Shown here: positions 1 to 64,000 of the stretch, one piece after another
How positions within the stretch are numbered: the stretch's first letter is position 1
Layout of the letters: each line of letters opens with the position of its first letter
Assembly (NCBI GenBank): GCA_023251095.1
Contig: JAHEZL010000012.1
Coordinates: 42,243 to 106,242, forward strand
Length of the DNA stretch: 64,000 nt
Direction: 5' to 3'
From: Flavobacteriales bacterium
GTDB taxonomy: Bacteria; Bacteroidota; Bacteroidia; Flavobacteriales_C; GCA-002722245
Made by a program: the position numbers and the translations under genes
The notes under the pieces: generated by a model
Seen by the model: the letters and a program-made list of their open reading frames with translations, nothing else
What the model was told of the DNA's origin: nothing
Database searches by the model: none

Positions 1-770
1 ATTCCATTTCCTTTGGCTTCCACGGTGGTGAGTTCTGAGCGCAATAATTTTTTTAATGCTTCCTGAAGATATTTAGCTTCATTTTGAGCGCCTTTATTGT
101 AATAGATAATAGTGCCGGCAGAGATTTTAAATTCGCCTTTTTCTTTTTTGTAATGGATAGGAGTGGGGAGGATGGGAGAGTAGTCGTCTTCCGACAAATC
201 GGAAATCATTTTATTTTTTTCATATCTGCTTTCGGCACTTGGTACAGCTACGCTGTCGTTGGGAGTTCTGTTGACTTGTTCGGGTTTATTGAGTGGTGCA
301 TAAGTGATGTTTGAAAGTACTTCGGGAGCGAGATCTTTTCCTGCGGAATCTTTAAACACGATGTAAAATCCGCAAGGGAAATCGGCATTTTTGATGATCC
401 ATGCTCCTGTTTCAAAAGAGAAGCTCAGTTGGCCTTTTGCAGGAAGGGTTTTAAATGTTTTGGCAGGTTCTATTTTATAGAAATCACCATTGATACGGGT
501 GATAATAACATCTCCTTTTACTGATTTGTCAATGATGGTACGTGTTTGATTGAAATAGATGGTCCAGTTGGAAGCAAATTCTCCAGCGCTATTGTTTTGA
601 ATGACGAATTGATTGAGTGATTGTTCTTTTCCCTGATAGGTGTTGCTTACCATTGCATAAGATATGGAAAGGTCTTTTGCTGTTGCGGGAGCGCCGACTT
701 TCACTTCGGTTTCATTACACGCTGAAAAGGAAACAGCGATCAAAAAGGCGAAAAATAAATGCTTCATCAT
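1..770 (-). CDS. GH20 beta-N-acetylhexosaminidase/chitobiase lipoprotein, 5' part (runs off the window; absent from the ORF track)
   Basis: Manual translation: MMKHLFFAFLIAVSFSAC (lipobox), then NWTIYFNQ...RINGDFYKIEP (CHB_HEX chitobiase N-terminal domain) and ILPTP (start of the GH20b domain); frame stays open to the edge. Confidence 0.8.
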   Translation of the reverse strand, partial: MMKHLFFAFLIAVSFSACNETEVKVGAPATAKDLSISYAMVSNTYQGKEQSLNQFVIQNNSAGEFASNWTIYFNQTRTIIDKSVKGDVIITRINGDFYKIEPAKTFKTLPAKGQLSFSFETGAWIIKNADFPCGFYIVFKDSAGKDLAPEVLSNITYAPLNKPEQVNRTPNDSVAVPSAESRYEKNKMISDLSEDDYSPILPTPIHYKKEKGEFKISAGTIIYYNKGAQNEAKYLQEALKKLLRSELTTVEAKGNG

Positions 771-832
771 GTACAAAGTTGAGTAGGATTCAAATCTAAT
801 AATACTATCTCTTCTTTTCAAAGAAGCAAAGA

Positions 833-998
833 CTTACTTTTTTTCTTGATAAAAAAAGTAAGCAAAAAAATCAAGAGCCAAGAGATGCTGCCACCGCACG
901 AAAAATCTTTCGCGCAAGACCGAAACTTCGTTTCTCCTCTTAATATCAAACCTCTTGGCTCGGGCCGTCGCACGAAGTTAGCGACCATTTCCTGAAAC
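833..998. repeat. Structured intergenic repeat, pseudoknot family, copy 1
   Basis: TTACTTTTTTTCTTGATAAAAAAAGTAA..ATCAAGAGCCAAGAG...CTCTTGGCTCGGGCC..CGCACGAAGTTAGCGACCATTTCCTGAAAC, shared with 50736-50866 and 51807-51976. Confidence 0.9.
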
Positions 999-1005
999 AT
1001 TTGAG

Positions 1006-1656
1006 TTAAAATAGTTCAGATAAAGAAACCTTCTGAATTTCATAAGGATGCTTTAAATTACTGCAAACCGTTAAAAAATAATTTGAATTGTGTTCTAAAT
1101 CACTTTGCAGATAAAATGGTTCTCCTTTCATTTCCACTTCATCATTTAATACTAAAAAAGAGCTGAGCGGAATTCTGATACCTGTTCCTGTAGCCTTTAC
1201 CACGGCTTCTTTGCGCGTCCATATGTGGGTGAAGGCATGATTTAAATCCTTGTGATTTTTTATCCATTCCACTTCTTCTGTGGCGAAAAACCGTTCGGCT
1301 ATCAGTAAGCTTCCTTTGCTTTTTTCCTGAATGTCGATACCTACTTTTCCCTCTGCATCAAAAGCAACTACCACTACATTTCCTGAGTGGGAAATATTGA
1401 AATCGATTTCGCCTTTCGGACAAACATATCTTCCGAATTTATTGCGTTCTATACTCAGTAGTAAGTCCTCTTTGCCAAAATCGGTAAGCCCTTTTTTTAC
1501 CAGTAATTTACCTATTAAGCTACGCGCAAAGTCGTTGTCGTTTCGGTACTCTTTGGTGTTTTTTTGTAAAAAAACCGGAAGTTTATCCAGTAGTGTTTCA
1601 CGCTGTGCCGCATCAGGAAACTGATCGATGGTGCACCAATAAATTACTCTTTTCAT
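1006..1656 (-). CDS. Sfp-type 4'-phosphopantetheinyl transferase
   Basis: FNISHSG, VGIDIQ and WTRKEAVVKA motifs. Confidence 0.93.
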   Translation of the reverse strand: MKRVIYWCTIDQFPDAAQRETLLDKLPVFLQKNTKEYRNDNDFARSLIGKLLVKKGLTDFGKEDLLLSIERNKFGRYVCPKGEIDFNISHSGNVVVVAFDAEGKVGIDIQEKSKGSLLIAERFFATEEVEWIKNHKDLNHAFTHIWTRKEAVVKATGTGIRIPLSSFLVLNDEVEMKGEPFYLQSDLEHNSNYFLTVCSNLKHPYEIQKVSLSELF

Positions 1657-1669
1657 AGTGTGTAGGTCG

Positions 1670-2224
1670 TTAATTCGACGGGGTTCTATTAATATAGTAA
1701 TTTATTTTCTTAGCCAGTAATTCCGCGTCATTTTTATTTAGCTGAATCCCTAAGCGACGCAACCTGTCGGCGGCTTTAAATTCCAATACTTCATTGCCGG
1801 GCATCCAGCTGGATTGGTTGAGAACATTGAAAAATCCTTCGTTGGCGGTGGATATATAAGTGAGTGGCGACAATGTTTTTGTTTCGTAAATCCTTTCTGT
1901 TCCGCGTCCGCTGATTTCTTTTACATAGTGCATTTTACCTTCGGCAATTTTCACTACTTCGCGTCCGGTTTTCCTCCAGCGCAAAGCCTGCATCACCTGA
2001 TACTCAAAGTAAATCCAAAAAACGAGGAAGATGATTAAAAACAATTTCTGGTTTCTGTCCATATCGAAAAAAAACTGAGAGATCACTGCTGCTCCGCAAA
2101 AGCTCCAGGCGATGAACCATATCAGGGCCAGATTATATTTGTTTTTATCGTAAAGTGGTTTTATTTCAACGTACAATTCCCCTTTGTCTTCTTTGTAAAA
2201 AATATTTTTGCCTATGTTTTTCAT
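1670..2224 (-). CDS. Hypothetical membrane protein (2 TM)
   Basis: Two hydrophobic segments; 4-bp overlap with the bioA stop. Confidence 0.7.
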   Translation of the reverse strand: MKNIGKNIFYKEDKGELYVEIKPLYDKNKYNLALIWFIAWSFCGAAVISQFFFDMDRNQKLFLIIFLVFWIYFEYQVMQALRWRKTGREVVKIAEGKMHYVKEISGRGTERIYETKTLSPLTYISTANEGFFNVLNQSSWMPGNEVLEFKAADRLRRLGIQLNKNDAELLAKKINYYINRTPSN

Positions 2225-3498
2225 TTGATTTTCAATTGGTTTAAAAATGCGTCAATTTCTTCGTAAAGATGCTTTAATTCATCAGAGGTGATACAGTAGG
2301 GAGGCATTACATAAATGATGTTTCCCAGCGGACGAAGTAAAATATTTTTTTGCATGAAAAAATTATAAATGTCGTCTCTTATGTTGCTGAAGTACGAAGA
2401 GTTTTTTCCGGTGTTGATTTCAAATGCGTTGATGGTTCCCAGATTGCGCGCATGGAGCAAAGCAGGATGAGTTTTAAATTTTTGCATCCATTGTGTTTGC
2501 CGGTCACAAAGGTTTTTAATGTTGCACAATGTTTTTTCTTGCGCCAGTAACTCCATGTTGGCACAGGCTGCAGCGCAGGCGATGGGATTGCCTGTGTAGG
2601 AATGTCCGTGAAAAAAAGTTTTGAATTTGTCTTCGGAAATAAAAGCATCAAAAATATTTTGTGAGCAGGCCGTAACGCCTAAAGCCATGGTGCCGCCGGT
2701 AATTCCTTTCGACAGGCAGATGATGTCCGTTCCGGCTTGTAAATTATTGGTAGCAAAACATTTTCCGGTGCGGTAAAATCCGGTGAGCACCTCGTCGGCA
2801 ATGGTGAGTACTTTCGCAGCGGAGCAGATGTTTACCATTTTCTGCAATACATCGGCGCTGTACATTTGCATGCCGGCGGTTCCCAATAAAAGCGGTTCAA
2901 AGATAAAGGCAGCAGTGTTTTCGTTAATGCTGTTTTGCAATTGTTTCAGGGCTTCTTCTTCCTTTCCGGGAAGAGGTGCATCAATAAAATCCACTTCAAA
3001 AAGCAAAGATTCAAAAGGCCGATTGAAAGAACCTCTTCCTCCAACGGCCATGGCACCAAAGGTATCGCCGTGATAAGCTTCTTTAAAAGCAATGATTTTA
3101 TTTTTTTGTTTTCCCTGATTGTGCCAGTATTGCAAAGCCATTTTTATAGCCACTTCAACAGCTGTGGAACCATCATCGGAAAAAAATATTTTAGAGAAAT
3201 TTTTTGGTAAAATTTTTAATAAGTGTTCCGATAATTCAACCGCTTTAGGATGTGTAAATCCTGCAAAAATCACATGATCGAGCGTATTGGCCTGTTCGGC
3301 TATTTTTTGCGCAAGGTAAGGATGGCAATGTCCGTGAATGTTGGTCCACCACGACGAAACAGCATCCATTATTTTATCGCCGTTTTCGGTGATGAGGTAT
3401 AAGCCTTCGCCTTTAACAATTGCTACAGGCGTTGCGCTGCCATATGTTTGAGTGAAGGGATGCCAAATGTTTTGTATGTCGGAGCGAAGAATGGACAT
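2221..3498 (-). CDS. bioA: Adenosylmethionine-8-amino-7-oxononanoate aminotransferase
   Basis: IWHPFTQ, DAVSSWW, YHGDT, DEVLTGF, SKGITGG, HGHSYTGNP, LLRPLGN. Confidence 0.97.
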   Translation of the reverse strand: MSILRSDIQNIWHPFTQTYGSATPVAIVKGEGLYLITENGDKIMDAVSSWWTNIHGHCHPYLAQKIAEQANTLDHVIFAGFTHPKAVELSEHLLKILPKNFSKIFFSDDGSTAVEVAIKMALQYWHNQGKQKNKIIAFKEAYHGDTFGAMAVGGRGSFNRPFESLLFEVDFIDAPLPGKEEEALKQLQNSINENTAAFIFEPLLLGTAGMQMYSADVLQKMVNICSAAKVLTIADEVLTGFYRTGKCFATNNLQAGTDIICLSKGITGGTMALGVTACSQNIFDAFISEDKFKTFFHGHSYTGNPIACAAACANMELLAQEKTLCNIKNLCDRQTQWMQKFKTHPALLHARNLGTINAFEINTGKNSSYFSNIRDDIYNFFMQKNILLRPLGNIIYVMPPYCITSDELKHLYEEIDAFLNQLKIK

Positions 3499-3499
3499 G

Positions 3500-4093
3500 T
3501 TATTTTATGCGGCCAAGAGATTTTGGTTTTTTTCTTCGTTTGGCTCTGCGGTCTTCGCTGATGTATATATTGCAGCGAACACCTGCTTCGGCGTATGATA
3601 AAAATATGAGTGGATAAGCTTTCCATGAAGCGTAAAGGCTTACGTATTGATTGAATTCAAAATCGATTCCTCCTCCGAAAAAATGTGAATTGTCTTTGTG
3701 GTAGTGATTGCCGTTATCCTTTTTGGAAACAGCGCTGCTGAAATAGGTTGAAAATTCATAATCTCTTTGCCAGTAGCCGTAATTTAAGCCCATCAAGGCG
3801 TGGGTGGAAAATCCGCCGACTTTAAAAAACACCAGTTCAATTCCTGCTTCCAGGCGGTATTCTTTATACTTCTCGCTGCTGGGAAAAAGAGTTACTCCCT
3901 GTGCGTAAAAAGCGAGTCCGTTATTGGTTGGAAAATAATATTTTGCAAAGGCACCAAAATCTTTGGAGTCTACTAAAAACGAAGTTCCTGCAGATAATGA
4001 GAAGCTTGGTATTTTTTCAACGTATTTGTATATCTGAGCATTGGCTGCTGCAACAAAGGAAAATAAAATAAGAGCAAGAAATTTACTGCGCAT
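3500..4093 (-). CDS. Hypothetical exported protein, probable small OM beta-barrel
   Basis: Signal peptide (ANAQ), alternating aromatic beta-strands, basic C-tail. Confidence 0.55.
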   Translation of the reverse strand: MRSKFLALILFSFVAAANAQIYKYVEKIPSFSLSAGTSFLVDSKDFGAFAKYYFPTNNGLAFYAQGVTLFPSSEKYKEYRLEAGIELVFFKVGGFSTHALMGLNYGYWQRDYEFSTYFSSAVSKKDNGNHYHKDNSHFFGGGIDFEFNQYVSLYASWKAYPLIFLSYAEAGVRCNIYISEDRRAKRRKKPKSLGRIK

Positions 4094-4170
4094 TTTATAT
4101 GGGTTACCGTTGCTAAAGGTAAATAAAACAGTTTAATAAACGGAGTGGAAATTTTTGATTTTGGAAGCGC

Positions 4171-4545
4171 TTACTGAACTAAAAAATAAACCGAGTAATT
4201 GTTGGATGTTTCGGCGCTCACCTGGTGAATTTTAACGCGGTTGTAGCGTCTGTCGTATTCAATAATGAAAGGAGCTTCATTAAGGTAAATGTCTTTTCCG
4301 GTGCAATAATACACCACAATTCCATTTTCAACGGATTTGCTGTTGATGGAATAAATACCCGACGGAGTGGAAATTTTATTGGCGCTTTCGAGTACTTTGA
4401 TCAGTCCGGAATGAGAATAATGTTGTTGTGTTTTTTCTTTGGATATGCCGTCTACACTGAAGTAGGTTACGCCTTGATAGTTCAGGTTTTGACCGAAACA
4501 AACTGACATGGAGAACAAAGACAATAAAGTGAAAAAGACTTTCAT
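4171..4545 (-). CDS. Hypothetical secreted protein
   Basis: Signal peptide ending CFGQ; 124 aa. Confidence 0.6.
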   Translation of the reverse strand: MKVFFTLLSLFSMSVCFGQNLNYQGVTYFSVDGISKEKTQQHYSHSGLIKVLESANKISTPSGIYSINSKSVENGIVVYYCTGKDIYLNEAPFIIEYDRRYNRVKIHQVSAETSNNYSVYFLVQ

Positions 4546-4694
4546 TGTAGTAAAAAATTAGGTGGATAAACAACTATATAACCGGCCCACTTTTGTAAAT
4601 CCGCCTGAAAATTAAAAGATTGATGTTTTAATGTAAGCTGAACTTGCTTTTTCTTTTCAAGAAGGAGTGGTTGATAACCACAATGACAGAAGGG

Positions 4695-5285
4695 TTACCT
4701 CACCTCAATAATCCCCATTTGTTTCAAATGCTGGTTGAGTCGGAAGAGGGGCAGTCCCATTACATTGTAAAAACAACCGTTGATTTTTTCAATGCCGATA
4801 TAACCTATCCATTCCTGAATGCCATATGATCCGGCTTTGTCGAGAGGTTGAAAGTTATCAATATAAAAAGTGATTTCAGCCTCGGAGAGTTTATTGAAAT
4901 ACACTTCGGTGATTTCGTGAAAAGTAGTGCTGCGGTGTTTTTCCTGTAAGGTAACTGCAGTTACCACACGGTGCATCTTACCGCTGAGTTTGTGTAAAAT
5001 TTTAATGGCGTCGGCCCTGTCTTCAGGTTTGCCTAATATTTCATCTTCCAGCCAAACAATGGTGTCAGAAGTGATGATCAGTTCATCTTCCTGCATTTCA
5101 TCTTTGAAAGCTTCGCCTTTGAGTTGACTCAAAAAGATGGGAACTTCGGGACCTTTTAAATGTGGCGGATAAATTTCTTCAATGTCTTTGCCGCGGATTT
5201 CATACTCCAAATGCAATTCTTTCAGCAGCTGTTGGCGGCGTGGCGACTTTGACGCCAGAATTATTTTTTTTGTTTGAGCAATCAT
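4695..5285 (-). CDS. maf: Maf family nucleotide pyrophosphatase
   Basis: ILASKSPRR, SDTIV, DKAGSYGIQ, NVMGLP. Confidence 0.96.
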   Translation of the reverse strand: MIAQTKKIILASKSPRRQQLLKELHLEYEIRGKDIEEIYPPHLKGPEVPIFLSQLKGEAFKDEMQEDELIITSDTIVWLEDEILGKPEDRADAIKILHKLSGKMHRVVTAVTLQEKHRSTTFHEITEVYFNKLSEAEITFYIDNFQPLDKAGSYGIQEWIGYIGIEKINGCFYNVMGLPLFRLNQHLKQMGIIEVR

Positions 5286-5297
5286 GATTTTGAGTTT

Positions 5298-6260
5298 TTA
5301 CAAAAATCCGTAAATGATACATGTTCCAAATCCCGCCAGCATTATAAGTTTCCAGAGATTGCTCAGTGCAGTGAAATCTTTTTTGTCTTTTGTCTTTACC
5401 ACTTTCAACATAGAAGAACCCACCAGAAGTGCGATGGATAAAGACTGATAAGCAAAGTACACTATTGTGTTTTGTGAAAAGATGGAAAGAAAAAATAAAG
5501 CAGCGTAAAGCACTGCGATAAAAATCATGGAAAGAACAACTACAATTTTTTTCGCATTCGTCATTCCAAAAACCACAGGAAGCGTGCGCGCACCAAATTT
5601 TTGGTCGCCTTCAATGTCTTCCATGTCTTTAATGATTTCTCTGATGAGAGTGCTCAGAAAAGCAAATACAGCAAGGTAAAAACACCATTCGGGCATGAAT
5701 AATATAGGATTTCCATATACATTAATATTCAATACTTCACTGTAAGCACCCAGCATGGCGCCGTATTCAAAAGTGAGTTGTACCAAAGGGACGCATGCTG
5801 CAAGCACAGCAATGGCAAGGTTTCCGAGTAAAGGTGATTTTTTAAGCTGGGCTGCATAAATCCACAAAAGCAAAGGAGTGAATATATGAAACAAGGTAAA
5901 GGAAGTGTTTTTTGCTTCTAAGGCTAAATAATAACCCAGTGCAATTCCGCTGAGTGTAAGCACAAAAAATAAAATCCATGCTTTGGTTTCGCTGATGCTT
6001 TTTCCTACAATTTTTTTGTCGGGTTTATTGACGTTGTCGATTTCCTGATCGTAAATATCGTTCACTACATTTCCTCCTGCAGCGATCAATACTACAGAGG
6101 CAACCAAAATCCAAAAACTGCTTTGAGGAAACTGAAGATTGAAAAGCAAACCTGAATTTTGTAATCCTTTTTCAAAAATGAATAAACGAACAATCACCAT
6201 GAGTAAGGCGATGATCAGTAAGTTGCTCCAGCGAATCAGTTTTAAAAAGTTCATTACCAT
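5298..6260 (-). CDS. UbiA-family prenyltransferase (DGGGP synthase-like)
   Basis: NDIYDQEID..NKP and REIIKDMEDIEGD aspartate-rich motifs, multiple TM segments. Confidence 0.9.
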   Translation of the reverse strand: MVMNFLKLIRWSNLLIIALLMVIVRLFIFEKGLQNSGLLFNLQFPQSSFWILVASVVLIAAGGNVVNDIYDQEIDNVNKPDKKIVGKSISETKAWILFFVLTLSGIALGYYLALEAKNTSFTLFHIFTPLLLWIYAAQLKKSPLLGNLAIAVLAACVPLVQLTFEYGAMLGAYSEVLNINVYGNPILFMPEWCFYLAVFAFLSTLIREIIKDMEDIEGDQKFGARTLPVVFGMTNAKKIVVVLSMIFIAVLYAALFFLSIFSQNTIVYFAYQSLSIALLVGSSMLKVVKTKDKKDFTALSNLWKLIMLAGFGTCIIYGFL

Positions 6261-6793
6261 GTAAAATGTTTGTCGTTGATTTTTGAAGGATCAAACCATT
6301 TTCCCTGTGCTTTCAATGTTTGTTCAATCACATCTCTCACACAACCTTCTCCACCTTTGTCGGGTGAAATATAAGTAGAAATATTTTTAATTTCTATACA
6401 AGCGTCTTTCGGACAGGTAGGCAGGCCAATCATTGTCATCACTTCGTAATCGGGAATATCATCGCCCATGTACAAAATTGTTTTCGGATCAATGCTGTAT
6501 GCCGAAATCACTTCTTCCAGTTTTTCTCTTTTATCGGAAACACCTAAATAAATATCGGTGATGCCCAATTTGGTAAATCGCGATTTTACGCTTTCTGATT
6601 TTCCGCCGGAAATAATAGCGATTTTATATCCCTTTTTTACTGCGTATTGCAAAGCAAAACCATCGCGGATATTCATGGTACGCAGCTGATCTCCTTCGGG
6701 AGTAATGGTAACGGTATTGTTGGTCATCACGCCATCCACATCAAAAATAAAGGTGGTGATATTGTTTAGAAGGAATAAATAATTATCCTGCAT
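6254..6793 (-). CDS. kdsC: KDO-8-phosphate phosphatase (HAD family); start probably ATG 6793 rather than 6829
   Basis: FDVDGV, DGFA, ISGG, MGDDIPD, GGEGCVR. Confidence 0.93.
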   Translation of the reverse strand: MQDNYLFLLNNITTFIFDVDGVMTNNTVTITPEGDQLRTMNIRDGFALQYAVKKGYKIAIISGGKSESVKSRFTKLGITDIYLGVSDKREKLEEVISAYSIDPKTILYMGDDIPDYEVMTMIGLPTCPKDACIEIKNISTYISPDKGGEGCVRDVIEQTLKAQGKWFDPSKINDKHFTW

Positions 6794-9482
6794 TTTCCTG
6801 TTTTTTAGAAGTTTTAGTTCTGTGCACAATGGCGATGGTGGTTCCTATAATCATTACGATACAGCCTGTCCACAAGATGTTGATGAGCGGAAATTGAATG
6901 GCCTTCATCACAATGAATTCACCGCCTGAATAATCGGTCATTTCAAATTCGAAATATTGTTTTTCATAATTAATATCAACGAGTTTGAATTTCGCCTTCA
7001 GACCATCTACTTTGGTTTCGGGCGACGACATTTTTTTTCCTCTCACGTCGTTCATCACTACTACAAATTCTTCTTTTGCTTTTCCGGGATAGTACACTTC
7101 TAAAACTGCTCCCACGTTTACTGCGGAATCATTTTTAGTTGGATGAGTAATGCTTACCTGCGCTGCTTTAAAATATAAGATGGCGTTGTTTACGCTTACG
7201 GTATCGCCCTTTCCGAGTTTAATTCCTTTGTGTTCGGCAACCTTATAAGTTTGTAAATGCGTGTAAATATCTTTGTGTAAATAGTGTTTGGTGTCGGGTT
7301 CGGGTACCTTTCCCATTTTGTCGTTCAATTGAAAAAACGGACTCAGTGTAAAATCTTTTTCGAAAGTGGAATCGGATTTTTTACGCAGGTAATCAACATC
7401 AAAATGAAGGTCGACACCCTCCTGATAAATTTTATTGAAAGTCACATAGTAATCTCCCATTGGTAAAGTATCTCCGCGGGAAAGAAAAAGATTCTCATTG
7501 TTTTTCATGGTGTTATCGCTCGCCTTTTCCAAATCAAATTTCGAAGTGTTTTCTGAAATCACTTCGCTTTGTGAAGTAGAAATAAAGGCGCCCAGCATAA
7601 TCATTCCAAAACCCAGATGAGCGATGGGTGCGCCCGACGATTTTAAATTTCCTTTGAGCACTCTTACGAAGTAGCCCACATTGCCTACAATAGCGAAAGT
7701 AGCGGCAAAGAAAAACAGCCAATACAGCACCAAACGGAAAGGGTCGTTTTCATAATCAAACTGATAGGAAAAGGCGATCAGTAAAGAGATGAAAGCAGTA
7801 ATTACAAAACTGAGGGCTAAATCGCCCAATAATTTTTTTGTTGGTGTTTTGCTGTATTTCAAGTACAAGCCGCTACCCATCAATAAACAAATGATAAAGC
7901 CAAAAAGAATCTGATATTTCACATAAGATTCAAAAACATCTTTGTTGGAAGCGAGGTTTGTACCGAACACTTTATTGATGACAGGGAAGGAAGTGAAAAT
8001 GATGATTTGCAGACAGGAGATCAACAGCATGATGGCAGCAATGAACATCCAGAATTCGCGGGAACTCACATCTTCTTCTTTTTCGTTTTCCTCTTTCGGG
8101 AAAAATTTAAGATAAGAGAAAACAAAAAGCGCGAGGTAAGCAGTGATTAAAATAATGGACAGTACTTTTAAATCTTCCACATAAAACTGAACGACAAAAA
8201 AGCAAAGGGAAAGTACGGTGTAAGCAATGCGCAGCATTTTGTTCCAAATCACTAAATAGCCTGCCAGCCACCAAAAGAAAAAGAGAAAAATCAATAGCTG
8301 TCCGGGCAAACCATCTGCGAAAGAATGCACCGAAGTATCGCCTAAAATTCCGCTGCGGGTGAGGTAAGTAGAGTAGAGCACCAGTAAAAAAGAAACCATT
8401 GTGAGCAGGAAAGTAACATAAGAAGATTTTCCTTTTTTGCGTTGAACGATCATCACGTGCGCTGCGCCAACAAAAGTGAGCCACGGAAATAGCGAAGCAT
8501 TTTCAACAGGATCCCATGCCCAGAAACCACCAAAGCTCAAAGCTTCATAAGCCCATGCACCACCCATTAATATTCCGGTTCCGAGGGCAGCAACACCAAA
8601 GAAAATCCATGGCAGAGCAGGTGTCATCCATTCATTTAATCTTTTGGTCCAAAGTCCGGCAATCGCAAAAGTAAAAGGAACGAGAGTGGAGGCGAAGCCT
8701 AAAAACAACATCGGCGGATGAATGGTCATCCAGTAATTTTGCAGCAAAGGATTGAGTCCGTTACCATCTAAAGCATGCAAGTACTGCGGATCTTTGAAAA
8801 AAAGTTCGTTGGCAAATTGAGGATATTCGCGGGTGAGGATGTTAAACGGACTGCTTCCGATTTGAAAGCCGGGAATATTTTTATTCATAATAAAGCCGCC
8901 AATCGCAAGGATAGCGCCTCCTATGGTGAATCTTTCAATATTAGATAAGCGGTTCCAGATTAAAAACAAAATGAATAACCCGGCAACAATAATCATGATG
9001 CCCGCATAAGGTCCGTCGGGAATGTGAATACCGAGCAACATGGAAATTAAAAAAACCTGAACAGCTGAAAACACAGCCATTACCGGACTTTCCCATTTTT
9101 TTGCAGTGAAACATAAAACACTTCCCAACACTACATGCCAGATGGTCCACAACAAAAAGCTACCTTCCTGACCTTCCCAGAAACAGGAAAGAATATAGCG
9201 CAAAGGCATAACGTTGCTGGAGTGTTTCCACACGTAGTAATATTCGTAACGGTGGTTGTACAACATTGTGAAAAGCAAAGCCACAATACCAGCCACCGCA
9301 AGAGCATGAGTGAAAAAAGCCCTGCGACCGATTTTTCTCCACGATTCTTTTTCATGCTCGGGGCCTTCTACAGCGAAGTAGTGAGCGACAGAAGAGAGGA
9401 TAGCAAACACAAAGGCGATGAGCACAAAGATGTGTCCCCATTTTCCCAATTGTAAATTTTCGCCGATGTAGTTGAGTTCCAT
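6783..9482 (-). CDS. ccmF: Cytochrome c heme lyase CcmF
   Basis: WEGQEGS, GLNPLLQNYWMTIHPP, WAYEALSFGGFWAWDPVENAS, SVHSF. Confidence 0.95.
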   Translation of the reverse strand: MELNYIGENLQLGKWGHIFVLIAFVFAILSSVAHYFAVEGPEHEKESWRKIGRRAFFTHALAVAGIVALLFTMLYNHRYEYYYVWKHSSNVMPLRYILSCFWEGQEGSFLLWTIWHVVLGSVLCFTAKKWESPVMAVFSAVQVFLISMLLGIHIPDGPYAGIMIIVAGLFILFLIWNRLSNIERFTIGGAILAIGGFIMNKNIPGFQIGSSPFNILTREYPQFANELFFKDPQYLHALDGNGLNPLLQNYWMTIHPPMLFLGFASTLVPFTFAIAGLWTKRLNEWMTPALPWIFFGVAALGTGILMGGAWAYEALSFGGFWAWDPVENASLFPWLTFVGAAHVMIVQRKKGKSSYVTFLLTMVSFLLVLYSTYLTRSGILGDTSVHSFADGLPGQLLIFLFFFWWLAGYLVIWNKMLRIAYTVLSLCFFVVQFYVEDLKVLSIILITAYLALFVFSYLKFFPKEENEKEEDVSSREFWMFIAAIMLLISCLQIIIFTSFPVINKVFGTNLASNKDVFESYVKYQILFGFIICLLMGSGLYLKYSKTPTKKLLGDLALSFVITAFISLLIAFSYQFDYENDPFRLVLYWLFFFAATFAIVGNVGYFVRVLKGNLKSSGAPIAHLGFGMIMLGAFISTSQSEVISENTSKFDLEKASDNTMKNNENLFLSRGDTLPMGDYYVTFNKIYQEGVDLHFDVDYLRKKSDSTFEKDFTLSPFFQLNDKMGKVPEPDTKHYLHKDIYTHLQTYKVAEHKGIKLGKGDTVSVNNAILYFKAAQVSITHPTKNDSAVNVGAVLEVYYPGKAKEEFVVVMNDVRGKKMSSPETKVDGLKAKFKLVDINYEKQYFEFEMTDYSGGEFIVMKAIQFPLINILWTGCIVMIIGTTIAIVHRTKTSKKQENAG

Positions 9483-9484
9483 AT

Positions 9485-9904
9485 TTAGCGGGATGTACCG
9501 AATTGTTGATCTTCCAGTTTTTTCGGATCCAGCTTACCATCCTGGTATTTGGAAGGGCATTTCACGAGAATGGTTTCTGCGTGAAAAATATTTTTCACCA
9601 TTTTTCCTGTTAAGGTGATGTTTTCCGATTTTTCGATGTCGCGGGGTTTAGCGCCGTGAAAATAAACTTCACGTTCCACATGTTCTTTATCACTTACAAA
9701 CATAATAGTGAGATCGGTATTTTTCACCGGATCGTAAGTCACCGGTTTTTCTTTGTTGAGCGTGCCGATAATGGTAATCGTTTTATCGGGATGTTGTTCC
9801 GCCTCGGTGAAGGTAGAGTAAGTTCCTGCGCCTTGTAAAGCCAGTAAAAGCAGTACAACAGAAACCACAATAATGGAAAGACCTATGACAGCTCCTTTAT
9901 TCAT
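9485..9904 (-). CDS. ccmE: Heme chaperone CcmE, Cys-type (CxxxY)
   Basis: N-terminal TM anchor, OB-fold pattern, KCPSKY motif. Confidence 0.92.
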   Translation of the reverse strand: MNKGAVIGLSIIVVSVVLLLLALQGAGTYSTFTEAEQHPDKTITIIGTLNKEKPVTYDPVKNTDLTIMFVSDKEHVEREVYFHGAKPRDIEKSENITLTGKMVKNIFHAETILVKCPSKYQDGKLDPKKLEDQQFGTSR

Positions 9905-10068
9905 TTGTTTTTTTGTTTTTCAATTTTCCCGATTTTTCTGTCGAGGAAAAAAAGGTAGCCTAAAATGCCGACAAGAATGATCACTAAAACACCCACCACC
10001 ACGTAAATTTTTCCGTTTTGGTAAAGCATGTCGGCCATTTTCGGACCTTGATTTTTAACTTCTTCCAT
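9901..10068 (-). CDS. ccmD: CcmD-family small membrane protein, 55 aa (below the ORF-track cutoff)
   Basis: MEEVKNQGPKMADMLYQNGKIYVVVGVLVIILVGILGYLFFLDRKIGKIEKQKNK; single TM, sits between ccmC and ccmE with an ATGA overlap. Confidence 0.85.
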   Translation of the reverse strand: MEEVKNQGPKMADMLYQNGKIYVVVGVLVIILVGILGYLFFLDRKIGKIEKQKNK

Positions 10069-10070
10069 GG

Positions 10071-10730
10071 TTATATTGAATTGTCTTTTTTAAGTAAATC
10101 GATTCTTATTTTAAGTTCGCTGATCCACAATCCTAAAAGGATCCATGCGGGAATAGCTACATAAAATACCGCGCTCAAGCGAGCATCTCTGTCGTAATTG
10201 TTGAAGCCAGGGTTTCCACCATTGCCCGGATGCAATGAATCTACCATGCGCGGATAAACACCTGTGAAAATCAGCAGCATGATGAAAGCGAAAATATTGA
10301 AAGCTCCTGACAAATGTGCTTTCTTTTCTTCGTCGTTTACAGAAGAGCGCAAAATGAAATAAGCGAAATAAATTAAGATGGCTATGGCAGCGCCAATGAT
10401 TTTAGGATCCTGCGGAAGGGGCGATCCCCATGTGTATTGTCCCCAAAGCATTCCGGTAACAAAACCCAAAACTCCGAAGAAGCAGCCAACATGTGCTAAA
10501 GCAGAAGCATATAAATCGTATTTCAAATCTTTTTTCTTGAGGAAGATGATGCTGTAAATCATCGATATCAGCAAAAGGAAAATCATGGTAAACCACATCG
10601 GAACGTGGTAAAACAAATTTCTTATGGTTTCATGAAGGGTGTGTAAAGCAGGAACGTCGCTTATCATTCCGTAAGCTACAGTGTAGATCAGTAGCGCGCT
10701 GCAAAGTATTTTCCACCAAATTTTCCGCAT
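10071..10730 (-). CDS. ccmC: Heme exporter CcmC
   Basis: FYHVPMW, TGMLWGQYTWG..QDPK, SLHPG. Confidence 0.93.
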   Translation of the reverse strand: MRKIWWKILCSALLIYTVAYGMISDVPALHTLHETIRNLFYHVPMWFTMIFLLLISMIYSIIFLKKKDLKYDLYASALAHVGCFFGVLGFVTGMLWGQYTWGSPLPQDPKIIGAAIAILIYFAYFILRSSVNDEEKKAHLSGAFNIFAFIMLLIFTGVYPRMVDSLHPGNGGNPGFNNYDRDARLSAVFYVAIPAWILLGLWISELKIRIDLLKKDNSI

Positions 10731-10876
10731 GTAATTTTTTTACCGTGCGAATTTAGCCATAAAAGTTTGAGAAATAGAGAGATTTTGATTTTTAACTTTT
10801 TCTTCTTTAAAAAGATAGGAATGAAGTGAAATTGTTCGTGTTTTGGCAGGGTCAAAATATCTTTAACTGCCAATAT

Positions 10877-13069
10877 TTATTCAATAATCAGTTTGGTGAT
10901 AAAATTGGTTTTATCAGTATTTACAACATTCAGGAAGTACAAACCGCTTTGCAGAAAACTTACATCAATCTTGTTGTTTGAATTGGTTAAAATAGTTTGT
11001 CCCACAGCATTTACAATGGAAAGCGATTGGAAGGAACCTAGGATGTTAATTTCTTGAGAAGCTGGATTAGGGAATATGGAAATTGGATTGTTGTTGATTT
11101 TTTCAATTCCTACTGTGCAGGTTTCGGAATAGGTGCTAGTGTTGTCTTTGATGAAATTGATATTTGATTGGGCAACGTTGGCGTCTGAAACACAAATCAT
11201 AGCTAAACTCGCATTGCCTAAACAATTCATTTTTGTTAAAGCGGTAAGGTCCCTTAAATCTAAAGACGTGAGTTTGTTGTTGCTGCAATCCAAAATACTA
11301 AGGTTAGGATGCCCTGAAGTTTTTAAAGAAGTGCTGTCACCAAAAATAATATTAGTTAATTGATTATTGGAGCAGATCAGGGAAATTAAATTTGAAAGAG
11401 AACTGACGTCAAGAGAGGTGATTTGATTATTAGATATGTCAAGGGTTTGAAGGTTGGAGAAATATTTAATAACACTCAAGTCGGTAAGGTTAAGATTGGA
11501 AAGTATAAGATTTGTAATCGCCATTGCTTCATCTGAATCAATTGCCTTATCATTATTTAAATCCGCTCCTAATTTGATTAATGCATTAAGCAGATCCCCT
11601 GAATCAATAATTGATTTTATCTTTACAAAGGTCGTAACAGTATCTGCTGCGCCACATCCATAAGAATTGAAGTAAGAATATACAACAGTTGTGTACCCCC
11701 CATGATTTATTAATGAATCTAGCGTTTTGGTTTTAGTATTTAATATTGAATAATAACCACCTATTGGAGTTCCTCCAGTTGTAGGAAGCTGAATGTTATT
11801 AAGTATTAATGTGTCTGGTAAAGTAAGTTTTACAAAAGGTTTTGGGAGTTTGTTAATATTGTATGACATACTATCTTTGCAATTATTGAGATCAGTCACT
11901 ATGAGTTTCCAAGTTCCAATTGCAGTATCAGTTATATTTTCAAATGAATAAGTTAATCCCCATGGATTATGCCATTCAGACTCGATTGAATTATAGCTGT
12001 TGTTTATCAATGTAACGGTATTTCCATCACAAACCTCTGTCGGATCAGCAAAAAAATAAGCTATCGGACCTCCTTTTATTGCAATGGAAGTTGGTTGACT
12101 AACGCCACAAGCATTGCTGTCTGTTACATTTACAATTTTGAATTTTTCATCTGGAATAAGTGTATCGCCGCTTCCCAGATGTTTTCCATCCAAAGAATAC
12201 CACTTTAGTATACCAATTCCTGCTGCTGAAAGGGTTTTAGCGGTTGATAAACATGGATTGATACTGTCCAATACTGTTGTGTTAATTGGTTGGGGAGGTG
12301 CTATGCAAGGGATGTCTCCGCCCTTAATATAATGAATGGTTAATGATGCATTATTTAATGCAATCGGTGCATAACCGTTATTGGGATCTTCCATTCCAAC
12401 TATTGACATAGACATTCCGCTTAGCTTTGTTATATCAAAACCGGAATCATAAACACATCCGGCGCCATTCCAGAGTCCATTATAAACATTTATGCAAGTT
12501 GCTTCATCCATTGTATATTGCACAGTTTTCATTTTTAGCAAGTCTATCGTAAAAGTTTTGCTTTCAAAAGGAGGCAGGGTTAAAAACATGGCGAAATGCG
12601 TACTGTCGCAATTTATAATTTTTGAATTAGAGTCGCCCGCATAAGCATTGCTATAAAACGAAGGAAGAATATTTACTAATTGAGAGCTATTGTTCTCTAG
12701 GGATATTTCAACAGTGTTTTTTAAATTTCCATAAGAAATATCGACGAAGTTATTTGAATCGTTTCCTAAATTAAAACCTACGTGATTCTCCCAGCTGTAA
12801 GAAATTGTGTTTACAACAAGGCCTAAATCACCATTTCCATTTCTTATTCTAGTTGTACCAGTAAAAATGCATTCTGAATTTCCGTAACAAACATTGGAAC
12901 TATCGGTTCCAACATCTTGTTTTCCATACCATGAGGTGGTATAGCCATTGTCTCCGTTAGTAGAGCCAATGGTAATGAAATTTTCATTGAACCCATTCGG
13001 ACCTATAAAATCCTGAGCTTTTGAAAATGTAAAAGTTATGGCAAAAATGTAAAGTAAAAATATTCTCAT
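10877..13069 (-). CDS. T9SS-secreted protein: unknown N-terminal beta-sandwich, Ig-like domains, leucine-rich repeats, type A CTD
   Basis: Signal peptide; LQTLDISNNQITSLDVS-type LRRs; C-terminal IFPNPA...NAVGQ...IDVSFLQSGLYFL...KLIIE. Confidence 0.88.
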   Translation of the reverse strand: MRIFLLYIFAITFTFSKAQDFIGPNGFNENFITIGSTNGDNGYTTSWYGKQDVGTDSSNVCYGNSECIFTGTTRIRNGNGDLGLVVNTISYSWENHVGFNLGNDSNNFVDISYGNLKNTVEISLENNSSQLVNILPSFYSNAYAGDSNSKIINCDSTHFAMFLTLPPFESKTFTIDLLKMKTVQYTMDEATCINVYNGLWNGAGCVYDSGFDITKLSGMSMSIVGMEDPNNGYAPIALNNASLTIHYIKGGDIPCIAPPQPINTTVLDSINPCLSTAKTLSAAGIGILKWYSLDGKHLGSGDTLIPDEKFKIVNVTDSNACGVSQPTSIAIKGGPIAYFFADPTEVCDGNTVTLINNSYNSIESEWHNPWGLTYSFENITDTAIGTWKLIVTDLNNCKDSMSYNINKLPKPFVKLTLPDTLILNNIQLPTTGGTPIGGYYSILNTKTKTLDSLINHGGYTTVVYSYFNSYGCGAADTVTTFVKIKSIIDSGDLLNALIKLGADLNNDKAIDSDEAMAITNLILSNLNLTDLSVIKYFSNLQTLDISNNQITSLDVSSLSNLISLICSNNQLTNIIFGDSTSLKTSGHPNLSILDCSNNKLTSLDLRDLTALTKMNCLGNASLAMICVSDANVAQSNINFIKDNTSTYSETCTVGIEKINNNPISIFPNPASQEINILGSFQSLSIVNAVGQTILTNSNNKIDVSFLQSGLYFLNVVNTDKTNFITKLIIE

Positions 13070-13128
13070 GATTGTTTATTTCAGCGGGAACGAAGCTACA
13101 TTTTTTCTAAAATGCAGGCAAATCAAAT

Positions 13129-14043
13129 TTAAAACTTTGCGATCTTTGGATATAAAAATAATCCAACTACCAGCACAATCAGGGTAAGTAGGGTGAGTGC
13201 TCCGTAATATTTCACAGAAGTTTCGGTAGTCACGCTGGGTTTGCTCCAGGCTGATGAAGCGTAAAAAATATTTTTTTCAAATTTTCCTTTCACGATCATT
13301 GCTTCATCTGTCTTGTGAACGAAATCGCCGCAAAAAACCATAGTACTTTCTTTCTTTTTGTAATCTACAGCGCTGAATTCATAGCAGTTTAAATCGTTGA
13401 TGTTTTTTTTAAAAAGAAAGCGATCACACAAAATTTCCACTTCCATTCCTTCTCTTGCGGCAGCATAGTGAAAGTCTTTGTATTCCTTGTTTCCAATAAG
13501 ATGATTGGTTTGCGCCACCAAAATAATAAAGAAGGGAATCAGCATGGGAATACTTAAAATAGGCATCAAGGTATTGTTGAAAGAGGCTTTGGAGGAAATA
13601 GCATTGGTGAGCGATAAAACACAAGCGAAACCGAGTCCGCCGATGATCACCAGTAAAATAAACAGCGCGTGATTTTCAATTAAATTCCCTACAAAAAAAG
13701 AATAACACAGGTAATTTAAAATTCCTGTAGTTACCATCAATAAAGCGTTGTACAATGTTTTTGCCAGCAGTATCGATTGTGGATGGGCCAATTGATTCAA
13801 ATACAATTGTGTGCTTTCGCTATCGTTGCGAAAAGTATTGTTGGCTGCGTTGATAAAGGCAAACAGCGTAATGATCCAGAAAAGAGCATTCCATGTTGGT
13901 GCGTGATCAATGTTTTCCAGCGCTAAAAAACTAATGAAAGTAGTGGCTGCCACAAAAAGTAAAATGCTGTTGATGCCTGATTTGCGGCGGAGTTCCATGC
14001 GGAACTCTTTTTGAAACAGATATTTTACTTCGTTGAAGTTCAA
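13129..14043 (-). CDS. ccmB: Heme exporter CcmB with an ~85-aa soluble insertion
   Basis: KEFRMELRRK start, ILLAK, LMPILSIPMLIP; longer than the usual ~220 aa. Confidence 0.85.
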   Translation of the reverse strand: MNFNEVKYLFQKEFRMELRRKSGINSILLFVAATTFISFLALENIDHAPTWNALFWIITLFAFINAANNTFRNDSESTQLYLNQLAHPQSILLAKTLYNALLMVTTGILNYLCYSFFVGNLIENHALFILLVIIGGLGFACVLSLTNAISSKASFNNTLMPILSIPMLIPFFIILVAQTNHLIGNKEYKDFHYAAAREGMEVEILCDRFLFKKNINDLNCYEFSAVDYKKKESTMVFCGDFVHKTDEAMIVKGKFEKNIFYASSAWSKPSVTTETSVKYYGALTLLTLIVLVVGLFLYPKIAKF

Positions 14044-14044
14044 G

Positions 14045-14752
14045 TTAAATTAAAGCTTTTAGAGAAGAAACTCCCAGAGGTCGCTCGGTGGTGAAGCCTT
14101 CTCCGTGCAGTTTTCCTATTAAGCGACCATATTCAATGGCTCTGCCTTCGAGGTAAGAGAAAAACTCCGGACCGGAAATAGGGGTGAGGATTTCTTCGGA
14201 ATCGGGATTGTAAAACTGAGAACGGAAAGCTTTTACGGTTTCCATTTTTTTATCGAAAAAACCGGTGATGTCAACAATCAAATCGGGTTTGGTGAAACGA
14301 TCCTGAATGTAGTGGTAAACCACTTCGGGTCGGTGCGGATTTTGTCCGGTGTCAATTCTTATCAATCCGGAAAGGAAGCAGGCTTCGCTTACTAATTGTG
14401 CTGCGCGACCATGATCAGGATGCCTGTCGGATATGGCATTTGCCAACACTATCCTCGGTTTATATTTACGAATCATTTTGATTACGCTGATTTTATTGGC
14501 TTCCGATAAATCAAAAAAACCGTCGGGCATTTTTAAATTTTCGCGCGCTGAAATTTTCATGAGTTTGGCAGCTTTGTCGGCTTCTTCCCTGCGGATTTCT
14601 TTATTGCCTCTTGTACCTAATTCTCCTTCGGTAAGATCAATGATGCCTACTTTATAACCTTGTTCAATGTGTTTGATCAGCGTGCCCGAACAAGAAAGTT
14701 CAATGTCGTCGGGATGCGCTGAAAATGCCAGAATATCTAGTGTTTCACTCAT
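14045..14752 (-). CDS. bshB1: Bacillithiol biosynthesis deacetylase BshB1
   Basis: AHPDDIEL, DLTEGELGTRG, DRHPDHG. Confidence 0.92.
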   Translation of the reverse strand: MSETLDILAFSAHPDDIELSCSGTLIKHIEQGYKVGIIDLTEGELGTRGNKEIRREEADKAAKLMKISARENLKMPDGFFDLSEANKISVIKMIRKYKPRIVLANAISDRHPDHGRAAQLVSEACFLSGLIRIDTGQNPHRPEVVYHYIQDRFTKPDLIVDITGFFDKKMETVKAFRSQFYNPDSEEILTPISGPEFFSYLEGRAIEYGRLIGKLHGEGFTTERPLGVSSLKALI

Positions 14753-15006
14753 ACAAAGAGTTTTTATCAGCGGTAAATATAATAAAACAGAGTGAGTGTA
14801 AGAGTGGGTTTTGAGAAAATCAGAGTGAGGCCGCTCTCGGGTCTCACTCTCACGCTGATTTTTAGACGAGCCACATTAATAAATTATTAATTCCTAATAT
14901 TTTTTTTCAAATTGCTTTTCTATTCTGTAGAAAATCCTATTTTAGCGGCTTCGCTTTTAAAGGGGATGAAAAAAACAACAATGTTCAATTAAAATTTCTA
15001 ATCATC

Positions 15007-16035
15007 ATGGCTAAAATTAAAGTTGCTTTCAATGGAATGGGCCGAATCGGCAAAAATGTAATGAGAGTTATCGTTGAAAAATTTAACGATCAGATTGAGA
15101 TAGTGGCGGGTAACGACTTGGTTCCTGCTTCTGAGATCGCAAGCGGTTTACCTAAAGATTCTATTTTCGGAAGATTTCCGGTAGATGTTAAATTGGTTTC
15201 TGACAATGTAATTCAGGTTGGTACACATAAAATCACTGTATATGCTGAAAAAGACGCAAACAACATTAAATGGGCTGCCCATGATGTTGATGTGGTTTTT
15301 GAGTGTACAGGTTTTTATTTAACTACTGAAAAAGCTCAGGCGCATATCAATGCCGGTGCAAAAAGAGTAATTGTTTCTGCACCTTGTAATGATGCAACTA
15401 AAACGGTTGTTGTGGGTGTAAACCACGATTCAATCAGTGCTGATGATAAAATTGTTTCTAACGCTTCTTGTACTACCAACTGTTTGGCTCCAATGACCAA
15501 AGCTTTGGATGATACTTATAAAGTGATTTCTGGTTTGATTTCTACAACTCATGCTGCAACTGCAACTCAAAAAGTAGCTGATGCTTTCGGTGGTGGAAAA
15601 AACAGAGCGACTTTGAACAACATTATTCCTGCATCTACAGGTGCTGCGAAAGCAGTAGGAAAAGTATTGCCTCACTTAAACGGTAAATTAAACGGTACTG
15701 CATTAAGAGTTCCAACCGATACAGGTTCAGTAGTTGAAGCGGTTTATCTGATTGAAGGAAATGTAACGAAAGAAGAAATTGCAACTGCAATGAAAGCTAA
15801 CGTAGCTAAAATCAACAGCGGTTCAATTTTGAAACAAACAGCTTACTTCGGTGACTACTACGAGTGTTCAAGAGACTGCGTTGGAGAGCCTTTCTCTTCA
15901 ATGATTATGGATGACGTTTTGGTTGTTCCAAGCAATGGAAATACACTTGTTAAAATGACAAGTTTTTATGATAACGAAATGGGCTTCTCTCACCGTATGG
16001 CTGAGTTGGCGCTTATCTTCACAGGTAAAAAATAA
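15007..16035 (+). CDS. gap: Glyceraldehyde-3-phosphate dehydrogenase type I (divergent)
   Basis: NGMGRIG, ECTG, NASCTTNCLAP, IIPASTGAAKA, RVPT, YDNE. Confidence 0.95.
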   Translation: MAKIKVAFNGMGRIGKNVMRVIVEKFNDQIEIVAGNDLVPASEIASGLPKDSIFGRFPVDVKLVSDNVIQVGTHKITVYAEKDANNIKWAAHDVDVVFECTGFYLTTEKAQAHINAGAKRVIVSAPCNDATKTVVVGVNHDSISADDKIVSNASCTTNCLAPMTKALDDTYKVISGLISTTHAATATQKVADAFGGGKNRATLNNIIPASTGAAKAVGKVLPHLNGKLNGTALRVPTDTGSVVEAVYLIEGNVTKEEIATAMKANVAKINSGSILKQTAYFGDYYECSRDCVGEPFSSMIMDDVLVVPSNGNTLVKMTSFYDNEMGFSHRMAELALIFTGKK

Positions 16036-16037
16036 TT

Positions 16038-17033
16038 GTGGCTGAAGCGTTGAAGAAGATACAGAAAATAGGAGTTTATACTTCAGGAGGAGATTCACCG
16101 GGAATGAACGCTGCTATACGAGCAGTCGTTCGTTCGTCGGTGTATTACGGATTAACGGTGTCTGGAATTTACCGTGGTTATGAAGGGATGATAGACAACG
16201 ACATCATTGATGAAATGGATGTTCGTTCAGTAAATCAGATTTTACAAAAAGGCGGTACCATTCTGGAGTCGGCGCGCTGCGAGGAGTTCAGAACTCCGGA
16301 AGGCAGATTGAAGGCTTACAAAAATTTGAAAGCACGTAAAATTGATGCATTGGTTGCCATTGGTGGTAACGGTACTTTTACCGGTGCAGAATTATTGTCG
16401 CAGGAACATGGAATTCCGATTATTGGTATTCCGGGAACTATTGACAATGATTTGAACGGAACCGATTATACTGTTGGTTTTGATACAGCAACCAACACAG
16501 CCATCAGCGCGGTAGATAATATCCGTAACACAGCTATGTCACACAACCGCTTGTTTTTTGTGGAAGTGATGGGACGCAATTCCGGTTTTATTGCAGCCAA
16601 CACAGGTTTGGCTTCAGGCGCAGTAGATATCTTGATTCCCGAAAGAGAAGGAAGCATTGATGCTATTGTGGAGAAACTGGAAAAAGGTCGTTTAAGAAAA
16701 AAAACATCAAGTATAGTAGTGGTTGCAGAAGGTTGTAAATTAGGCTCAACAGCGGATATTGCACAACAGGTTTGCAGCAAATTAAATTACTTTGATGCTA
16801 AAGTGACTATTCTCGGACACATTCAAAGAGGCGGAAATCCAACCTCTTTCGATCGTATTTTAGCAAGCCGTTTAGGTGTTGCAGCGGTAGAAGGATTGAT
16901 TGCCGGCAAAAAGAATGTAATGGCAGGATTAATAAAAAATGAAGTTGTTTATACTTCATTTAAAGACGCCATCATTGAGAAAGATTATGTTGATGAAGAA
17001 GTTTTGCGCGTAGCAAATATCCTTTCGATTTAA
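16038..17033 (+). CDS. pfkA: ATP-dependent 6-phosphofructokinase
   Basis: TSGGDSPGMNAA, GTIDND, VEVMGR, LGHIQRGG. Confidence 0.97.
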   Translation: MAEALKKIQKIGVYTSGGDSPGMNAAIRAVVRSSVYYGLTVSGIYRGYEGMIDNDIIDEMDVRSVNQILQKGGTILESARCEEFRTPEGRLKAYKNLKARKIDALVAIGGNGTFTGAELLSQEHGIPIIGIPGTIDNDLNGTDYTVGFDTATNTAISAVDNIRNTAMSHNRLFFVEVMGRNSGFIAANTGLASGAVDILIPEREGSIDAIVEKLEKGRLRKKTSSIVVVAEGCKLGSTADIAQQVCSKLNYFDAKVTILGHIQRGGNPTSFDRILASRLGVAAVEGLIAGKKNVMAGLIKNEVVYTSFKDAIIEKDYVDEEVLRVANILSI

Positions 17034-17056
17034 AGACTATACCCAATTAAAAATTT

Positions 17057-17091
17057 AAAACCTGTTTAGTGAAAATTAAACAGGTTTTTTT
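17057..17091 (+). terminator. Rho-independent terminator after gap-pfkA
   Basis: AAAACCTGTTTA-GTGAAAAT-TAAACAGGTTTT followed by a T run. Confidence 0.85.
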
Positions 17092-17206
17092 CTTTCATCC
17101 TGAAACATCTTTTTGTTTATTGAGTAAAGCGGCTTAATAAGAGGGTATTCTACTAAGTAATGCAATGTTTGAAAAAAATATTTTTTTTCGGGCATTGCAT
17201 TATTTA

Positions 17207-17239
17207 TTTGGAAGTGGAAATTATTTTTCCATATATTTG
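17207..17239 (+). promoter_or_regulatory. Bacteroidota sigmaA promoter for the chitinase operon
   Basis: TTTG (17207-17210), 21-nt spacer, TATATTTG (17232-17239). Confidence 0.7.
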
Positions 17240-17269
17240 AAACCATTGGGAGTTTCGTTTTACTTTTCT

Positions 17270-17283
17270 TGTAAACGTTTTCG
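17270..17283. promoter_or_regulatory. Possible LacI-type operator
   Basis: TGTAAACGTTTTCG near-palindrome centred on CG, in the 5' leader. Confidence 0.4.
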
Positions 17284-17356
17284 AATTAATATTAAATGTG
17301 AAGTGAATTTAATTTCAAGGGGTTGAAATTATTTCGTTGATCGTAAAATGTGAAAC

Positions 17357-18670
17357 ATGAAGAAACTAACTCTCATTGCTCTAATGCTGCTTGTTGCAGG
17401 TGTATTTCAAAATTTGAAAGCACAAAAACAAGATCCACAAAATGCAGTTCAAACCACAGGGAATCCAAAAGAAATCATTGCCTATTTCCCGTCGTGGCAA
17501 ATGTACAAACGCAATGGTTGCGTTGTGCCTGAGGTTTTAGATTACAGCCGCTACACTATTTTAAATTATTCTTTCTACGCTCCTGATAAAGATGCGAACA
17601 TTGAAGGAACTGATCCATGGGCCGATACTATCCTGTTAAAAGGAAGAATTGACTGGAGCAAACCTCAGCCGGCTTACTATCCGAATTCAAGCTTGGTGGA
17701 TTACGCACATTTATATGGTGTTAAAGTAATGGTGTCTATTGGCGGATGGACTTTATCAGACAATTTCCCGACCATTGCTGCCGATCCTAAAAAGAGAGCG
17801 CACTTCGCAAAAGAATGCATAAGATTGTTGCAACACTATCAGTTTGATGGAATTGATATCGACTGGGAATATCCGGGTTATGCTGAGCACAGCGGTACTC
17901 CGCAAGACAGAGACAATTATCCTTTGTTCATGAAAGCCATTCGCGACTCTATTGATGCCTACGGAAAAAGAATCAACTATAAATTCCTTTTAACAGGTGC
18001 TTACGGCGCCAACATTCCTCAAATGGATCAGATCAAATGGGATGTTATCACTCCTTTCATGGATTACATCAACATGATGACTTATGATTTCAACGGTACC
18101 TGGAGTGATGATGCCAACCACAATTCTCCTTTGTACAACCCTTCTAAAGGATACAAAGGAAGTTTAGATGAAGCTTATCGTTTGATGACCGGAAAATACA
18201 AAGTGCCAAGCACCAAACTCAATATGGGCGTTGCCTTTTACGGTAGAACCCTGCGTGGTTTTGAAGGGGAGGAGCCAATCACTATTTACAGAACAGGTCA
18301 TAAGAAAGCAGAAGATAAAACTGTTTTTGTAGAACATGAAGGAATGCCGCAGTATTTCAATATCATGGAAGAGTATAAAAAACATGGCTACAAAGAATAC
18401 TGGGATGATGTTGCGCAGGTTCCTTATCTGGTAAGTGAAGATGAAAAATCTTTTGTATCCTACGACAATCCGAAATCTGTAAGACTCAAAGCAGAATACA
18501 TCGTGAAAAACAAATGCGCCGGAGCAATTATCTGGGACGTGTTTGGCGATTACATGGAGAAAAAACCGGGATCGTCTCTGATCACTGGTACTCCGTTGGT
18601 GGATGAATTGGTGAATGCCTTTGGCACCAACCAGGTTGTTCGTCCGCGAATCAAAAAAAGATGGAATTAA
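17357..18670 (+). CDS. GH18 chitinase (signal peptide; no CBM or T9SS CTD)
   Basis: SIGGW, FDGIDIDWEYP (DxDxE), MTYDF, SYDNPKS, IIWD. Confidence 0.95.
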   Translation: MKKLTLIALMLLVAGVFQNLKAQKQDPQNAVQTTGNPKEIIAYFPSWQMYKRNGCVVPEVLDYSRYTILNYSFYAPDKDANIEGTDPWADTILLKGRIDWSKPQPAYYPNSSLVDYAHLYGVKVMVSIGGWTLSDNFPTIAADPKKRAHFAKECIRLLQHYQFDGIDIDWEYPGYAEHSGTPQDRDNYPLFMKAIRDSIDAYGKRINYKFLLTGAYGANIPQMDQIKWDVITPFMDYINMMTYDFNGTWSDDANHNSPLYNPSKGYKGSLDEAYRLMTGKYKVPSTKLNMGVAFYGRTLRGFEGEEPITIYRTGHKKAEDKTVFVEHEGMPQYFNIMEEYKKHGYKEYWDDVAQVPYLVSEDEKSFVSYDNPKSVRLKAEYIVKNKCAGAIIWDVFGDYMEKKPGSSLITGTPLVDELVNAFGTNQVVRPRIKKRWN

Positions 18671-18719
18671 TTTTCCGCACTAAAAATTCAAAAAATTAGA
18701 AATTAATATTTTCAATCTG

Positions 18720-20798
18720 ATGATGAATAAGATTTCAAAAAGGCGCACAATTCGCCTGATGGGTACTTTCGGAATGCTGCTTAGCTGCGGAACCGCATTT
18801 GCCACAGGTAATTCAGCCGATTCAACGCAGCAGGCGAACGATTCGCTGGCACTTCGTGAGAGTTACAAGCAAAGCAAACCTGTTCTTTTCGGCACAGGTT
18901 CTGTATTGCTCAATCCAACCTATTCTCCGGGAATAGGCGGCATAAAAATCAACCCCCATTTTAATTTTAATGGATCTGAATCTCAGGGCAAAGCCTTGTT
19001 TGCCGATGACGTTGTTATTTCGGGAGTAATGCGTGCATTGATGGTTTATCGTGATATGAACAAATCATACGACGATATGATCACCAGTGAAAAAAGCATT
19101 GCTTTCTCTGATTATCCTACGGCAAATGTCGGTACAACAAATGGTGGGGGATATCCTATGTTAGAGTTGAACTTTTCTTCAAAGTTCCGTTCAAAAATCG
19201 ATTTCAATGTTGGTTATTCCATCACTCCTATATTTACAGGTGATCCGTTGAGTAATAACAGTCGCAGTTTGAGTGCCCGACAAAACATTAATTTCTCGGG
19301 ACGCATCAGAAGCGGTTTGTTTGAAACCAGCGTTACTGCAGGTGAGGTGCTATGGGTGAAGATGAGTAAGTTCACAATGGGACAAGCGGAATACCGCGAC
19401 AATTATTTCAATCGTTTGCCTTGGGACTGGTACAGAAGATCTTTCGAAAGATTTGAAGAATATTTCTCACAATCCAGCAACATCGGAAACCAGGGATTGG
19501 GCGGTAGCGCAGTATCGGGTGTGGTGTTTGAAACAAAATATTTGCCTTGGCAAGTGGGTGTGAGAGGGATGTTCGGACGTACAAGTTCAAGCGTTGCCTT
19601 GTCGCAAGGAATCAATTATTTCCCATCTTACACAGGAGTGGTGAAATTGGAAAAAGTGATTTTCGAAAGATTCATGTCGGGAACTGTTGGATTGAACTTC
19701 TATGCAAAACGCGCACAGGTTTCTTTTGAAGACAAAAGACCGGATAACAACACAGTAACCACTTTGGATTTCAATTTTAAAATTAAAAAGGTATTGGTGT
19801 CGGGAGAGTTTGGTGTGGGCAGAGTTGAAAATCCGGGATCTCCTGCTTCAAGTCCAATCGGACAAGGGTATTATTTAAAAACAGAATTCGACAAACGTAT
19901 AGTATTGGTTCCTTTTTCTGTTGAGTATTACAACATCAATACAGCAATGGCGAGCATCGATGGTTCTATCTTAAACTCTAATTCAACTTTGAGTCAGGGT
20001 GGATACGCTACCGAAAAAGTGTACGATGCACTTTACTTACCAAACATTGCGCAGGAGGTTGGACAAATTGCCAACAACCGTCAGGGTTTTAACTTCAGAG
20101 CAGAAGGCGGGTTAGGAAAATACATCAGAATTCAGTTTGGTTATGCTGCCAGCTCCGAAAAAGAACATACTACGGATGACATTACCATTCAGCACAGGAT
20201 AAATGATTTCTCCCGTTCAAGAATGCGCCCATGGTTTCAGGCCGATGGTCCTTACCACAGAATTAAATCAGCGTGGTTCCGTACTTATGAAACCATTACA
20301 GTGAATTCATCAAAACTGACGAACAGCACTACATACCTGAAAGGGTTCAATGCTGCTGAATTGTTATTGAAAGGACAATTTGAAATCAACAAACACAAAT
20401 TGATCATTTTAAACTACAACAGTTTCAATACGGTTCAAAACGGATTCAATCCTTTGAATCCTATTCCGAACAACAATACTTTTATCTCAGTTTTCTATGA
20501 AGATTTAACGGTTGCTTTCAGCATCCTTAAAAACTTATCGGTAGTGGCAGAGGCAGGATTTGAAACGGTGAAAGGAAGCACTTCGGTGAATCTTTCTCCT
20601 GATAAAGCAAGTGCTGCCGATTCAGATAGAGTGATTAACCAATTGGGTAAAACTATTGCCTTCGGTATTGATTACGATATCGCCAGAAACATGAACATAC
20701 ATCTTCGTCGCAGATATTTTACACATCAGGATTACAACTTCACCAAAGATGTGTTTGATGGCAATGAAACAACTTTCGAATTTAAAATTTTCTTCTAA
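18720..20798 (+). CDS. Uncharacterised outer-membrane beta-barrel protein
   Basis: Signal peptide, amphipathic beta-strands, C-terminal FEFKIFF; no SusC/TonB plug features seen. Confidence 0.75.
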   Translation: MMNKISKRRTIRLMGTFGMLLSCGTAFATGNSADSTQQANDSLALRESYKQSKPVLFGTGSVLLNPTYSPGIGGIKINPHFNFNGSESQGKALFADDVVISGVMRALMVYRDMNKSYDDMITSEKSIAFSDYPTANVGTTNGGGYPMLELNFSSKFRSKIDFNVGYSITPIFTGDPLSNNSRSLSARQNINFSGRIRSGLFETSVTAGEVLWVKMSKFTMGQAEYRDNYFNRLPWDWYRRSFERFEEYFSQSSNIGNQGLGGSAVSGVVFETKYLPWQVGVRGMFGRTSSSVALSQGINYFPSYTGVVKLEKVIFERFMSGTVGLNFYAKRAQVSFEDKRPDNNTVTTLDFNFKIKKVLVSGEFGVGRVENPGSPASSPIGQGYYLKTEFDKRIVLVPFSVEYYNINTAMASIDGSILNSNSTLSQGGYATEKVYDALYLPNIAQEVGQIANNRQGFNFRAEGGLGKYIRIQFGYAASSEKEHTTDDITIQHRINDFSRSRMRPWFQADGPYHRIKSAWFRTYETITVNSSKLTNSTTYLKGFNAAELLLKGQFEINKHKLIILNYNSFNTVQNGFNPLNPIPNNNTFISVFYEDLTVAFSILKNLSVVAEAGFETVKGSTSVNLSPDKASAADSDRVINQLGKTIAFGIDYDIARNMNIHLRRRYFTHQDYNFTKDVFDGNETTFEFKIFF

Positions 20799-20812
20799 TA
20801 ATTTATAAAGCA

Positions 20813-22534
20813 ATGCAAAACAAAAAATTATTACTTACATCAGCGTTAACGGTAGCTATAGGAGGTTCTCTATTGGCGCAAATGATGGGACAATCACCGA
20901 CTAAATTTTCTTTGAATGGTTTAGGACGGTCATATATTACCAATAGCAATTTGAGCGGGAATATTATGAGTGGCGACACTAAAACCCACAACGCGGGGAT
21001 TGGCGGTTACAACTTATTTGACCTTCAAAATAATCTGGCTATAGATTCTGCTTTTCAGGCTACAGCCACTTACAGGGTGAGAAGTGAGTTTGGTGCTTTT
21101 TACGGAAGTGCAAACTCTTTCAAATTCCGTCAGTTTAAATTAATGGGTAAAATAAAAGATTTCAGATATGAGATCGGTGATGTTCGTATTGAACTCACTC
21201 CTTTTACCGTGTTTAATTTCGGCGATATGTACCACAAGTACGAATCGGAAATCTTCCAGATGAGAAGAGCCATCACCGAATACGAAAACATGAACGTTGG
21301 TAACGGATGGTTGCTGCAAGGTGCGCACCTGAAATACGGTCATGATTTCGAAAACTGGGGAATTGGTGCTTATGGTTTCGTAACCAGAACAACTTCAACC
21401 AATGAGATGAGTATTTCCGACAGATTATTGTCGGGTGCAAGAGTTGGCGCTTCTTTTGGCGACAATATTAAAATCGGTGGAACGTATGTTGGATTAACCG
21501 ATGTGGATATTCAATCGGCTACATACTCTTACAAAAACTACGTTGGAACGGGAGATGTTGAATACCTGATGAATTCTGATGCAAGTGCTTTAAAAATCAG
21601 ATTTGAAGGTGGAGCATCAAGTTTCAACTACAAAAATGTTGCTGCGGTAATCGATTCATCAAAATCATATCAGGATTATTTCCTTGATCTTACAGCAAGT
21701 TTAGCATTGAAAGGTCCTGGAATTAAATTCACCTTGGGTGTAACAGATGTTGGACAATATTATAACTCTCCAACTGCACAAACCAGAAGAGTGGTTGACA
21801 ACATGAACCCGGCTTTATTCGGATTGGTGAACAATGCAAGTGTATTGAGAGCTCCGATTTTGTTCGACAGAATGAATTCTGAACAATTGTACAACAGCAA
21901 AATCGCTTATGTATTGACTCCTTATTTGAATCAATTTAACAATGCTCAACCTTATGGCAAGGCAACCCCTAACCGTCAGGGTGCGTCTATTACAGTAGCG
22001 TCGGATACTTCAATGCAAAATGTTGATTTCGAAGTAGGTTTTGATTACTTACAAGAGATCGTTGGAGAAGGAACAGCTGACCTTAGAAACTTTATGGTAG
22101 TAAAAGGGGGAGTTAAACTGGAGATTGGTAAAATGATAGGCTTGGGTCGCAAACTTGATTTCTCAGTAGGAGGAAGAATGGAAAAAACGGCCAGAGCAGG
22201 AGCAGGTTCAATTGCTTTATCAAGCACAGTTGCTGATGCAGGAGTTTCTTTTGAAGTAATTAAAAAAGTGGATTTATTGTTCGGCTACAAAATGTTGGTA
22301 GCTAACGGTAATGAATATGCTTCACAAAGAGATGCTTTCAATTCTATTGCAACTATCAACGGATTAAGCATCAATTCAAATGAAGGAATTGCTTCGGCAG
22401 GAGTGCAAGTGCGTTTCTCTCCAATGCAATCTTTCTCTGTACACTACAACATGGTGACGTACGTCAACACTTTGGTAAGTGCAGGTTCATATAATATTTC
22501 TCAATTGCTGTTATCATACACAGGCAAATTTTAA
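20813..22534 (+). CDS. Uncharacterised outer-membrane beta-barrel protein
   Basis: Signal peptide (LLAQ), amphipathic strands, C-terminal LSYTGKF. Confidence 0.75.
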   Translation: MQNKKLLLTSALTVAIGGSLLAQMMGQSPTKFSLNGLGRSYITNSNLSGNIMSGDTKTHNAGIGGYNLFDLQNNLAIDSAFQATATYRVRSEFGAFYGSANSFKFRQFKLMGKIKDFRYEIGDVRIELTPFTVFNFGDMYHKYESEIFQMRRAITEYENMNVGNGWLLQGAHLKYGHDFENWGIGAYGFVTRTTSTNEMSISDRLLSGARVGASFGDNIKIGGTYVGLTDVDIQSATYSYKNYVGTGDVEYLMNSDASALKIRFEGGASSFNYKNVAAVIDSSKSYQDYFLDLTASLALKGPGIKFTLGVTDVGQYYNSPTAQTRRVVDNMNPALFGLVNNASVLRAPILFDRMNSEQLYNSKIAYVLTPYLNQFNNAQPYGKATPNRQGASITVASDTSMQNVDFEVGFDYLQEIVGEGTADLRNFMVVKGGVKLEIGKMIGLGRKLDFSVGGRMEKTARAGAGSIALSSTVADAGVSFEVIKKVDLLFGYKMLVANGNEYASQRDAFNSIATINGLSINSNEGIASAGVQVRFSPMQSFSVHYNMVTYVNTLVSAGSYNISQLLLSYTGKF

Positions 22535-22545
22535 TAGAGACTACT

Positions 22546-23676
22546 ATGTATAAAAAAGGAATATATACAATTCTCTCTTTTCTGGTCCTTCTGGGCGCAG
22601 GGTGCAAGAGAGAAACAATGGTGGGTGATAAAGTGGTTTTCGTAAAGGAAAATCCTTTGGTTGCCAATACCGGATTAACAGTCAATAATGCTAATCCTGA
22701 TTTTACTACTTCTAACAAGAAAGCAGGAACTGCTGTAAGTTTTGCTGCAAGCTTTACTACAGAAGTTTCCTGGAAAATTGTGATAGAAGGAAATCTTTCC
22801 AAGGCAGTGAAAGAAATTAAGGGAACAGGACAAACCATTGACAATGGCAATTCAGTTTGGGAAGGCGACGCAAACACTATTCAGTTTTTCATGACTAAGG
22901 ATACGTGTTCTATTTCTCTTTATGTAGCCGGAATTGACACTGCAATTTCTTCTTCAAGTTTGATCATTAAAAAAATGCTTTCTTACCACCTCCGTACGGT
23001 GGATGGAGTAAGATATCTGCTGGTGGATGATTACGATGGAAATCATATGGGTACCAAAGGAATGGAAGGCTTGTCGGCGGATGCTTTTGATTACGACAAT
23101 AATTCTTTCACTACTATTCAGTCGCAAAGAATCAACGGAAAAAACTCTTTCCATATTGAAGGCAAGGATCTCAACAATAACGGATGGATATTTAGTATGA
23201 ACCATAAGGATTTGGTGGAGATGGTCACTACTACCGACAGTACTAAAAACATCCTGTCGCACGATCCCTCAACTTTTTACGTGAATATTTATGTTCGCGG
23301 AACAGGGAAAACAAGTTCTGCCGTGGAGCTGAAAATGTATGAGTATGATATTGCCACTACCTCTAAATCCCTAATGGATTCTTTAAAGAAAACAACCTTT
23401 GTATTTACGGTTCCTTTGCAGGCTAAAAACGACGGATGGATTTATATCATTGATGTCAACTGGGAAGGCTGGAAGCTGGTAAGTATTCCTTACTCTCAGT
23501 TCCGTGTGGACAATGATTTAACTAAGGGTGGTGGTGGAAACCATATTCAGGAGCCATGGAAAATTACTGCAATGGCAGTGTCGCTCTTATCGGATCCTCA
23601 ATATGGCAATGATGTTTCTGCAGATGTTGATTTCGTGGTCTTGTCTGAAGGTGGTCCGTTTGTTCCAAAATATTAA
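22546..23676 (+). CDS. Lipoprotein, Ig-like plus CBM11/galactose-binding-like domain
   Basis: Lipobox LGAGC; LVDDYDG...VNWEGWKLVSIPYSQF...VDFVVLS. Confidence 0.7.
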   Translation: MYKKGIYTILSFLVLLGAGCKRETMVGDKVVFVKENPLVANTGLTVNNANPDFTTSNKKAGTAVSFAASFTTEVSWKIVIEGNLSKAVKEIKGTGQTIDNGNSVWEGDANTIQFFMTKDTCSISLYVAGIDTAISSSSLIIKKMLSYHLRTVDGVRYLLVDDYDGNHMGTKGMEGLSADAFDYDNNSFTTIQSQRINGKNSFHIEGKDLNNNGWIFSMNHKDLVEMVTTTDSTKNILSHDPSTFYVNIYVRGTGKTSSAVELKMYEYDIATTSKSLMDSLKKTTFVFTVPLQAKNDGWIYIIDVNWEGWKLVSIPYSQFRVDNDLTKGGGGNHIQEPWKITAMAVSLLSDPQYGNDVSADVDFVVLSEGGPFVPKY

Positions 23677-23681
23677 AATTA

Positions 23682-24782
23682 ATGTCTATGACAACTATAT
23701 TAAAAAATATAACATTCAAACTCACTGCTCTTTCACTGGTTGCTGTGATTTATAGCGGATGTCATAAAAAAGATACACTGGGTACAACTGATGTTTGCCC
23801 TTCTGCAGATTTTAAAGTTACCACTCCTTTTTACTTTGTGGGTAATTTAACTACAGTTGATCCTGCAACACAGAAATTATCAATGATTGCAGGTTTTTCT
23901 GAGGAAATAAACTGGACGATTACCATTACAGGGGATAGCCTTGGGGTTAAAACTTATGCAGGAAAATCGGATTCATTAAACATCGATTTTTATGGCAATT
24001 CAGAGAACGATCATTTCTTTAAGAAAAACGAAAATGTACATGTGAAGTTTGAATTAGGCTGTGGTCATGAAAAGGACAATGCTACAAAAACCTTTACTTA
24101 TGTAGGAAAACCAACGATGCACAATACTGATTTCGGATATCTTTTGAATGATTTTGACGGTTATCCGAAAACAGGAGCATACAGCACAAGTGGCGGCTGG
24201 CCTGATGCCAGTGATAAAACTAAGGATTGGATGAAAGTAAATAATTATACCGCTGATCCTTCTCCTCAGGGTACTTATAATAATAAAGCCATGCTTTACT
24301 ACGGTTATGTAGAAGATTCTCTTGCAATGCCACCGGTTAAATTATGGTATTTCAGCGGTTTCACTTCACCAATCTCTACTCAGATTACAGCATTGAAAAC
24401 AGCAGGAATCACCGATACCAAAAGGTTGTATCTCAATATGTATGTAAGAGGTTATCATACTGATTATCCTAATACTCAACTTCAGTTGTCGTTAGAAGGT
24501 ATACAGGAGTCAACAGAAAGCGGTAAAGTATTAGAACCTAAAAATTACAATTTGAATCTGGATTGGGATGGTTGGAAAATGGTTTCTATCAAATTTTCTG
24601 ATTTTTACAATTTGCATGATTTCCCTTCTATAGAGAATACGGCTACTGCATCCAGCATCACCAATCTTGGATTTGGTTTGGGTGCCGGTCCGGAGCAAGC
24701 TTCGAAAACCAAAGCATTGATTGATTTCCTCTTCATTTCTGTTGATGCTCCTTACAAAGAGGTGAAAAAACAGGTTTATTAG
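23682..24782 (+). CDS. Lipoprotein paralogous to the upstream gene (CBM11-like)
   Basis: Lipobox YSGC; LLNDFDG...LDWDGWKMVSIKFSDF...IDFLFIS. Confidence 0.7.
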   Translation: MSMTTILKNITFKLTALSLVAVIYSGCHKKDTLGTTDVCPSADFKVTTPFYFVGNLTTVDPATQKLSMIAGFSEEINWTITITGDSLGVKTYAGKSDSLNIDFYGNSENDHFFKKNENVHVKFELGCGHEKDNATKTFTYVGKPTMHNTDFGYLLNDFDGYPKTGAYSTSGGWPDASDKTKDWMKVNNYTADPSPQGTYNNKAMLYYGYVEDSLAMPPVKLWYFSGFTSPISTQITALKTAGITDTKRLYLNMYVRGYHTDYPNTQLQLSLEGIQESTESGKVLEPKNYNLNLDWDGWKMVSIKFSDFYNLHDFPSIENTATASSITNLGFGLGAGPEQASKTKALIDFLFISVDAPYKEVKKQVY

Positions 24783-24800
24783 AAATGAATAGAGTTTTTA

Positions 24801-24833
24801 AAAATGAGGATTCCTATGGGGTCCTCATTTTTT
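24801..24833 (+). terminator. Rho-independent terminator closing the five-gene chitinase operon
   Basis: AAAATGAGGATTCC-TAT-GGGGTCCTCATTTT followed by T run. Confidence 0.85.
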
Positions 24834-24890
24834 GTTAAAACATATTTAAAAAGTATCCATTCATTCTATGCTAGATTAAATAATCTGAAT

Positions 24891-24898
24891 TATATTTG
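24891..24898 (+). promoter_or_regulatory. -7 promoter element for nagB
   Basis: TATATTTG 28 nt before the TTG start. Confidence 0.6.
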
Positions 24899-24926
24899 TC
24901 GACACAATAAATAAACAACTACTACT

Positions 24927-26828
24927 TTGGAAAATATTAAAACACTTGTTTACGATGATGCGGATGCCGGATCAAAATTCGTAGCCGAGAAAATCCGTAA
25001 TCTTATTGAGTCTCGCAATAAGAAAAAAGAAAAAACAGTATTGGGTTTAGCAACAGGAACAACTCCTTTGAAATTGTATGATGAGTTAATCAGAATGCAC
25101 AAAGAGGACGGACTGAGCTTCGCTAACGTAGTGACTTTCAACTTGGATGAATACTATCCGATGCAGCCAAAAGCGATTCAAAGTTACCATCGCTTCATGC
25201 ACGAGAATTTGTTCAACCACATCGACATTAAAAAAGAAAACATACATATCCCTGCAGGAGACATTGAACTTTCCGAAGTGGAAAATTTCTGTCAGAAATA
25301 CGAAGAGGATATCGACAAAGCAGGAGGAATTGATATTCAATTGTTAGGAATAGGAAGAACGGGTCACATCGGTTTCAACGAACCGGGATCTGCCGTTCAA
25401 TCCAAAACAAGATTGGTTACCTTAGACAGAATCACCAGAAGAGACGCGGCGTCTGATTTCTTCAGCGAGGAAAACGTGCCGAGAACAGCCATCACTATGG
25501 GGGTTGGAAGTATTTTTAAAGCACGCACAGTTTATTTAATGGCATGGGGAATTGGTAAAGCTTCTATTTTAGCAAGAACAGTAGAAGGTGAAATCTCTCA
25601 CCAGGTACCAGCCACTTATTTGCAAAATCATCCTGATACCACTTTTGTTGTTGATAAAGCTGCATCCGATGAATTGGCAAGAACAAAAACACCTTGGTTG
25701 GTTAGCTCTTGCGATTGGACAGAAGAATTGACTTACAACGCGGTTATTTGGTTGGCTCAGCATTTGAAAAAACCAATTTTGAAACTGACCGATGAGGATT
25801 ACAATAAATTCAGCATGGGTGACCTGGTTTCTAAAGCCGGTTCAGCTTATGAAATCAACATCAAGGCTTTCGAAAGAATTAAATATACCATTACTGGATG
25901 GCCAGGTGGAAAACCCGGTACAGAAGGACAAAACCGTCCGGAAAGACCTAGTCCGCAATACAAACGCGCCATCATCTTTTCTCCACATCCCGATGACGAC
26001 GTAATTTCCATGGGTGGAACTTTCATCCGTTTGGTGGATCAGGGACATGAAGTACACGTGGCTTATCAGGTTTCCGGTAATATCGCGGTTCATGATGACG
26101 ATGTGATTTGCTACGCTGATTTCATGCAGGAAGCTGCTGAAATCATTGGAATGCCAAAAGATAAAGCAGAAGAGTTTTACAATAAAGTAAAAACCTTATT
26201 CAATAAAAAAGAGATTGGTGCTGATGATGCAGCTTATGTTCGTCAGATGAAAGGAGCCATCAGAAGAATGGAAGCGAAAGCCGGTTGCAGATATTGCGGT
26301 ATTCCTGATGAAAATGCACATTTCATGAACTTGCCGTTTTACGAAACAGGTAAAGTGAAAAAGAATGGAATCGGAGAGGAAGACATTAAAATCACGATGG
26401 ACCTCATTCGTAAAATTCAACCACATCAAATTTACTTAGCAGGTGACTTAGCGGATCCACACGGAACTCACAAGGTTTGTCTGGACATCATCATTGAATC
26501 TGTTAACCGCTTGAAAAGCGAAAAATTCATGCAGGATTGTTATGTGTGGATGTACAGAGGAGCTTGGCACGAGTGGCCAATCCACGAAATCCACATGGCA
26601 GTACCATTGAGTCCGAATGAAGTAACCCGTAAAAAAATGGCAATCTTCAAACACCAGTCTCAAAAAGATGTTCCTGTTTTCCCTGGTAATGACAGCAGAG
26701 AATTCTGGCAACGTGCGAAAGAAAGAAACGAGGAAACTGCACATTTGTATGATATCCTTGGATTGCCTGAATACGAAGCGATGGAAGCTTTCAGAAGATG
26801 GAATTTCCAGGCTGGAGAAGTGTTGTAG
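24927..26828 (+). CDS. nagB: Glucosamine-6-phosphate deaminase fused to a PIG-L/LmbE deacetylase-like domain
   Basis: LGLATG.TP, FNLDEY, GHIGFNEP; C-terminal SPHPDDDVISMGG and DPHGTH. Confidence 0.95.
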   Translation: MENIKTLVYDDADAGSKFVAEKIRNLIESRNKKKEKTVLGLATGTTPLKLYDELIRMHKEDGLSFANVVTFNLDEYYPMQPKAIQSYHRFMHENLFNHIDIKKENIHIPAGDIELSEVENFCQKYEEDIDKAGGIDIQLLGIGRTGHIGFNEPGSAVQSKTRLVTLDRITRRDAASDFFSEENVPRTAITMGVGSIFKARTVYLMAWGIGKASILARTVEGEISHQVPATYLQNHPDTTFVVDKAASDELARTKTPWLVSSCDWTEELTYNAVIWLAQHLKKPILKLTDEDYNKFSMGDLVSKAGSAYEINIKAFERIKYTITGWPGGKPGTEGQNRPERPSPQYKRAIIFSPHPDDDVISMGGTFIRLVDQGHEVHVAYQVSGNIAVHDDDVICYADFMQEAAEIIGMPKDKAEEFYNKVKTLFNKKEIGADDAAYVRQMKGAIRRMEAKAGCRYCGIPDENAHFMNLPFYETGKVKKNGIGEEDIKITMDLIRKIQPHQIYLAGDLADPHGTHKVCLDIIIESVNRLKSEKFMQDCYVWMYRGAWHEWPIHEIHMAVPLSPNEVTRKKMAIFKHQSQKDVPVFPGNDSREFWQRAKERNEETAHLYDILGLPEYEAMEAFRRWNFQAGEVL

Positions 26829-26845
26829 AGATTTACAATTGATAT

Positions 26846-26882
26846 AAAAAAAGCCGTTGCGATTTTTTGCAACGGCTTTTTT
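26846..26882. terminator. Bidirectional terminator between nagB and msrAB
   Basis: AAAAAAAGCCGTTGC-GATTTTTT-GCAACGGCTTTTTT. Confidence 0.88.
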
Positions 26883-26895
26883 GTTGGTGATTTTT

Positions 26896-26996
26896 AGGGC
26901 GATAGGTCCTTCCTTCGTCAGGATGACATTACCGAACCATTCTCCGTAATTCACACTATAGATGGTTATCCTGACGAAGGAAGGACCTATCGCCCT
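26896..26996. repeat. REP-like inverted repeat (32-bp arms)
   Basis: AGGGCGATAGGTCCTTCCTTCGTCAGGATGAC ... GTTATCCTGACGAAGGAAGGACCTATCGCCCT, one G/T mismatch. Confidence 0.88.
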
Positions 26997-27000
26997 GTAC

Positions 27001-27951
27001 TTAAAACCTCTTCGTATACTTATGGCAATACGGAGCATGCCCATTGCTATCATAATAATCCTGATGGTATTCTTCAGCCACATAAAAAGTAGTGGCAGGA
27101 GTGATTTCTGTAATCACATTATAACCTTTGGTTTTTAAGGTGGCTACCAGTTCCTCAGCAATTTTCTTTTGCTCATCATTGGTATAAAAAATCCCTGAAC
27201 GATACTGATTGCCCAAATCCGGACCCTGTCCGTTGGGCTGTGTAGGATCATGTATTTCCATAAACAGCATGGCTAAATTGCGGTAGTTGGTTTTTGAAGA
27301 ATCAAAAATCACTCTCACGGCTTCCGCATGCCCGGTTCTTCCCGTGCACACTTCCTTGTAGCCCGGATTTTTAACGTGACCTCCTATGTAGCCTGATTCT
27401 ACTGATATTACACCATCAGCTCTTTGTAAATAATATTCTACTCCCCAGAAACAACCTCCTGCAAAAATAGCGGTGTCGGTTTTTGTAGCATCAATTTTAG
27501 GAGTGAAATTCAGAGAAATAGAATTCACGCAGTGACGGGTGTTTTTATCGGTGAATCCTTCGCCTTTAAAAACATGGCCGAGGTGAGCACCGCAATTGTT
27601 GCAGGTGATTTCCACTCGGTGACCATCCAGATCAGGCGTTTCTTTTACAGCACCGGGAATGGCGTCATCAAAGCTTGGCCATCCGCAACCGCTGTTGAAT
27701 TTATCGGTAGATTCATACAAAGCAGCGTTGCAGCGTTTGCATACATACTGTCCCGAATCCTTTGATAGATAATATTGTCCGGTGAAAGGAGCTTCTGTTC
27801 CTTTGTTGATAATCACATACTCCTCTTCGCGAGTGAGTTCATTGTATTTTCCGTTGTTGTTGGTTTTCATAGGATTTTGTTTTTGCGCACAACTTTGCAG
27901 GATGAGCACGGTTAATAATGCCAGGATGATGGTTATGCTTTTGCTGTTCAT
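27001..27951 (-). CDS. msrAB: Bifunctional methionine sulfoxide reductase MsrB-MsrA, lipoprotein
   Basis: LQSC lipobox; GCGWPSF, HLGHVF, RHCVNS (MsrB); GGCFWG, GHAE (MsrA). Confidence 0.96.
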   Translation of the reverse strand: MNSKSITIILALLTVLILQSCAQKQNPMKTNNNGKYNELTREEEYVIINKGTEAPFTGQYYLSKDSGQYVCKRCNAALYESTDKFNSGCGWPSFDDAIPGAVKETPDLDGHRVEITCNNCGAHLGHVFKGEGFTDKNTRHCVNSISLNFTPKIDATKTDTAIFAGGCFWGVEYYLQRADGVISVESGYIGGHVKNPGYKEVCTGRTGHAEAVRVIFDSSKTNYRNLAMLFMEIHDPTQPNGQGPDLGNQYRSGIFYTNDEQKKIAEELVATLKTKGYNVITEITPATTFYVAEEYHQDYYDSNGHAPYCHKYTKRF

Positions 27952-28042
27952 ATCTGTAAAGTTTAAAATTAATACTTGAATTCTTTTACAATTAGTCGAC
28001 AGTATTTTTATTTCCTGACGGAACTTGGATTAAATTAGCCGC

Positions 28043-29065
28043 ATGAAGGCTTTATTTTATTTTATTTTAACAATTGTATTTCTAGGTTCTTGCGCTTCCT
28101 CAACTACAGAAGCTGGTGTTGCAAAGGAATCTCTTTCGAAGTATGCCGTAGGTTTTCACTTGTACGAGCACAATGATTCCATGGAAGTACTTATTGGCGA
28201 CAAACATTTTGTTTACGCCAAATCCGTGAAAAATACTTTTGTGATTTCAAGTTCAACCCAATTGACCTTTTTGAAAGAGATGGGTTGTTTTTCTGATATC
28301 ATCGGACTTTTTGATGCCAATATTTACAGCGATTCTTTATTGCTCGACGGATTAAAAAAAGGAAAAATCCTTTCTTTTAAAAACGCTGCATCTCCCGATT
28401 GGGAAGCGCTTTCTGCACATAGCAAAAGCATTGTGTTGGGCTACAAACATTTCCCTTTGCATGAAAAAACGGTGGAAAATTTGAATTTAAATGTAGTTCC
28501 CATTAATGAATACATGGAAGAGCATCCGCTTGGAAAAGCGGAATGGATAAAGGTAATCGGTGTTTTGTCAGGAAAATATGCTGCGGCTGATTCTATCTTT
28601 AAAACGATTGAAGCAAAATACAATGCCGTAAAATCCACCGCTAAGCAAAACGGAGTAAAAGTAATGGCGGGTGAATATTACGATGGATACTGGTCGGTTC
28701 CGGGTTCATCCAGCTATGTTGCTTTAATGATCAGGGATGCGGGAGGGGAGTATCTGGTGAAAAACATTTCACAATCCACGCTTCAGATGAACAAAGAATC
28801 TTTTGCCGAGTTATTGAAATCGGCTCAATACTGGCGCAAATTAACGCCTATGGATTGGCAGGCGAAGGTGTTGAGCAAAGAAGAAGTGCGCTTGCAGTTT
28901 GATGTTTATCCCACTCAGATGAAAGGCATCTTGTATTGCGATGTGAATAAAACGGCTTACTTTGAAAAGGCTTTATTGCATCCCGATGAGGAATTGCAGG
29001 ATTTAATTACGGAATTGAACGGTGGCGAAGGAAAAATTTTTTACAGATTGATAAAAGTTGACTAG
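28043..29065 (+). CDS. ABC transporter substrate-binding lipoprotein (iron complex/cobalamin)
   Basis: LGSC lipobox, EYMEEHPLGKAEWIK, operon context. Confidence 0.85.
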   Translation: MKALFYFILTIVFLGSCASSTTEAGVAKESLSKYAVGFHLYEHNDSMEVLIGDKHFVYAKSVKNTFVISSSTQLTFLKEMGCFSDIIGLFDANIYSDSLLLDGLKKGKILSFKNAASPDWEALSAHSKSIVLGYKHFPLHEKTVENLNLNVVPINEYMEEHPLGKAEWIKVIGVLSGKYAAADSIFKTIEAKYNAVKSTAKQNGVKVMAGEYYDGYWSVPGSSSYVALMIRDAGGEYLVKNISQSTLQMNKESFAELLKSAQYWRKLTPMDWQAKVLSKEEVRLQFDVYPTQMKGILYCDVNKTAYFEKALLHPDEELQDLITELNGGEGKIFYRLIKVD

Positions 29066-30074
29066 CATAAAACACATATTGCTCAGGGAGAAAAGAAGAT
29101 TCCGTTTGTGGATGCTGCTTTTGCTTTTGATCATTGTACTTTTTTCAATTTTAGAATTGAGTTTGGGAAGTGCGGGAGTTTCTTTTGTAGAAGTTTTCAA
29201 TCCGCAGGACGACTACTCAAAATTTGTTTTACAGGAAATCAGGATCCCGCGTTTGCTCACCGCTTTATTGATTGGCGGAGCTTTGTCGTTTTCGGGATTA
29301 GTACTGCAAACTGTTTTCAGAAATCCTTTGGTCGGCCCGTCGGTACTGGGGATTTCATCCGGAGCCAGTTTGGGTGTGGCTTTGGTGACTATGGCCGGAG
29401 TTTCTTCTTTCTCCAATTCAGATGTGCCTAAAGTATTTGCTGCCATTGTGTTTTCAATGGGAGTGCTGCTGTTGTTGTTTTCGGTGGCGGGTCGTTTCAG
29501 AGACAATGCTTCGGTGTTGATTGTTGGAATGCTCATCAGTTATCTGGCAGGTGCTGTTGTGGATATATTGATTTTCATGAGTGATAACGATGCTTTAAAA
29601 GAATTTACCTTATGGGGAATGGGTTCTTTTTCGCGCATGAATTACGGAGAGATTCTGGTGGTTTCTGTTTTGTTGCTCATCGCTTATGTGATCGTTTACC
29701 GCAATCGTCACTTAATGAATTTGTATCTTATAGGAGAGCTGGATGAAGTAAATGAAAAAAAGAAAAGGCGTTTGGTGTTTTTACTTATCATCATTGCCGG
29801 AGTAACTACTGCTTTTGTAACGGCGTTTTGCGGACCGATAGCTTTTATTGGCATTGCCATTCCTAATCTGATGCGTTTTGTTTTAAAAATTTCCGACCAT
29901 AAATATTTGCTTCCGGGTACTGTTTTATTGGGCGCTGCAGTTGCCGTGATGTGCGATTTACTGTCGGCAATGCCCTGGTCCGACCATTCTTTACCGGTAA
30001 ATGCCGTGACTTCCCTTTTTGGGATTCCTATTATAGTATTCATGATTTTTAAATCGCGACACAAAACTTTATGA
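29058..30074 (+). CDS. FecCD/BtuC-family ABC permease
   Basis: RIPRLLTA, QTVFRNPLVGPSVLGISSGA, GPIAFIG. Confidence 0.93.
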   Translation: MTSIKHILLREKRRFRLWMLLLLLIIVLFSILELSLGSAGVSFVEVFNPQDDYSKFVLQEIRIPRLLTALLIGGALSFSGLVLQTVFRNPLVGPSVLGISSGASLGVALVTMAGVSSFSNSDVPKVFAAIVFSMGVLLLLFSVAGRFRDNASVLIVGMLISYLAGAVVDILIFMSDNDALKEFTLWGMGSFSRMNYGEILVVSVLLLIAYVIVYRNRHLMNLYLIGELDEVNEKKKRRLVFLLIIIAGVTTAFVTAFCGPIAFIGIAIPNLMRFVLKISDHKYLLPGTVLLGAAVAVMCDLLSAMPWSDHSLPVNAVTSLFGIPIIVFMIFKSRHKTL

Positions 30075-30775
30075 GTTTATCAGGGGAAAATATTGTTTTC
30101 GGTTATGATGCGAAACCTTTGGTAAATGCTTTCAGTTTTGAAGTACAGTCCGGTAAAGTTGTAGCAATATTGGGATTGAACGGCAGTGGTAAAACAACTT
30201 TTTTTAAAACACTGATGGGTGGAATTCCGTTGATTGACGGTACTTTACTGTGGAACGGAAAAGACATTAAAGATTTATCTTTTTCAGAACGGCACCAAAT
30301 ATTTTCATGGCTTCCGGCACGCAAAGTAATTGAAGAGCGCCTAAAGGTTTTTGAAGTACTTACTTTTTCGGCTCCGGTTAATCTTTTGAAGCAGGAAGAA
30401 GATTTGTCGGAAATGGATGAAGTGATTCGCTTGATGGGAATTGAATCCTTTTTAGAAAAATCGTATCATGAGTTAAGTGAGGGACAAAAAAAGAAGGTGG
30501 AAATTGCTGCTTTGCTCATGAAAAAATCCTCCGTTATTCTATTGGACGAACCTTCCGTTTTTTTAGATATTGCCAATCAGGCTGATCTGGTAAAAGCGAT
30601 TAAACAATTGAGTAAAGAAAAAGGAAAAACCATTTTTATAAGTTCTCATAATCTCGATTTTATTAGATCTTGTGCCGATGTGTGTTGGGAGATTTCAGGA
30701 TCTCAAGTTGTTGTTAATGATAGCGTTGCTGATATTTTGATGAGTTATTCTGATAACATTAACAGGGATTGTTAA
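30071..30775 (+). CDS. ABC transporter ATP-binding protein
   Basis: GLNGSGKT, LSEGQ, LLDEP, SSH. Confidence 0.93.
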   Translation: MSLSGENIVFGYDAKPLVNAFSFEVQSGKVVAILGLNGSGKTTFFKTLMGGIPLIDGTLLWNGKDIKDLSFSERHQIFSWLPARKVIEERLKVFEVLTFSAPVNLLKQEEDLSEMDEVIRLMGIESFLEKSYHELSEGQKKKVEIAALLMKKSSVILLDEPSVFLDIANQADLVKAIKQLSKEKGKTIFISSHNLDFIRSCADVCWEISGSQVVVNDSVADILMSYSDNINRDC

Positions 30776-30843
30776 AAAAAAATGTTTCCTGGTACTGGTG
30801 CCGGGATAAATAATTTTTTAAATTGCATTAGTAATTTACTAAA

Positions 30844-31215
30844 GTGGTTAAAACAACAACCAGTGCTATAGAGATTGATGATTTTGGAGTTATTCACAAT
30901 ACCTTCAAAACCCGTTCGGCTTTTAAAACCGTTTATATACTGGAGCAAGCCAATACCATTCGTCAGATTTTAAATGGAAAAAAAGCTCCTATCATGGTGG
31001 ATGTTTTAAAAGTCGACAAAATTAAAATATCCCTTTATTCCAAATTATTTCACAATAACAATTTAGAAAATGCTTCTGCAATAGCCGTTTTAGTAAATTC
31101 AGTACTTCAGAAAAAAATTCTTAATTTTTGGTACCGTGGCAAAAAGCAATCTTGTCCTTTAATGGTGTTCACTTGTAAAATAGAGGCCAACAGTTGGCTC
31201 CAGGCTCATGTTTAA
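30844..31215 (+). CDS. Hypothetical protein, STAS/SpoIIAA-like fold suspected
   Basis: ~120 aa; AIAVLVNS...F....EA..WL ending typical of SpoIIAA-like proteins. Confidence 0.5.
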   Translation: MVKTTTSAIEIDDFGVIHNTFKTRSAFKTVYILEQANTIRQILNGKKAPIMVDVLKVDKIKISLYSKLFHNNNLENASAIAVLVNSVLQKKILNFWYRGKKQSCPLMVFTCKIEANSWLQAHV

Positions 31216-32023
31216 TAAAATACTTTTCCAACTTCTTTTTTCTGTTTTACTTGCGTTTAATTGCTTCGCCGCAAAAGTGGAAGAGATTAAAATCAACAGC
31301 GTTTATCTGGGGAAAGAATCGCCGCTCACTATTGTTATTCCTGATGCTTATTCCGTTTCTGATTCATTGCCGGTGATTTTTTTGTTGCATGGTTATAGCG
31401 GCGACAATAACAATTACGTGAAAAACATCAAGGAATTACTAAGTACCGTTGATGCATTGAAAATTATTGTGGTGTGTGTTAACGGGGAAAATGCTTGGTA
31501 CATGGACAGTCCGGTTAAAAAAGAATCCCGCTATGAATCGTACATTATTAAAGAGTTGATTCCCTTTATTTCCGATAAGTATAAAGTATACCGCTCAGGC
31601 AATAAAAGAGGAATTGCCGGGTTAAGCATGGGTGGCTTTGGTGCAGTTTCACTGGGTTTTAAAAACCCTTCGTATTTCGGGTATGTAGGAAGCACCAGTG
31701 GAGGAATGGACATCCTTCCTTTCCCTGGAAATTGGGAATTGAATAAGGTGTTAGGTGATCAGAAAGATAACATGCAGCAATGGAAAACTTATTCTCCTTT
31801 GTATTTTATAGACAACATCGACATGAAAAAAATAAAATTCAAATTGGTTCTGGATTGTGGTAAAGGTGATTTCTTTTTCGAGGCCAACAATCAGTTTGAT
31901 ACGAAACTCACAAAGTCGGGATTTGCCCATGAATACCTCATTGCCGAGGGAGTTCACAACTGGGAATACTGGAACAAAACCATTCCTGTGCATTTGAATA
32001 AGTTTTGCGAAGCGGTAAGATAA
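31208..32023 (+). CDS. Exported alpha/beta-hydrolase esterase (CE1/tributyrin esterase-like)
   Basis: LLHG, GLSMGG nucleophile elbow, DCG..D, GVHNWEYW. Confidence 0.9.
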   Translation: MFNKILFQLLFSVLLAFNCFAAKVEEIKINSVYLGKESPLTIVIPDAYSVSDSLPVIFLLHGYSGDNNNYVKNIKELLSTVDALKIIVVCVNGENAWYMDSPVKKESRYESYIIKELIPFISDKYKVYRSGNKRGIAGLSMGGFGAVSLGFKNPSYFGYVGSTSGGMDILPFPGNWELNKVLGDQKDNMQQWKTYSPLYFIDNIDMKKIKFKLVLDCGKGDFFFEANNQFDTKLTKSGFAHEYLIAEGVHNWEYWNKTIPVHLNKFCEAVR

Positions 32024-32035
32024 GTGTGCTTAACA

Positions 32036-32977
32036 ATGAATAAACTCTGCCTTTTATTTTTGATTTTACTCGCCAACAATTCCTTTGCTCAAAGGGATAC
32101 CGTGTTTTTGCATTATAAAATTCTCAACGATAAAGAAACAAGATTGGCGCAGTACAAAGATTCCGACGCCGATTTAAAATTGAAGCTGCAGCAATTGCTG
32201 CTGGTGAATGAAAGTCGCAAACAACACAAGGCTGCCGAAGTGCAGCTGGATATTTTAGCTTCCCGTGTTGCCAATAAAATGTGCAAAGAGGCAGCCGAAA
32301 ATAATTTCAACGGGCATTTTAATATGGCCGGTGAAAAACCTTACCATCGCTATGCTTTTGCCGGCGGAAAGGATCATGTATCGGAAAATGCTTCGGGCTA
32401 TTGGACTTCCGGAGAACTCGCTTCGGATAGCGCTTCTATACTGGGATTGATGAAGGAAATGCATTCTGCCTTCATGGACGAAAAAGCTCCTAACGACGGA
32501 CATAAAAAAAACTGTATAGAGAAAGCGCACAATTACGTGGGACTCGGATTTTACATCAACAATCAGCAGTTTCGCTACTATGAGGAATTCATTGATCGCT
32601 ACTATATTTTTGAAAGTGTCCCCGATACGGTGCAAGTAAAACAGGAAATCACTCTAAAAATCAAGCCCGAACAAGGAAAATATTTTTATTGCCTCTTTGC
32701 TTTTTATGAAAAAGGATTGCAGCCAATGACGGTTACAGCGATCAACAGAACAAGTTCTTATGCCGATTATTCCAACACAATGGCGGAGGATTTATGGCCT
32801 GCCGATTTAGCCGAATTCAGAAAGGGCGATGTTTACGAGATAAAATTAAAATTTAAAAAGAAGGGCATTTATTACATTCATATTTGTGAGGACGCAAAGG
32901 AATATCGTAAAGCTCCGCGACGGGCGTCAAGCAATGGAAAATTGCAGGCCAGCGGGATTGTGATTGTGGTGGAGTAA
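32036..32977 (+). CDS. Exported CAP (SCP)-domain protein
   Basis: Signal peptide from ATG 32036; VNESR..H, GHF, EN, GHKKN, VGLG. Confidence 0.75.
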   Translation: MNKLCLLFLILLANNSFAQRDTVFLHYKILNDKETRLAQYKDSDADLKLKLQQLLLVNESRKQHKAAEVQLDILASRVANKMCKEAAENNFNGHFNMAGEKPYHRYAFAGGKDHVSENASGYWTSGELASDSASILGLMKEMHSAFMDEKAPNDGHKKNCIEKAHNYVGLGFYINNQQFRYYEEFIDRYYIFESVPDTVQVKQEITLKIKPEQGKYFYCLFAFYEKGLQPMTVTAINRTSSYADYSNTMAEDLWPADLAEFRKGDVYEIKLKFKKKGIYYIHICEDAKEYRKAPRRASSNGKLQASGIVIVVE

Positions 32978-33020
32978 TTCCCCTCTTTTTTTCTTATTTT
33001 AGCGACTTCAATTTTCAATT

Positions 33021-34352
33021 ATGTTCGATAGTTTATCAGATAAGTTAGACAGAGCCCTCAAAGTCCTTAAGGGACAAGGGAAAATCACCGATATCAACGT
33101 TGCCGAAACCCTCAAGGAAGTTCGTAAAGCTTTGTTGGATGCCGACGTTAGTTTTAAGGTAGCCAAGGATTTTTGTGAAAGGGTGAAGGACAAAGCAATG
33201 GGACAGAATGTTCTCACGGCTGTAAGTCCGAGTCAGTTATTAGTGAAAATTGTTCACGATGAATTGACGGAATTGATGGGCGGAACAGAAACCGACATCA
33301 ATCTCAAAGGCAATCCGGCCATCATATTAATTGCAGGTTTACAAGGTTCGGGTAAAACTACCTTCACCGGAAAATTCGCTAATTATTTAAAAACCAAAAA
33401 AGGAAAAAATCCTTTGCTCGTTGCTGGCGACGTGTACCGTCCGGCTGCGATTGATCAGTTAGAGGTGCTGGGCGCTCAAATCGGATGTAAAGTATTTGCC
33501 AATCGCGAAAGCAAAGATCCGGTGGCTATTGCTAAAGCAGCCATCGATTTCGCAAAACAAAACAGTCACAATGTTGTTATCATAGATACTGCTGGTCGTT
33601 TGGCTGTTGATGAAATGATGATGGATGAAATTGCCAACGTTAAAAAGGCGGTTTCACCGGGTGAGATTTTATTTGTGGTGGATTCCATGACGGGGCAGGA
33701 TGCGGTGAATACTGCAAAAGCTTTCAACGACAGATTGAATTTTGATGGGGTTGTCCTCACTAAATTAGATGGTGATACACGAGGTGGAGCAGCACTTTCT
33801 ATTCGTGAAATAGTCAACAAGCCTATCAAGTTTGTTGGTACTGGCGAGAAGATGGAAGCGCTGGATGTTTTCTATCCTAAGCGTATGGCCGATAGAATCC
33901 TGGGAATGGGGGATATCGTGAGTTTGGTGGAAAAAGCACAGGAGCAGTTTGATGAAGAAGCGGCGCGTAAACTTCAAAAGAAAATTCACAAAAACGAATT
34001 CAATTTCAACGACTTTATAGAACAAATTCAGCAAATCAAAAAGATGGGTAACATCAAAGATTTGATGGGGATGATTCCCGGAATCGGTAAAGCGATGAAA
34101 GGCGTGGAGATCAATGATGATGCGTTCAAAGGCATTGAAGCCATCATTCAAAGTATGACTCCGGCCGAAAGAGAAAATCCGACTTTGCTCAATGGCAATC
34201 GCAAAAAAAGAATTGCTAGCGGTAGCGGACAAGGCATACAAGAAGTAAATAAACTCATCAAGCAATTTGAAGACACATCTAAAATGATGAAGATGATGTC
34301 CAACAAATCCAACATGATGAAAATGATGAAAAATTTCCCAGGAATGGGCTAA
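33021..34352 (+). CDS. ffh: Signal recognition particle protein
   Basis: GLQGSGKTT, DTAGR, TKLDGD, Met-rich M domain. Confidence 0.98.
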   Translation: MFDSLSDKLDRALKVLKGQGKITDINVAETLKEVRKALLDADVSFKVAKDFCERVKDKAMGQNVLTAVSPSQLLVKIVHDELTELMGGTETDINLKGNPAIILIAGLQGSGKTTFTGKFANYLKTKKGKNPLLVAGDVYRPAAIDQLEVLGAQIGCKVFANRESKDPVAIAKAAIDFAKQNSHNVVIIDTAGRLAVDEMMMDEIANVKKAVSPGEILFVVDSMTGQDAVNTAKAFNDRLNFDGVVLTKLDGDTRGGAALSIREIVNKPIKFVGTGEKMEALDVFYPKRMADRILGMGDIVSLVEKAQEQFDEEAARKLQKKIHKNEFNFNDFIEQIQQIKKMGNIKDLMGMIPGIGKAMKGVEINDDAFKGIEAIIQSMTPAERENPTLLNGNRKKRIASGSGQGIQEVNKLIKQFEDTSKMMKMMSNKSNMMKMMKNFPGMG

Positions 34353-34363
34353 ACCAATAAGCT

Positions 34364-35245
34364 ATGATCTTACTCGACGGCAAAAAAATATCGGCAGAAG
34401 TTAAAGCTGAAATCAAAATTGAAGTGGATAAACTCCGTGAGTCAGGCGGAAAAATTCCTCATTTGGCAGCGGTTTTAGTAGGTACCGATGGTGCCAGCGA
34501 AACTTACGTAGGCAGCAAAGTGCGTTCTTGCGAAGAAGTTGGATTTCGTTCTTCACTCATCAGAATGGAGGCTGCAACAAAAGAGGATGAGCTCATGAAA
34601 GTAATTGAGGGGCTCAACAACAATCCAGATGTGGATGGCTTCATCGTTCAATTGCCTTTGCCAAAACACATCAACGAAGAAAATGTCACCAAAGCTATTT
34701 TGCCTGAGAAAGATGTAGATGGTTTTCATCCTGTGAATGTTGGCAGAATGACCCTCGGACAACCTTCGTACATTTCTGCAACGCCTTATGGCATCATTCA
34801 AATGCTGGAAAAATACAATATTGAAACCTCAGGAAAACATTGCGTGGTAGTGGGAAGAAGCAATATTGTGGGTCGCCCGATGAGCATCCTGATGTCGCAA
34901 ACTTCAAAATTCGCCAACTGTACCGTAACGCTGTGTCACAGCAGAACCAAGGATTTGGCGAGCTTTACCCGCATGGCCGATATTTTAATTGTGGCTTTAG
35001 GAAAAGCCGAATTTGTTACTGCCGACATGGTAAAAGACGGCGCTATCGTGATTGATGTTGGCATTACCCGCGTGGCCGATGCTTCTAAAAAAAGCGGTTA
35101 CACCATTAAAGGTGATGTGAAGTTTGATGAAGTAGCTCCAAAATGTTCTTATATCACGCCTGTTCCGGGAGGTGTTGGTTTGATGACGGTTGCTTCTTTG
35201 ATGAAAAACACTTTACTCTCTGCAAAAAAAGAAATTTATAAGTAA
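34364..35245 (+). CDS. folD: Methylene-THF dehydrogenase/cyclohydrolase
   Basis: [29 protein letters not shown]. Confidence 0.98.
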
Positions 35246-36054
35246 TGAATCGCCTTTGGTATTTAGTGTTTGTCGTTTTCTTTTCCTGCGCTGGACAAAA
35301 TACTTCTACTGAAGAAAATGAAATCCAAAGCTTAATTGACTCTGCCGATGTTTTGCTGAAAAAAGAAAATTTCAGCGCGTCATTTTCCTGTCTGGAAAAA
35401 GCCAGAGTTCTTGATTCCACTAACATTGAAGTGAATTTAAAACTGAGTCAGTTTTACTTGTTTTTAAAACAATGGGAACCTGCCATTGCCCGCGCCAACG
35501 ATGCGTTGAAAGCAGATCGCACCAACGCCAAAGCATACTTTTTAAAAGGCATGGCCTTCAAAGATTTTGGAGATACAACAAAAGCTATTTCCAATTTTCA
35601 AACGGCGATTGAACAGGATGCTGATTTCTATGAGCCTTTTATTCAGTTGGGATTGATCAGCACAGCCCAACATGATTCGGCTGCAATTGTTTATTTTTCT
35701 AATGCGCTCCTTTTAAAACCCGCTTCTTCTGAGGCAATTTATGGTAAAGCCTGGTTTTGTCAAAGTCATGGAAAATGGAATCAGGCTTTGGACTTGTATC
35801 AATTGATTGAACGCGGACAGCCTCAGTATTTCAACGCACAATACAATTGCGGTTATTTGTTTTTCAATGCAAAAGATTACGCTTCTGCTTTAAAATTTTT
35901 CAATGAAGCAGCGAAATATAAAATTCCGAAGGCACAGTACATGAAGGGCCTCACCTTTGAAGCCATCGGTAAAAAAGACTCCGCTCAGGTTTATTATCGC
36001 AGATGTTTGGCGATTGATTCGGGTTATGTAGAGGCTAAAAAAAGATTAAGGTAA
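35245..36054 (+). CDS. TPR-repeat lipoprotein
   Basis: FFSC lipobox, repeated TPR-like helices (AYFLKGMAF..GD...AI..F). Confidence 0.88.
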   Translation: MNRLWYLVFVVFFSCAGQNTSTEENEIQSLIDSADVLLKKENFSASFSCLEKARVLDSTNIEVNLKLSQFYLFLKQWEPAIARANDALKADRTNAKAYFLKGMAFKDFGDTTKAISNFQTAIEQDADFYEPFIQLGLISTAQHDSAAIVYFSNALLLKPASSEAIYGKAWFCQSHGKWNQALDLYQLIERGQPQYFNAQYNCGYLFFNAKDYASALKFFNEAAKYKIPKAQYMKGLTFEAIGKKDSAQVYYRRCLAIDSGYVEAKKRLR

Positions 36055-36065
36055 TTATGGTCTTT

Positions 36066-36141
36066 GTAGAGACGGAAGATTTTCCGTCTCCGATAAAATA
36101 CGTCAGAAAATTATTTAAGACGCAAAATTTTGCGTCTCTAC
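36066..36141. repeat. GTAG-type REP doublet (REPIN-like)
   Basis: GTAGAGACGGAAGATTTTCCGTCTC and inverted AGACGCAAAATTTTGCGTCTCTAC. Confidence 0.8.
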
Positions 36142-36230
36142 AAGAAACCAGCCCCAAAAAACTATCGATTTACCAGATAAATACAGCCTTTTTTATATAT
36201 TTGCCCCTCTTACTAACACGCATAAATTAA

Positions 36231-38465
<2,235 letters not shown>

Positions 38466-38490
38466 GGAAATAGAAATAATAAATAAGAGG

Positions 38491-38524
38491 AAATCCATCC
38501 GTCAGCCGACGGATGGATTTTTTT
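38491..38524 (+). terminator. Rho-independent terminator after icd; left border of the defence island
   Basis: AAATCCATCCGTC-AGCC-GACGGATGGATTT followed by T run. Confidence 0.9.
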
Positions 38525-38543
38525 GTTTTCTGAGAACGGATTT

Positions 38544-39680
38544 TTATTTCACCAAACTTATTTGTGAAGAGTATTTTGAATATAAATCATAAATAATACC
38601 GATCAATGTTTCAATTATATCATTCCAATCCGAATCATTTTTTATGTTTATTTTTAATGCTGATCTAAAATGAGCAATTGAATTTCTAGTTTGGTAAATA
38701 TGTTTTGATATAAGAGGGATTTCATTGTCCTTTTGTATTGTATCGGTAATTTTAAAGACAGATTTAATACAAGTGACCATTTGAGATACAGAGTCTTTTT
38801 CTTCGATTTCTTTTATAAGCTTTTCTAAAGCTTGATCCTCTCGAGGTCTCCAGTTTAAGTCGATTTCAGTGTTTTGAAATAATTTCTTAAAATGGATTGG
38901 GTCTCCTAAATTATTAGATAGGCATATTAAATAAGGAATTGGATATAAATATTCAATGCATTGATAAAGCTCTAAAAAGGAATGTTTCCATTCCATTGAA
39001 ACTATTGCCCGAAGTAAGTTTCCTCCGATTAAATCAATAGGTAATTCTTCGATTAATAATTTTAGGTTTAATAAAGTATCGCTATAAAAATTTAAATTAA
39101 AATTCTTTTTCTGTTCTATTAAGAATCCTGCGTAAAGTGCTAAAAGTGTATTAGGAGTAATATTAAGATCGATATCTAATTCCCATATTGAAAAGTCACT
39201 AAAAAATTGTGTTAATTCATTTGCTTCAAATGCACCTTCGGCTTTACCTTCTCTAGAAAAAACCTTTTCCATTAATTCATATCGGATATCCCTATTTGAG
39301 ATAGGGAATTTTTCTTGTGAAAACAATAATGTAATTAGTCCAGGATTATGTTTGAAGTCTTGTTCTGTATTGTCAGGATCCAACACTGGATAAACTCCTT
39401 TGAGAGAAAAAGAAGATGTTTCGAATGCTCCTGTTATTATTAAGAATATTCTATCTTCCATTGAAAGTGTGAATATCATCGTTTTGTTAGAGGTCTCTAA
39501 GACTTCATTAATAGAAGCTTTTGTCAGTATTTCTTGTGCAAAACTTTCTTTTTTAGTTTGGATATATCTAATCGTGTCGGATCCTAAATTAAAAGACTTT
39601 ACCGTAGCGTTTTCAGTTGGCAATTCTCTTTCTAATCGTTCAAAGAGAGTTCTGTTTATCTCTTTCTTGTTGTTAGTCAT
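38544..39680 (-). CDS. HEPN-domain protein (putative RNase effector)
   Basis: FLELYQCIEYL helix and C-terminal RNSIAH (RxxxxH) motif. Confidence 0.7.
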   Translation of the reverse strand: MTNNKKEINRTLFERLERELPTENATVKSFNLGSDTIRYIQTKKESFAQEILTKASINEVLETSNKTMIFTLSMEDRIFLIITGAFETSSFSLKGVYPVLDPDNTEQDFKHNPGLITLLFSQEKFPISNRDIRYELMEKVFSREGKAEGAFEANELTQFFSDFSIWELDIDLNITPNTLLALYAGFLIEQKKNFNLNFYSDTLLNLKLLIEELPIDLIGGNLLRAIVSMEWKHSFLELYQCIEYLYPIPYLICLSNNLGDPIHFKKLFQNTEIDLNWRPREDQALEKLIKEIEEKDSVSQMVTCIKSVFKITDTIQKDNEIPLISKHIYQTRNSIAHFRSALKINIKNDSDWNDIIETLIGIIYDLYSKYSSQISLVK

Positions 39681-39698
39681 AGAGAAAAAATAAAAATC

Positions 39699-40895
39699 TT
39701 AATATGCTCGCCAACATGGCTCTAATGATTGGAAGTTAAATTCGTCTGAAAAAATCAAGCGAAAAGCTTCAAGATAAAAGGCTCTTTGCCAATCTCCAAT
39801 TTTATTAGTAGGAGCTTTTTTAATCATTTCATTTAATATTGAAAAAGAGAAAAAATCTTTTTTTTCTTCTGGTTTAAGAAGGTTTATTTTTTCTATCATT
39901 TTTTTTGTTGAGGTCTCTATTTTTTCTAAATATTTTTTTTGTTCATCAGCTGTTTTATTTGTTCCGACACGACCAAATATTAATTGAGAGCAAGCGACAG
40001 TAAAACCAATTTTAGCAGGCATACTATCAAATATATGTCTGCCAATATTTATCTTCCCCTCATCAATGGTTGTTTTAATAGCATCTTCAAAAGCTATATC
40101 CAATTTTGAAATTGATGCAAAAACAGCAATAAAATCTTCTAGGAAATTCTCATTGGCAAGAGCTTCAATTAAATCTAATCTTGTGAAGTCTTCTGCTAGA
40201 ACTGAGGCAGTGTCAATTTTTTCTTTCCTTAATCCAAATGAAAGATACATTTCAATAATATCATCAGCATGAAAATGTCCAGCTTTTAGTCTAGCGCCGT
40301 TCTGATCAATTTTGATGAAAATTATTCTTTGTGCAATATCAGGATATTTGTTTTTAACTCTTTTGTCAATTTCCTTTATTAATGGTTCATAAACAACTTC
40401 TATTTGTCTTCTGAGGTTCCATGGTACTTGACCTGTATTTAAAACTAACATTCTGTATGTTAAACTTTCTGTTTTAGTAGTTACCCAAAATTCGACTCTA
40501 ATATCTCTGTCTTTTGAGTTTTCTAAGCATTCTTTGTATACTGTTGTTCTTTGCATTCCATCAATAATAGAAAATGCATCTTTTGAATGATCACTTATAA
40601 GAGTTAAAAGCTTTTTGTTGTCATCAATTTGTTTGACCCAGTTAAATTTTTCTTGATCAACAACAAGCCCAACAACAACAGAAGGAAATACGGCTTTCTT
40701 TTCAAAATCTTCAATCATTCTTTTTCTAATCCGTATTCCAGAAGTTGATGATAACTTATCTCTTTGACCACTAATTTTACCTTGAGCGTCATATGCAGGA
40801 GTAACCAGTGATATGTAGTTGGAAAGCTTCATTTCTGTTAGAACACTATAGCAATTTGAGCGTTCATCAAATTCTGTATTTAAAAAAGTGTACAT
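39699..40895 (-). CDS. ParB/Srx-like (DUF262/DndB-type) protein
   Basis: GQRD...FPSVVVG...IIDGMQRTT...MLVLNTGQVP, matching the QR / DGxQR / xxxN motif set. Confidence 0.75.
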   Translation of the reverse strand: MYTFLNTEFDERSNCYSVLTEMKLSNYISLVTPAYDAQGKISGQRDKLSSTSGIRIRKRMIEDFEKKAVFPSVVVGLVVDQEKFNWVKQIDDNKKLLTLISDHSKDAFSIIDGMQRTTVYKECLENSKDRDIRVEFWVTTKTESLTYRMLVLNTGQVPWNLRRQIEVVYEPLIKEIDKRVKNKYPDIAQRIIFIKIDQNGARLKAGHFHADDIIEMYLSFGLRKEKIDTASVLAEDFTRLDLIEALANENFLEDFIAVFASISKLDIAFEDAIKTTIDEGKINIGRHIFDSMPAKIGFTVACSQLIFGRVGTNKTADEQKKYLEKIETSTKKMIEKINLLKPEEKKDFFSFSILNEMIKKAPTNKIGDWQRAFYLEAFRLIFSDEFNFQSLEPCWRAY

Positions 40896-40896
40896 G

Positions 40897-42051
40897 TTAT
40901 ATAAATCTTATTTGTAGGTTTATTTTGATAAATAATTTCCCGTCCTCTTGATACAACCATCCGTAATAATATTTTTTAGTTTCCTTTGTTGTTCGAGGTA
41001 CACCAGGGTTATTTCCATCTTCTCCAGTTGACGGCTGTTCAAATTTTGTGTTGTTTATTAAGTATTCTCGTAATAAGTTAAAGTCGTATATGTGAAAACA
41101 AACAATATCACCGTCTTCTTTTGCGATTATTACTCCTCCCGTAGCATCATAAACTCCTTGCCAAACAGTTTCCGAGGTCATTCCCATTGCGCATTCTGCT
41201 AGGAATCTTTTAAGTTTATATTCGTATAGTTTTTGTTCGGATTCCTCACCATTATAAAAATTAAGAGGGTCTCTCTTTTCTAATAATTCACTTATTTTCA
41301 TTAAAGATGAGTCTCTTTCTAGCCATCTATATAATAATGAATGAGCAATGATTTCAGGTAAATCACCATCAATCATTTTTAAATTTTTAAATAATTGAGG
41401 AGATTGAATTCCTTTAAACTTGATTTTTAAACCAAGTTCTTCGGTAATCATTTTTAAACGAGCAGTTAGCTTTGAGACTCTGCCTGGTGGTTTGTAAGTA
41501 ATTCGATTAAATTCTTCTAAAGAAATGTTTAAATCATTTTCAACTTCATAAATGAAATTATTTCCTAATCCGGTATTGAATAACGTGGAATCTTCTCCAA
41601 TTAATGATTTTACACTGAAGCCTAAATCTGCTTCTGTAGCTAGTCGATGGTCGTATATTCTAAGTTTTATATCAGTTTTACCTGATGTTAATGCAGTGAG
41701 TTTTTTAATCTGTGCATTTTCAATAAAATCATTTGCTTCTTCTATGTTAAAACTTTTTCCTTTGTTTTTTTTGATTCCCTTATAAATGAGTTCGGATTTT
41801 TGATTAAGATAATTTAGGTCTAAGCTACCCGATAGTGTTTTTTTACCATTCATTACCTTGTAAACTTGCACTTCGTTGCCTCTTTCATATTCGATTGATG
41901 AGTTTGATTCTTCTCGATATGCTTTTGTTATTTCATAATAGGAATTTTCATTTTTATTTAAATTGATATCTGATTGAAATAATTTTCCTTCAGCTAAAAG
42001 TTTAGCAAAAACATAAAGTTCACTCCATTCACCTTTATTTCCTTTCAACAT
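40897..42051 (-). CDS. HpaII-family type II restriction endonuclease
   Basis: GNKGEWSELY start, KTDI..LGFSVKS..STLFN, GMT...W.G...ATGG, LQIRF end; adjacent to an M.HpaII-like methylase. Confidence 0.9.
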   Translation of the reverse strand: MLKGNKGEWSELYVFAKLLAEGKLFQSDINLNKNENSYYEITKAYREESNSSIEYERGNEVQVYKVMNGKKTLSGSLDLNYLNQKSELIYKGIKKNKGKSFNIEEANDFIENAQIKKLTALTSGKTDIKLRIYDHRLATEADLGFSVKSLIGEDSTLFNTGLGNNFIYEVENDLNISLEEFNRITYKPPGRVSKLTARLKMITEELGLKIKFKGIQSPQLFKNLKMIDGDLPEIIAHSLLYRWLERDSSLMKISELLEKRDPLNFYNGEESEQKLYEYKLKRFLAECAMGMTSETVWQGVYDATGGVIIAKEDGDIVCFHIYDFNLLREYLINNTKFEQPSTGEDGNNPGVPRTTKETKKYYYGWLYQEDGKLFIKINLQIRFI

Positions 42052-43316
42052 ATTATTTTTATTCCAATCGTTTCTAAAATTTTATTTGCCGTTGCTTGAA
42101 TTGCCGGAACGGCAACAGAGTTCCCGAATTGTTTATATGCGGAAGCATCAGCAACAGGAATAACATAATTGTCGGGAAAACCTTGAAGTCTGGCCCATTC
42201 TCTGGGGGTCATTTTACGAACACCTTCACGATTTACACCTCCTTTAATTTTTGTTTCCGGAGTGAAGTCTGTGATTCGATCATCTATAACTAAATTCCTT
42301 TCACGTCCCATACCTCCGCAAACAACGGCGTTCGCAATACCTGTATCAGGAATAATTTCAAATCCAAAACCATTGCCTTTGCTTGCATGTCGGTTTTTGT
42401 GATTATGTAAAGTTTGCAAGTATTGAATGGAAAGGTAATAACGCGTTGGTACAACTTTTTTCTCTTTCACGTTTGAAAAAGTCACTTTTTTCTTTACGGG
42501 TTTTGGATATTCAAATTCAGTAATATTCAAATCTTTTCGAAATCCGACAATGTATATTCTTTCACGATTTTGAGGAACTCCAAATTCTTTTGCGTTGATG
42601 ATCTGAGGTTCCGGAACAAAATATCCGAGGTCGTTTCTTAAAACATTTAAAATGGTTTCTAGTGTTTTTCCTTTATCGTGACTTCTTAATCCTTTTACAT
42701 TTTCAAGAAAAATTGCTTTTGGCTTTTTACGCTTAATGATTTCGGCAACATCGAAAAACAAAGTTCCTCTGGTGTCATCAAAGCCACCGCGTTTACCTGC
42801 AATTGAAAATGCTTGACAAGGGAATCCTGCACACAAAACATCGAAACCATCTGGGATATAATTTTTCACTTGATCTTTGGTTATGTCACCAAAGGGAACT
42901 TCTCCAAAGTTTGCTCGATATGTTTTTTGTGCTTCTTTATCCCATTCACTTGTAAAAACACATTTCCCTCCCAGATTTTGCATTGCCAGTCTAAAGCCGC
43001 CAATCCCTGCAAATAGATCTATGAATTTAAAACTATAATTGTCAGGGGTAGGGAATGGAACATTTTCAACTTCAAATAATAGCTGTTGTAATGCGTCTTC
43101 TGCTGCTAAAGAAAAATTCTCTTCGTCTTGTTTGTATGTGACGAACTCTTTTAAAACTTTCAGAGCATCTTTTTTGTAGTGTTTTGACACGCCATTATCT
43201 ATGTTGTGGAGATAATGGGTTAAAACAGCCTTTTTATTATCAATTGGCTCGACAAGTCTTATTTGAAGACGTTTGCCGTCAAATTCATTAATACTTATTT
43301 TTTCTTTTAGCTTCAT
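42045..43316 (-). CDS. DNA (cytosine-5)-methyltransferase closely resembling M.HpaII (CCGG)
   Basis: FAGIGG, AGFPCQ, ENV, QNRERI, GNSV; variable region SKGNGFG..GGMGRERNL matches M.HpaII as I recall it. Confidence 0.95.
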   Translation of the reverse strand: MKLKEKISINEFDGKRLQIRLVEPIDNKKAVLTHYLHNIDNGVSKHYKKDALKVLKEFVTYKQDEENFSLAAEDALQQLLFEVENVPFPTPDNYSFKFIDLFAGIGGFRLAMQNLGGKCVFTSEWDKEAQKTYRANFGEVPFGDITKDQVKNYIPDGFDVLCAGFPCQAFSIAGKRGGFDDTRGTLFFDVAEIIKRKKPKAIFLENVKGLRSHDKGKTLETILNVLRNDLGYFVPEPQIINAKEFGVPQNRERIYIVGFRKDLNITEFEYPKPVKKKVTFSNVKEKKVVPTRYYLSIQYLQTLHNHKNRHASKGNGFGFEIIPDTGIANAVVCGGMGRERNLVIDDRITDFTPETKIKGGVNREGVRKMTPREWARLQGFPDNYVIPVADASAYKQFGNSVAVPAIQATANKILETIGIKIIC

Positions 43317-43719
43317 TGATCGTTTCGATAATTGTATCAGTGCAAGTTCGTGAATTTTTAATTATGTCCTTACCCCAAAACCTTAAAACTTTCCAGCCAT
43401 CTTTCAACAATTTTTCATTCACTTCTCTATCTCTTTCAATATTTCGTTCAATTTTAGCTAGCCAAAAGTCTTGATTGGTCTTGTGATCATGCTTTTTTGT
43501 TTCCCAATCCTTCCCATGCCAAAATTCACTGTCTACAAAAACAGCGATTTTTAGTTTTTTGAAAGTTAAGTCGGGTTTGCCAAATACGGTTTTGTCATTT
43601 TTACGGTAACGATATCCGAGGGAAAATAAAGATTTAGCTAAAACAGTTTCAATTTTTGACCCCTTAGACTTAACCGCTTGCATATTTTTTTTGCGTTGTT
43701 CTTTGGTTAGCTTGTCCAT
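43288..43719 (-). CDS. vsr: Very short patch repair endonuclease
   Basis: MD.LT.EQR..NM, GKPD, FVDSEFWHG, KIERN..RD, GWKVLRFW. Confidence 0.95.
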   Translation of the reverse strand: MDKLTKEQRKKNMQAVKSKGSKIETVLAKSLFSLGYRYRKNDKTVFGKPDLTFKKLKIAVFVDSEFWHGKDWETKKHDHKTNQDFWLAKIERNIERDREVNEKLLKDGWKVLRFWGKDIIKNSRTCTDTIIETINEAKRKNKY

Positions 43720-43865
43720 GGAATCTATTGAGATTTTGTTCTATTGATAAATTTAATGTTGATTTATCATAATGTGCAATTTTGAAGTGATAATTGTTTA
43801 ACAAAACAGTGATAAAATAGGGGTGTCTATTATTTCCAAGTAATGCAAACAAGAGAAAATAGCCA

Positions 43866-44312
43866 CTATTTCTTATACTTCATATCATGCAATTCCTCCG
43901 CCTCTTCAATAGAATGCGATTGAGATAAATCGCTTTCTTTTTTTGCCATGGTACTCAACTTGTGAAAATAACTACTCAGAATTTTCAATTCTTCTTCATT
44001 GAGGTTTTCAACGTCGATGAGTCGGTTGCTGGGTCCATTGAGCGAAGCGATCAATTCATTTAGTTTGAGGTGGATGGCCTGAGAGTCTTTGTTTTGTGTG
44101 CGCTGAATGAGGAAAACCATCAGGAAGGTAATAATAGTAGTGCCGGTGTTGATGGCCAGTTGCCATGTGTCGGAAAAATCAAAGAGGGGTCCGGAAATCA
44201 ACCATCCGATAATAATGATCAGCGCTGTAATAAAGGCGAGGGTAGTACCTGTGAAAACAGTTGCTGAACGGGAAATGCTTTCAAAAATGTTGGTTTTTTT
44301 ATTGGTTGTCAT
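43866..44312 (-). CDS. Low-affinity iron permease (Fet4-like) family protein; ATG start at 44312
   Basis: FSDTWQLAINTGTTIITFLMVFLIQ.TQN.D..A..LKL.EL. Confidence 0.92.
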   Translation of the reverse strand: MTTNKKTNIFESISRSATVFTGTTLAFITALIIIIGWLISGPLFDFSDTWQLAINTGTTIITFLMVFLIQRTQNKDSQAIHLKLNELIASLNGPSNRLIDVENLNEEELKILSSYFHKLSTMAKKESDLSQSHSIEEAEELHDMKYKK

Positions 44313-44355
44313 AACAAGAGATTTTCTTTTAACCAAAGTAACACTTTTCAAAAGT

Positions 44356-44380
44356 AAAAAGCCCGTTTTGCAACGGGCTA
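44356..44380 (-). terminator. Minus-strand terminator-like hairpin with no upstream CDS
   Basis: Minus strand reads TAGCCCGTT-GCAA-AACGGGCTTTTT. Confidence 0.6.
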
Positions 44381-44521
44381 ATAAAGAATAATTTTAGAAC
44401 GTTGAATCTGTCAAATTTGTCTTCGAGTCTATAGAGTAAAAGTCTGTGCCAGAGAGATGATCGGAAACTTATTAATAAACATTATTTTAGCGCCAAACCA
44501 TAATAGTACTGAAAGAATAAA

Positions 44522-45208
44522 ATGAAAAAATATATTTTTCTGTTGATTTTCGCCTTTTCATTGATCGCTTGTAATAATGATAAGAAGGAGGCTGTGCCTG
44601 TGAAAGAGACTGTTGTTGTTAAGAGGTTTAAGGAGATATTTGTGCATTCTGCCGATGAAGCTATTGCGGAATTGAAGGCAGGGAACAAACGTTTTTTGTC
44701 GGATTCGCTAATCAATATTGATCATCTGGAACAAATTGAACTTACCAAGCACGGACATCAACCGCACACTGTTGTTTTGTCGTGCATGGATTCGCGTGTG
44801 CCACCCGAGATCATTATGGATCAGGGAATCGGAAATCTTTTTGTTATTCGCAATGCCGGAAATCTAGAGGATCATAATGTGCTGGGCAGTATGGAATATG
44901 CAGTTGAACATTCGGTTAAACTGATAATGGTGATGGGACACAGCCATTGCGGAGCAGTAACCGGTGCTGTAAATGAAATTAAAATGGGACACTTAACGCA
45001 GCTCGTGGAACAAATTACACCCGTTATTACCGAAGGTGCATCAAAGGCACACACCATTAATGAAACTGCGAAAAGCAGCATTTTCAATACTATTAAAGAT
45101 ATTACCGACAGAAGTATTATCATCAGAGGAAAACTGAACGACAAAAAAATAAAAATTGTTGGCGCTTTTTATGACATTGAAACGGGTGAGGTTTTATTTT
45201 TAGAGTAA
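44522..45208 (+). CDS. Beta-class carbonic anhydrase lipoprotein
   Basis: LIAC lipobox, GNKRF, CMDSRV, GHSHCGA. Confidence 0.93.
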   Translation: MKKYIFLLIFAFSLIACNNDKKEAVPVKETVVVKRFKEIFVHSADEAIAELKAGNKRFLSDSLINIDHLEQIELTKHGHQPHTVVLSCMDSRVPPEIIMDQGIGNLFVIRNAGNLEDHNVLGSMEYAVEHSVKLIMVMGHSHCGAVTGAVNEIKMGHLTQLVEQITPVITEGASKAHTINETAKSSIFNTIKDITDRSIIIRGKLNDKKIKIVGAFYDIETGEVLFLE

Positions 45209-45245
45209 GGATTTTAAATAAGTAGCTTCAAAAAAAACATATACA

Positions 45246-46613
45246 ATGACCTTTTCTCAACTCGGCTTAAATTCTTTTTTACTTCAATCGCTCACTGAAA
45301 ACAATATTGTTTCACCCACTGAAATTCAGCAAAAGGTGCTTCCTTTTGTGTTGAGCACACGCAAAAATTTAGTGGCTGTTTCACAAACCGGAACGGGAAA
45401 AACGGCGGCTTTTGGTTTACCTATTTTACAGTTAATTGATCCGAAGCTGATGCAAACGCAAGTGCTGGTGATAGTGCCAACGCGTGAGCTGGCGCAACAG
45501 GTGGCGAAGGATTTGTTTGTATTTTCGCGTTACATTGTGCGCATTCACACAGAGGCAGTATTTGGCGGAAAACAAATTGAAGAACAAATCAAAAAGTTAG
45601 AAACACCCAAACATATTATAGTGGCAACACCCGGTAGATTGGTGGATCTGATGAATAGAAAAATTGTGGATTTATCTCATCTTAAATTTTTGGTACTGGA
45701 TGAAGCCGATGAAATGTTGCGCATGGGTTTTAAAGCCGATGTGGAAAGAGTTCTTCGTGCTTGTAAACCAGGTGTGCGCAAATTTTTGTTCACGAGTACA
45801 ATGCCTGATGAAATTAAGCAAGTAGCGCGTCAGTACTTAGGAGAAGGTGTGGATGAAATTCATATCAAGCCTCAGGAATTTGTGAACAGAAATATTGAGC
45901 ATTTGTATATTCCTTATGCTTACGGCTATAAATTTGAATTTTTAAAAACCTATTTATTGCAGCATCCCGACGAGCGCGGAATTATTTTTTGCAGAACTCA
46001 GGCTGCCGCGAAATTGTTGCGCCAGCAGCTGATTGGTTGTGATATCTCTGCAGGTTCTTTGTATGGCGACCTCAATCAGTTTGAGCGCGACAAGGTAATG
46101 GCTGCGTTTAAAGGAAAGCGCATTTCTTTGCTCATCGCTACGGATATTGCAGCGCGCGGCATTGACGTTGCCGACTTGAATTTTGTTATTCACTATCATC
46201 TCGCAGAAAACGAAGCGCAGTACATCAACCGCAGCGGACGCACAGCCCGTGCCGGAAAAAAAGGTCTTTCTATTTCTTTGGTACAAGACGATGAGTTGTT
46301 TCACATCAAAGAAATTGAAGATATTTTGCGTATCAAATTTTCTGAAGAAAAATTAAAGGTGGTGATTGATAAAACTCCGTCGCATGATGTGGAGTTGAAA
46401 ATAAACATCGGTACACGCCATGAACTCAATATCGCTTCGTTTAAAGAATTTCTTTTGGAGTTTGCAGGCTTGAAAGAAGATGCAATTCGTGATGTTAAAT
46501 TGTTTAGAGCTGAAACTACTTTTGTGATGGATTCACGTTATGAAAATCAGTTGATGAAGAATATTGATAACGGGAAGTTTTTTCATCAGAGAATTTTGAT
46601 TGAAAAGATTTAA
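45246..46613 (+). CDS. DEAD-box RNA helicase with DbpA-type C-terminal domain
   Basis: QTGTGKT, PTRELA, TPGR, DEAD, ARGID, RSGRTAR. Confidence 0.95.
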   Translation: MTFSQLGLNSFLLQSLTENNIVSPTEIQQKVLPFVLSTRKNLVAVSQTGTGKTAAFGLPILQLIDPKLMQTQVLVIVPTRELAQQVAKDLFVFSRYIVRIHTEAVFGGKQIEEQIKKLETPKHIIVATPGRLVDLMNRKIVDLSHLKFLVLDEADEMLRMGFKADVERVLRACKPGVRKFLFTSTMPDEIKQVARQYLGEGVDEIHIKPQEFVNRNIEHLYIPYAYGYKFEFLKTYLLQHPDERGIIFCRTQAAAKLLRQQLIGCDISAGSLYGDLNQFERDKVMAAFKGKRISLLIATDIAARGIDVADLNFVIHYHLAENEAQYINRSGRTARAGKKGLSISLVQDDELFHIKEIEDILRIKFSEEKLKVVIDKTPSHDVELKINIGTRHELNIASFKEFLLEFAGLKEDAIRDVKLFRAETTFVMDSRYENQLMKNIDNGKFFHQRILIEKI

Positions 46614-46626
46614 TTAATTTAAGCAG

Positions 46627-48087
46627 ATGTCGCTAGCGAACAACATAGGATTTAATTTCGATAATACTTATCTCTCGCTGCCTCAAAAACTATTTGAGAA
46701 GTGTTTGCCTACTGTTGTGGCTGAGCCTCGATTGGTGATTTTCAATAAAGCATTGGCGAAGGAATTAGGATTGAATTCAGAGAATATTTCAGAAGAGGAA
46801 ATCGCTGCGTATTTATCAGGAAATAAAATCATGGAAGGTTCGCAGCCCATTGCGCAGGCTTACGCCGGACATCAGTTCGGGCATTTCAATATGTTGGGTG
46901 ATGGCAGAGCAATTTTGTTGGGTGAACATGTTACGCCGCAAAACAAGAGATTTGATATTCAGTTGAAAGGTCCGGGACCAACGCCTTATTCCCGCAATGG
47001 TGACGGTAGAGCTACGTTGAGTTCCATGTTGCGCGAGTATATCATCAGCGAAGCGATGCAGGCCTTGGGTATTCCTACCACAAGAAGTTTAGCGGTAGTT
47101 GCAAGCGGTGAGGAAGTGCACAGGGAATACACGCATGAAGGAGGAGTGCTCACAAGAATTGCTGCCAGTCATATTCGTGTTGGAACTTTTGAATTTGTGC
47201 GCAGATTCAATGACCTTGAAACATTTAAAACATTTGTTAATTATACCATTCAGCGCCATTATCCGGAAGTGATGAACACTGAAAATCCGCCATTGGAATT
47301 GTTTAAAGCGGTGATGGAAAAACAAATTACACTCATCGTAAATTGGATGCGTGTTGGTTTTATTCATGGCGTGATGAATACCGATAATATGAGTATTTCG
47401 GGAGAAACCATTGATTATGGTCCCTGCGCATTTATGAATGCCTATCATTCTCAAACCGTTTTTAGTTCAATTGACAGAAGTGGACGCTATGCTTTCGGAA
47501 ATCAGGTTGTGATAGCGAAATGGAATCTCACGCGCTTTGCTGAAACTTTGCTGGTGCTTATTCATTCCGACAGCGATAAAGCGATTGAAATGGTACAGGA
47601 AGTTCTACAAACTTTTATTCCAAAATTTGAAGAACAGTGGTTGAGGATGATGCGGAATAAATTGGGATTGATGACTGAGGAAGAGAATGATGAAAAACTC
47701 ATTAGCACTTTATTATTGTGGATGCAGGATCGTGGTGCCGATTATATCAATACTTTTAATGCTTTGGAGTATGAAGAATTTTTAAATGATGCTGTATATC
47801 AAAACAATGAATTTAAATCGTGGTATGAGCTCTGGCGCAAAAGAAGGGAGAGTGAAAACAGCAAAGCTTCTTTTGAATTGATGCGAAAAACCAATCCTGT
47901 TGTTATTCCGCGAAATCATAGGTTAGAGGAGGCTTTGCAAACTGCCGCTCATGAAAATGATTTGTCGCTTTTAAATGAATTGCTGGCTGCGGTATCGGAT
48001 CCTTATCAATTTAAAAAGGAATTCGCTAAGTACCAAAATCCGCCTGAAGATGGGGGTAAAGGATATAAAACGTATTGTGGTACTTAA
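46627..48087 (+). CDS. selO: Protein adenylyltransferase SelO/YdiU
   Basis: YAGHQFG, LGDGRA, QLKG.G.TPYSR.GDGRA, HGVMNTDN, DYGP, TYCGT. Confidence 0.96.
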   Translation: MSLANNIGFNFDNTYLSLPQKLFEKCLPTVVAEPRLVIFNKALAKELGLNSENISEEEIAAYLSGNKIMEGSQPIAQAYAGHQFGHFNMLGDGRAILLGEHVTPQNKRFDIQLKGPGPTPYSRNGDGRATLSSMLREYIISEAMQALGIPTTRSLAVVASGEEVHREYTHEGGVLTRIAASHIRVGTFEFVRRFNDLETFKTFVNYTIQRHYPEVMNTENPPLELFKAVMEKQITLIVNWMRVGFIHGVMNTDNMSISGETIDYGPCAFMNAYHSQTVFSSIDRSGRYAFGNQVVIAKWNLTRFAETLLVLIHSDSDKAIEMVQEVLQTFIPKFEEQWLRMMRNKLGLMTEEENDEKLISTLLLWMQDRGADYINTFNALEYEEFLNDAVYQNNEFKSWYELWRKRRESENSKASFELMRKTNPVVIPRNHRLEEALQTAAHENDLSLLNELLAAVSDPYQFKKEFAKYQNPPEDGGKGYKTYCGT

Positions 48088-48957
48088 TTACTCTTGATTT
48101 TCTACTTGTACAACTTTTCCGCCTTTGTAGAACATTGTTTTAATTAATTTACCGTTAGTACCATACTGAAAAACCTTTCCGTCGATCAAGGCTCCGTTTT
48201 CAAACATGCCTTCACGTGCCACTCTTCCTTCTCTGTCTTTCAATTGATATAGTCCGTTGCCGTCAAAGTTGCCGACTTTAAATTTTTCTTTGGCAGCGTT
48301 TTGGTCGGCGGGAACTTCTTTTGTTTCTAATTTAGTTTCGGAAGCAGTGTTGTTGATCGGATTTTTTCTGTCGTATTCTTTTGTGGCCTTCGCATTCATT
48401 TCTCCATTTGCGTAGGTTTTTTCAGATTTCAAATCTCCGTTTTCATAATACTCTTTGATGGTGCCATTTTCTTTTCCGTTCACCCATTCACCGCTGATTC
48501 TTATTTTCCCGTTTTCGTAATAGTATTTTTGTTCACCCGTTCGTGAGCCTTGGTTGTTGTAGTTCCATTCGCTTGCCGGCTGACCGTTTTCGTAGTAGAA
48601 TTTATATGCTCCTATCCATTGTCCGCTTTTCCAGGTTCCTTCCTCTTTTTTATTTCCGTTAGGGTAATAAAAAACAGCCGGACCGTTAGGTAAATTCTTC
48701 TGAAAGGTGAGTTGTTCTTTAACTTTATCGTTGTTGAAATAGTGGAGCCATTTTCCGTTTTTAAGATTGTCGACGTAATCGCCTTCCTCCACTTTTTGAT
48801 CGTCGCCGTAACCCGGCAATTTTTTTGCCTTGTCTTTGTTCAGGAAAACCCAGTGACCTTGTTTTAATTTGTTTTGATCGATTACGTTTTGTGCGCTTAG
48901 CACAGCAGCACAGCCAACAAGAGCAAGCGTTATAATCCCTTTTTTCATCTTTCCCAT
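48088..48957 (-). CDS. Exported MORN-variant repeat protein (YwqK-like)
   Basis: Signal peptide; repeated YYENG...EG.W.NG...G units. Confidence 0.85.
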   Translation of the reverse strand: MGKMKKGIITLALVGCAAVLSAQNVIDQNKLKQGHWVFLNKDKAKKLPGYGDDQKVEEGDYVDNLKNGKWLHYFNNDKVKEQLTFQKNLPNGPAVFYYPNGNKKEEGTWKSGQWIGAYKFYYENGQPASEWNYNNQGSRTGEQKYYYENGKIRISGEWVNGKENGTIKEYYENGDLKSEKTYANGEMNAKATKEYDRKNPINNTASETKLETKEVPADQNAAKEKFKVGNFDGNGLYQLKDREGRVAREGMFENGALIDGKVFQYGTNGKLIKTMFYKGGKVVQVENQE

Positions 48958-49111
48958 TTTATCCCATCTTTATATAATACATCGTTTAGACGTTGTTGTG
49001 TAGTATCAAGTTGCCCGATGTATCCGAATTGCAAAATAATAATAGGAAGAAATTTTGTGCAGCACAAATTAAGTTAATCACAAATGGCGGTGAATAACTG
49101 TGTTTTGAGAC

Positions 49112-50218
49112 TTATTCAATCACTGTTTTTTTGAGTGCTTTTAAATAGTTTTCGTCAACACTGGCGCCTAATCCGCTTGTTTCAGGCACAGTGATTTCTC
49201 CTTTGGAATTGTAAAGTATTCCGCCAAGCACATAATCTTCTTTGAGCATCAATGGAGAATCGAAATCAAAGTGAATAATATTGTTGCTGCTCAAAGCCAG
49301 ATGTGCGGAGGCGGTAAAGGCCAAACGCGATTCCAGAAAACCGCCTACTTGCATTTTAATGTCGGCAGCCTCGGCCAGTTGAATGATTTTTAAGGCTTTA
49401 AATATTCCTGATGATTTTCCCAGTTTCACATTAAACTGATCGCAGGCCGATAGCGCAATGAGGCGTTTGGCGTCGTGATGATCGCAGCAGGATTCGTCGG
49501 CCATGATGGAGATCGGACTCTCTTTTTTTATTCGGGGCAGTTCCATAAAATCCCAGCGCGGAATCGGTTCTTCGCAATGTTGAAGGTTGTAAGGAGCCAA
49601 AGCCGTTAAGATATCAAGAGCTTCTTCGGCTTTCCAGCCTTGATTAGCATCAATTCGTAAAGGAATTTCATTACCGATGGCTTCGCGTATGTTTTTGATG
49701 CGTTCAATATCCTGTTCTTTTGTACCGCCTAATTTTACTTTGATGATTTGAAATCCTGCTGCAATAATTTTTTGAGCATCGGCGGCCATTTTATCAGCGT
49801 TATCAATGCTGATGGTATAATCGGTTAGAAGAATTTTATTGTTTTTCCCTCTCAAAAAAGCATAGAGTGGAAGTTGTGCGTGTTGTGCGGCGATATCATA
49901 TAGCGCAATGTCAAAAGCACTTTTGATGCTGGAGTTTCCGTAAATTGTAGCATCCATAACGGCGGAGCAAGCGGCGATATCCAGTGGATTTTTACCGAGT
50001 AAATTTTGCGCCAGATATTTTCCCACCACAACGCCCGATTCCATGCTTTCACCATTGATGGTTTTAAACGGACAGCATTCTCCGAAGCCTGTCAGCCCAT
50101 CATCGGTTTTAATAAGAACGATTATATTTTCGGCATATTCGTGTTTTCCTAAGGAGATGATGAAGGGCTCTTTTAGTTTTATCGGCGATGGATAAATTTC
50201 AATTTTCTTGATTTTCAT
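49112..50218 (-). CDS. Dipeptide (L-Ala-D/L-Glu) epimerase, enolase superfamily
   Basis: KVKLG, DANQGW, EEP, ADES, NVKLGK.SG, DFD. Confidence 0.92.
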   Translation of the reverse strand: MKIKKIEIYPSPIKLKEPFIISLGKHEYAENIIVLIKTDDGLTGFGECCPFKTINGESMESGVVVGKYLAQNLLGKNPLDIAACSAVMDATIYGNSSIKSAFDIALYDIAAQHAQLPLYAFLRGKNNKILLTDYTISIDNADKMAADAQKIIAAGFQIIKVKLGGTKEQDIERIKNIREAIGNEIPLRIDANQGWKAEEALDILTALAPYNLQHCEEPIPRWDFMELPRIKKESPISIMADESCCDHHDAKRLIALSACDQFNVKLGKSSGIFKALKIIQLAEAADIKMQVGGFLESRLAFTASAHLALSSNNIIHFDFDSPLMLKEDYVLGGILYNSKGEITVPETSGLGASVDENYLKALKKTVIE

Positions 50219-50251
50219 GCTTGCAAATTAAAATATTAAATTTAGAATCTA

Positions 50252-50722
50252 ATGAATGATTTCACCGCCATAGATTTTGAAACTGCTAATCAAAAGGGTT
50301 CCAGTATTTGTCAGATAGGATTGGTGAGGGTAGAAGGTGGCGAAGTGGTGAAAACGATCAATCAGTTGATTTGTCCGCCGGGCAATTTTTACTCCTATTG
50401 GAATATTAAAGTACACGGAATTAGTCCTGATAAAACTGCCGATGCGCCAACCTTTGAAGAGGTGTGGGGACACATAAAAGTATTTATTGAAGATCAGGTT
50501 TTGGTGGCGCACAACGCGTCGTTTGATTGTTCTTGTCTGAAGCAGGTGTTGGCTTTTTATGATTTGGCCTCGGTTGTTTATGAGCGACAATGCACTTACA
50601 AAATTTATAAAAAAGGATTGGCTGTGGTTTGCGAAGAGCAGGGGATTACCCTCAATCATCATGATGCGTTGAGTGATGCAATGGCGTGCGCGGAGTTGTA
50701 TAGGAGGTATTTAAGTAAATAG
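50252..50722 (+). CDS. DEDDh 3'-5' exonuclease (DnaQ-like)
   Basis: AIDFETAN, VAHNASFD, HHDALSDA. Confidence 0.93.
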   Translation: MNDFTAIDFETANQKGSSICQIGLVRVEGGEVVKTINQLICPPGNFYSYWNIKVHGISPDKTADAPTFEEVWGHIKVFIEDQVLVAHNASFDCSCLKQVLAFYDLASVVYERQCTYKIYKKGLAVVCEEQGITLNHHDALSDAMACAELYRRYLSK

Positions 50723-50735
50723 TGTCTTCTCTCTT

Positions 50736-50866
50736 CTTACTTTTTCCTTGATGAAAAAGTAACAAAAAATCAAGAGCTAAGAGATGCTGCCATCGCACGA
50801 AAACCCTCACACACGCTCGCCTCTTAGCTCGGGCCTCCGCACGAAGTTAGCGGCCCATTATCTGAA
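50736..50866. repeat. Structured intergenic repeat, pseudoknot family, copy 2
   Basis: Same ends as 833-998, same orientation. Confidence 0.9.
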
Positions 50867-50944
50867 GTACATTTTTTAAATTTTAAAAGTTTTATCAGAA
50901 ACAATATTATTACAAGGATTAAAGTTTCACACAAAACTCTTCCT

Positions 50945-51745
50945 ATGGATCTTCTATCACATATTTTATCGGGATTAGCGATAAGTACCGTTATCGTTTC
51001 TTTTTCAAAAGTTTCAAAAAAACACAAGGCGGTGATTTTATTTAGTGGGGCCTTGGGTGGCGGATTTCCTGATTTTGATGTGCTGTCGCACTGGAGTCAG
51101 TTTGATACTACCTTCGGGAAGTTTTTTGAGCTGGATATGCCGGGCTTTCAGATTTACCATAGCAAACGCTGGTATTCGCATCATGCTTTTTTGCATTCAC
51201 TGACGGCTGCCGCGCTCATTGCGGGTTTGATAGGATGTGTCATTTATCTTTTTAAAAGAAAAGAGAAAACTTTTAAGCAATCTTTTTACGACAGCAGATA
51301 TATTATGCTGGCTTTCTTTCTTGGTTTTTGCGTGCACTTGCTGGAAGATATGCCTACACCAACGTATGCCTGGGGTGGCGTGAATTTCTTTTGGCCAAGC
51401 GGTGTTTACTTTGGCGGAACAGGAGAAATATGGTGGTGGAACAATTACGATTTGTTTTTAATTATACTCAGTGTGATCCTGATCAATGCGCTTGTTTTAA
51501 TTGTCCGCTCTTATGTAAAGTTCAATGCGCGCATCATTTCAACGCTCATATTATTTAGCGGCGTTAGTTTGTATCTCTATCAAATAAAAACCCGTCCTTT
51601 CGATTTTAATTATCAGAAAGCCGAGCACGGTAAAGTGTTTTGGGAGTATGAACAAAAATCAAAAGCCATTCAAAAAGACATATTAGGCGAGAGGCTATAT
51701 GGAATAATGGTGGAGTTTGATAAGCATGTTCCTTTGTGGTTTTAG
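50945..51745 (+). CDS. YdjM-like membrane metal-dependent hydrolase
   Basis: MD.LSH, PDFD, HHAFLHS, HLLED motifs. Confidence 0.85.
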   Translation: MDLLSHILSGLAISTVIVSFSKVSKKHKAVILFSGALGGGFPDFDVLSHWSQFDTTFGKFFELDMPGFQIYHSKRWYSHHAFLHSLTAAALIAGLIGCVIYLFKRKEKTFKQSFYDSRYIMLAFFLGFCVHLLEDMPTPTYAWGGVNFFWPSGVYFGGTGEIWWWNNYDLFLIILSVILINALVLIVRSYVKFNARIISTLILFSGVSLYLYQIKTRPFDFNYQKAEHGKVFWEYEQKSKAIQKDILGERLYGIMVEFDKHVPLWF

Positions 51746-51754
51746 TTGTATGGG

Positions 51755-51793
51755 ATTGCTTCAATTTTTGAGTACAAAAATTGAAGCAATGAC
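51755..51793. repeat. Perfect hairpin; single-arm relative of the 59318-59434 repeat
   Basis: ATTGCTTCAATTTTTG-AGTA-CAAAAATTGAAGCAAT-GAC. Confidence 0.8.
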
Positions 51794-51806
51794 GAATACA
51801 GAGTAA

Positions 51807-51976
51807 GTTTCAGGAAATGGTCGCTAACTTCGTGCGGGGGCCTGAGCCAAGATGCGGGCCAGCGGTGGCGGGAGCGAAATTTTTCCGTCACCGACGGATA
51901 AAAAATTTCGCGACGCGCGCTGAAGCATATCTTGGCGCTTGATTTTTTGTTACTTTTTCATCAAGGAAAAAGTAAG
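51807..51976. repeat. Structured intergenic repeat, pseudoknot family, copy 3 (inverted)
   Basis: GTTTCAGGAAATGGTCGCTAACTTCGTGCG...CTTGATTTTTTGTTACTTTTTCATCAAGGAAAAAGTAAG is the reverse complement of copies 1 and 2. Confidence 0.9.
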
Positions 51977-51982
51977 GAGGAG

Positions 51983-52636
51983 TTATTTAAACTCCGCAAT
52001 AGTACTAATCCCGCCTTTCACCACATCATCAATTTTAACTTTGATTTCTGTGCCGAGCGGGAAAAATAAATCTACACGGGAACCGAATTTTATGAATCCG
52101 AATTCACCGCCTTGCACCGCTTTGTCGCCTTCTTTAGAGTAGTAAACGATGCGTCGGGCAAGGAAACCGGCAATTTGACGGAAGAGTACTTCTTTTCCGT
52201 TCGTATTTTGAATTACTAAGGTAGAGCGCTCATTTTCCGTTGAGCTTTTTGGATGCCACGCTACTAAATATTTTCCGGGATGGTATTTCACGTATTTCAC
52301 AATTCCGCTGATGGGATTTCTGTTTACGTGTACGTTGATGGGCGACATGAAAATAGACACCTGAATGCGTTTGTCTTTGAAATATTCGGTTTCAACAGTT
52401 TCCTCAATCACCACTACTTTTCCATCGCAGGGAGCAATAGCCAAAGAATCATTGAGTGTTGTAAGTCTTTTCGGATTTCTGAAGAATTGCAAAACCAACA
52501 CCAGCAAAAATGCAGCAATGGCATAGGCCAGATAATGAACGATAGGCCAGCAGGTGAAATAAAGCGCGCTAAAAACTACCAATCCTGCAACTAGTAAAGT
52601 GATGATGATGGTTGGAATTCCTTCTCTGTGTATCAT
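51983..52636 (-). CDS. psd: Phosphatidylserine decarboxylase
   Basis: FFRNP.R, APCDG, IFMSP.NVHVNR, FGFIKFGSRVD. Confidence 0.96.
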   Translation of the reverse strand: MIHREGIPTIIITLLVAGLVVFSALYFTCWPIVHYLAYAIAAFLLVLVLQFFRNPKRLTTLNDSLAIAPCDGKVVVIEETVETEYFKDKRIQVSIFMSPINVHVNRNPISGIVKYVKYHPGKYLVAWHPKSSTENERSTLVIQNTNGKEVLFRQIAGFLARRIVYYSKEGDKAVQGGEFGFIKFGSRVDLFFPLGTEIKVKIDDVVKGGISTIAEFK

Positions 52637-52677
52637 GTGTTTGTTTTAATTTTTTGATGTGGGCGTAAAAATAGAAA

Positions 52678-53253
52678 TTAAAATTTCAATCCCAATTCTA
52701 CTTGTAATCCTATGTCGTTTTGATATTTGTAAGCATTGGTAATTCTTTCGAAAATGCCTACTCCTAATATCAATCCGTAGGTGGTTCTTGGAATAAAAAA
52801 TATTTCCTGAATGGGGGATAATCCTACAATAGGATGATAAATGTTTTGACTGACCAGACTCGATGGATTGTTATATACTTCCACTCCCAAAGGAATTTGC
52901 AAACCTATATTGATCCATAAATTGGTTCCTACGTTTTTCATTGCGGAAATTCCCGGCACTATGAAATTAGGTCCGGGTGTTGGGTAGCCATTAAGTTCAC
53001 TGATGCCATTGGCCATCACAGAAATGTTTTCCAACGATAAAGAATAAGGAAAGTACCATCCTTTAAAATCACCTTTTATAAAACGATAGTAAGTAAAGGC
53101 GTATCCGTTGGAATGACCTCCTGCTTTATAAGAAACAGACAATAAATTATTTGGATTGACTTGAGCGTTAAAGGAAAGCGCCGTTGAATCCTGAGCTGCC
53201 AACTCGCAAAAAGAGCTGATGATGAATGCTAAAACGAGTAAGATCTTCTTCAT
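52678..53253 (-). CDS. Hypothetical exported/OM protein
   Basis: Signal peptide (AAQ); C-terminal VELGLKF. Confidence 0.6.
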   Translation of the reverse strand: MKKILLVLAFIISSFCELAAQDSTALSFNAQVNPNNLLSVSYKAGGHSNGYAFTYYRFIKGDFKGWYFPYSLSLENISVMANGISELNGYPTPGPNFIVPGISAMKNVGTNLWINIGLQIPLGVEVYNNPSSLVSQNIYHPIVGLSPIQEIFFIPRTTYGLILGVGIFERITNAYKYQNDIGLQVELGLKF

Positions 53254-53266
53254 GCGATTGAATGCA

Positions 53267-54106
53267 TTAATAGAAAACAGAATATATTTTAATTAAAAAA
53301 TAAACCATTGGGGCTGCTAAAAGCAAGCCGTCGAAACGATCTAAAATTCCACCGTGACCGGGAAGAATAGTGCCTGAATCTTTAATGCCCAGACTTCTCT
53401 TCAGCATCGATTCGGCAAGGTCGCCAAGTGTTCCGAAGATCACCACTGTTAAAGCCATCAACAGCCAGAAACCGAGGTTATAGCTTTGGAAGATTAAATG
53501 ACAAACGTAGCCGATAATTAAAGCAGCGATGGCACCGCCAATAAATCCTTCCCACGATTTTTTAGGGGAAATTCTTTCGAAGAGTTTGTGTTTTCCGTAT
53601 TTGGTTCCCGAGAAATAAGCACCGGTATCATTGGCCCATAGCATGAAGAAAAAAGAAAAAGCTACATCAAATTCTCTGGTGGCTAAGGTTAAGTTTTTTG
53701 TTTCTTCAAAATTGGCCACAAGCAAAAAGCCGAAAGGCAGAATCACATAGCCGATTCCTGAAATGGTGAGAGCGATATTGGTAAAGGGCTGATCGGTTTT
53801 TCTATACAACTCGGCAATAAAAATCCACACCACCAGCGGAATAGAAAATGAAGCCCAGGCCATGTAATTGTGATTGAGTGTGTAAGCGATAAAAGAGCAA
53901 TAAGCAAGCGCGCCGATAACCAATCCGAGAATCCTGTTGGGTTGAATCACTGAGTTTTTAAAGAGTCCGTAAAACTCATTTAATCCAATCAAAGCAATCA
54001 CACCAAACAACGCAGCAAATGTCGCAAAGCTGAACCACATGGCGCTTAGCAGAACCAGTACAAATAAAACACCGGTAGTTGCTCGTTGTGAAAGATTGCT
54101 CTTCAA
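53267..54106 (-). CDS. cdsA: Phosphatidate cytidylyltransferase
   Basis: DTGAY, ISPKKSWEG, GDLAES.LKR..IKDSG..LPGHGGILDRFD. Confidence 0.97.
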   Translation of the reverse strand: MKSNLSQRATTGVLFVLVLLSAMWFSFATFAALFGVIALIGLNEFYGLFKNSVIQPNRILGLVIGALAYCSFIAYTLNHNYMAWASFSIPLVVWIFIAELYRKTDQPFTNIALTISGIGYVILPFGFLLVANFEETKNLTLATREFDVAFSFFFMLWANDTGAYFSGTKYGKHKLFERISPKKSWEGFIGGAIAALIIGYVCHLIFQSYNLGFWLLMALTVVIFGTLGDLAESMLKRSLGIKDSGTILPGHGGILDRFDGLLLAAPMVYFLIKIYSVFY

Positions 54107-54107
54107 A

Positions 54108-56198
54108 TTAAAAATCTAAATTAATTTGAAGGGGTGGTTTTTTGTCGTCTTTGTTCTCTTCCGCTTTTTCTTTTTCCTCTTTTGAAGAAGGTTCTTCAGC
54201 AGCAGCTTTCGGCGCTTCACTTTCTTTCTTCTCTTGTTCTGCTACTTTTTCGTTGATTCTTTTTTCAACGTCTTCTTTCTTTTCTTCCGCACTTTCTTCA
54301 CCCGGACGGGTACCGAAAATTGCTTCCAAATCTTCTTTGAAAATCACTTCTTTTTCAAGGAGTAATCTTGCTAGTTTCCCTAAAGATTCTTTGTGTTTGG
54401 TTAAAATATCTTTGGCTACTGTATAAGCTTCTTCAATGATTTTGCGAACCTCTTCATCAATGGTTTCAGCAGTTTGCTCACTATAAGGTTTAGTGAGTGC
54501 GTATTCGTTTGCGCCTGATGAATCGTAATAGCTAACGTTACCAATTTTTTCATTTAAACCATAAACAACAATCATAGACATGGCTTGTTTCGTTACTTTT
54601 TCCAAGTCGCTCAAAGCACCTGTTGAAATTTCACCAAATACAATTTGCTCGGCAGCTCTACCGCCTAAAGCAGCACACATCTCGTGAAAGATCTGATCTT
54701 TCGTAGTGATTTGTCTTTCTTCAGGAAGATACCATGCAGCACCCAGTGAACGACCTCTCGGTACGATAGTCACTTTTAATAAAGGTGAAGCGTGACGCAT
54801 GAACCAGCTCACTGTAGCGTGACCAGCTTCGTGGTAAGCAATGGTTTCTTTTTCCTTTGGAGTGATGATTTTATTTTTCTTTTCTAATCCGCCAATGATA
54901 CGGTCAACAGCATCGAGGAAATCCTGTTTGCCTACGGTTGATTTATTGGTACGGGCAGCGATTAAAGCCGCTTCGTTACATATGTTAGCGATATCAGCGC
55001 CCGAGAAGCCCGGAGTTTGTTTGGCCAAAAATTCAACTTCAACAGTACTGTCGATTTTGATTGGTTTCAAATGCACTTTGAAAATATCTTTTCGCTCGTT
55101 CAAATCCGGCATGTCTACGTAAATCATACGATCGAATCGTCCGGCACGCATCAATGCTCTGTCGAGAATATCCGCTCTGTTGGTAGCAGCCAGCACGATA
55201 ATTCCGCTGTTGGTACCGAAACCATCCATTTCAGTTAATAACTGATTGAGTGTGTTTTCTCTTTCGTCATTGGCGCCTTGTGCAGGATTTTTCCCGCGTG
55301 CTCTACCAATAGCATCAATCTCATCAATGAAAATAATACAAGGCGCTTTTTCTTTGGCTTGTTTGAATAAGTCGCGCACCCTTGAAGCACCAACCCCTAC
55401 AAACATTTCCACGAAATCCGAACCTGATAAAGAATAAAACGGAACTTTGGCTTCACCGGCAACGGCTTTGGCCAATAAGGTTTTTCCTGTTCCCGGAGGT
55501 CCTACCAATAAAGCACCTTTTGGAATTTTAGCACCGAGTTCAGTATATTTTTTAGGGTGTTTCAAGAAATCAACAATCTCTTTAATTTCTACTTTAGCTT
55601 CTTCCAATCCGGCAACGTCAGCAAAGGTAATATCTACTTTAGCGTCTTTATCAAAAAGGGTTGCACGTGATTTACCGATGTTGAAAATTTGTCCGCCCGG
55701 ACCGCCGCCGCCGCCCATTCTGCGCATCATGAAAATCCAGAAAACAGCCATAATACCCAGCATCAGCAAGATTCCTGAAATACTTTCAAGGAAAGAATGT
55801 TCACGGTTTTCATTGTCGACATTCACTATGTTTTTAGGTAAAGCCTTTGCATTGTAAGTATCCACTTCTTTCATGAAGGCATCGGCTGAAGAAATATCAA
55901 AAGTGTATTGCGGACCTTTTTGCGATATTTTACTATCGGCTTTAACTTCTTTAGTCGCCAGTATAGAATCGTTAAGGTAAGCCTCTACAAAAAGTTTTTC
56001 GTCGAGTTTAACGATCACCATTTTTTTGATTTTGCCTTTTTCAAGCACGTCTTTTTTGAATTCGGAGAACCCAAGTTCTTTAGGGCCGCCCGGCATATCA
56101 TAAAACTGATACATGAAGATCAATCCGATTACCAAAAGGAAAATCCACTGTATCGGGAAATTCATTTTTGGCTTTTTAGGTATTTTGGCTGATGACAT
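54108..56198 (-). CDS. ftsH: ATP-dependent zinc metalloprotease FtsH
   Basis: [23 protein letters not shown]. Confidence 0.98.
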
Positions 56199-56218
56199 AA
56201 TTCTGTAATATTTTTTAA

Positions 56219-56779
56219 TTAATCTTTGTTTTCAATTTTAGTGATCGCGGCGTCGGCCCACAGATCTTCAAGGTTGTAAAATTCTCTGGTGTGTTGCTGA
56301 AAAACGTGAGCAATAACAGAAACGTAATCTATTAAGATCCATTCCGAGTTACTGAATCCTTCTCTTTTCCATGGATATTCACCTGTGGTTTGTTTCACTT
56401 CTTTTTCCAGGCTTCCGGCAATCGCATCAACGTGCGTGCTGGAGTTTCCGCTGGCAATAACAAAGAAGTCGCAAACTGAGTTTTGTATTTTTCTTAAGTC
56501 GATAACTACGATATCCAGCGCTTTCATTTCTTCCATTCCTGCAACAACTAGGTCGCTTAGCATTTGAGATGGACTCTTTTTAACGCTTTCTTTTTTTGCG
56601 ACTGCTTTTTTAGGAGCAGCGGCTTTTTTGGTACTAACTTTTTTTACCGGTTTTTTTTCGGCTTTTGGCTTTACGCTTTTTACTTTTGTCTTTGGTTTAG
56701 CTGTTGCTTCCGTTTTCGACTTTTTAACCGTAACTTTTGCCTTAACTTTTTTGGTGCTCCCTGTAGCTTTTCCGGCCAT
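56219..56779 (-). CDS. rsfS: Ribosome silencing factor with a Lys/Ala-rich N-terminal extension
   Basis: KALDIVVIDLR, DFFVIASG, WILIDY...HVF...REFYNLEDLW. Confidence 0.93.
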   Translation of the reverse strand: MAGKATGSTKKVKAKVTVKKSKTEATAKPKTKVKSVKPKAEKKPVKKVSTKKAAAPKKAVAKKESVKKSPSQMLSDLVVAGMEEMKALDIVVIDLRKIQNSVCDFFVIASGNSSTHVDAIAGSLEKEVKQTTGEYPWKREGFSNSEWILIDYVSVIAHVFQQHTREFYNLEDLWADAAITKIENKD

Positions 56780-56871
56780 TGAAAAATGATTTTATATTTA
56801 CGTTCAAAAGTAAGGAAATAAATCAATACTTTTTTCACCGATTTAAAGGCTTTTGAAAATTAACATTGTTT

Positions 56872-57627
56872 ATGAGTAACGCTGTGTTCACAAGGGTTTT
56901 AGAGATAAATGAGGTGGCTTCCACCAGTGCGGAGGCGAAACGACTTTGCAAGGAGGTGAGCGGACAGAATTTAGCGGTTTGGACGAGAAAGCAAACTCAG
57001 GGTCGCGGACAAGTTGGTGCTTCGTGGTTCACCGGCGATGAAAAAGACATTGCTTTAAGTTGTGTTTTTTACCCCGGATCGTTCCCCGTTCAAAAGCAGT
57101 TTTTGCTGAATATGGTGGTGTGTAATGCTGTGTTTAATTACGTGAAATCCAATGTGAATAAGGAGGTGAGCATTAAATGGCCCAATGATATTTTAATCGG
57201 ACAGAAAAAAGTGTGTGGTATTTTGATTGAAAATGTGCTGAGGGGTGCTGCGATTGATCATTCGGTGATTGGGATAGGAGTGAATGTGAACTCAAAAATA
57301 TTTCCCGGAGAGCTTGCTCACGCTACTTCCATAGCCATTGAAAATTTTGCTTTTATAGGTTCTCAAAGAAGTGAAACGCTGGATCTGATAGATCATTTGG
57401 GCAAACATCTGGAGGAATTTTACCAACCCATTTTAAATGAGGTTCTGATCAGAGAAAATTACCTTAAACATTTGTTCGGATTGAATAAAGAACTTTCTTT
57501 TTTGAGGGGAGAGCAGGAGTTTAAAGGCACCATTACAGGCGTTGACGATTCAGGGAAACTAAAAATGCTGGTGAATGGGGAAGAGGTGTTATTCGGATTT
57601 AAAGAAATACAATTTCTTTATTTATAA
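56872..57627 (+). CDS. birA: Biotin-protein ligase (no HTH)
   Basis: QTQGRGQ, IKWPND, KKVCGILIE. Confidence 0.95.
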   Translation: MSNAVFTRVLEINEVASTSAEAKRLCKEVSGQNLAVWTRKQTQGRGQVGASWFTGDEKDIALSCVFYPGSFPVQKQFLLNMVVCNAVFNYVKSNVNKEVSIKWPNDILIGQKKVCGILIENVLRGAAIDHSVIGIGVNVNSKIFPGELAHATSIAIENFAFIGSQRSETLDLIDHLGKHLEEFYQPILNEVLIRENYLKHLFGLNKELSFLRGEQEFKGTITGVDDSGKLKMLVNGEEVLFGFKEIQFLYL

Positions 57628-58022
57628 ATCTCCTGTAATTTATGCATGTTGTAATTGAAAAACTGCGTGAGCGGTCCTTTTACAACCATTTCCATAAACA
57701 TGTTAATGTCACCTTCAAAGTCCATGTAAGTCTCACAGGTAGTGTCGCTCAAAGGAGTGATGATGCATTTTAAATTGAATTTTATCGGAGAAATATCTGT
57801 AGAGATTAAATGCACCAAAGAAGGTTCTGTTTTGTCTTGTAATTTTAAACCGATAGCTGCCATTTTTTTAATGCTGAAAGAGCATTCCGTTTCGGAGCTT
57901 ACCCATTTTTCAACTTTGTCGGCAGGAAGCAACTGATTGAAGTTGTTAAGGTTTGCCAGAAAAGTAAAAACGGTTCCCGCAGGAGCGTTGATTACTTTTT
58001 TATCGGTTTGAATTGAGGTCAT
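57618..58022 (-). CDS. SRPBCC-family protein
   Basis: INAPA..VF.FL.NLNNF..LLP pattern; directly downstream of pyrE. Confidence 0.8.
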   Translation of the reverse strand: MTSIQTDKKVINAPAGTVFTFLANLNNFNQLLPADKVEKWVSSETECSFSIKKMAAIGLKLQDKTEPSLVHLISTDISPIKFNLKCIITPLSDTTCETYMDFEGDINMFMEMVVKGPLTQFFNYNMHKLQEIYK

Positions 58023-58675
58023 TATTTTTCTATTAATTTCCCCCAGCTTTCAGGATTCATTCTCCATGATTTGATTAAATCCTGCTGGGATTCGGTGATA
58101 TATCCTGACTTAACAGCTTGTTGAATCAACACATCGTAATCGGAAAGTGTTACCAAATCACATTTTTCTTTTTTGAAGGCTTTGTGCGCCACATCAAAAT
58201 CATAAGTGAAAATTGCTGCCATTCCCAATACTGTTGCTCCTGCTGCACGCAGCGATTCAACAGCTTTTAAACTACTTTTTCCTGTAGAAATCAAATCTTC
58301 TATCACTACTACTGATTGTCCGGAATTCACCACACCTTCAATAATATTTCCCAATCCGTGGTCCTTCGGAGCCGAACGAACATAGGCGAAAGAAACACCT
58401 AAATCCTGTGCTACCAAAGCTCCCTGAGCGATTGCGCCAGTAGCAACACCAACAATTACATCGGGTTTGCCAAAAGTTTCAATCACCGCGCTCGCCAATT
58501 GCTGACGAACGTAAGTTCTGATTTTAGGATAAGATAAGGTTACTCTGTTGTCGCAGTATATAGGAGATTTCCATCCGGATGCCCAAGTGAAGGGATCATT
58601 CGGTTGAAGCTTTATCGCTTTGACTTGTAATAGATATTCCGCAACTTTGGACGCTGCATCTTTATTAAACACCAT
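58022..58675 (-). CDS. pyrE: Orotate phosphoribosyltransferase
   Basis: WASGWKSPIYCDNR, VIEDLISTG. Confidence 0.97.
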   Translation of the reverse strand: MVFNKDAASKVAEYLLQVKAIKLQPNDPFTWASGWKSPIYCDNRVTLSYPKIRTYVRQQLASAVIETFGKPDVIVGVATGAIAQGALVAQDLGVSFAYVRSAPKDHGLGNIIEGVVNSGQSVVVIEDLISTGKSSLKAVESLRAAGATVLGMAAIFTYDFDVAHKAFKKEKCDLVTLSDYDVLIQQAVKSGYITESQQDLIKSWRMNPESWGKLIEK

Positions 58676-58683
58676 AATCGCAA

Positions 58684-59292
58684 ATGTATAAAGTTTTTAT
58701 TAACGATAAACCCCTGATTTTTTCACCACAAAGGTTTTCAACATTGAATTTGCTGGAAGTCAACGGGGAAGAATCAAAAAAAAAGTTACTAACCATTATT
58801 GAAAAAATGGAAGATGGTACTTTTTCAAGCGGATTGGAAATTGTGTCCAACGATATTGAGAAAATATGGGAAGAGTTCAATTCCTTCTACAAACCAATAG
58901 CGGCGGCCGGTGGAATAGTAAAAAAAGACGACAAAATTTTAGTGATTTATCGTCTTGGAAAATGGGATTTGCCAAAAGGGAAAATGGAAGAGGGCGAATC
59001 AAAAGAAGAATCGGCCTTGAGAGAGGTGGAAGAGGAGTGTGGGGTAACGGCACTCAAAATTGTTGATAAACTTCCTGAAGTTTTACATACTTACACCTTG
59101 AAAGGGCAGAGAATTTTAAAAACTACTTACTGGTTTGAGATGACAACGGACTTTTCAGGGACGATGAAACCGCAGACTGAAGAAGATATTTCTATTGTAA
59201 AATGGGTGGATGCAGAAGGGATGAAAGAAGTGTTGGCGAATACTTATCCTTCGATAAAGGATTTGTTGGGGATATATTTGATAAAGAGTTGA
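58684..59292 (+). CDS. NUDIX hydrolase
   Basis: WDLPKG...GE....ALREVEEECG Nudix box. Confidence 0.94.
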   Translation: MYKVFINDKPLIFSPQRFSTLNLLEVNGEESKKKLLTIIEKMEDGTFSSGLEIVSNDIEKIWEEFNSFYKPIAAAGGIVKKDDKILVIYRLGKWDLPKGKMEEGESKEESALREVEEECGVTALKIVDKLPEVLHTYTLKGQRILKTTYWFEMTTDFSGTMKPQTEEDISIVKWVDAEGMKEVLANTYPSIKDLLGIYLIKS

Positions 59293-59317
59293 TTCTCTCC
59301 AGTACGTCATTACTCTC

Positions 59318-59434
59318 TACGTCATTGCGAAATTTTTGTACTCAAAAATGAAGCAAACTCATTACGTACTTCTTATTTACTGAACCACTATAAGTTTGCT
59401 TCATTTTTGAGTACAAAAATTTCGCAATGACGTA
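59318..59434. repeat. Perfect 42-bp inverted repeat (GTCATTGCGA...GAAGCAA family)
   Basis: TACGTCATTGCGAAATTTTTGTACTCAAAAATGAAGCAAACT, 33-nt spacer, exact reverse complement. Confidence 0.92.
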
Positions 59435-59469
59435 CTGGGGGAACACTTGGAATGCGGATTGTAGAAGTT

Positions 59470-60882
59470 TTACCCCTCAATCAATCGTTTCAACTGATAT
59501 TCAAAGCCCTGAGAAGGACTTTTAGCAGGATAATAAACAATTTTCCCGTCGGGACTGATCAGTATCCACTGTGTAGTTTGGTTTCTTTCGTAGTTCTCTA
59601 CACGGATATCCTCAATACGGTAATTGATTAGCACGTCTTCATTTTTCTGGTAATGCAGAATGGGCCAGGTGTATTGGTTTTGCTGAATGAATTGCTCGTA
59701 GAGTTTTTGATCGTAATCGGTGGAAATGCTAATAATTTCAAGATTTTTGGCGTAGCGTGTTTGCAGGTAACTCAATACTTTCATTTCTTCTTCGTAGCCT
59801 TTGTCCCATACTTTAAAGAAACTCAGGTATACATATTTGCCTTGATGCGCACTCAGTTTAAATTCTTCTTTGCCTTTGTCCTGTAAAATAATTTCAGGCG
59901 CAGCTGTTCCGGGTTGTAAATGGAACATCAAACTTTTTACATCTAAAGCCATTCGGTGAAGATCGCTGTTTTCGGAGTGAGCAATAACAGAGTCGAGAAG
60001 GCCGCTCATCGCCTTTTCGTTATAAGCCGGATTGTTTTGCAGCTCCAGCAAACCATTGATGAGTATTAAGGAAGAAAGTTCAGGATTGTATGGGTTTCCG
60101 GGAGAAACTGTTTTAAGAATTTCAGAGTATTTTTTTGCGTTGATGAGATAAATGATGTTGCTTTTATCATCGTTGGCCAGATCAAACTTAAAGTAACCAC
60201 GGTAAATGTTTTTGAACATCCCTACATATTGTATGTTGTTCAAATCGACGGGCTGTGCTGCGAAATATTTTTTTCGGATATTTTCCGGATGGTTTTTTTG
60301 CAGCATGGCATCAAAGGTGCCGATGGTGTATTTGAGGTATTGTTTGAAATAAGGATTCTCGTATTTGTTGAGTTTTTCCAGTTGAGCGATGAAGTTTAAA
60401 ATCAGTTTCGGACCCTTCGCGTAATACAGGTTTTGCTTGTGTTTACTGATGAATTCATTAACGGCCCTGTCGACTTTATCAATTAAAAAATTGAGTTCGG
60501 TAGTGTCTTCATTTTTCAAACGGAAGGGTTGAACATCTTTGGCTAAATAACCTTCTTCCTTTACTAATCGCGGATTTAAAGGCGGGATAAAAACAGTGTA
60601 TTGTTTTCCCGGTTCGGCAAATAAAGTGCGTTTTGATTTTCCTAAAACAACAAAAATCATTTTCACTTCCTTGATATCGAAAGCAGCAGTAAAACTACCT
60701 TTTTCATCAGTGACACCGGCATAAACAGCTTCTTTTTGTTCGGTTAAAAAATCGGTGACAATATCTATTCTGAAGGGTTGATTAACGAAGGAAGATTTAT
60801 CGCAAACTATAGTCGCATCGGTTGCCCATGCACGAAATCCAAATAAAAGAAACAGTATACTGATACTTCTATACATCTTCAT
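59470..60882 (-). CDS. Exported protein with a C-terminal TlpA/thioredoxin-like domain lacking CxxC
   Basis: PGTAAPEI.L.D..K...LS...GKYVYLSFFKVWDKGY..EM; ISISTD; LISPDGKI. Confidence 0.8.
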   Translation of the reverse strand: MKMYRSISILFLLFGFRAWATDATIVCDKSSFVNQPFRIDIVTDFLTEQKEAVYAGVTDEKGSFTAAFDIKEVKMIFVVLGKSKRTLFAEPGKQYTVFIPPLNPRLVKEEGYLAKDVQPFRLKNEDTTELNFLIDKVDRAVNEFISKHKQNLYYAKGPKLILNFIAQLEKLNKYENPYFKQYLKYTIGTFDAMLQKNHPENIRKKYFAAQPVDLNNIQYVGMFKNIYRGYFKFDLANDDKSNIIYLINAKKYSEILKTVSPGNPYNPELSSLILINGLLELQNNPAYNEKAMSGLLDSVIAHSENSDLHRMALDVKSLMFHLQPGTAAPEIILQDKGKEEFKLSAHQGKYVYLSFFKVWDKGYEEEMKVLSYLQTRYAKNLEIISISTDYDQKLYEQFIQQNQYTWPILHYQKNEDVLINYRIEDIRVENYERNQTTQWILISPDGKIVYYPAKSPSQGFEYQLKRLIEG

Positions 60883-61339
60883 TTACCTCTTTAGGGAGGA
60901 ACTGACTGGCGTCGCCTCCGTGTTTTAAGATATCACGAATGATGATGGAATTTATTGCTGAGTATTGTGGTTCGGTTACTAAATAAATGGTTTCAATGTC
61001 TTGTGCAATCGCATGGTTCATCATGCCTAAGCTGCGTTCATATTCAAAATCTTTCCCGTCTCTTAGTCCTCTTAAAATAAAACCGGCATTTACCGATTTA
61101 CAGAAATCAATGGTTAAACCTTCGTAAGTAAGGACTTTGATGTTAGGATTGTTTTGAAATATTTTTTTGATCCATTTCAAGCGTTGTTCCAGTGGGAAAT
61201 AGCCTTCTTTATTGGAGTTGCGACCAATGCCGATAATGATCTCATCGAAAAGGGAAAGTCCGCGTTCAATTACGCTGATATGACCCAGGGTAATAGGATC
61301 AAAAGTTCCGGCGAAAACAGCTATTTTTTTTGTTGACAT
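60869..61339 (-). CDS. coaD: Pantetheine-phosphate adenylyltransferase
   Basis: GTFDPITLGH, ILRGLR..DFEYE. Confidence 0.97.
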   Translation of the reverse strand: MSTKKIAVFAGTFDPITLGHISVIERGLSLFDEIIIGIGRNSNKEGYFPLEQRLKWIKKIFQNNPNIKVLTYEGLTIDFCKSVNAGFILRGLRDGKDFEYERSLGMMNHAIAQDIETIYLVTEPQYSAINSIIIRDILKHGGDASQFLPKEVNEDV

Positions 61340-61366
61340 AAACCAAAGATATAAAAGTTCAATTTA

Positions 61367-61648
61367 CTAATCTCTGAATATCTTAATATAACAATCGGTG
61401 ATTTGATATTCGCCTCCGGGAGCTTGTCTTTCCACGAATTCGGCACCTATAAATTCCAGAATGCTGCGCTTCTCCGATATCCGGGTTTGGGTATCGTGTT
61501 CCCAGTCGGCATCTTCGGGAACGATGATCAATGCCAGTAAAACATCGTCGTCGCCATGTTCATACTTTAATTTGAAAGAAGTTTTTTCGTTCGTGTATTC
61601 CAGATACTGATCCTTCTTTATGCTTTTAAATGTCACCTTCTGCTCCAT
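61367..61648 (-). CDS. Small acidic hypothetical protein
   Basis: 93-aa ORF that fills the uvrA-coaD gap on the same strand. Confidence 0.65.
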   Translation of the reverse strand: MEQKVTFKSIKKDQYLEYTNEKTSFKLKYEHGDDDVLLALIIVPEDADWEHDTQTRISEKRSILEFIGAEFVERQAPGGEYQITDCYIKIFRD

Positions 61649-61659
61649 ATCTTTTTCTT

Positions 61660-64000
61660 TTAAATAGTTTGTTTTAAAAATCCGGAAGTATGTGTTTTTC
61701 CTTTCTTCACCATGTCCTCGGGAGTACCCTGAAAAACAATTTGTCCGCCGTCTTCACCGCCTTCCGGACCAACGTCAATGATCCAATCGGCACATTTTAT
61801 AACTTCCATATTGTGTTCAATCAGCCACAATGAATTACCATTTTCAATCAATTGCTCAAATGCCAGCAGCAAGTTACGAATATCGTGGATATGCAAACCT
61901 GTTGTGGGCTCATCAAAAATAAAAAGGGTAGAGGAGGCAGCGGCTCCTTTAGCTAAAAAAGATGCGAGCTTGATGCGTTGCGCTTCGCCACCGCTGAGGG
62001 TGCTGGAGGATTGCCCGAGGGTGATATAACCCAATCCGGTTTCCTGCAAAGGCAATAATTTATTTACAATTTTCTGGTCGGGAGTACTGCGTCCTTCTTT
62101 TGGAGCATTGCTTTTGAAGAAAATTAATGCTTCATCTACCGTTAAGTTTAAAATATCATTGACGTTTTTGTCGCGGTATTTTACTTCTAAAATTTCCTCT
62201 TTAAAGCGTTTGCCGTTGCATTCATCACAAAGTAAATTCACATCGGCCATAAATTGCATGGATATGGTTACTGTTCCTTCTCCTTCGCACTTTTCACATC
62301 TTCCGCCGTCAACATTGAAAGAGAAATGGGAAGGTTTATATCCGCGGGCTTTACAAAGCGGCAATTCAGAAAATATACCTCTTATATCATCGTATGCTTT
62401 TAAGAAAGTAACGGGGTTGGATCGCGAGGATTTTCCAATAGGATTCTGATCAATGAACTCAATACCTTTTAAACGATGAATGTCTCCGCTTACTTTTCCG
62501 TTGCTTCCCGAAGGAATTTTGTTGATGTGGTTTAGCACTTCTTTGTAAGCGATGTCCTGAATCAGGGTTGATTTACCTGATCCGCTAACGCCTGTAATCA
62601 CGGTGAGTACTTCGAGCGGAAGATCCACATTTACTTTATTCACATTGTGCATTGTGGCGTCTTCCACTACAACTTTATATTTCCACTTTCTTCTTTCTTT
62701 AGGAGTAGGGATGGATAATTTTCCTGATAAATACTGAGTGGTTAAACTTTTTTTAGCCGACAGTAATTCTTTGTGTGTTCCTGCAAAAACAATTTCACCG
62801 CCATTGGTTCCGGCCATCGGACCGATATCAATGAGGTAATCGGCCTCTTTCATAATATCGGGATCGTGCTCTACTACAATTACAGTGTTGCCTAAATCGC
62901 GTAAGGATTTCAATACTTTAATCAGGCGTTGGGTATCTCTGGAATGAAGGCCAATGCTGGGTTCGTCCAAAACATACATCGATCCGACGAGAGAAGAACC
63001 AAGCGAAGTAGCCAGATGAATTCTTTGTGATTCGCCGCCTGATAAAGTGTGTGACGGTCGCGACAGGGTTAAATATCCCAAACCAACATCCATTAAATAG
63101 TGCAAGCGATTTTTAATTTCTTCCAGTAATCTTTTGGCAATAATGGCGTCGTTCTTATGCAATTTAATATTGTCGAAAAAAGATTGCAATTCATGAATAG
63201 GAGCCGACATCAGCTCCAGAATATTTTTGTCGTTTACCTTCACCCATGATGCTTCCTTGCGCAGTTTGCTGCCTTTGCAATCCATGCAAGCGGTGCGACC
63301 ACGGTAGCGTGCCAGCATTACTCGGTATTGAATTTTATAGAGTTTGCTTTCTACATATTGAAAAAACTGGTGAATGCCTTTGAAATGTTTACAGCCGTTC
63401 CACAACAGGTTTTTCTCTTTTTCATTGAGTTCGTTGTAAGGGCGGTGGATGGGGAAATCTGCTTTTTCGGCAGAGTTGATCAGCTTGATTTTCCATTCGC
63501 TCATCTTGTCGCCTTTCCAGCAGGCAACAGCGTCTTCGTAAACGGAAAGATTAGGATTTGGGATAACCAGTTGTTCTGAAATCCCCAAAACCTGACCGAA
63601 GCCTTCGCATTTCGGACAAGCGCCGAGCGGACTGTTGGGATTGAAAAAATGAGGATTCGGTTCGGTGAATTTTATCCCGTCGGCCTCAAATACATTGGAA
63701 AATTTTTCGGAAATTATTTTGTCGTCGTGAATTTCAATTTCACAATAACCATTTCCAATCTGGAAAGCCGTTTGAATGGAATCTTCAATCTGCGATAAAA
63801 AATCATCGTCGTCGGAAGCAGAGAATCTATCAATCACGACCAATATGTCATTGGCTTGTTTCAGCAGTTCTTTATTAGTTAGTACTTCAGAAGCTTTTAC
63901 TATTTCCTTTTTTATTTTAATTCTTTCAAATCCTTCTTTAATGAGGTTTTTCAAAAAATCTTCCACAGAAGTTTCTCCTGCGGAAACAGGAGCAAGCAGT
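61660..64000 (-). CDS. uvrA: Excinuclease ABC subunit A (5' end outside the window)
   Basis: Zn fingers, two LSGGE.QR signatures, GVSGSGKS, DEP; frame remains open past 63966 to the edge. Confidence 0.97.
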   Translation of the reverse strand, partial: LLAPVSAGETSVEDFLKNLIKEGFERIKIKKEIVKASEVLTNKELLKQANDILVVIDRFSASDDDDFLSQIEDSIQTAFQIGNGYCEIEIHDDKIISEKFSNVFEADGIKFTEPNPHFFNPNSPLGACPKCEGFGQVLGISEQLVIPNPNLSVYEDAVACWKGDKMSEWKIKLINSAEKADFPIHRPYNELNEKEKNLLWNGCKHFKGIHQFFQYVESKLYKIQYRVMLARYRGRTACMDCKGSKLRKEASWVKVNDKNILELMSAPIHELQSFFDNIKLHKNDAIIAKRLLEEIKNRLHYLMDVGLGYLTLSRPSHTLSGGESQRIHLATSLGSSLVGSMYVLDEPSIGLHSRDTQRLIKVLKSLRDLGNTVIVVEHDPDIMKEADYLIDIGPMAGTNGGEIVFAGTHKELLSAKKSLTTQYLSGKLSIPTPKERRKWKYKVVVEDATMHNVNKVNVDLPLEVLTVITGVSGSGKSTLIQDIAYKEVLNHINKIPSGSNGKVSGDIHRLKGIEFIDQNPIGKSSRSNPVTFLKAYDDIRGIFSELPLCKARGYKPSHFSFNVDGGRCEKCEGEGTVTISMQFMADVNLLCDECNGKRFKEEILEVKYRDKNVNDILNLTVDEALIFFKSNAPKEGRSTPDQKIVNKLLPLQETGLGYITLGQSSSTLSGGEAQRIKLASFLAKGAAASSTLFIFDEPTTGLHIHDIRNLLLAFEQLIENGNSLWLIEHNMEVIKCADWIIDVGPEGGEDGGQIVFQGTPEDMVKKGKTHTSGFLKQTI

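Follow-up and report, generated by a model that had tools for sequence, protein, structure and literature searches.

The window, a stretch of 64,000 nucleotides from a Flavobacteriales bacterium, carries on its forward strand a compact unit of five genes, consisting of a chitinase, two large barrel proteins, and two lipoproteins. The chitinase is a GH18 protein of 437 aa (17357-18670), identified with Pfam. It is followed by barrel A (A692, 692 aa, 18720-20798) and barrel B (B573, 573 aa, 20813-22534), assigned to the CHU_1276 and CHU_1277 types, respectively, through BLAST and structure models. The lipoproteins are L376 (376 aa, 22546-23676), of CHU_1278 type according to BLAST and its lipobox, and L366 (366 aa, 23682-24782), a second CHU_1278-type paralogue recognised by hhalign and its lipobox. 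Successive genes within the unit are separated by only 49, 14, 11, and 5 nt, and 144 nt lie between L366 and the following nagB. The unit is closed by an intrinsic terminator at 24800-24832 (dG -19.5, z -5.0, with a U-run), which was detected by folding against shuffled sequences, with 0 of 200 shuffles folding as well; a consensus terminator scan missed it. An earlier note on this DNA had described five tightly spaced genes closed by a terminator; the reading frames match its positions exactly, and the strong hairpin bears out the terminator.

Upstream on the same strand, gapA (15007-16035) and pfkA (16038-17033), both assigned with Pfam and NCBIfam, are conserved neighbours. The pfkA terminator hairpin (17057-17088; dG -15.6, z -4.5, followed by a U-run) forms the upstream boundary of the five-gene unit. 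Between this terminator and the promoter region of the chitinase lies a long, near-perfect inverted repeat that folds as a hairpin (17154-17206; dG -26.5, z -8.7); the 10-nt arm of this repeat is not specific to the locus, with 15 occurrences genome-wide. A candidate promoter element, TATATTTG, was found by eye at 17232-17239, 118 nt before the chitinase start. The same motif recurs at 24891-24898, again found by eye, 29 nt before nagB, as a candidate separate promoter. Both calls depend on TAnnTTTG, which we take to be the consensus of the Bacteroidota -7 promoter element. Promoter-like sites were not enriched in a sigma-70 scan (25 found versus 27.5 expected).

The nagB/PIG-L gene (24927-26828, 633 aa, TTG start) encodes a long NagB, a glucosamine-6-phosphate deaminase, fused to a PIG-L deacetylase domain (Pfam Glucosamine_iso and PIG-L; NCBIfam NF002557, 1025.6 bits). 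The earlier note had listed nagB with the chitin system; the gene adjoins the five-gene unit without belonging to it and is probably a separate transcript, with its own TATATTTG and its own terminator hairpin (26847-26882; dG -24.2, z -6.0), which is common to the convergent msrBA gene.

The chitinase matches Glyco_hydro_18 in Pfam (E 4.9e-70) and the ChiD model in NCBIfam (E 4.8e-33), and its nearest solved chains are the chitinases 5gzu/5gzt (E 1.4e-87), with further chitinases next. It contains the catalytic motif DGIDIDWE and the motif MTYDFNG, which we take together to be chitinase-type, and ends in a conserved basic tail, RPRIKKRWN. The protein has a signal peptide and carries neither a Cys lipobox nor a T9SS C-terminal domain, so a periplasmic location is predicted. 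Por_Secre_tail is present on 13 of the 14 GH18 matches in this genome, the operon enzyme being the sole exception.

Homology to the Cytophaga chu_1276-1280 system

The four middle proteins reached no family over the curated cut-offs of Pfam and NCBIfam and gave no sequence match to solved chains. B573 aligns over 573 aa, at 34% identity (E 4e-93), with P0094 of Cytophaga hutchinsonii, which NCBI names a "CHU_1277 family cellulose-binding protein". A692 aligns at 25% over 563 aa (E 3e-46) with a 747-aa protein of the C. aurantiaca cluster L019, taken as the CHU_1276 orthologue from its position upstream of the CHU_1277 orthologue and from excerpts of PMC12016534; the first ~200 residues of A692 are unaligned with it. 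The protein at the CHU_1278 position of that cluster, L379, matches both L376 (26%, E 1e-34) and L366 (24%, E 2e-10), and gene order and orientation are the same in the two clusters. At the sequence level, all four proteins are shown to be homologues of the Cytophaga proteins, as the earlier note had suspected, and its description of "two novel beta-barrels" has to be abandoned, as A692 belongs to the CHU_1276 family and B573 to the CHU_1277 family.

The two barrel proteins also share homology with one another (95.8% probability in hhalign, E 7e-9, 457 columns), and both end in Phe, the C-terminus of A692 being FEFKIFF. A692 was modelled with ~24 strands (pLDDT 73, pTM 0.71); its segments 1-10 and 17-91 fall below pLDDT 50 and contain no folded domain in the model. 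The B573 model has 22 strands (pLDDT 88.5, pTM 0.83), the first of which begins at residue 31, 8 residues past the predicted signal cleavage, so that a plug is predicted to be absent. The invariant motif PYGxATPNRxG of B573 is located inside a 74-residue non-strand segment (314-387). Neither protein matched Plug, TonB_dep_Rec, CarboxypepD_reg, or SusC in Pfam and NCBIfam. Both barrels are predicted to be plug-less and hence would not be TonB-dependent transporters. With VIA-align, B573 scored Z 12-15 across porins, ushers, and the barrels of TonB-dependent transporters (TBDTs), of which only the barrel parts were covered. Its values of 12.8 to the chitoporin 7vtz and 15.4 to OpdQ reflect generic barrel similarity, the predicted strand number being different. 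Foldseek matches of the barrels were likewise generic (TM <=0.37). The assignment of B573 to Pfam DUF6029, proposed from an ESM Atlas feature score of 0.96, was rejected, as B573 has no hit to any Pfam family at E <=0.01 and PF19494 has no match genome-wide at E <=1.

The lipobox cysteines are C20 in L376 (LGAGC) and C27 in L366 (YSGC). The two lipoproteins had been called paralogous in the earlier note, and this part stands: tblastn aligns them at 27% across 134 aa (E 2e-5), and comparison of their profiles gives 100% probability (E 1e-55). Both, however, are of CHU_1278 type and neither is of CHU_1279 type. An SGBP-B-like protein of the latter type is absent from the window, as judged by the lack of a BLAST match of L376 or L366 to L374 of cluster L019; hhalign comparison of the two families with the CHU_1279 type yielded probabilities of 12% and 18%, the latter for L366, over 42-46 C-terminal columns only. 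Pfam returned weak sub-threshold matches only (L366 to SGBP_B_XBD, E 0.006), and NCBIfam none. As a lead from ESM Atlas only, the C-terminal domain of L376 resembles CBM11.

The chu_1276-1280 cluster is described in excerpts of PMC12016534 as an "atypical PUL" for cellulose use in C. hutchinsonii, found also in C. aurantiaca and Sporocytophaga myxococcoides. According to the same excerpts, chu_1276 and chu_1279 mutants also show poor growth on 0.1% glucose, an indication of a role in uptake. An excerpt of PMC5553014 offers another reading, in which CHU_1276 and CHU_1277 are not channels but organise the beta-glucosidase activity associated with the cell. Like this cluster, the window unit has no SusC/SusD pair and includes a hydrolase without a secretion tail; the periplasmic hydrolase CHU_1280 has its counterpart in the tail-less GH18, predicted to be periplasmic as well. 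In contrast to it, the enzyme is a GH18 instead of a GH9 and lies upstream instead of downstream, a second CHU_1278-type paralogue occupies the CHU_1279 position, and the neighbours are genes of GlcNAc catabolism and glycolysis, with no ECF sigma factor seen near the locus. Since the CHU_1279-type protein, which is SGBP-B-like with two CBM-like domains and essential in C. hutchinsonii, is missing, the window system may work differently.

Distribution of the cassette and its linked hydrolases

Searches of the locus with Pfam and NCBIfam revealed no SusC, SusD, or regulator, in agreement with the earlier note. Across the whole genome, rated 100% complete, no SusC (TIGR04056) exceeded the cut-off and SusD (PF07980 / PF14322) was not found. 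This genome encodes five cassettes of barrel A, barrel B, and lipoprotein (A-B-L), all in the same order: GH18-A-B-L-L, A-B-L-L-GH9, A-B-L-L-GH97, and, twice, GH16-A-B-L-GH3. The GH9 cassette, situated on another contig, is a full chu_1276-1280 orthologue, its five proteins being 43, 49, 31, 44, and 58% identical to those of C. aurantiaca. In a sample of the family-level lineage, the cassette was present in 17 of 20 relatives and SusD in 1 of 20.

A survey covered 85 loci, namely the 80 best among 373 confirmed loci in genome contigs and the five from this genome. Within this set, B comes immediately after A in 80/85 loci and, of the 83 loci in which B is present, 80 have a lipoprotein gene immediately behind it. 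A Pfam-confirmed glycoside hydrolase lies no more than three same-strand genes away in 50/85, whole BLAST clusters having been labelled from one scanned representative each. The synteny check for hydrolase linkage proposed in the earlier note was thus positive: among these best 80 of 373 plus five, the cassette stands beside GH3 in 18/85, GH9 in 15/85, GH18 in 10/85, and GH5 in 5/85, in addition to other families. No confirmed hydrolase is near the cassette in 35/85 loci, 17 of which reach a contig end beside the cassette, and many singleton neighbours were unscanned.

The barrel-B tree came from a quick LG+G4 search, and the clustering of labels on it is inflated by close relatives; its GH18-linked rows group together in a single starred clade, where they make up 8 of 11 rows, and the GH18 label requires 2 changes versus a shuffled mean of 7.8, with 0 of 500 shuffles as low. 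Judged from these sequences, barrel-B phylogeny follows the linked hydrolase family. NagB/PIG-L is found beside the GH18-linked cassettes of the window and of loci L082, L087, L089, and L096. The order GAPDH-PFK-GH18 recurs in L087, and PFK is also upstream in L082. Other GlcNAc-type partners of GH18-linked loci include an MFS protein with an HGSNAT-like protein (L070, L071) and SSF transporters (L082, L089).

Candidate import of chitin oligosaccharides

The region 17357-24782 is probably a module for the acquisition and import of chitin oligosaccharides, belonging to the CHU_1276-CHU_1279 family of the "atypical PUL". We infer an outer-membrane and surface location, chitin binding, transport through the barrels, complex formation, and a periplasmic site for the GH18. 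Chitin would be attacked outside the cell by T9SS-secreted chitinases encoded elsewhere in the genome, and L376 and L366 would hold chains or oligomers at the outer membrane. A692 and B573, distant and plug-less paralogues, would then provide TonB-independent passage into the periplasm, where the tail-less operon GH18 would cut the imported oligomers. GH20 hexosaminidases, whose genes lie a short way upstream of the window, may finish the products, which would enter glycolysis via the adjacent NagB/PIG-L, PfkA, and GapA. The feeding of glycan chains to a periplasmic GH18 is suggested by the absence of both a T9SS tail and a lipobox from this enzyme. Going by the models, a plug-less barrel of 22-24 strands would need narrowing by loops.

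A different function, which we regard as unlikely, would be that of an outer-membrane scaffold, with A-B-L holding glycan-degrading enzymes and adhesins in place at the surface, or stabilising them there, while uptake proceeds via other porins. Proteins with T9SS tails border the cassette in many loci, such as L009, L055, L056, L062, L070, and L072, in keeping with a scaffold. The hydrolases inside the cassettes of this genome (GH18, GH9, GH97, GH3, and GH16), however, are all without T9SS tails; tandem conservation of large barrels with 22 and ~24 strands is hard to square with mere anchors, and the poor low-glucose growth of the chu_1276 and chu_1279 mutants suggests that permeation is involved. 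Even further from expectation, with the odds clearly against it, the barrels may be ordinary TonB-dependent receptors or general porins that neighbour the chitinase by chance, an explanation we consider extremely improbable. Structural alignment does place the barrel parts on TBDT barrels (Z 12-14, rmsd ~4 A across 355-390 residues) and on OprD-type porins (Z as high as 15.4). The other results contradict this explanation: the receptor and plug families go unmatched, the first strand of B573 already opens at residue 31, the 85 loci (best 80 of 373 plus five; B present in 83) retain the A-B-L order, and different barrel clades go with different linked hydrolase families.

The imported substrate could also be a GlcNAc glycan other than chitin, namely N-glycan cores, peptidoglycan-derived material, or partly deacetylated chitosan oligomers, although this seems distinctly unlikely to us. 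The GH18 family also includes endo-beta-N-acetylglucosaminidases, Pfam gave weak sub-threshold hits to GH85 and to the EndoS TIM barrel, and of the 14 GH18-type proteins scanned in this genome, 4 match the EndoS TIM-barrel family; furthermore, PIG-L deacetylase domains flank the locus on both sides. Against these points, the best matches of the operon GH18 are true chitinases, together with the ChiD model, and its length of 437 aa comes with the two motifs that we presume to be chitinase-type.

As a putative chitin-oligosaccharide importer, the window unit can be set beside better-known systems. The chitin utilization locus of Flavobacterium johnsoniae is a canonical SusC/SusD PUL (excerpts of PMC5127042). 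The window unit resembles such PULs in its putative surface lipoproteins, outer-membrane barrel, and co-oriented dedicated hydrolases, with T9SS-secreted chitinases elsewhere, whereas it has no TonB-dependent SusC with a plug, no TPR-type SusD, and no evident energy-coupling element, and contains two paralogous plug-less barrels instead. With chitoporin ChiP (7vtz, 7vu2), OprD/Occ porins, maltoporin, and AlgE, the barrels share the plug-less form and the proposed TonB-free passage of sugar oligomers (Z 12.7-15.4). Those channels, in contrast, have 16-18 strands versus 22 to ~24, show no sequence similarity to the window barrels, and their genes do not come as a tandem pair of barrel paralogues accompanied by lipoproteins of their own.

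Glycan use in Bacteroidota is commonly recognised by the SusC/SusD pair, on which the prediction of PULs relies. In the literature searched, the chu_1276-1280 system appears solely as a cellulose-specific oddity of three species. A broader reading, to which we give even weight for and against, is that the CHU_1276-1279 cassette represents a second general, TonB-independent PUL architecture of Bacteroidota, composed of paralogous plug-less barrels and CBM-like lipoproteins, which has radiated over substrates and, in at least one family-level lineage, replaced SusC/SusD almost completely. Its range would then span cellulose with GH9, chitin with GH18, beta-glucan with GH16 and GH3, and alpha-glucan with GH97 and GH13, as well as GH5, GH27, GH2, and others.

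The re-use of the four-protein core with different hydrolases suggests a modular import device, and poses the mechanistic puzzle of how long glycans would cross a barrel of 22-24 strands that has no plug and draws no energy from TonB. Natural specificity variants offer a means to study cellulose uptake in C. hutchinsonii, a long-open question. The cassette occurs in genomes for which SusC/SusD-based tools would predict zero PULs; if the broader reading is true, the inference of carbohydrate use from metagenomes would change for such lineages.

Gene organization of the unit and its GlcNAc-route neighbours

Six co-oriented ORFs lie precisely at the coordinates claimed in an earlier note: a GH18 enzyme (window 17357-18670), barrel A or A692 (18720-20798), barrel B or B573 (20813-22534), two lipoproteins, L376 (22546-23676) and L366 (23682-24782), and nagB (24927-26828). 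The first five form the tightly spaced, bracketed unit that had been described, with gaps of 49, 14, 11 and 5 nt and a terminator hairpin with a U-run after the fifth gene (24800-24832, + strand; dG -19.5, with 0 of 200 shuffles folding as well). The pfkA terminator hairpin (17057-17088, + strand) sets the upstream boundary, and a candidate promoter motif, TATATTTG at 17232-17239 (+ strand), picked out by eye, fits the Bacteroidota -7 element; promoter-like sites were not enriched in a sigma-70 scan. nagB is adjacent to the unit as had been claimed, has its own terminator hairpin (26847-26882), and is probably a separately transcribed neighbour rather than part of the five-gene transcript.

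Between the pfkA terminator and the GH18 promoter region sits a near-perfect hairpin with a 25-bp stem (17154-17206; dG -26.5, z -8.7). Its 10-nt arm was rejected as a shared operator, as none of its 15 occurrences genome-wide lies beside another cassette; because the arm motif is so scattered, the hairpin may instead be a small repeat element. Elsewhere in the window, a low-GC island (0.31-0.35; 38544-43316, - strand) carries an HpaII-type restriction endonuclease together with a C5 cytosine methylase and two proteins that match no Pfam family.

The first gene encodes a GH18 protein (Pfam E 4.9e-70) with the catalytic DGIDIDWE motif, whose closest solved relatives are the chitinases 5gzu/5gzt (E 1.4e-87). 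It possesses a signal peptide and lacks a lipobox Cys, and among the 14 GH18 matches in the genome it alone has no T9SS sorting domain, which the 13 others all carry. The sixth ORF encodes a long NagB-like protein (NCBIfam NF002557, 1025.6 bits) that carries a PIG-L domain at its C-terminus. No canonical NagA reaches the cut-off anywhere in the genome, which is rated 100% complete and 0.8% contaminated, and the GlcNAc-6-phosphate deacetylase step may be performed by the NagB/PIG-L fusion. PIG-L also occurs as a stand-alone protein (14045-14752, - strand). Upstream of the GH18 operon, at a distance of about 16.5 kb, lies a tandem pair of GH20 hexosaminidase genes whose products have lipobox-like N-termini (contig positions 37535-40198 and 40436-43063, - strand, the second extending into window 1-821); they likely provide the chitobiase step.

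Kinship of the barrels and lipoproteins with the Cytophaga cellulose cluster

The earlier note had proposed, with homology then unverified, that the unit is related to chu_1276-1280, the atypical PUL for cellulose in Cytophaga hutchinsonii. Sequence comparison bears this kinship out. B573 aligns over its full length with P0094 (34% identity, E 4e-93), a protein recorded at NCBI as 'CHU_1277 family cellulose-binding protein [Cytophaga hutchinsonii]' and found with another barrel B of the window's genome, on contig C30, as query (49% identity). C. hutchinsonii is absent from the best 80 loci surveyed, and Cytophaga aurantiaca DSM 3654 (locus L019) served as a stand-in for CHU_1276, CHU_1278 and CHU_1279; its barrel B shares 77% identity with P0094, and the species carries an orthologous chu_1276-1280 cluster (PMC12016534). 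A692 matches the 747-aa protein upstream of barrel B in that locus (25% over 563 aa, E 3e-46), while the first lipoprotein there is matched by both L376 (26%, E 1e-34) and L366 (24%, E 2e-10) and the second, in the CHU_1279 position, by neither. Profile comparison relates the L366 family to the L376 family with a probability of 100% (E 1e-55) and the two families to the CHU_1279 type with a probability of 12-18%. From the BLAST and profile comparisons, the locus therefore encodes a CHU_1276-type protein, a CHU_1277-type protein and two CHU_1278-type proteins, with the CHU_1279 type absent; the barrels, A692 and B573 respectively, are thus not novel, as had been thought, but members of the first two types.

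None of the four middle proteins has a Pfam family above the curated cut-off or an NCBIfam model. NCBIfam holds no model even for the Cytophaga proteins, 'CHU_1277 family' being an NCBI record name. Sequence searches of solved structures returned nothing for three of the four and one chance match (E 0.96) for the other. DUF6029, an Atlas lead for B573, was discarded after remaining unconfirmed in Pfam scans of B573 and of the genome.

Both large proteins (692 and 573 aa) have a C-terminal Phe. The barrel B model contains 22 strands (pLDDT 88.5, pTM 0.83), the first at residue 31, right after the signal peptide, and places the invariant PYGxATPNRxG motif of the family in a 74-residue non-strand segment; the barrel A model has about 24 strands (pLDDT 73) and an N-terminal stretch of about 90 residues at low confidence. 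Barrel A has a conserved segment of its own, GQIANNRxG. Neither model contains a plug domain, and the barrels are accordingly predicted not to be the ordinary TonB-dependent receptors that the earlier note had named as the alternative. Fold searches gave generic matches only, with Foldseek TM at most 0.37 and VIA-align Z of 12-15 spread over OprD porins, ushers and the barrel parts of TonB-dependent transporters. The two barrels are distantly paralogous (hhalign probability 95.8%, E 7e-9, 457 columns). A predicted complex of B573 (residues 24-573) with L376 (residues 21-376), built from separate alignments, scored 0.11 against a mark of 0.32, which weighs neither way on binding.

Both small proteins (376 and 366 aa) carry a lipobox Cys, and in all the lipoproteins this Cys is followed within a few positions by K/R and an acidic residue, a pattern resembling that of the Bacteroidota surface-export signal. 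In the Atlas model of L376, the C-terminal half resembles CBM11-containing clusters with TM of 0.40 by query and 0.69 by row, under the bar, so that a CBM11-like domain is a lead only. A CBM11-like fold has likewise been reported for CHU_1279 (PMC12016534).

Recurrence of the cassette and its hydrolase partners

Four further copies of the 692-aa protein exist in the window's genome, and tblastn finds barrel A, barrel B and the lipoprotein (A-B-L, the cassette) together on contigs C30, C15, C2 and C3. The window locus (contig C39) reads GH18-A-B-L-L; the others read A-B-L-L-GH9 on C30 (the GH9 with CelD_N), T9SS-tailed protein-A-B-L-L-GH97 on C15, and GH16-A-B-L-GH3 on both C2 and C3. On C30 the whole Cytophaga cluster has its orthologue, the five proteins being 43, 49, 31, 44 and 58% identical.

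Scanning one genome per species for the pattern gave at least 595 candidate stretches, at least 373 of them encoding a relative. The best 80 of these 373 or more and the five own loci were surveyed (n=85), with ORFs labelled by BLAST to the own-genome paralogues. B directly follows A in 80 of the 85 loci, and of the 83 that have B, 80 have L after it; most exceptions end at contig ends. Neighbours on the same strand were grouped into clusters, each represented in the Pfam scan by a single member. A confirmed hydrolase lies within three genes of the cassette in 50 of the 85 loci, a positive outcome for the synteny survey suggested in the earlier note: GH3 at 18 loci, GH9 at 15, GH18 at 10, GH5 at five, GH16 at four, and GH2, GH27, GH97, GH63-like and GH13 at one each. 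Among the 35 loci without a confirmed hydrolase, 17 end at a contig edge beside the cassette, and several singleton neighbours fell outside the Pfam scan. No isolate is represented among the 10 GH18-linked loci; those elsewhere also carry NagB/PIG-L, SSF or MFS transporters and an HGSNAT-like protein.

Hydrolase labels cluster on a quick maximum-likelihood tree of 82 barrel-B proteins, from which three loci were left out (no B, or B below 540 aa). The GH18-linked proteins fall in one clade of 11, eight of them GH18-linked, and the GH18 label requires 2 changes compared with a shuffled mean of 7.8 (0 of 500 shuffles as low); GH9, GH16+GH3 and GH5 labels are likewise grouped. Because close relatives inflate such clustering, it represents an association rather than independent events.

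Several features accompany particular partners. Every cassette-linked GH18 bears a conserved basic C-terminal tail, ...R[PR][RK]xIKKRW[KNR] (window 18641-18667; also L070, L071, L073, L074, L082, L087, L089, L096 and L050), kept even across clades whose barrel B proteins stand far apart on the tree and missing from GH9, GH3 and GH97 partners; it might serve in retention or docking. The GH16 of beta-glucan cassettes carries a lipobox Cys, and a conserved protein of 193-202 aa that belongs to no known family precedes it in every case (L010 13513-15015, - strand; L011 5564-7067, + strand; L075; L078). A-B-L often has a flanking protein that ends in a T9SS sorting domain (L009, L055, L056, L062, L070, L071, L072, L091 and others); that of L055, which neighbours the clade holding the own-genome GH97 cassette, is a GH13 amylase. 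This arrangement suggests that each cassette has a secreted-enzyme partner. Another clade (L083, L086, L088, L090, L092, L095, L097, L076 and L084, from bins mostly labelled Saprospiraceae or Bacteroidota) has one lipoprotein only and after it a CarboxypepD_reg + CBM9 protein in place of a hydrolase. Two of the loci come from bins labelled Bifidobacteriaceae (L075), probably a mislabelling, and Rhodothermia (L091), which would extend the family beyond Bacteroidota proper.

In an even sample of the phylum, with scoring limited to three candidates per genome, 3 of 400 other genomes had barrel B. Among relatives, 17 of 20 from the same family and 7 of 8 from the same genus had it, with SusD in 1 of the 20 and 0 of the 8. 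A profile search of 1.84 billion cluster representatives returned 755 members at E <=0.001 and 284 at <=1e-30, the 150 best of the 755 measuring 311-619 aa. A 973-aa "long form" of B in one high-GC genome (G344) was dismissed as an over-extended open frame overlapping the upstream A gene, not a fusion. The claim that the system is free of SusC/SusD holds for the whole genome of the window, in which no match reaches the SusC cut-off and no SusD was found.

Import or scaffold, and relation to known systems

The unit at 17357-24782 is proposed to be an outer-membrane import module. T9SS-secreted chitinases would release chitin oligomers, which the CHU_1278-type lipoproteins would keep at the surface and the A and B barrels would pass inward without TonB; the tail-less GH18 would then cut them in the periplasm, and GH20, NagB/PIG-L, PfkA and GapA would finish the route. 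Homology, synteny, the predicted lack of plugs and the missing export signals of the GH18 are results of the analysis; the protein location, binding, flux and complex formation that this route entails are inferred. The uptake reading is borrowed from the genetics of C. hutchinsonii, in which three cluster genes are needed on cellulose and two of the mutants are poor growers at low glucose (PMC12016534). The main rival holds that the A-B-L proteins are an outer-membrane scaffold, not a transport channel, and literature on the same organism also supports it (PMC5553014).

The unit finds its nearest known counterpart in chu_1276-1280, sharing barrel, CHU_1278 and gene-order features with it; the unit has no CHU_1279-type protein, and the hydrolase family, hydrolase position and substrate differ. 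It is not a SusC/SusD PUL, its barrels are not of the TonB-dependent transporter kind, and their likeness to chitoporin-type channels would be functional at most. The papers surveyed that mention the chu_1276-1280 locus tags describe no non-cellulose relatives, and in PMC12016534 the cluster was sought in just two further species, both cellulolytic. On a wider reading, the cassette would represent a general, SusC/SusD-independent PUL architecture.

Follow-up and report, generated by a model that had tools for sequence, protein, structure and literature searches.

Dazbog is a two-gene anti-phage suicide system formed by DzbA and DzbB (Millman et al. 2022), which protects through growth arrest or death; its trigger was studied by Stokar-Avihail et al. 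(2022). Expression of a phage DNA C5 methylase sets it off: toxicity is reported for the B. mycoides GOE9 system in combination with the C5 methylase of phage SPR (10.1101/2022.08.27.505566). According to the same work, phages that escape Dazbog have lost CCGG methylation, growth arrests at high multiplicity of infection, and Dazbog defends by itself in B. subtilis. The published data name neither the methylated site that is sensed nor whether the enzyme itself is sensed. Mutants in the DUF262 domain lose defence, according to another report (PMC10952713). Reviews place Dazbog among the systems sensing modified DNA; one from 2025 describes the way in which phage methylases activate it as still unclear (PMC12409349).

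Some other described systems are relevant for comparison. GmrSD, BrxU and SspE are modification-sensing nucleases that join a DUF262 domain to a DUF1524 domain. PrrC, found with EcoprrI, fuses an ABC-ATPase to a HEPN anticodon nuclease and watches over a type I R-M enzyme that a phage inhibitor attacks. Finally, pairs of a DUF262 protein (NsnA / PD-T4-2_A-like) followed by a HEPN_MAE_28990 protein, relatives of Menshen, occur in operons with DNA methylase genes, according to a table in Anantharaman 2013.

We analysed a stretch of 64,000 nucleotides from a Flavobacteriales bacterium, called here the window. It contains five co-oriented and packed open reading frames on the minus strand. The first gene of the cluster, vsr (43288..43719, 143 aa), encodes a very-short-patch T:G mismatch endonuclease (PF03852, E = 9.6e-32; TIGR00632, 3.1e-47). 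It is followed by an M.HpaII-like C5 cytosine DNA methyltransferase (42045..43316, 423 aa; PF00145, 3.1e-103; TIGR00675, 2.1e-96; PADLOC MTase_II, 4.9e-131), the sole PF00145 match in its own genome (G000). The third gene (40897..42051, 384 aa) encodes a type II restriction endonuclease of the HpaII family (PF09561 RE_HpaII, 2e-95, profile positions 1-335 of 359; PADLOC REase_II, 1.5e-64). A type II restriction-modification (R-M) system of HpaII type is thus present, with adjacent methylase and nuclease (PF00145, PF09561). Family membership would give the nuclease CCGG specificity. The last two genes encode a DzbA-like protein of 398 aa (39699..40895) and a DzbB-like protein of 378 aa (38544..39680). 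The vsr gene overlaps the methylase gene by 29 nt, and the latter overlaps the nuclease gene by 7 nt. Gaps of 1 nt and 18 nt separate the nuclease gene from the 398-aa gene and this one from the 378-aa gene. Promoter-like sites are no commoner than in shuffled sequences (22 versus 24.5).

The cluster lies on an AT-rich island (38466..43865), recognised from the GC profile and from comparison with related genomes. It is flanked by icd, which ends at 38465, and by an iron-permease gene (43866-44351). GC content is 0.28-0.33 over 38500-42000 and 0.32-0.38 over 42000-44000, versus 0.39-0.44 in the flanks; the genome has 39.0%. The preliminary description had reported five co-oriented genes, with overlaps or gaps of 1 and 18 bp, in AT-richer DNA. 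Both points hold on the ORF coordinates and the GC profile. Between the converging icd and dzbB there is a two-way terminator-like hairpin (38487..38524), with a stem of 17 pairs and a T run after it on the plus strand, and a stem of 13 pairs on the minus strand. The congener G001 has a different cargo between icd and the permease gene, and the congener G006 carries the same M+R pair without DzbAB at another genomic place. Of 22 genomes from the order, G000 is the only one with a match to the PADLOC DzbA model. A search for flanking repeats of the island gave none that was convincing. The island is horizontally acquired, at a variable site.

The PADLOC DzbA model (PDLC03835) matches the 398-aa protein over its full length (E = 1.2e-47, 161 bits; residues 5-396 on profile positions 5-383 of 393). 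The match to the DzbB model (PDLC03836) is confined to the C-terminal half, both of the 378-aa protein and of the profile (8.8e-9, 33 bits; residues 180-370 on profile positions 146-337 of 341). An initial view of the pair as an uncharacterised and unnamed module does not survive these matches. Judged by them, the pair is a divergent Dazbog. The system is already named and is not new in itself. In canonical pairs of the same bacterial class, DzbA reaches 324-481 bits and DzbB 170-214, well above the window's values. The low DzbB score is typical of its own clade, where the same model matches 23 of 41 members, with a best value of 1.4e-10. The window's pair belongs to a very large divergent clade that current models barely detect. 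The likely explanation is a Dazbog-family two-gene abortive-infection system of a large sister clade of canonical (PADLOC-seed) Dazbog. It is joined head to tail to an HpaII-type m5C type II R-M system with vsr, on the acquired island.

The order of the genes (A then B), the profile matches of both proteins and, by prediction, the DUF262-type domain of DzbA are common to the window and to Dazbog. The abortive phenotype and the C5-methylase trigger are known for the validated B. mycoides GOE9 member only. In contrast, the sister clade is known from sequence alone, and the N-terminal half of the window's DzbB lies outside the PADLOC match. A further difference is that the pair starts 1 nt after the genes of an HpaII-type R-M system with vsr, in the same orientation.

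The DzbA-like protein presents the motif IIDGMQRT at residues 110-117, and I110-T117 is invariant in 26 of 26 homologues. Its match to GmrSD_N (PF03235) has an E value of 0.032 and 14.8 bits, under the cut-off of 33.2; a precomputed PF03235 match exists for 17 among 120 listed DzbA homologues. A DGQHR domain model gives 0.0021, also under its own cut-off. The predicted structure (pLDDT 83.4) has its top VIA rows with the ParB-like PadC (Z 6.2), sulfiredoxin (6.0), BrxU (5.4) and ParB-N (5.2). Eight of the best 50 rows are ParB, sulfiredoxin or GmrSD-family proteins, ranks 1-4, 6 and 7 included, with Z of just 4.2-6.2. Foldseek found nothing against the PDB at E<=0.001 for this model, and a profile search of PDB sequences returned chance-level rows only. 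The models suggest an N-terminal ParB/Srx (DUF262-like) domain carrying the DGMQR motif, followed by a C-terminal part that is a plain helical domain.

The DzbB-like protein is predicted (pLDDT 88.6) to consist of an N-terminal alpha/beta domain (1-190) and a C-terminal helical domain (193-378). The latter carries the motif R332-N-S-I-A-H337, which has the R-x4-6-H form typical of the HEPN superfamily. Y239, E243, R332 and H337 do not vary in any of the 41 sequences compared, and N333 is nearly invariant. Among the best 50 VIA rows for this model, 13 are HEPN proteins, aligned on residues 193-378 with Z 4.5-6.2. HEPN_Apea gives 0.0026 and 18.6 bits, under the cut-off of 24.4, and PADLOC Cas13a gives 0.0026. 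Again, Foldseek found nothing against the PDB at E<=0.001, and the profile search of PDB sequences gave no match. These models suggest that the C-terminal domain is HEPN-like. For both proteins the fold matches are weak, with Z at most 6.2, under the tool's bar for helical folds. The early reading of the two genes as ParB/DUF262-like and HEPN agrees with the motifs and these weak matches, as a prediction.

We also considered the HEPN_MAE_28990 family for DzbB. The pairs of Anantharaman 2013 resemble the window's in the placing of a HEPN protein after a DUF262 protein. However, their HEPN proteins have ~222-245 aa and match PF18737. This assignment was rejected, since PF18737 matches no DzbB and the MAE_28990 loci contain no match to the A1 or A2 profile.

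With GmrSD, BrxU and SspE the window's pair would share the predicted N-terminal ParB/Srx DUF262-like domain, a DGQQR-type motif and the link to modified DNA. These likenesses would fit a type IV-like, modification-dependent restriction, in which the pair cleaves or nicks modified DNA as those systems do, without killing by RNA cleavage. The low-scoring structural matches with BrxU (Z 5.4, 257 aligned) and with SspE (Z 4.2) point the same way, as does the grouping of Dazbog with modified-DNA sensors in reviews. Nevertheless, searches of Pfam, NCBIfam and PADLOC at E<=1 gave no DUF1524/HNH or other nuclease family for either DzbA or DzbB, and DzbA ends in a plain helical domain. The predicted effector is instead a separate protein, DzbB, with a HEPN signature. 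Moreover, the published account of Dazbog describes an abortive phenotype, with growth arrest when the multiplicity of infection is high. We therefore give this mode of action hardly any credence.

PrrC offers a different comparison. It resembles the putative role of DzbB in being a HEPN-type suicide effector whose gene lies inside or beside an R-M operon and provides a backup to restriction. Unlike the type I partner of PrrC, the R-M system of the window is of type II and m5C, and neither protein of the pair has a PrrC or ABC-ATPase match in Pfam or PADLOC. The preliminary description had proposed an abortive-infection or toxin-antitoxin layer behind R-M that fires when HpaII restriction is blocked or phage DNA is modified. 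An abortive-infection layer fits our evidence and the published Dazbog trigger, a cytosine methylase of phage DNA. Firing upon blocked HpaII restriction, a PrrC-like guarding, found no support in our analysis.

The family is large, with 1539 DzbA homologues and 894 DzbB representatives at E<=0.001. Dazbog-like pairs comprise three clades, and clade III has a partner protein of ~300 aa. Clustering of the genes at 79 distinct genome loci shows that in 70 of them the homologue of the 398-aa protein is followed, without change of strand, by that of the 378-aa protein. On viral contigs, the A-then-B arrangement appears in all 19 complete copies. The pairing of the two genes is beyond chance. A metagenome scan with the window's DzbA gave only two loci, one of them a 1-kb contig with nothing readable in the one upstream frame translated. 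A phage genome collection gave no match.

Dazbog-like pairs are found on mobile islands, small conjugative plasmids and predicted viral contigs. This distribution would suit an addiction module, where DzbA and DzbB serve mainly as toxin and antidote that keep the R-M island from being lost, and phage defence is secondary. The Millman preprint adds that transformation with a dzbB deletion failed, 'possibly due to toxicity'. Yet phage protection and a specific phage trigger are published for Dazbog, and both proteins are large (~380-400 aa) compared with classical antidotes. R-M systems are addictive in themselves, so a second stabiliser would be redundant. An addiction module is, in our judgement, very unlikely.

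C5 methylases form the third largest gene cluster around the pairs, after DzbA and DzbB, with 15 genes in 14 of the 79 loci. Eleven of these genes are on the same strand, and 13 or 14 lie within 2.5 kb. The neighbour that occurs most often beside Dazbog-like pairs is a C5-methylase type II R-M module. Five genomes with DzbA, 25.6 Mb in total, hold 31 PF00145 rows. At this density ~1.3 genes would be expected near the pairs, and the 15 found represent an ~11-fold excess (Poisson 2e-11), a rough figure since the loci are kin. Amino-methylases are scarcer near the pair, in 4 loci versus 15 C5 genes, compared with 39 versus 31 rows genome-wide (Fisher p 0.009, also rough, with amino-methylases counted after a motif prefilter). 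In other samples, the C5 linkage is seen at 4 of the 12 places found within the class of the window, in 2 of 4 in Bacilli, on 3 of 21 viral contigs and on plasmid pTB3. The partner nucleases vary (HpaII, Eco29kI, NaeI, DUF4928, GIY-YIG and PADLOC REase_II). On the DzbA tree the linkage trait needs 9 changes, and well-supported branches force at least 6 of these. In two of the loci from the window's class (L114 and L113, in two genomes) the order is M-DzbA-DzbB-R, with the pair between the M and R genes. The window's methylase is 68% identical to that of L001 and 62% to that of L002; both adjoin DzbAB, and the linkage is common to the three loci despite these values and 43-53% identity. Physical linkage between Dazbog-like pairs and R-M modules with a C5 methylase recurs. 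Its repeated and independent appearance, including in the window, whose host has an HpaII-type enzyme as its only C5 methylase, argues that cytosine methylation is an inherent part of what the Dazbog family responds to. We found no published account of this recurrent coupling, although Millman 2022 could already list such methylases in tables of gene neighbourhoods.

Conversely, no C5 methylase is nearby in 65 of the 79 loci, nor in any of the 25 cyanobacterial rows. Together with the activity of Dazbog alone in B. subtilis, this means that R-M is not required. The pair and the HpaII system could then be independent neighbours in a defence island that landed side by side, with the tight spacing due to compaction of mobile cargo. 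The R-M pair standing alone in G006, the variable insertion hotspot, and the integrases and toxin-antitoxin genes likewise present in the loci agree with this view. It does not account well for the ~11-fold density of C5 methylase genes, their preference over amino-methylases, the minimum of 6 trait changes with varied nucleases and gene orders, the embedded M-DzbA-DzbB-R order, or the linkage kept at low identity in the three loci. Independent neighbours are, on this evidence, an unlikely explanation, although one of some weight.

The coupling may be relevant to the sensing of methylated phage DNA by Dazbog. One tentative reading, which we hold as possible but rather doubtful, is that pairs are wired to a resident m5C type II R-M system in about a fifth of loci, some between M and R. 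The resident methylase would set the pattern that DzbA tolerates or reads as self, and the composite would form a two-sided methylation checkpoint. If true, unmethylated sites are cut, while the suicide arm is released by methylases or m5C patterns of foreign origin, and the commonest escape route from restriction is closed.

The genomic context constrains such a sensor. The host would methylate its own ~10,000 CCGG sites; therefore, this DzbA would have to tolerate the resident pattern. If Dazbog sensed CCGG methylation as such, the operon of the window would be self-toxic. The sensor cannot respond to m5C generally. The window's DzbA may respond to other m5C contexts or to a foreign enzyme. 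The operon would be a natural test case, with its own methylase of HpaII type, the site family whose phage methylation triggers the validated Dazbog. Natural operons of this kind allow a direct comparison of self and non-self methylation.

Within the preferred reading of the pair as a Dazbog-family system, the ParB/Srx DUF262-like nucleotide-binding domain would make DzbA the part responding to foreign cytosine methylation. DzbB might act as an RNase effector by means of the HEPN-like domain with R-x4-H, or as a partner that also restrains DzbA. The five genes would together give a two-sided check. On one side, the nuclease would cut incoming DNA without CCGG methylation. On the other, Dazbog would kill cells infected by phages that evade restriction through self-methylated DNA.

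The reported result for the dzbB deletion fits DzbA, not DzbB, as the harmful part when alone. Harm by DzbA alone argues against a simple scheme with A as sensor and B as effector.

Five genes lie together on the reverse strand of the window, where GC is 0.28-0.38 over 38.5-44 kb versus 0.39-0.44 outside in the GC profile. The first three encode vsr (43288-43719; Vsr profile 9.6e-32, with an NCBIfam match too), a C5 cytosine methylase (42045-43316; DNA_methylase profile 3.1e-103) and an HpaII-family restriction endonuclease (40897-42051; RE_HpaII profile 2e-95). Judged from these profiles, their identities are unambiguous. Then come a gene for a 398-aa protein (39699-40895) and one for a 378-aa protein (38544-39680). 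From vsr onwards, the junctions are overlaps of 29 and 7 nt and gaps of 1 and 18 nt. A two-way terminator-like hairpin (38487-38524) stands between the last gene and the converging icd. The preliminary description had reported five co-oriented, tightly packed genes in AT-richer DNA, with DGMQR and R-x4-H motifs in the last two proteins. Every detail is borne out by the ORFs, junctions, profile matches and GC, and both motifs are present. The gene cluster is real and well described.

The same description took the last two genes for an unnamed, uncharacterised system. This does not stand, because both match an already named one, an outcome that the description itself had listed as refuting. The 398-aa protein is a full-length match to the PADLOC DzbA model (E 1.2e-47). 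For the 378-aa protein, the match is to the C-terminal half of PADLOC DzbB (E 8.8e-9). Together, dzbA and dzbB make up the anti-phage system Dazbog, which a study of its trigger (10.1101/2022.08.27.505566) credits to Millman et al. 2022. The window pair is a new member, of a divergent clade, of this known system.

The window DzbA family comprises 1539 proteins at E<=0.001, across many phyla. With the DzbB profile we obtained 894 representatives at 50% identity; 559 reach E<=1e-30, and nearly all are colinear over ~350 residues. In the window's class, a PADLOC DzbA search covering 401 genomes gave matches at 13 places in 12 genomes, and these places form three groups. Canonical pairs score 324-481 bits for DzbA and 170-214 bits for DzbB; in the window's clade the scores are 161-193 and 32-49 bits. 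The third group is a short form, with a 340-aa DzbA-like protein and a ~300-aa partner matched by no model. At its five places (L117-L121), the DzbA-like protein matches only the first 260 positions of the PADLOC DzbA profile (~1e-38 to 1e-49). The 295-306-aa partner has no match in PADLOC (0/5 tested) or Pfam (0/2 tested). Two of the five short-form pairs adjoin C5-methylase R-M modules (HNH_2; NgoFVII). By sequence comparison, the window pair is placed in a sister clade of canonical Dazbog, outside the seed clade. In the searchable literature we found no experiments on any member of this sister clade.

The DzbA-DzbB pair is real. The comparison covered 79 distinct loci of species-representative genomes; of 80 fetched, L043 was excluded because it shows the L042 contig a second time. 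In 70 of the 79, clustering places a DzbB homologue directly downstream of DzbA on its strand, a count that includes L035, where the copy is broken. Among the nine exceptions, four are cut by the contig end, four have no DzbB, and L080 carries a divergent 375-aa ORF bearing R-x4-H. The same order holds on predicted viral contigs, where DzbB comes after each of the 19 complete DzbA genes.

The dzbB of the nearest relative (L001, in a Flavobacteriaceae MAG) is interrupted by an in-frame stop after ~37 codons (~9190-9380); either it is a pseudogene or the assembly is wrong there. Two Verrucomicrobiota loci (L028, 1717-9173, and L064) encode a longer DzbA-like protein of 478-520 aa without DzbB, next to a C5 methylase, a HATPase_c_3 protein, an HNH protein and an SNF2 helicase. 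The 14.5-kb contig of L042/L043 carries the same DzbAB locus at both ends in opposite orientation; either the locus was duplicated with inversion or the assembly is at fault.

The 79 loci together hold 1090 ORFs. When these were clustered without bias, the most recurrent families were DzbA, then DzbB and, in third place, C5 cytosine methylases (15 genes in 14 loci). Eleven of these 15 methylases lie on the strand of the pair, and 13 or 14 are within 2.5 kb; the L028 one, measured by hand, is divergent and 334 nt away. The nuclease beside the methylase differs among loci: HpaII (L001), Eco29kI (L037), NaeI (L056, L065), DUF4928 with PADLOC REase_II (L036), the same REase_II (L012 and, by clustering, L039 and L040) and GIY-YIG proteins (L062, L071). 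Vsr accompanies several linked methylases. Gene orders also vary, with methylase-nuclease before or after DzbA-DzbB, divergent or convergent. When 79 DzbA sequences were placed in a quick maximum-likelihood tree, methylase linkage needed nine changes, at least six of them forced by well-supported branches; it is found in none of the 25 cyanobacterial rows.

For the background density, we used five DzbA-bearing genomes picked by list position (25.6 Mb, 31 PF00145 rows). About 1.3 C5 methylases would be expected in the 1.1 Mb of loci, versus 15 seen (Poisson 2e-11, for loci that are kin and for rows rather than genes). Amino-methylases are slightly commoner than C5 methylases in the five genomes (39 rows versus 31). 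Near the pair they are rarer, at four loci (Fisher p 0.009, from a motif-prefiltered count of rows, not genes, in kin loci). Linkage to C5 methylases recurs at 4/12 places in the class sample, 2/4 new places in Bacilli (401-genome sample), 3/21 viral contigs and one of three plasmid matches opened (Roseobacter plasmid pTB3). The class-sample places include two genomes (L114, 5472-11068; L113, 5774-11491) in which canonical DzbA-DzbB (DzbA 324-355 bits) is flanked by a C5 methylase on one side and an MvaI/BcnI-family nuclease on the other; the genes share one strand and meet at junctions of a few bases. Their methylase has 735-773 aa and an N-terminal Arm-DNA-bind_5 domain. The L114 cluster is intact; in L113, DzbB appears fragmented, the region being split into small ORFs.

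Compared with L001, the window shares 68% identity in the methylase and 53% in DzbA, and only 37% in the nuclease. With L002 the values are 62% (methylase) and 43% (DzbA), and the nuclease is replaced by unknown genes. Judging by these identities, the window's nearest relatives keep the methylase-DzbAB linkage at deep divergence. The R-M system is a frequent companion of Dazbog-like pairs, not a component, because most loci have no nearby methylase and Dazbog functions alone in B. subtilis (10.1101/2022.08.27.505566). In the literature searched, with the final Millman paper and its supplements outside the search, we found no statement of the recurrent operonic coupling of these pairs to m5C type II R-M modules.

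Within the order, the PADLOC DzbA model matches only the window's own genome (1/22). Relatives keep icd and lack the island. In one congener (G001), the icd-permease site (L092, 3117-6056), a hotspot for mobile cargo, holds an HSDR_N-like nuclease-domain protein, a PhyH dioxygenase, a 96-aa ORF and a zeta-toxin/AAA-like protein. In a second congener (G006), a close methylase copy with 86% DNA identity stands with an HpaII-family nuclease at another genomic place (L093, 5186-7566), without vsr or DzbAB. The window's genome contains 10,455 CCGG sites (observed/expected 0.90, rank 12 of 16 4-nt palindromes). CCGG is not avoided, which fits a recent arrival. CTAG is strongly avoided in this genome (0.34), in contrast to CCGG despite the resident HpaII-type R-M.

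According to the trigger study, validated Dazbog turns toxic on expression of the phage SPR DNA cytosine methylase. Escaper phages carry null mutations in this enzyme, with loss of CCGG methylation as read with HpaII, and the authors suggest that the DUF262 domain senses methylated DNA (10.1101/2022.08.27.505566). Later reviews, PMC12409349 among them, repeat the methylase trigger and call the activation mechanism unclear. At the level of the CCGG site there is an apparent paradox: a methylase of HpaII type stands beside a system whose trigger is a phage enzyme that methylates CCGG. The host's single C5 methylase is of this type and belongs to the same cluster as DzbAB. If the R-M system is active, ~10,000 chromosomal CCGG sites would be methylated and the pair would have to tolerate them. 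In that case the sensor could not respond to m5C as such; it would have to depend on sequence context, on density or on the foreign enzyme. The positive association with resident C5 methylases also runs counter to what a general m5C sensor would permit. This suggests a division of labor, and we infer the following mechanism. The nuclease would remove DNA without the resident mark, and Dazbog would remove cells invaded by DNA with other marks. The Millman preprint reports that a dzbB deletion was not transformable, possibly from toxicity; therefore, DzbA alone may be harmful. DzbB may restrain DzbA, besides or instead of being the effector.

The fold evidence for the pair, from predicted models, is weak. 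The DzbA model (pLDDT 83.4) has an N-terminal alpha/beta domain and then a helical domain. For the former, the best VIA-align rows are all below the tool's bar: PadC ParB-like (Z 6.2), sulfiredoxins (6.0 and 5.5), GmrSD-family BrxU (5.4, 257 aligned), a ParB N-domain (5.2), KorB (4.6) and SspE (4.2). Given these scores and no significant match to the model in Foldseek, a ParB/sulfiredoxin/GmrSD-type fold is suggestive only. It agrees with the IIDGMQRT motif, invariant among DzbA homologues, with precomputed PF03235 matches in 17 of the 120 homologues listed, and with an earlier report that DzbA is a DUF262 protein (10.1101/2022.08.27.505566). In the DzbB model (pLDDT 88.6), residues 1-190 form an N-terminal alpha/beta domain and residues 193-378 a helical C-terminal one. 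For the latter, HEPN proteins make up 13 of the best 50 VIA-align rows, at Z of only 4.5-6.2, including AbiA, HEPN/MNT toxin, SO_3166, Csm6, RnlA, Cas13d, AbiV and MtlR. Residues R332, H337, Y239 and E243 are invariant in 41/41 sequences. Profile searches (Pfam, NCBIfam, PADLOC) detected no DNA nuclease domain in DzbA or DzbB, and sequence search found no solved structure of a relative of either.

An assignment of DzbB to the HEPN_MAE_28990 family was rejected. In five cyanobacterial DzbAB genomes this profile marks other genes, of ~230 aa, that come after an NsnA/PD-T4-2_A-like DUF262 protein. A parallel two-gene module lies at other places (L122-L127) in cyanobacterial genomes that hold DzbAB: a GmrSD_N/NsnA-like DUF262 protein of ~365-383 aa, with a HEPN_MAE_28990 protein (222-245 aa) encoded directly after it.
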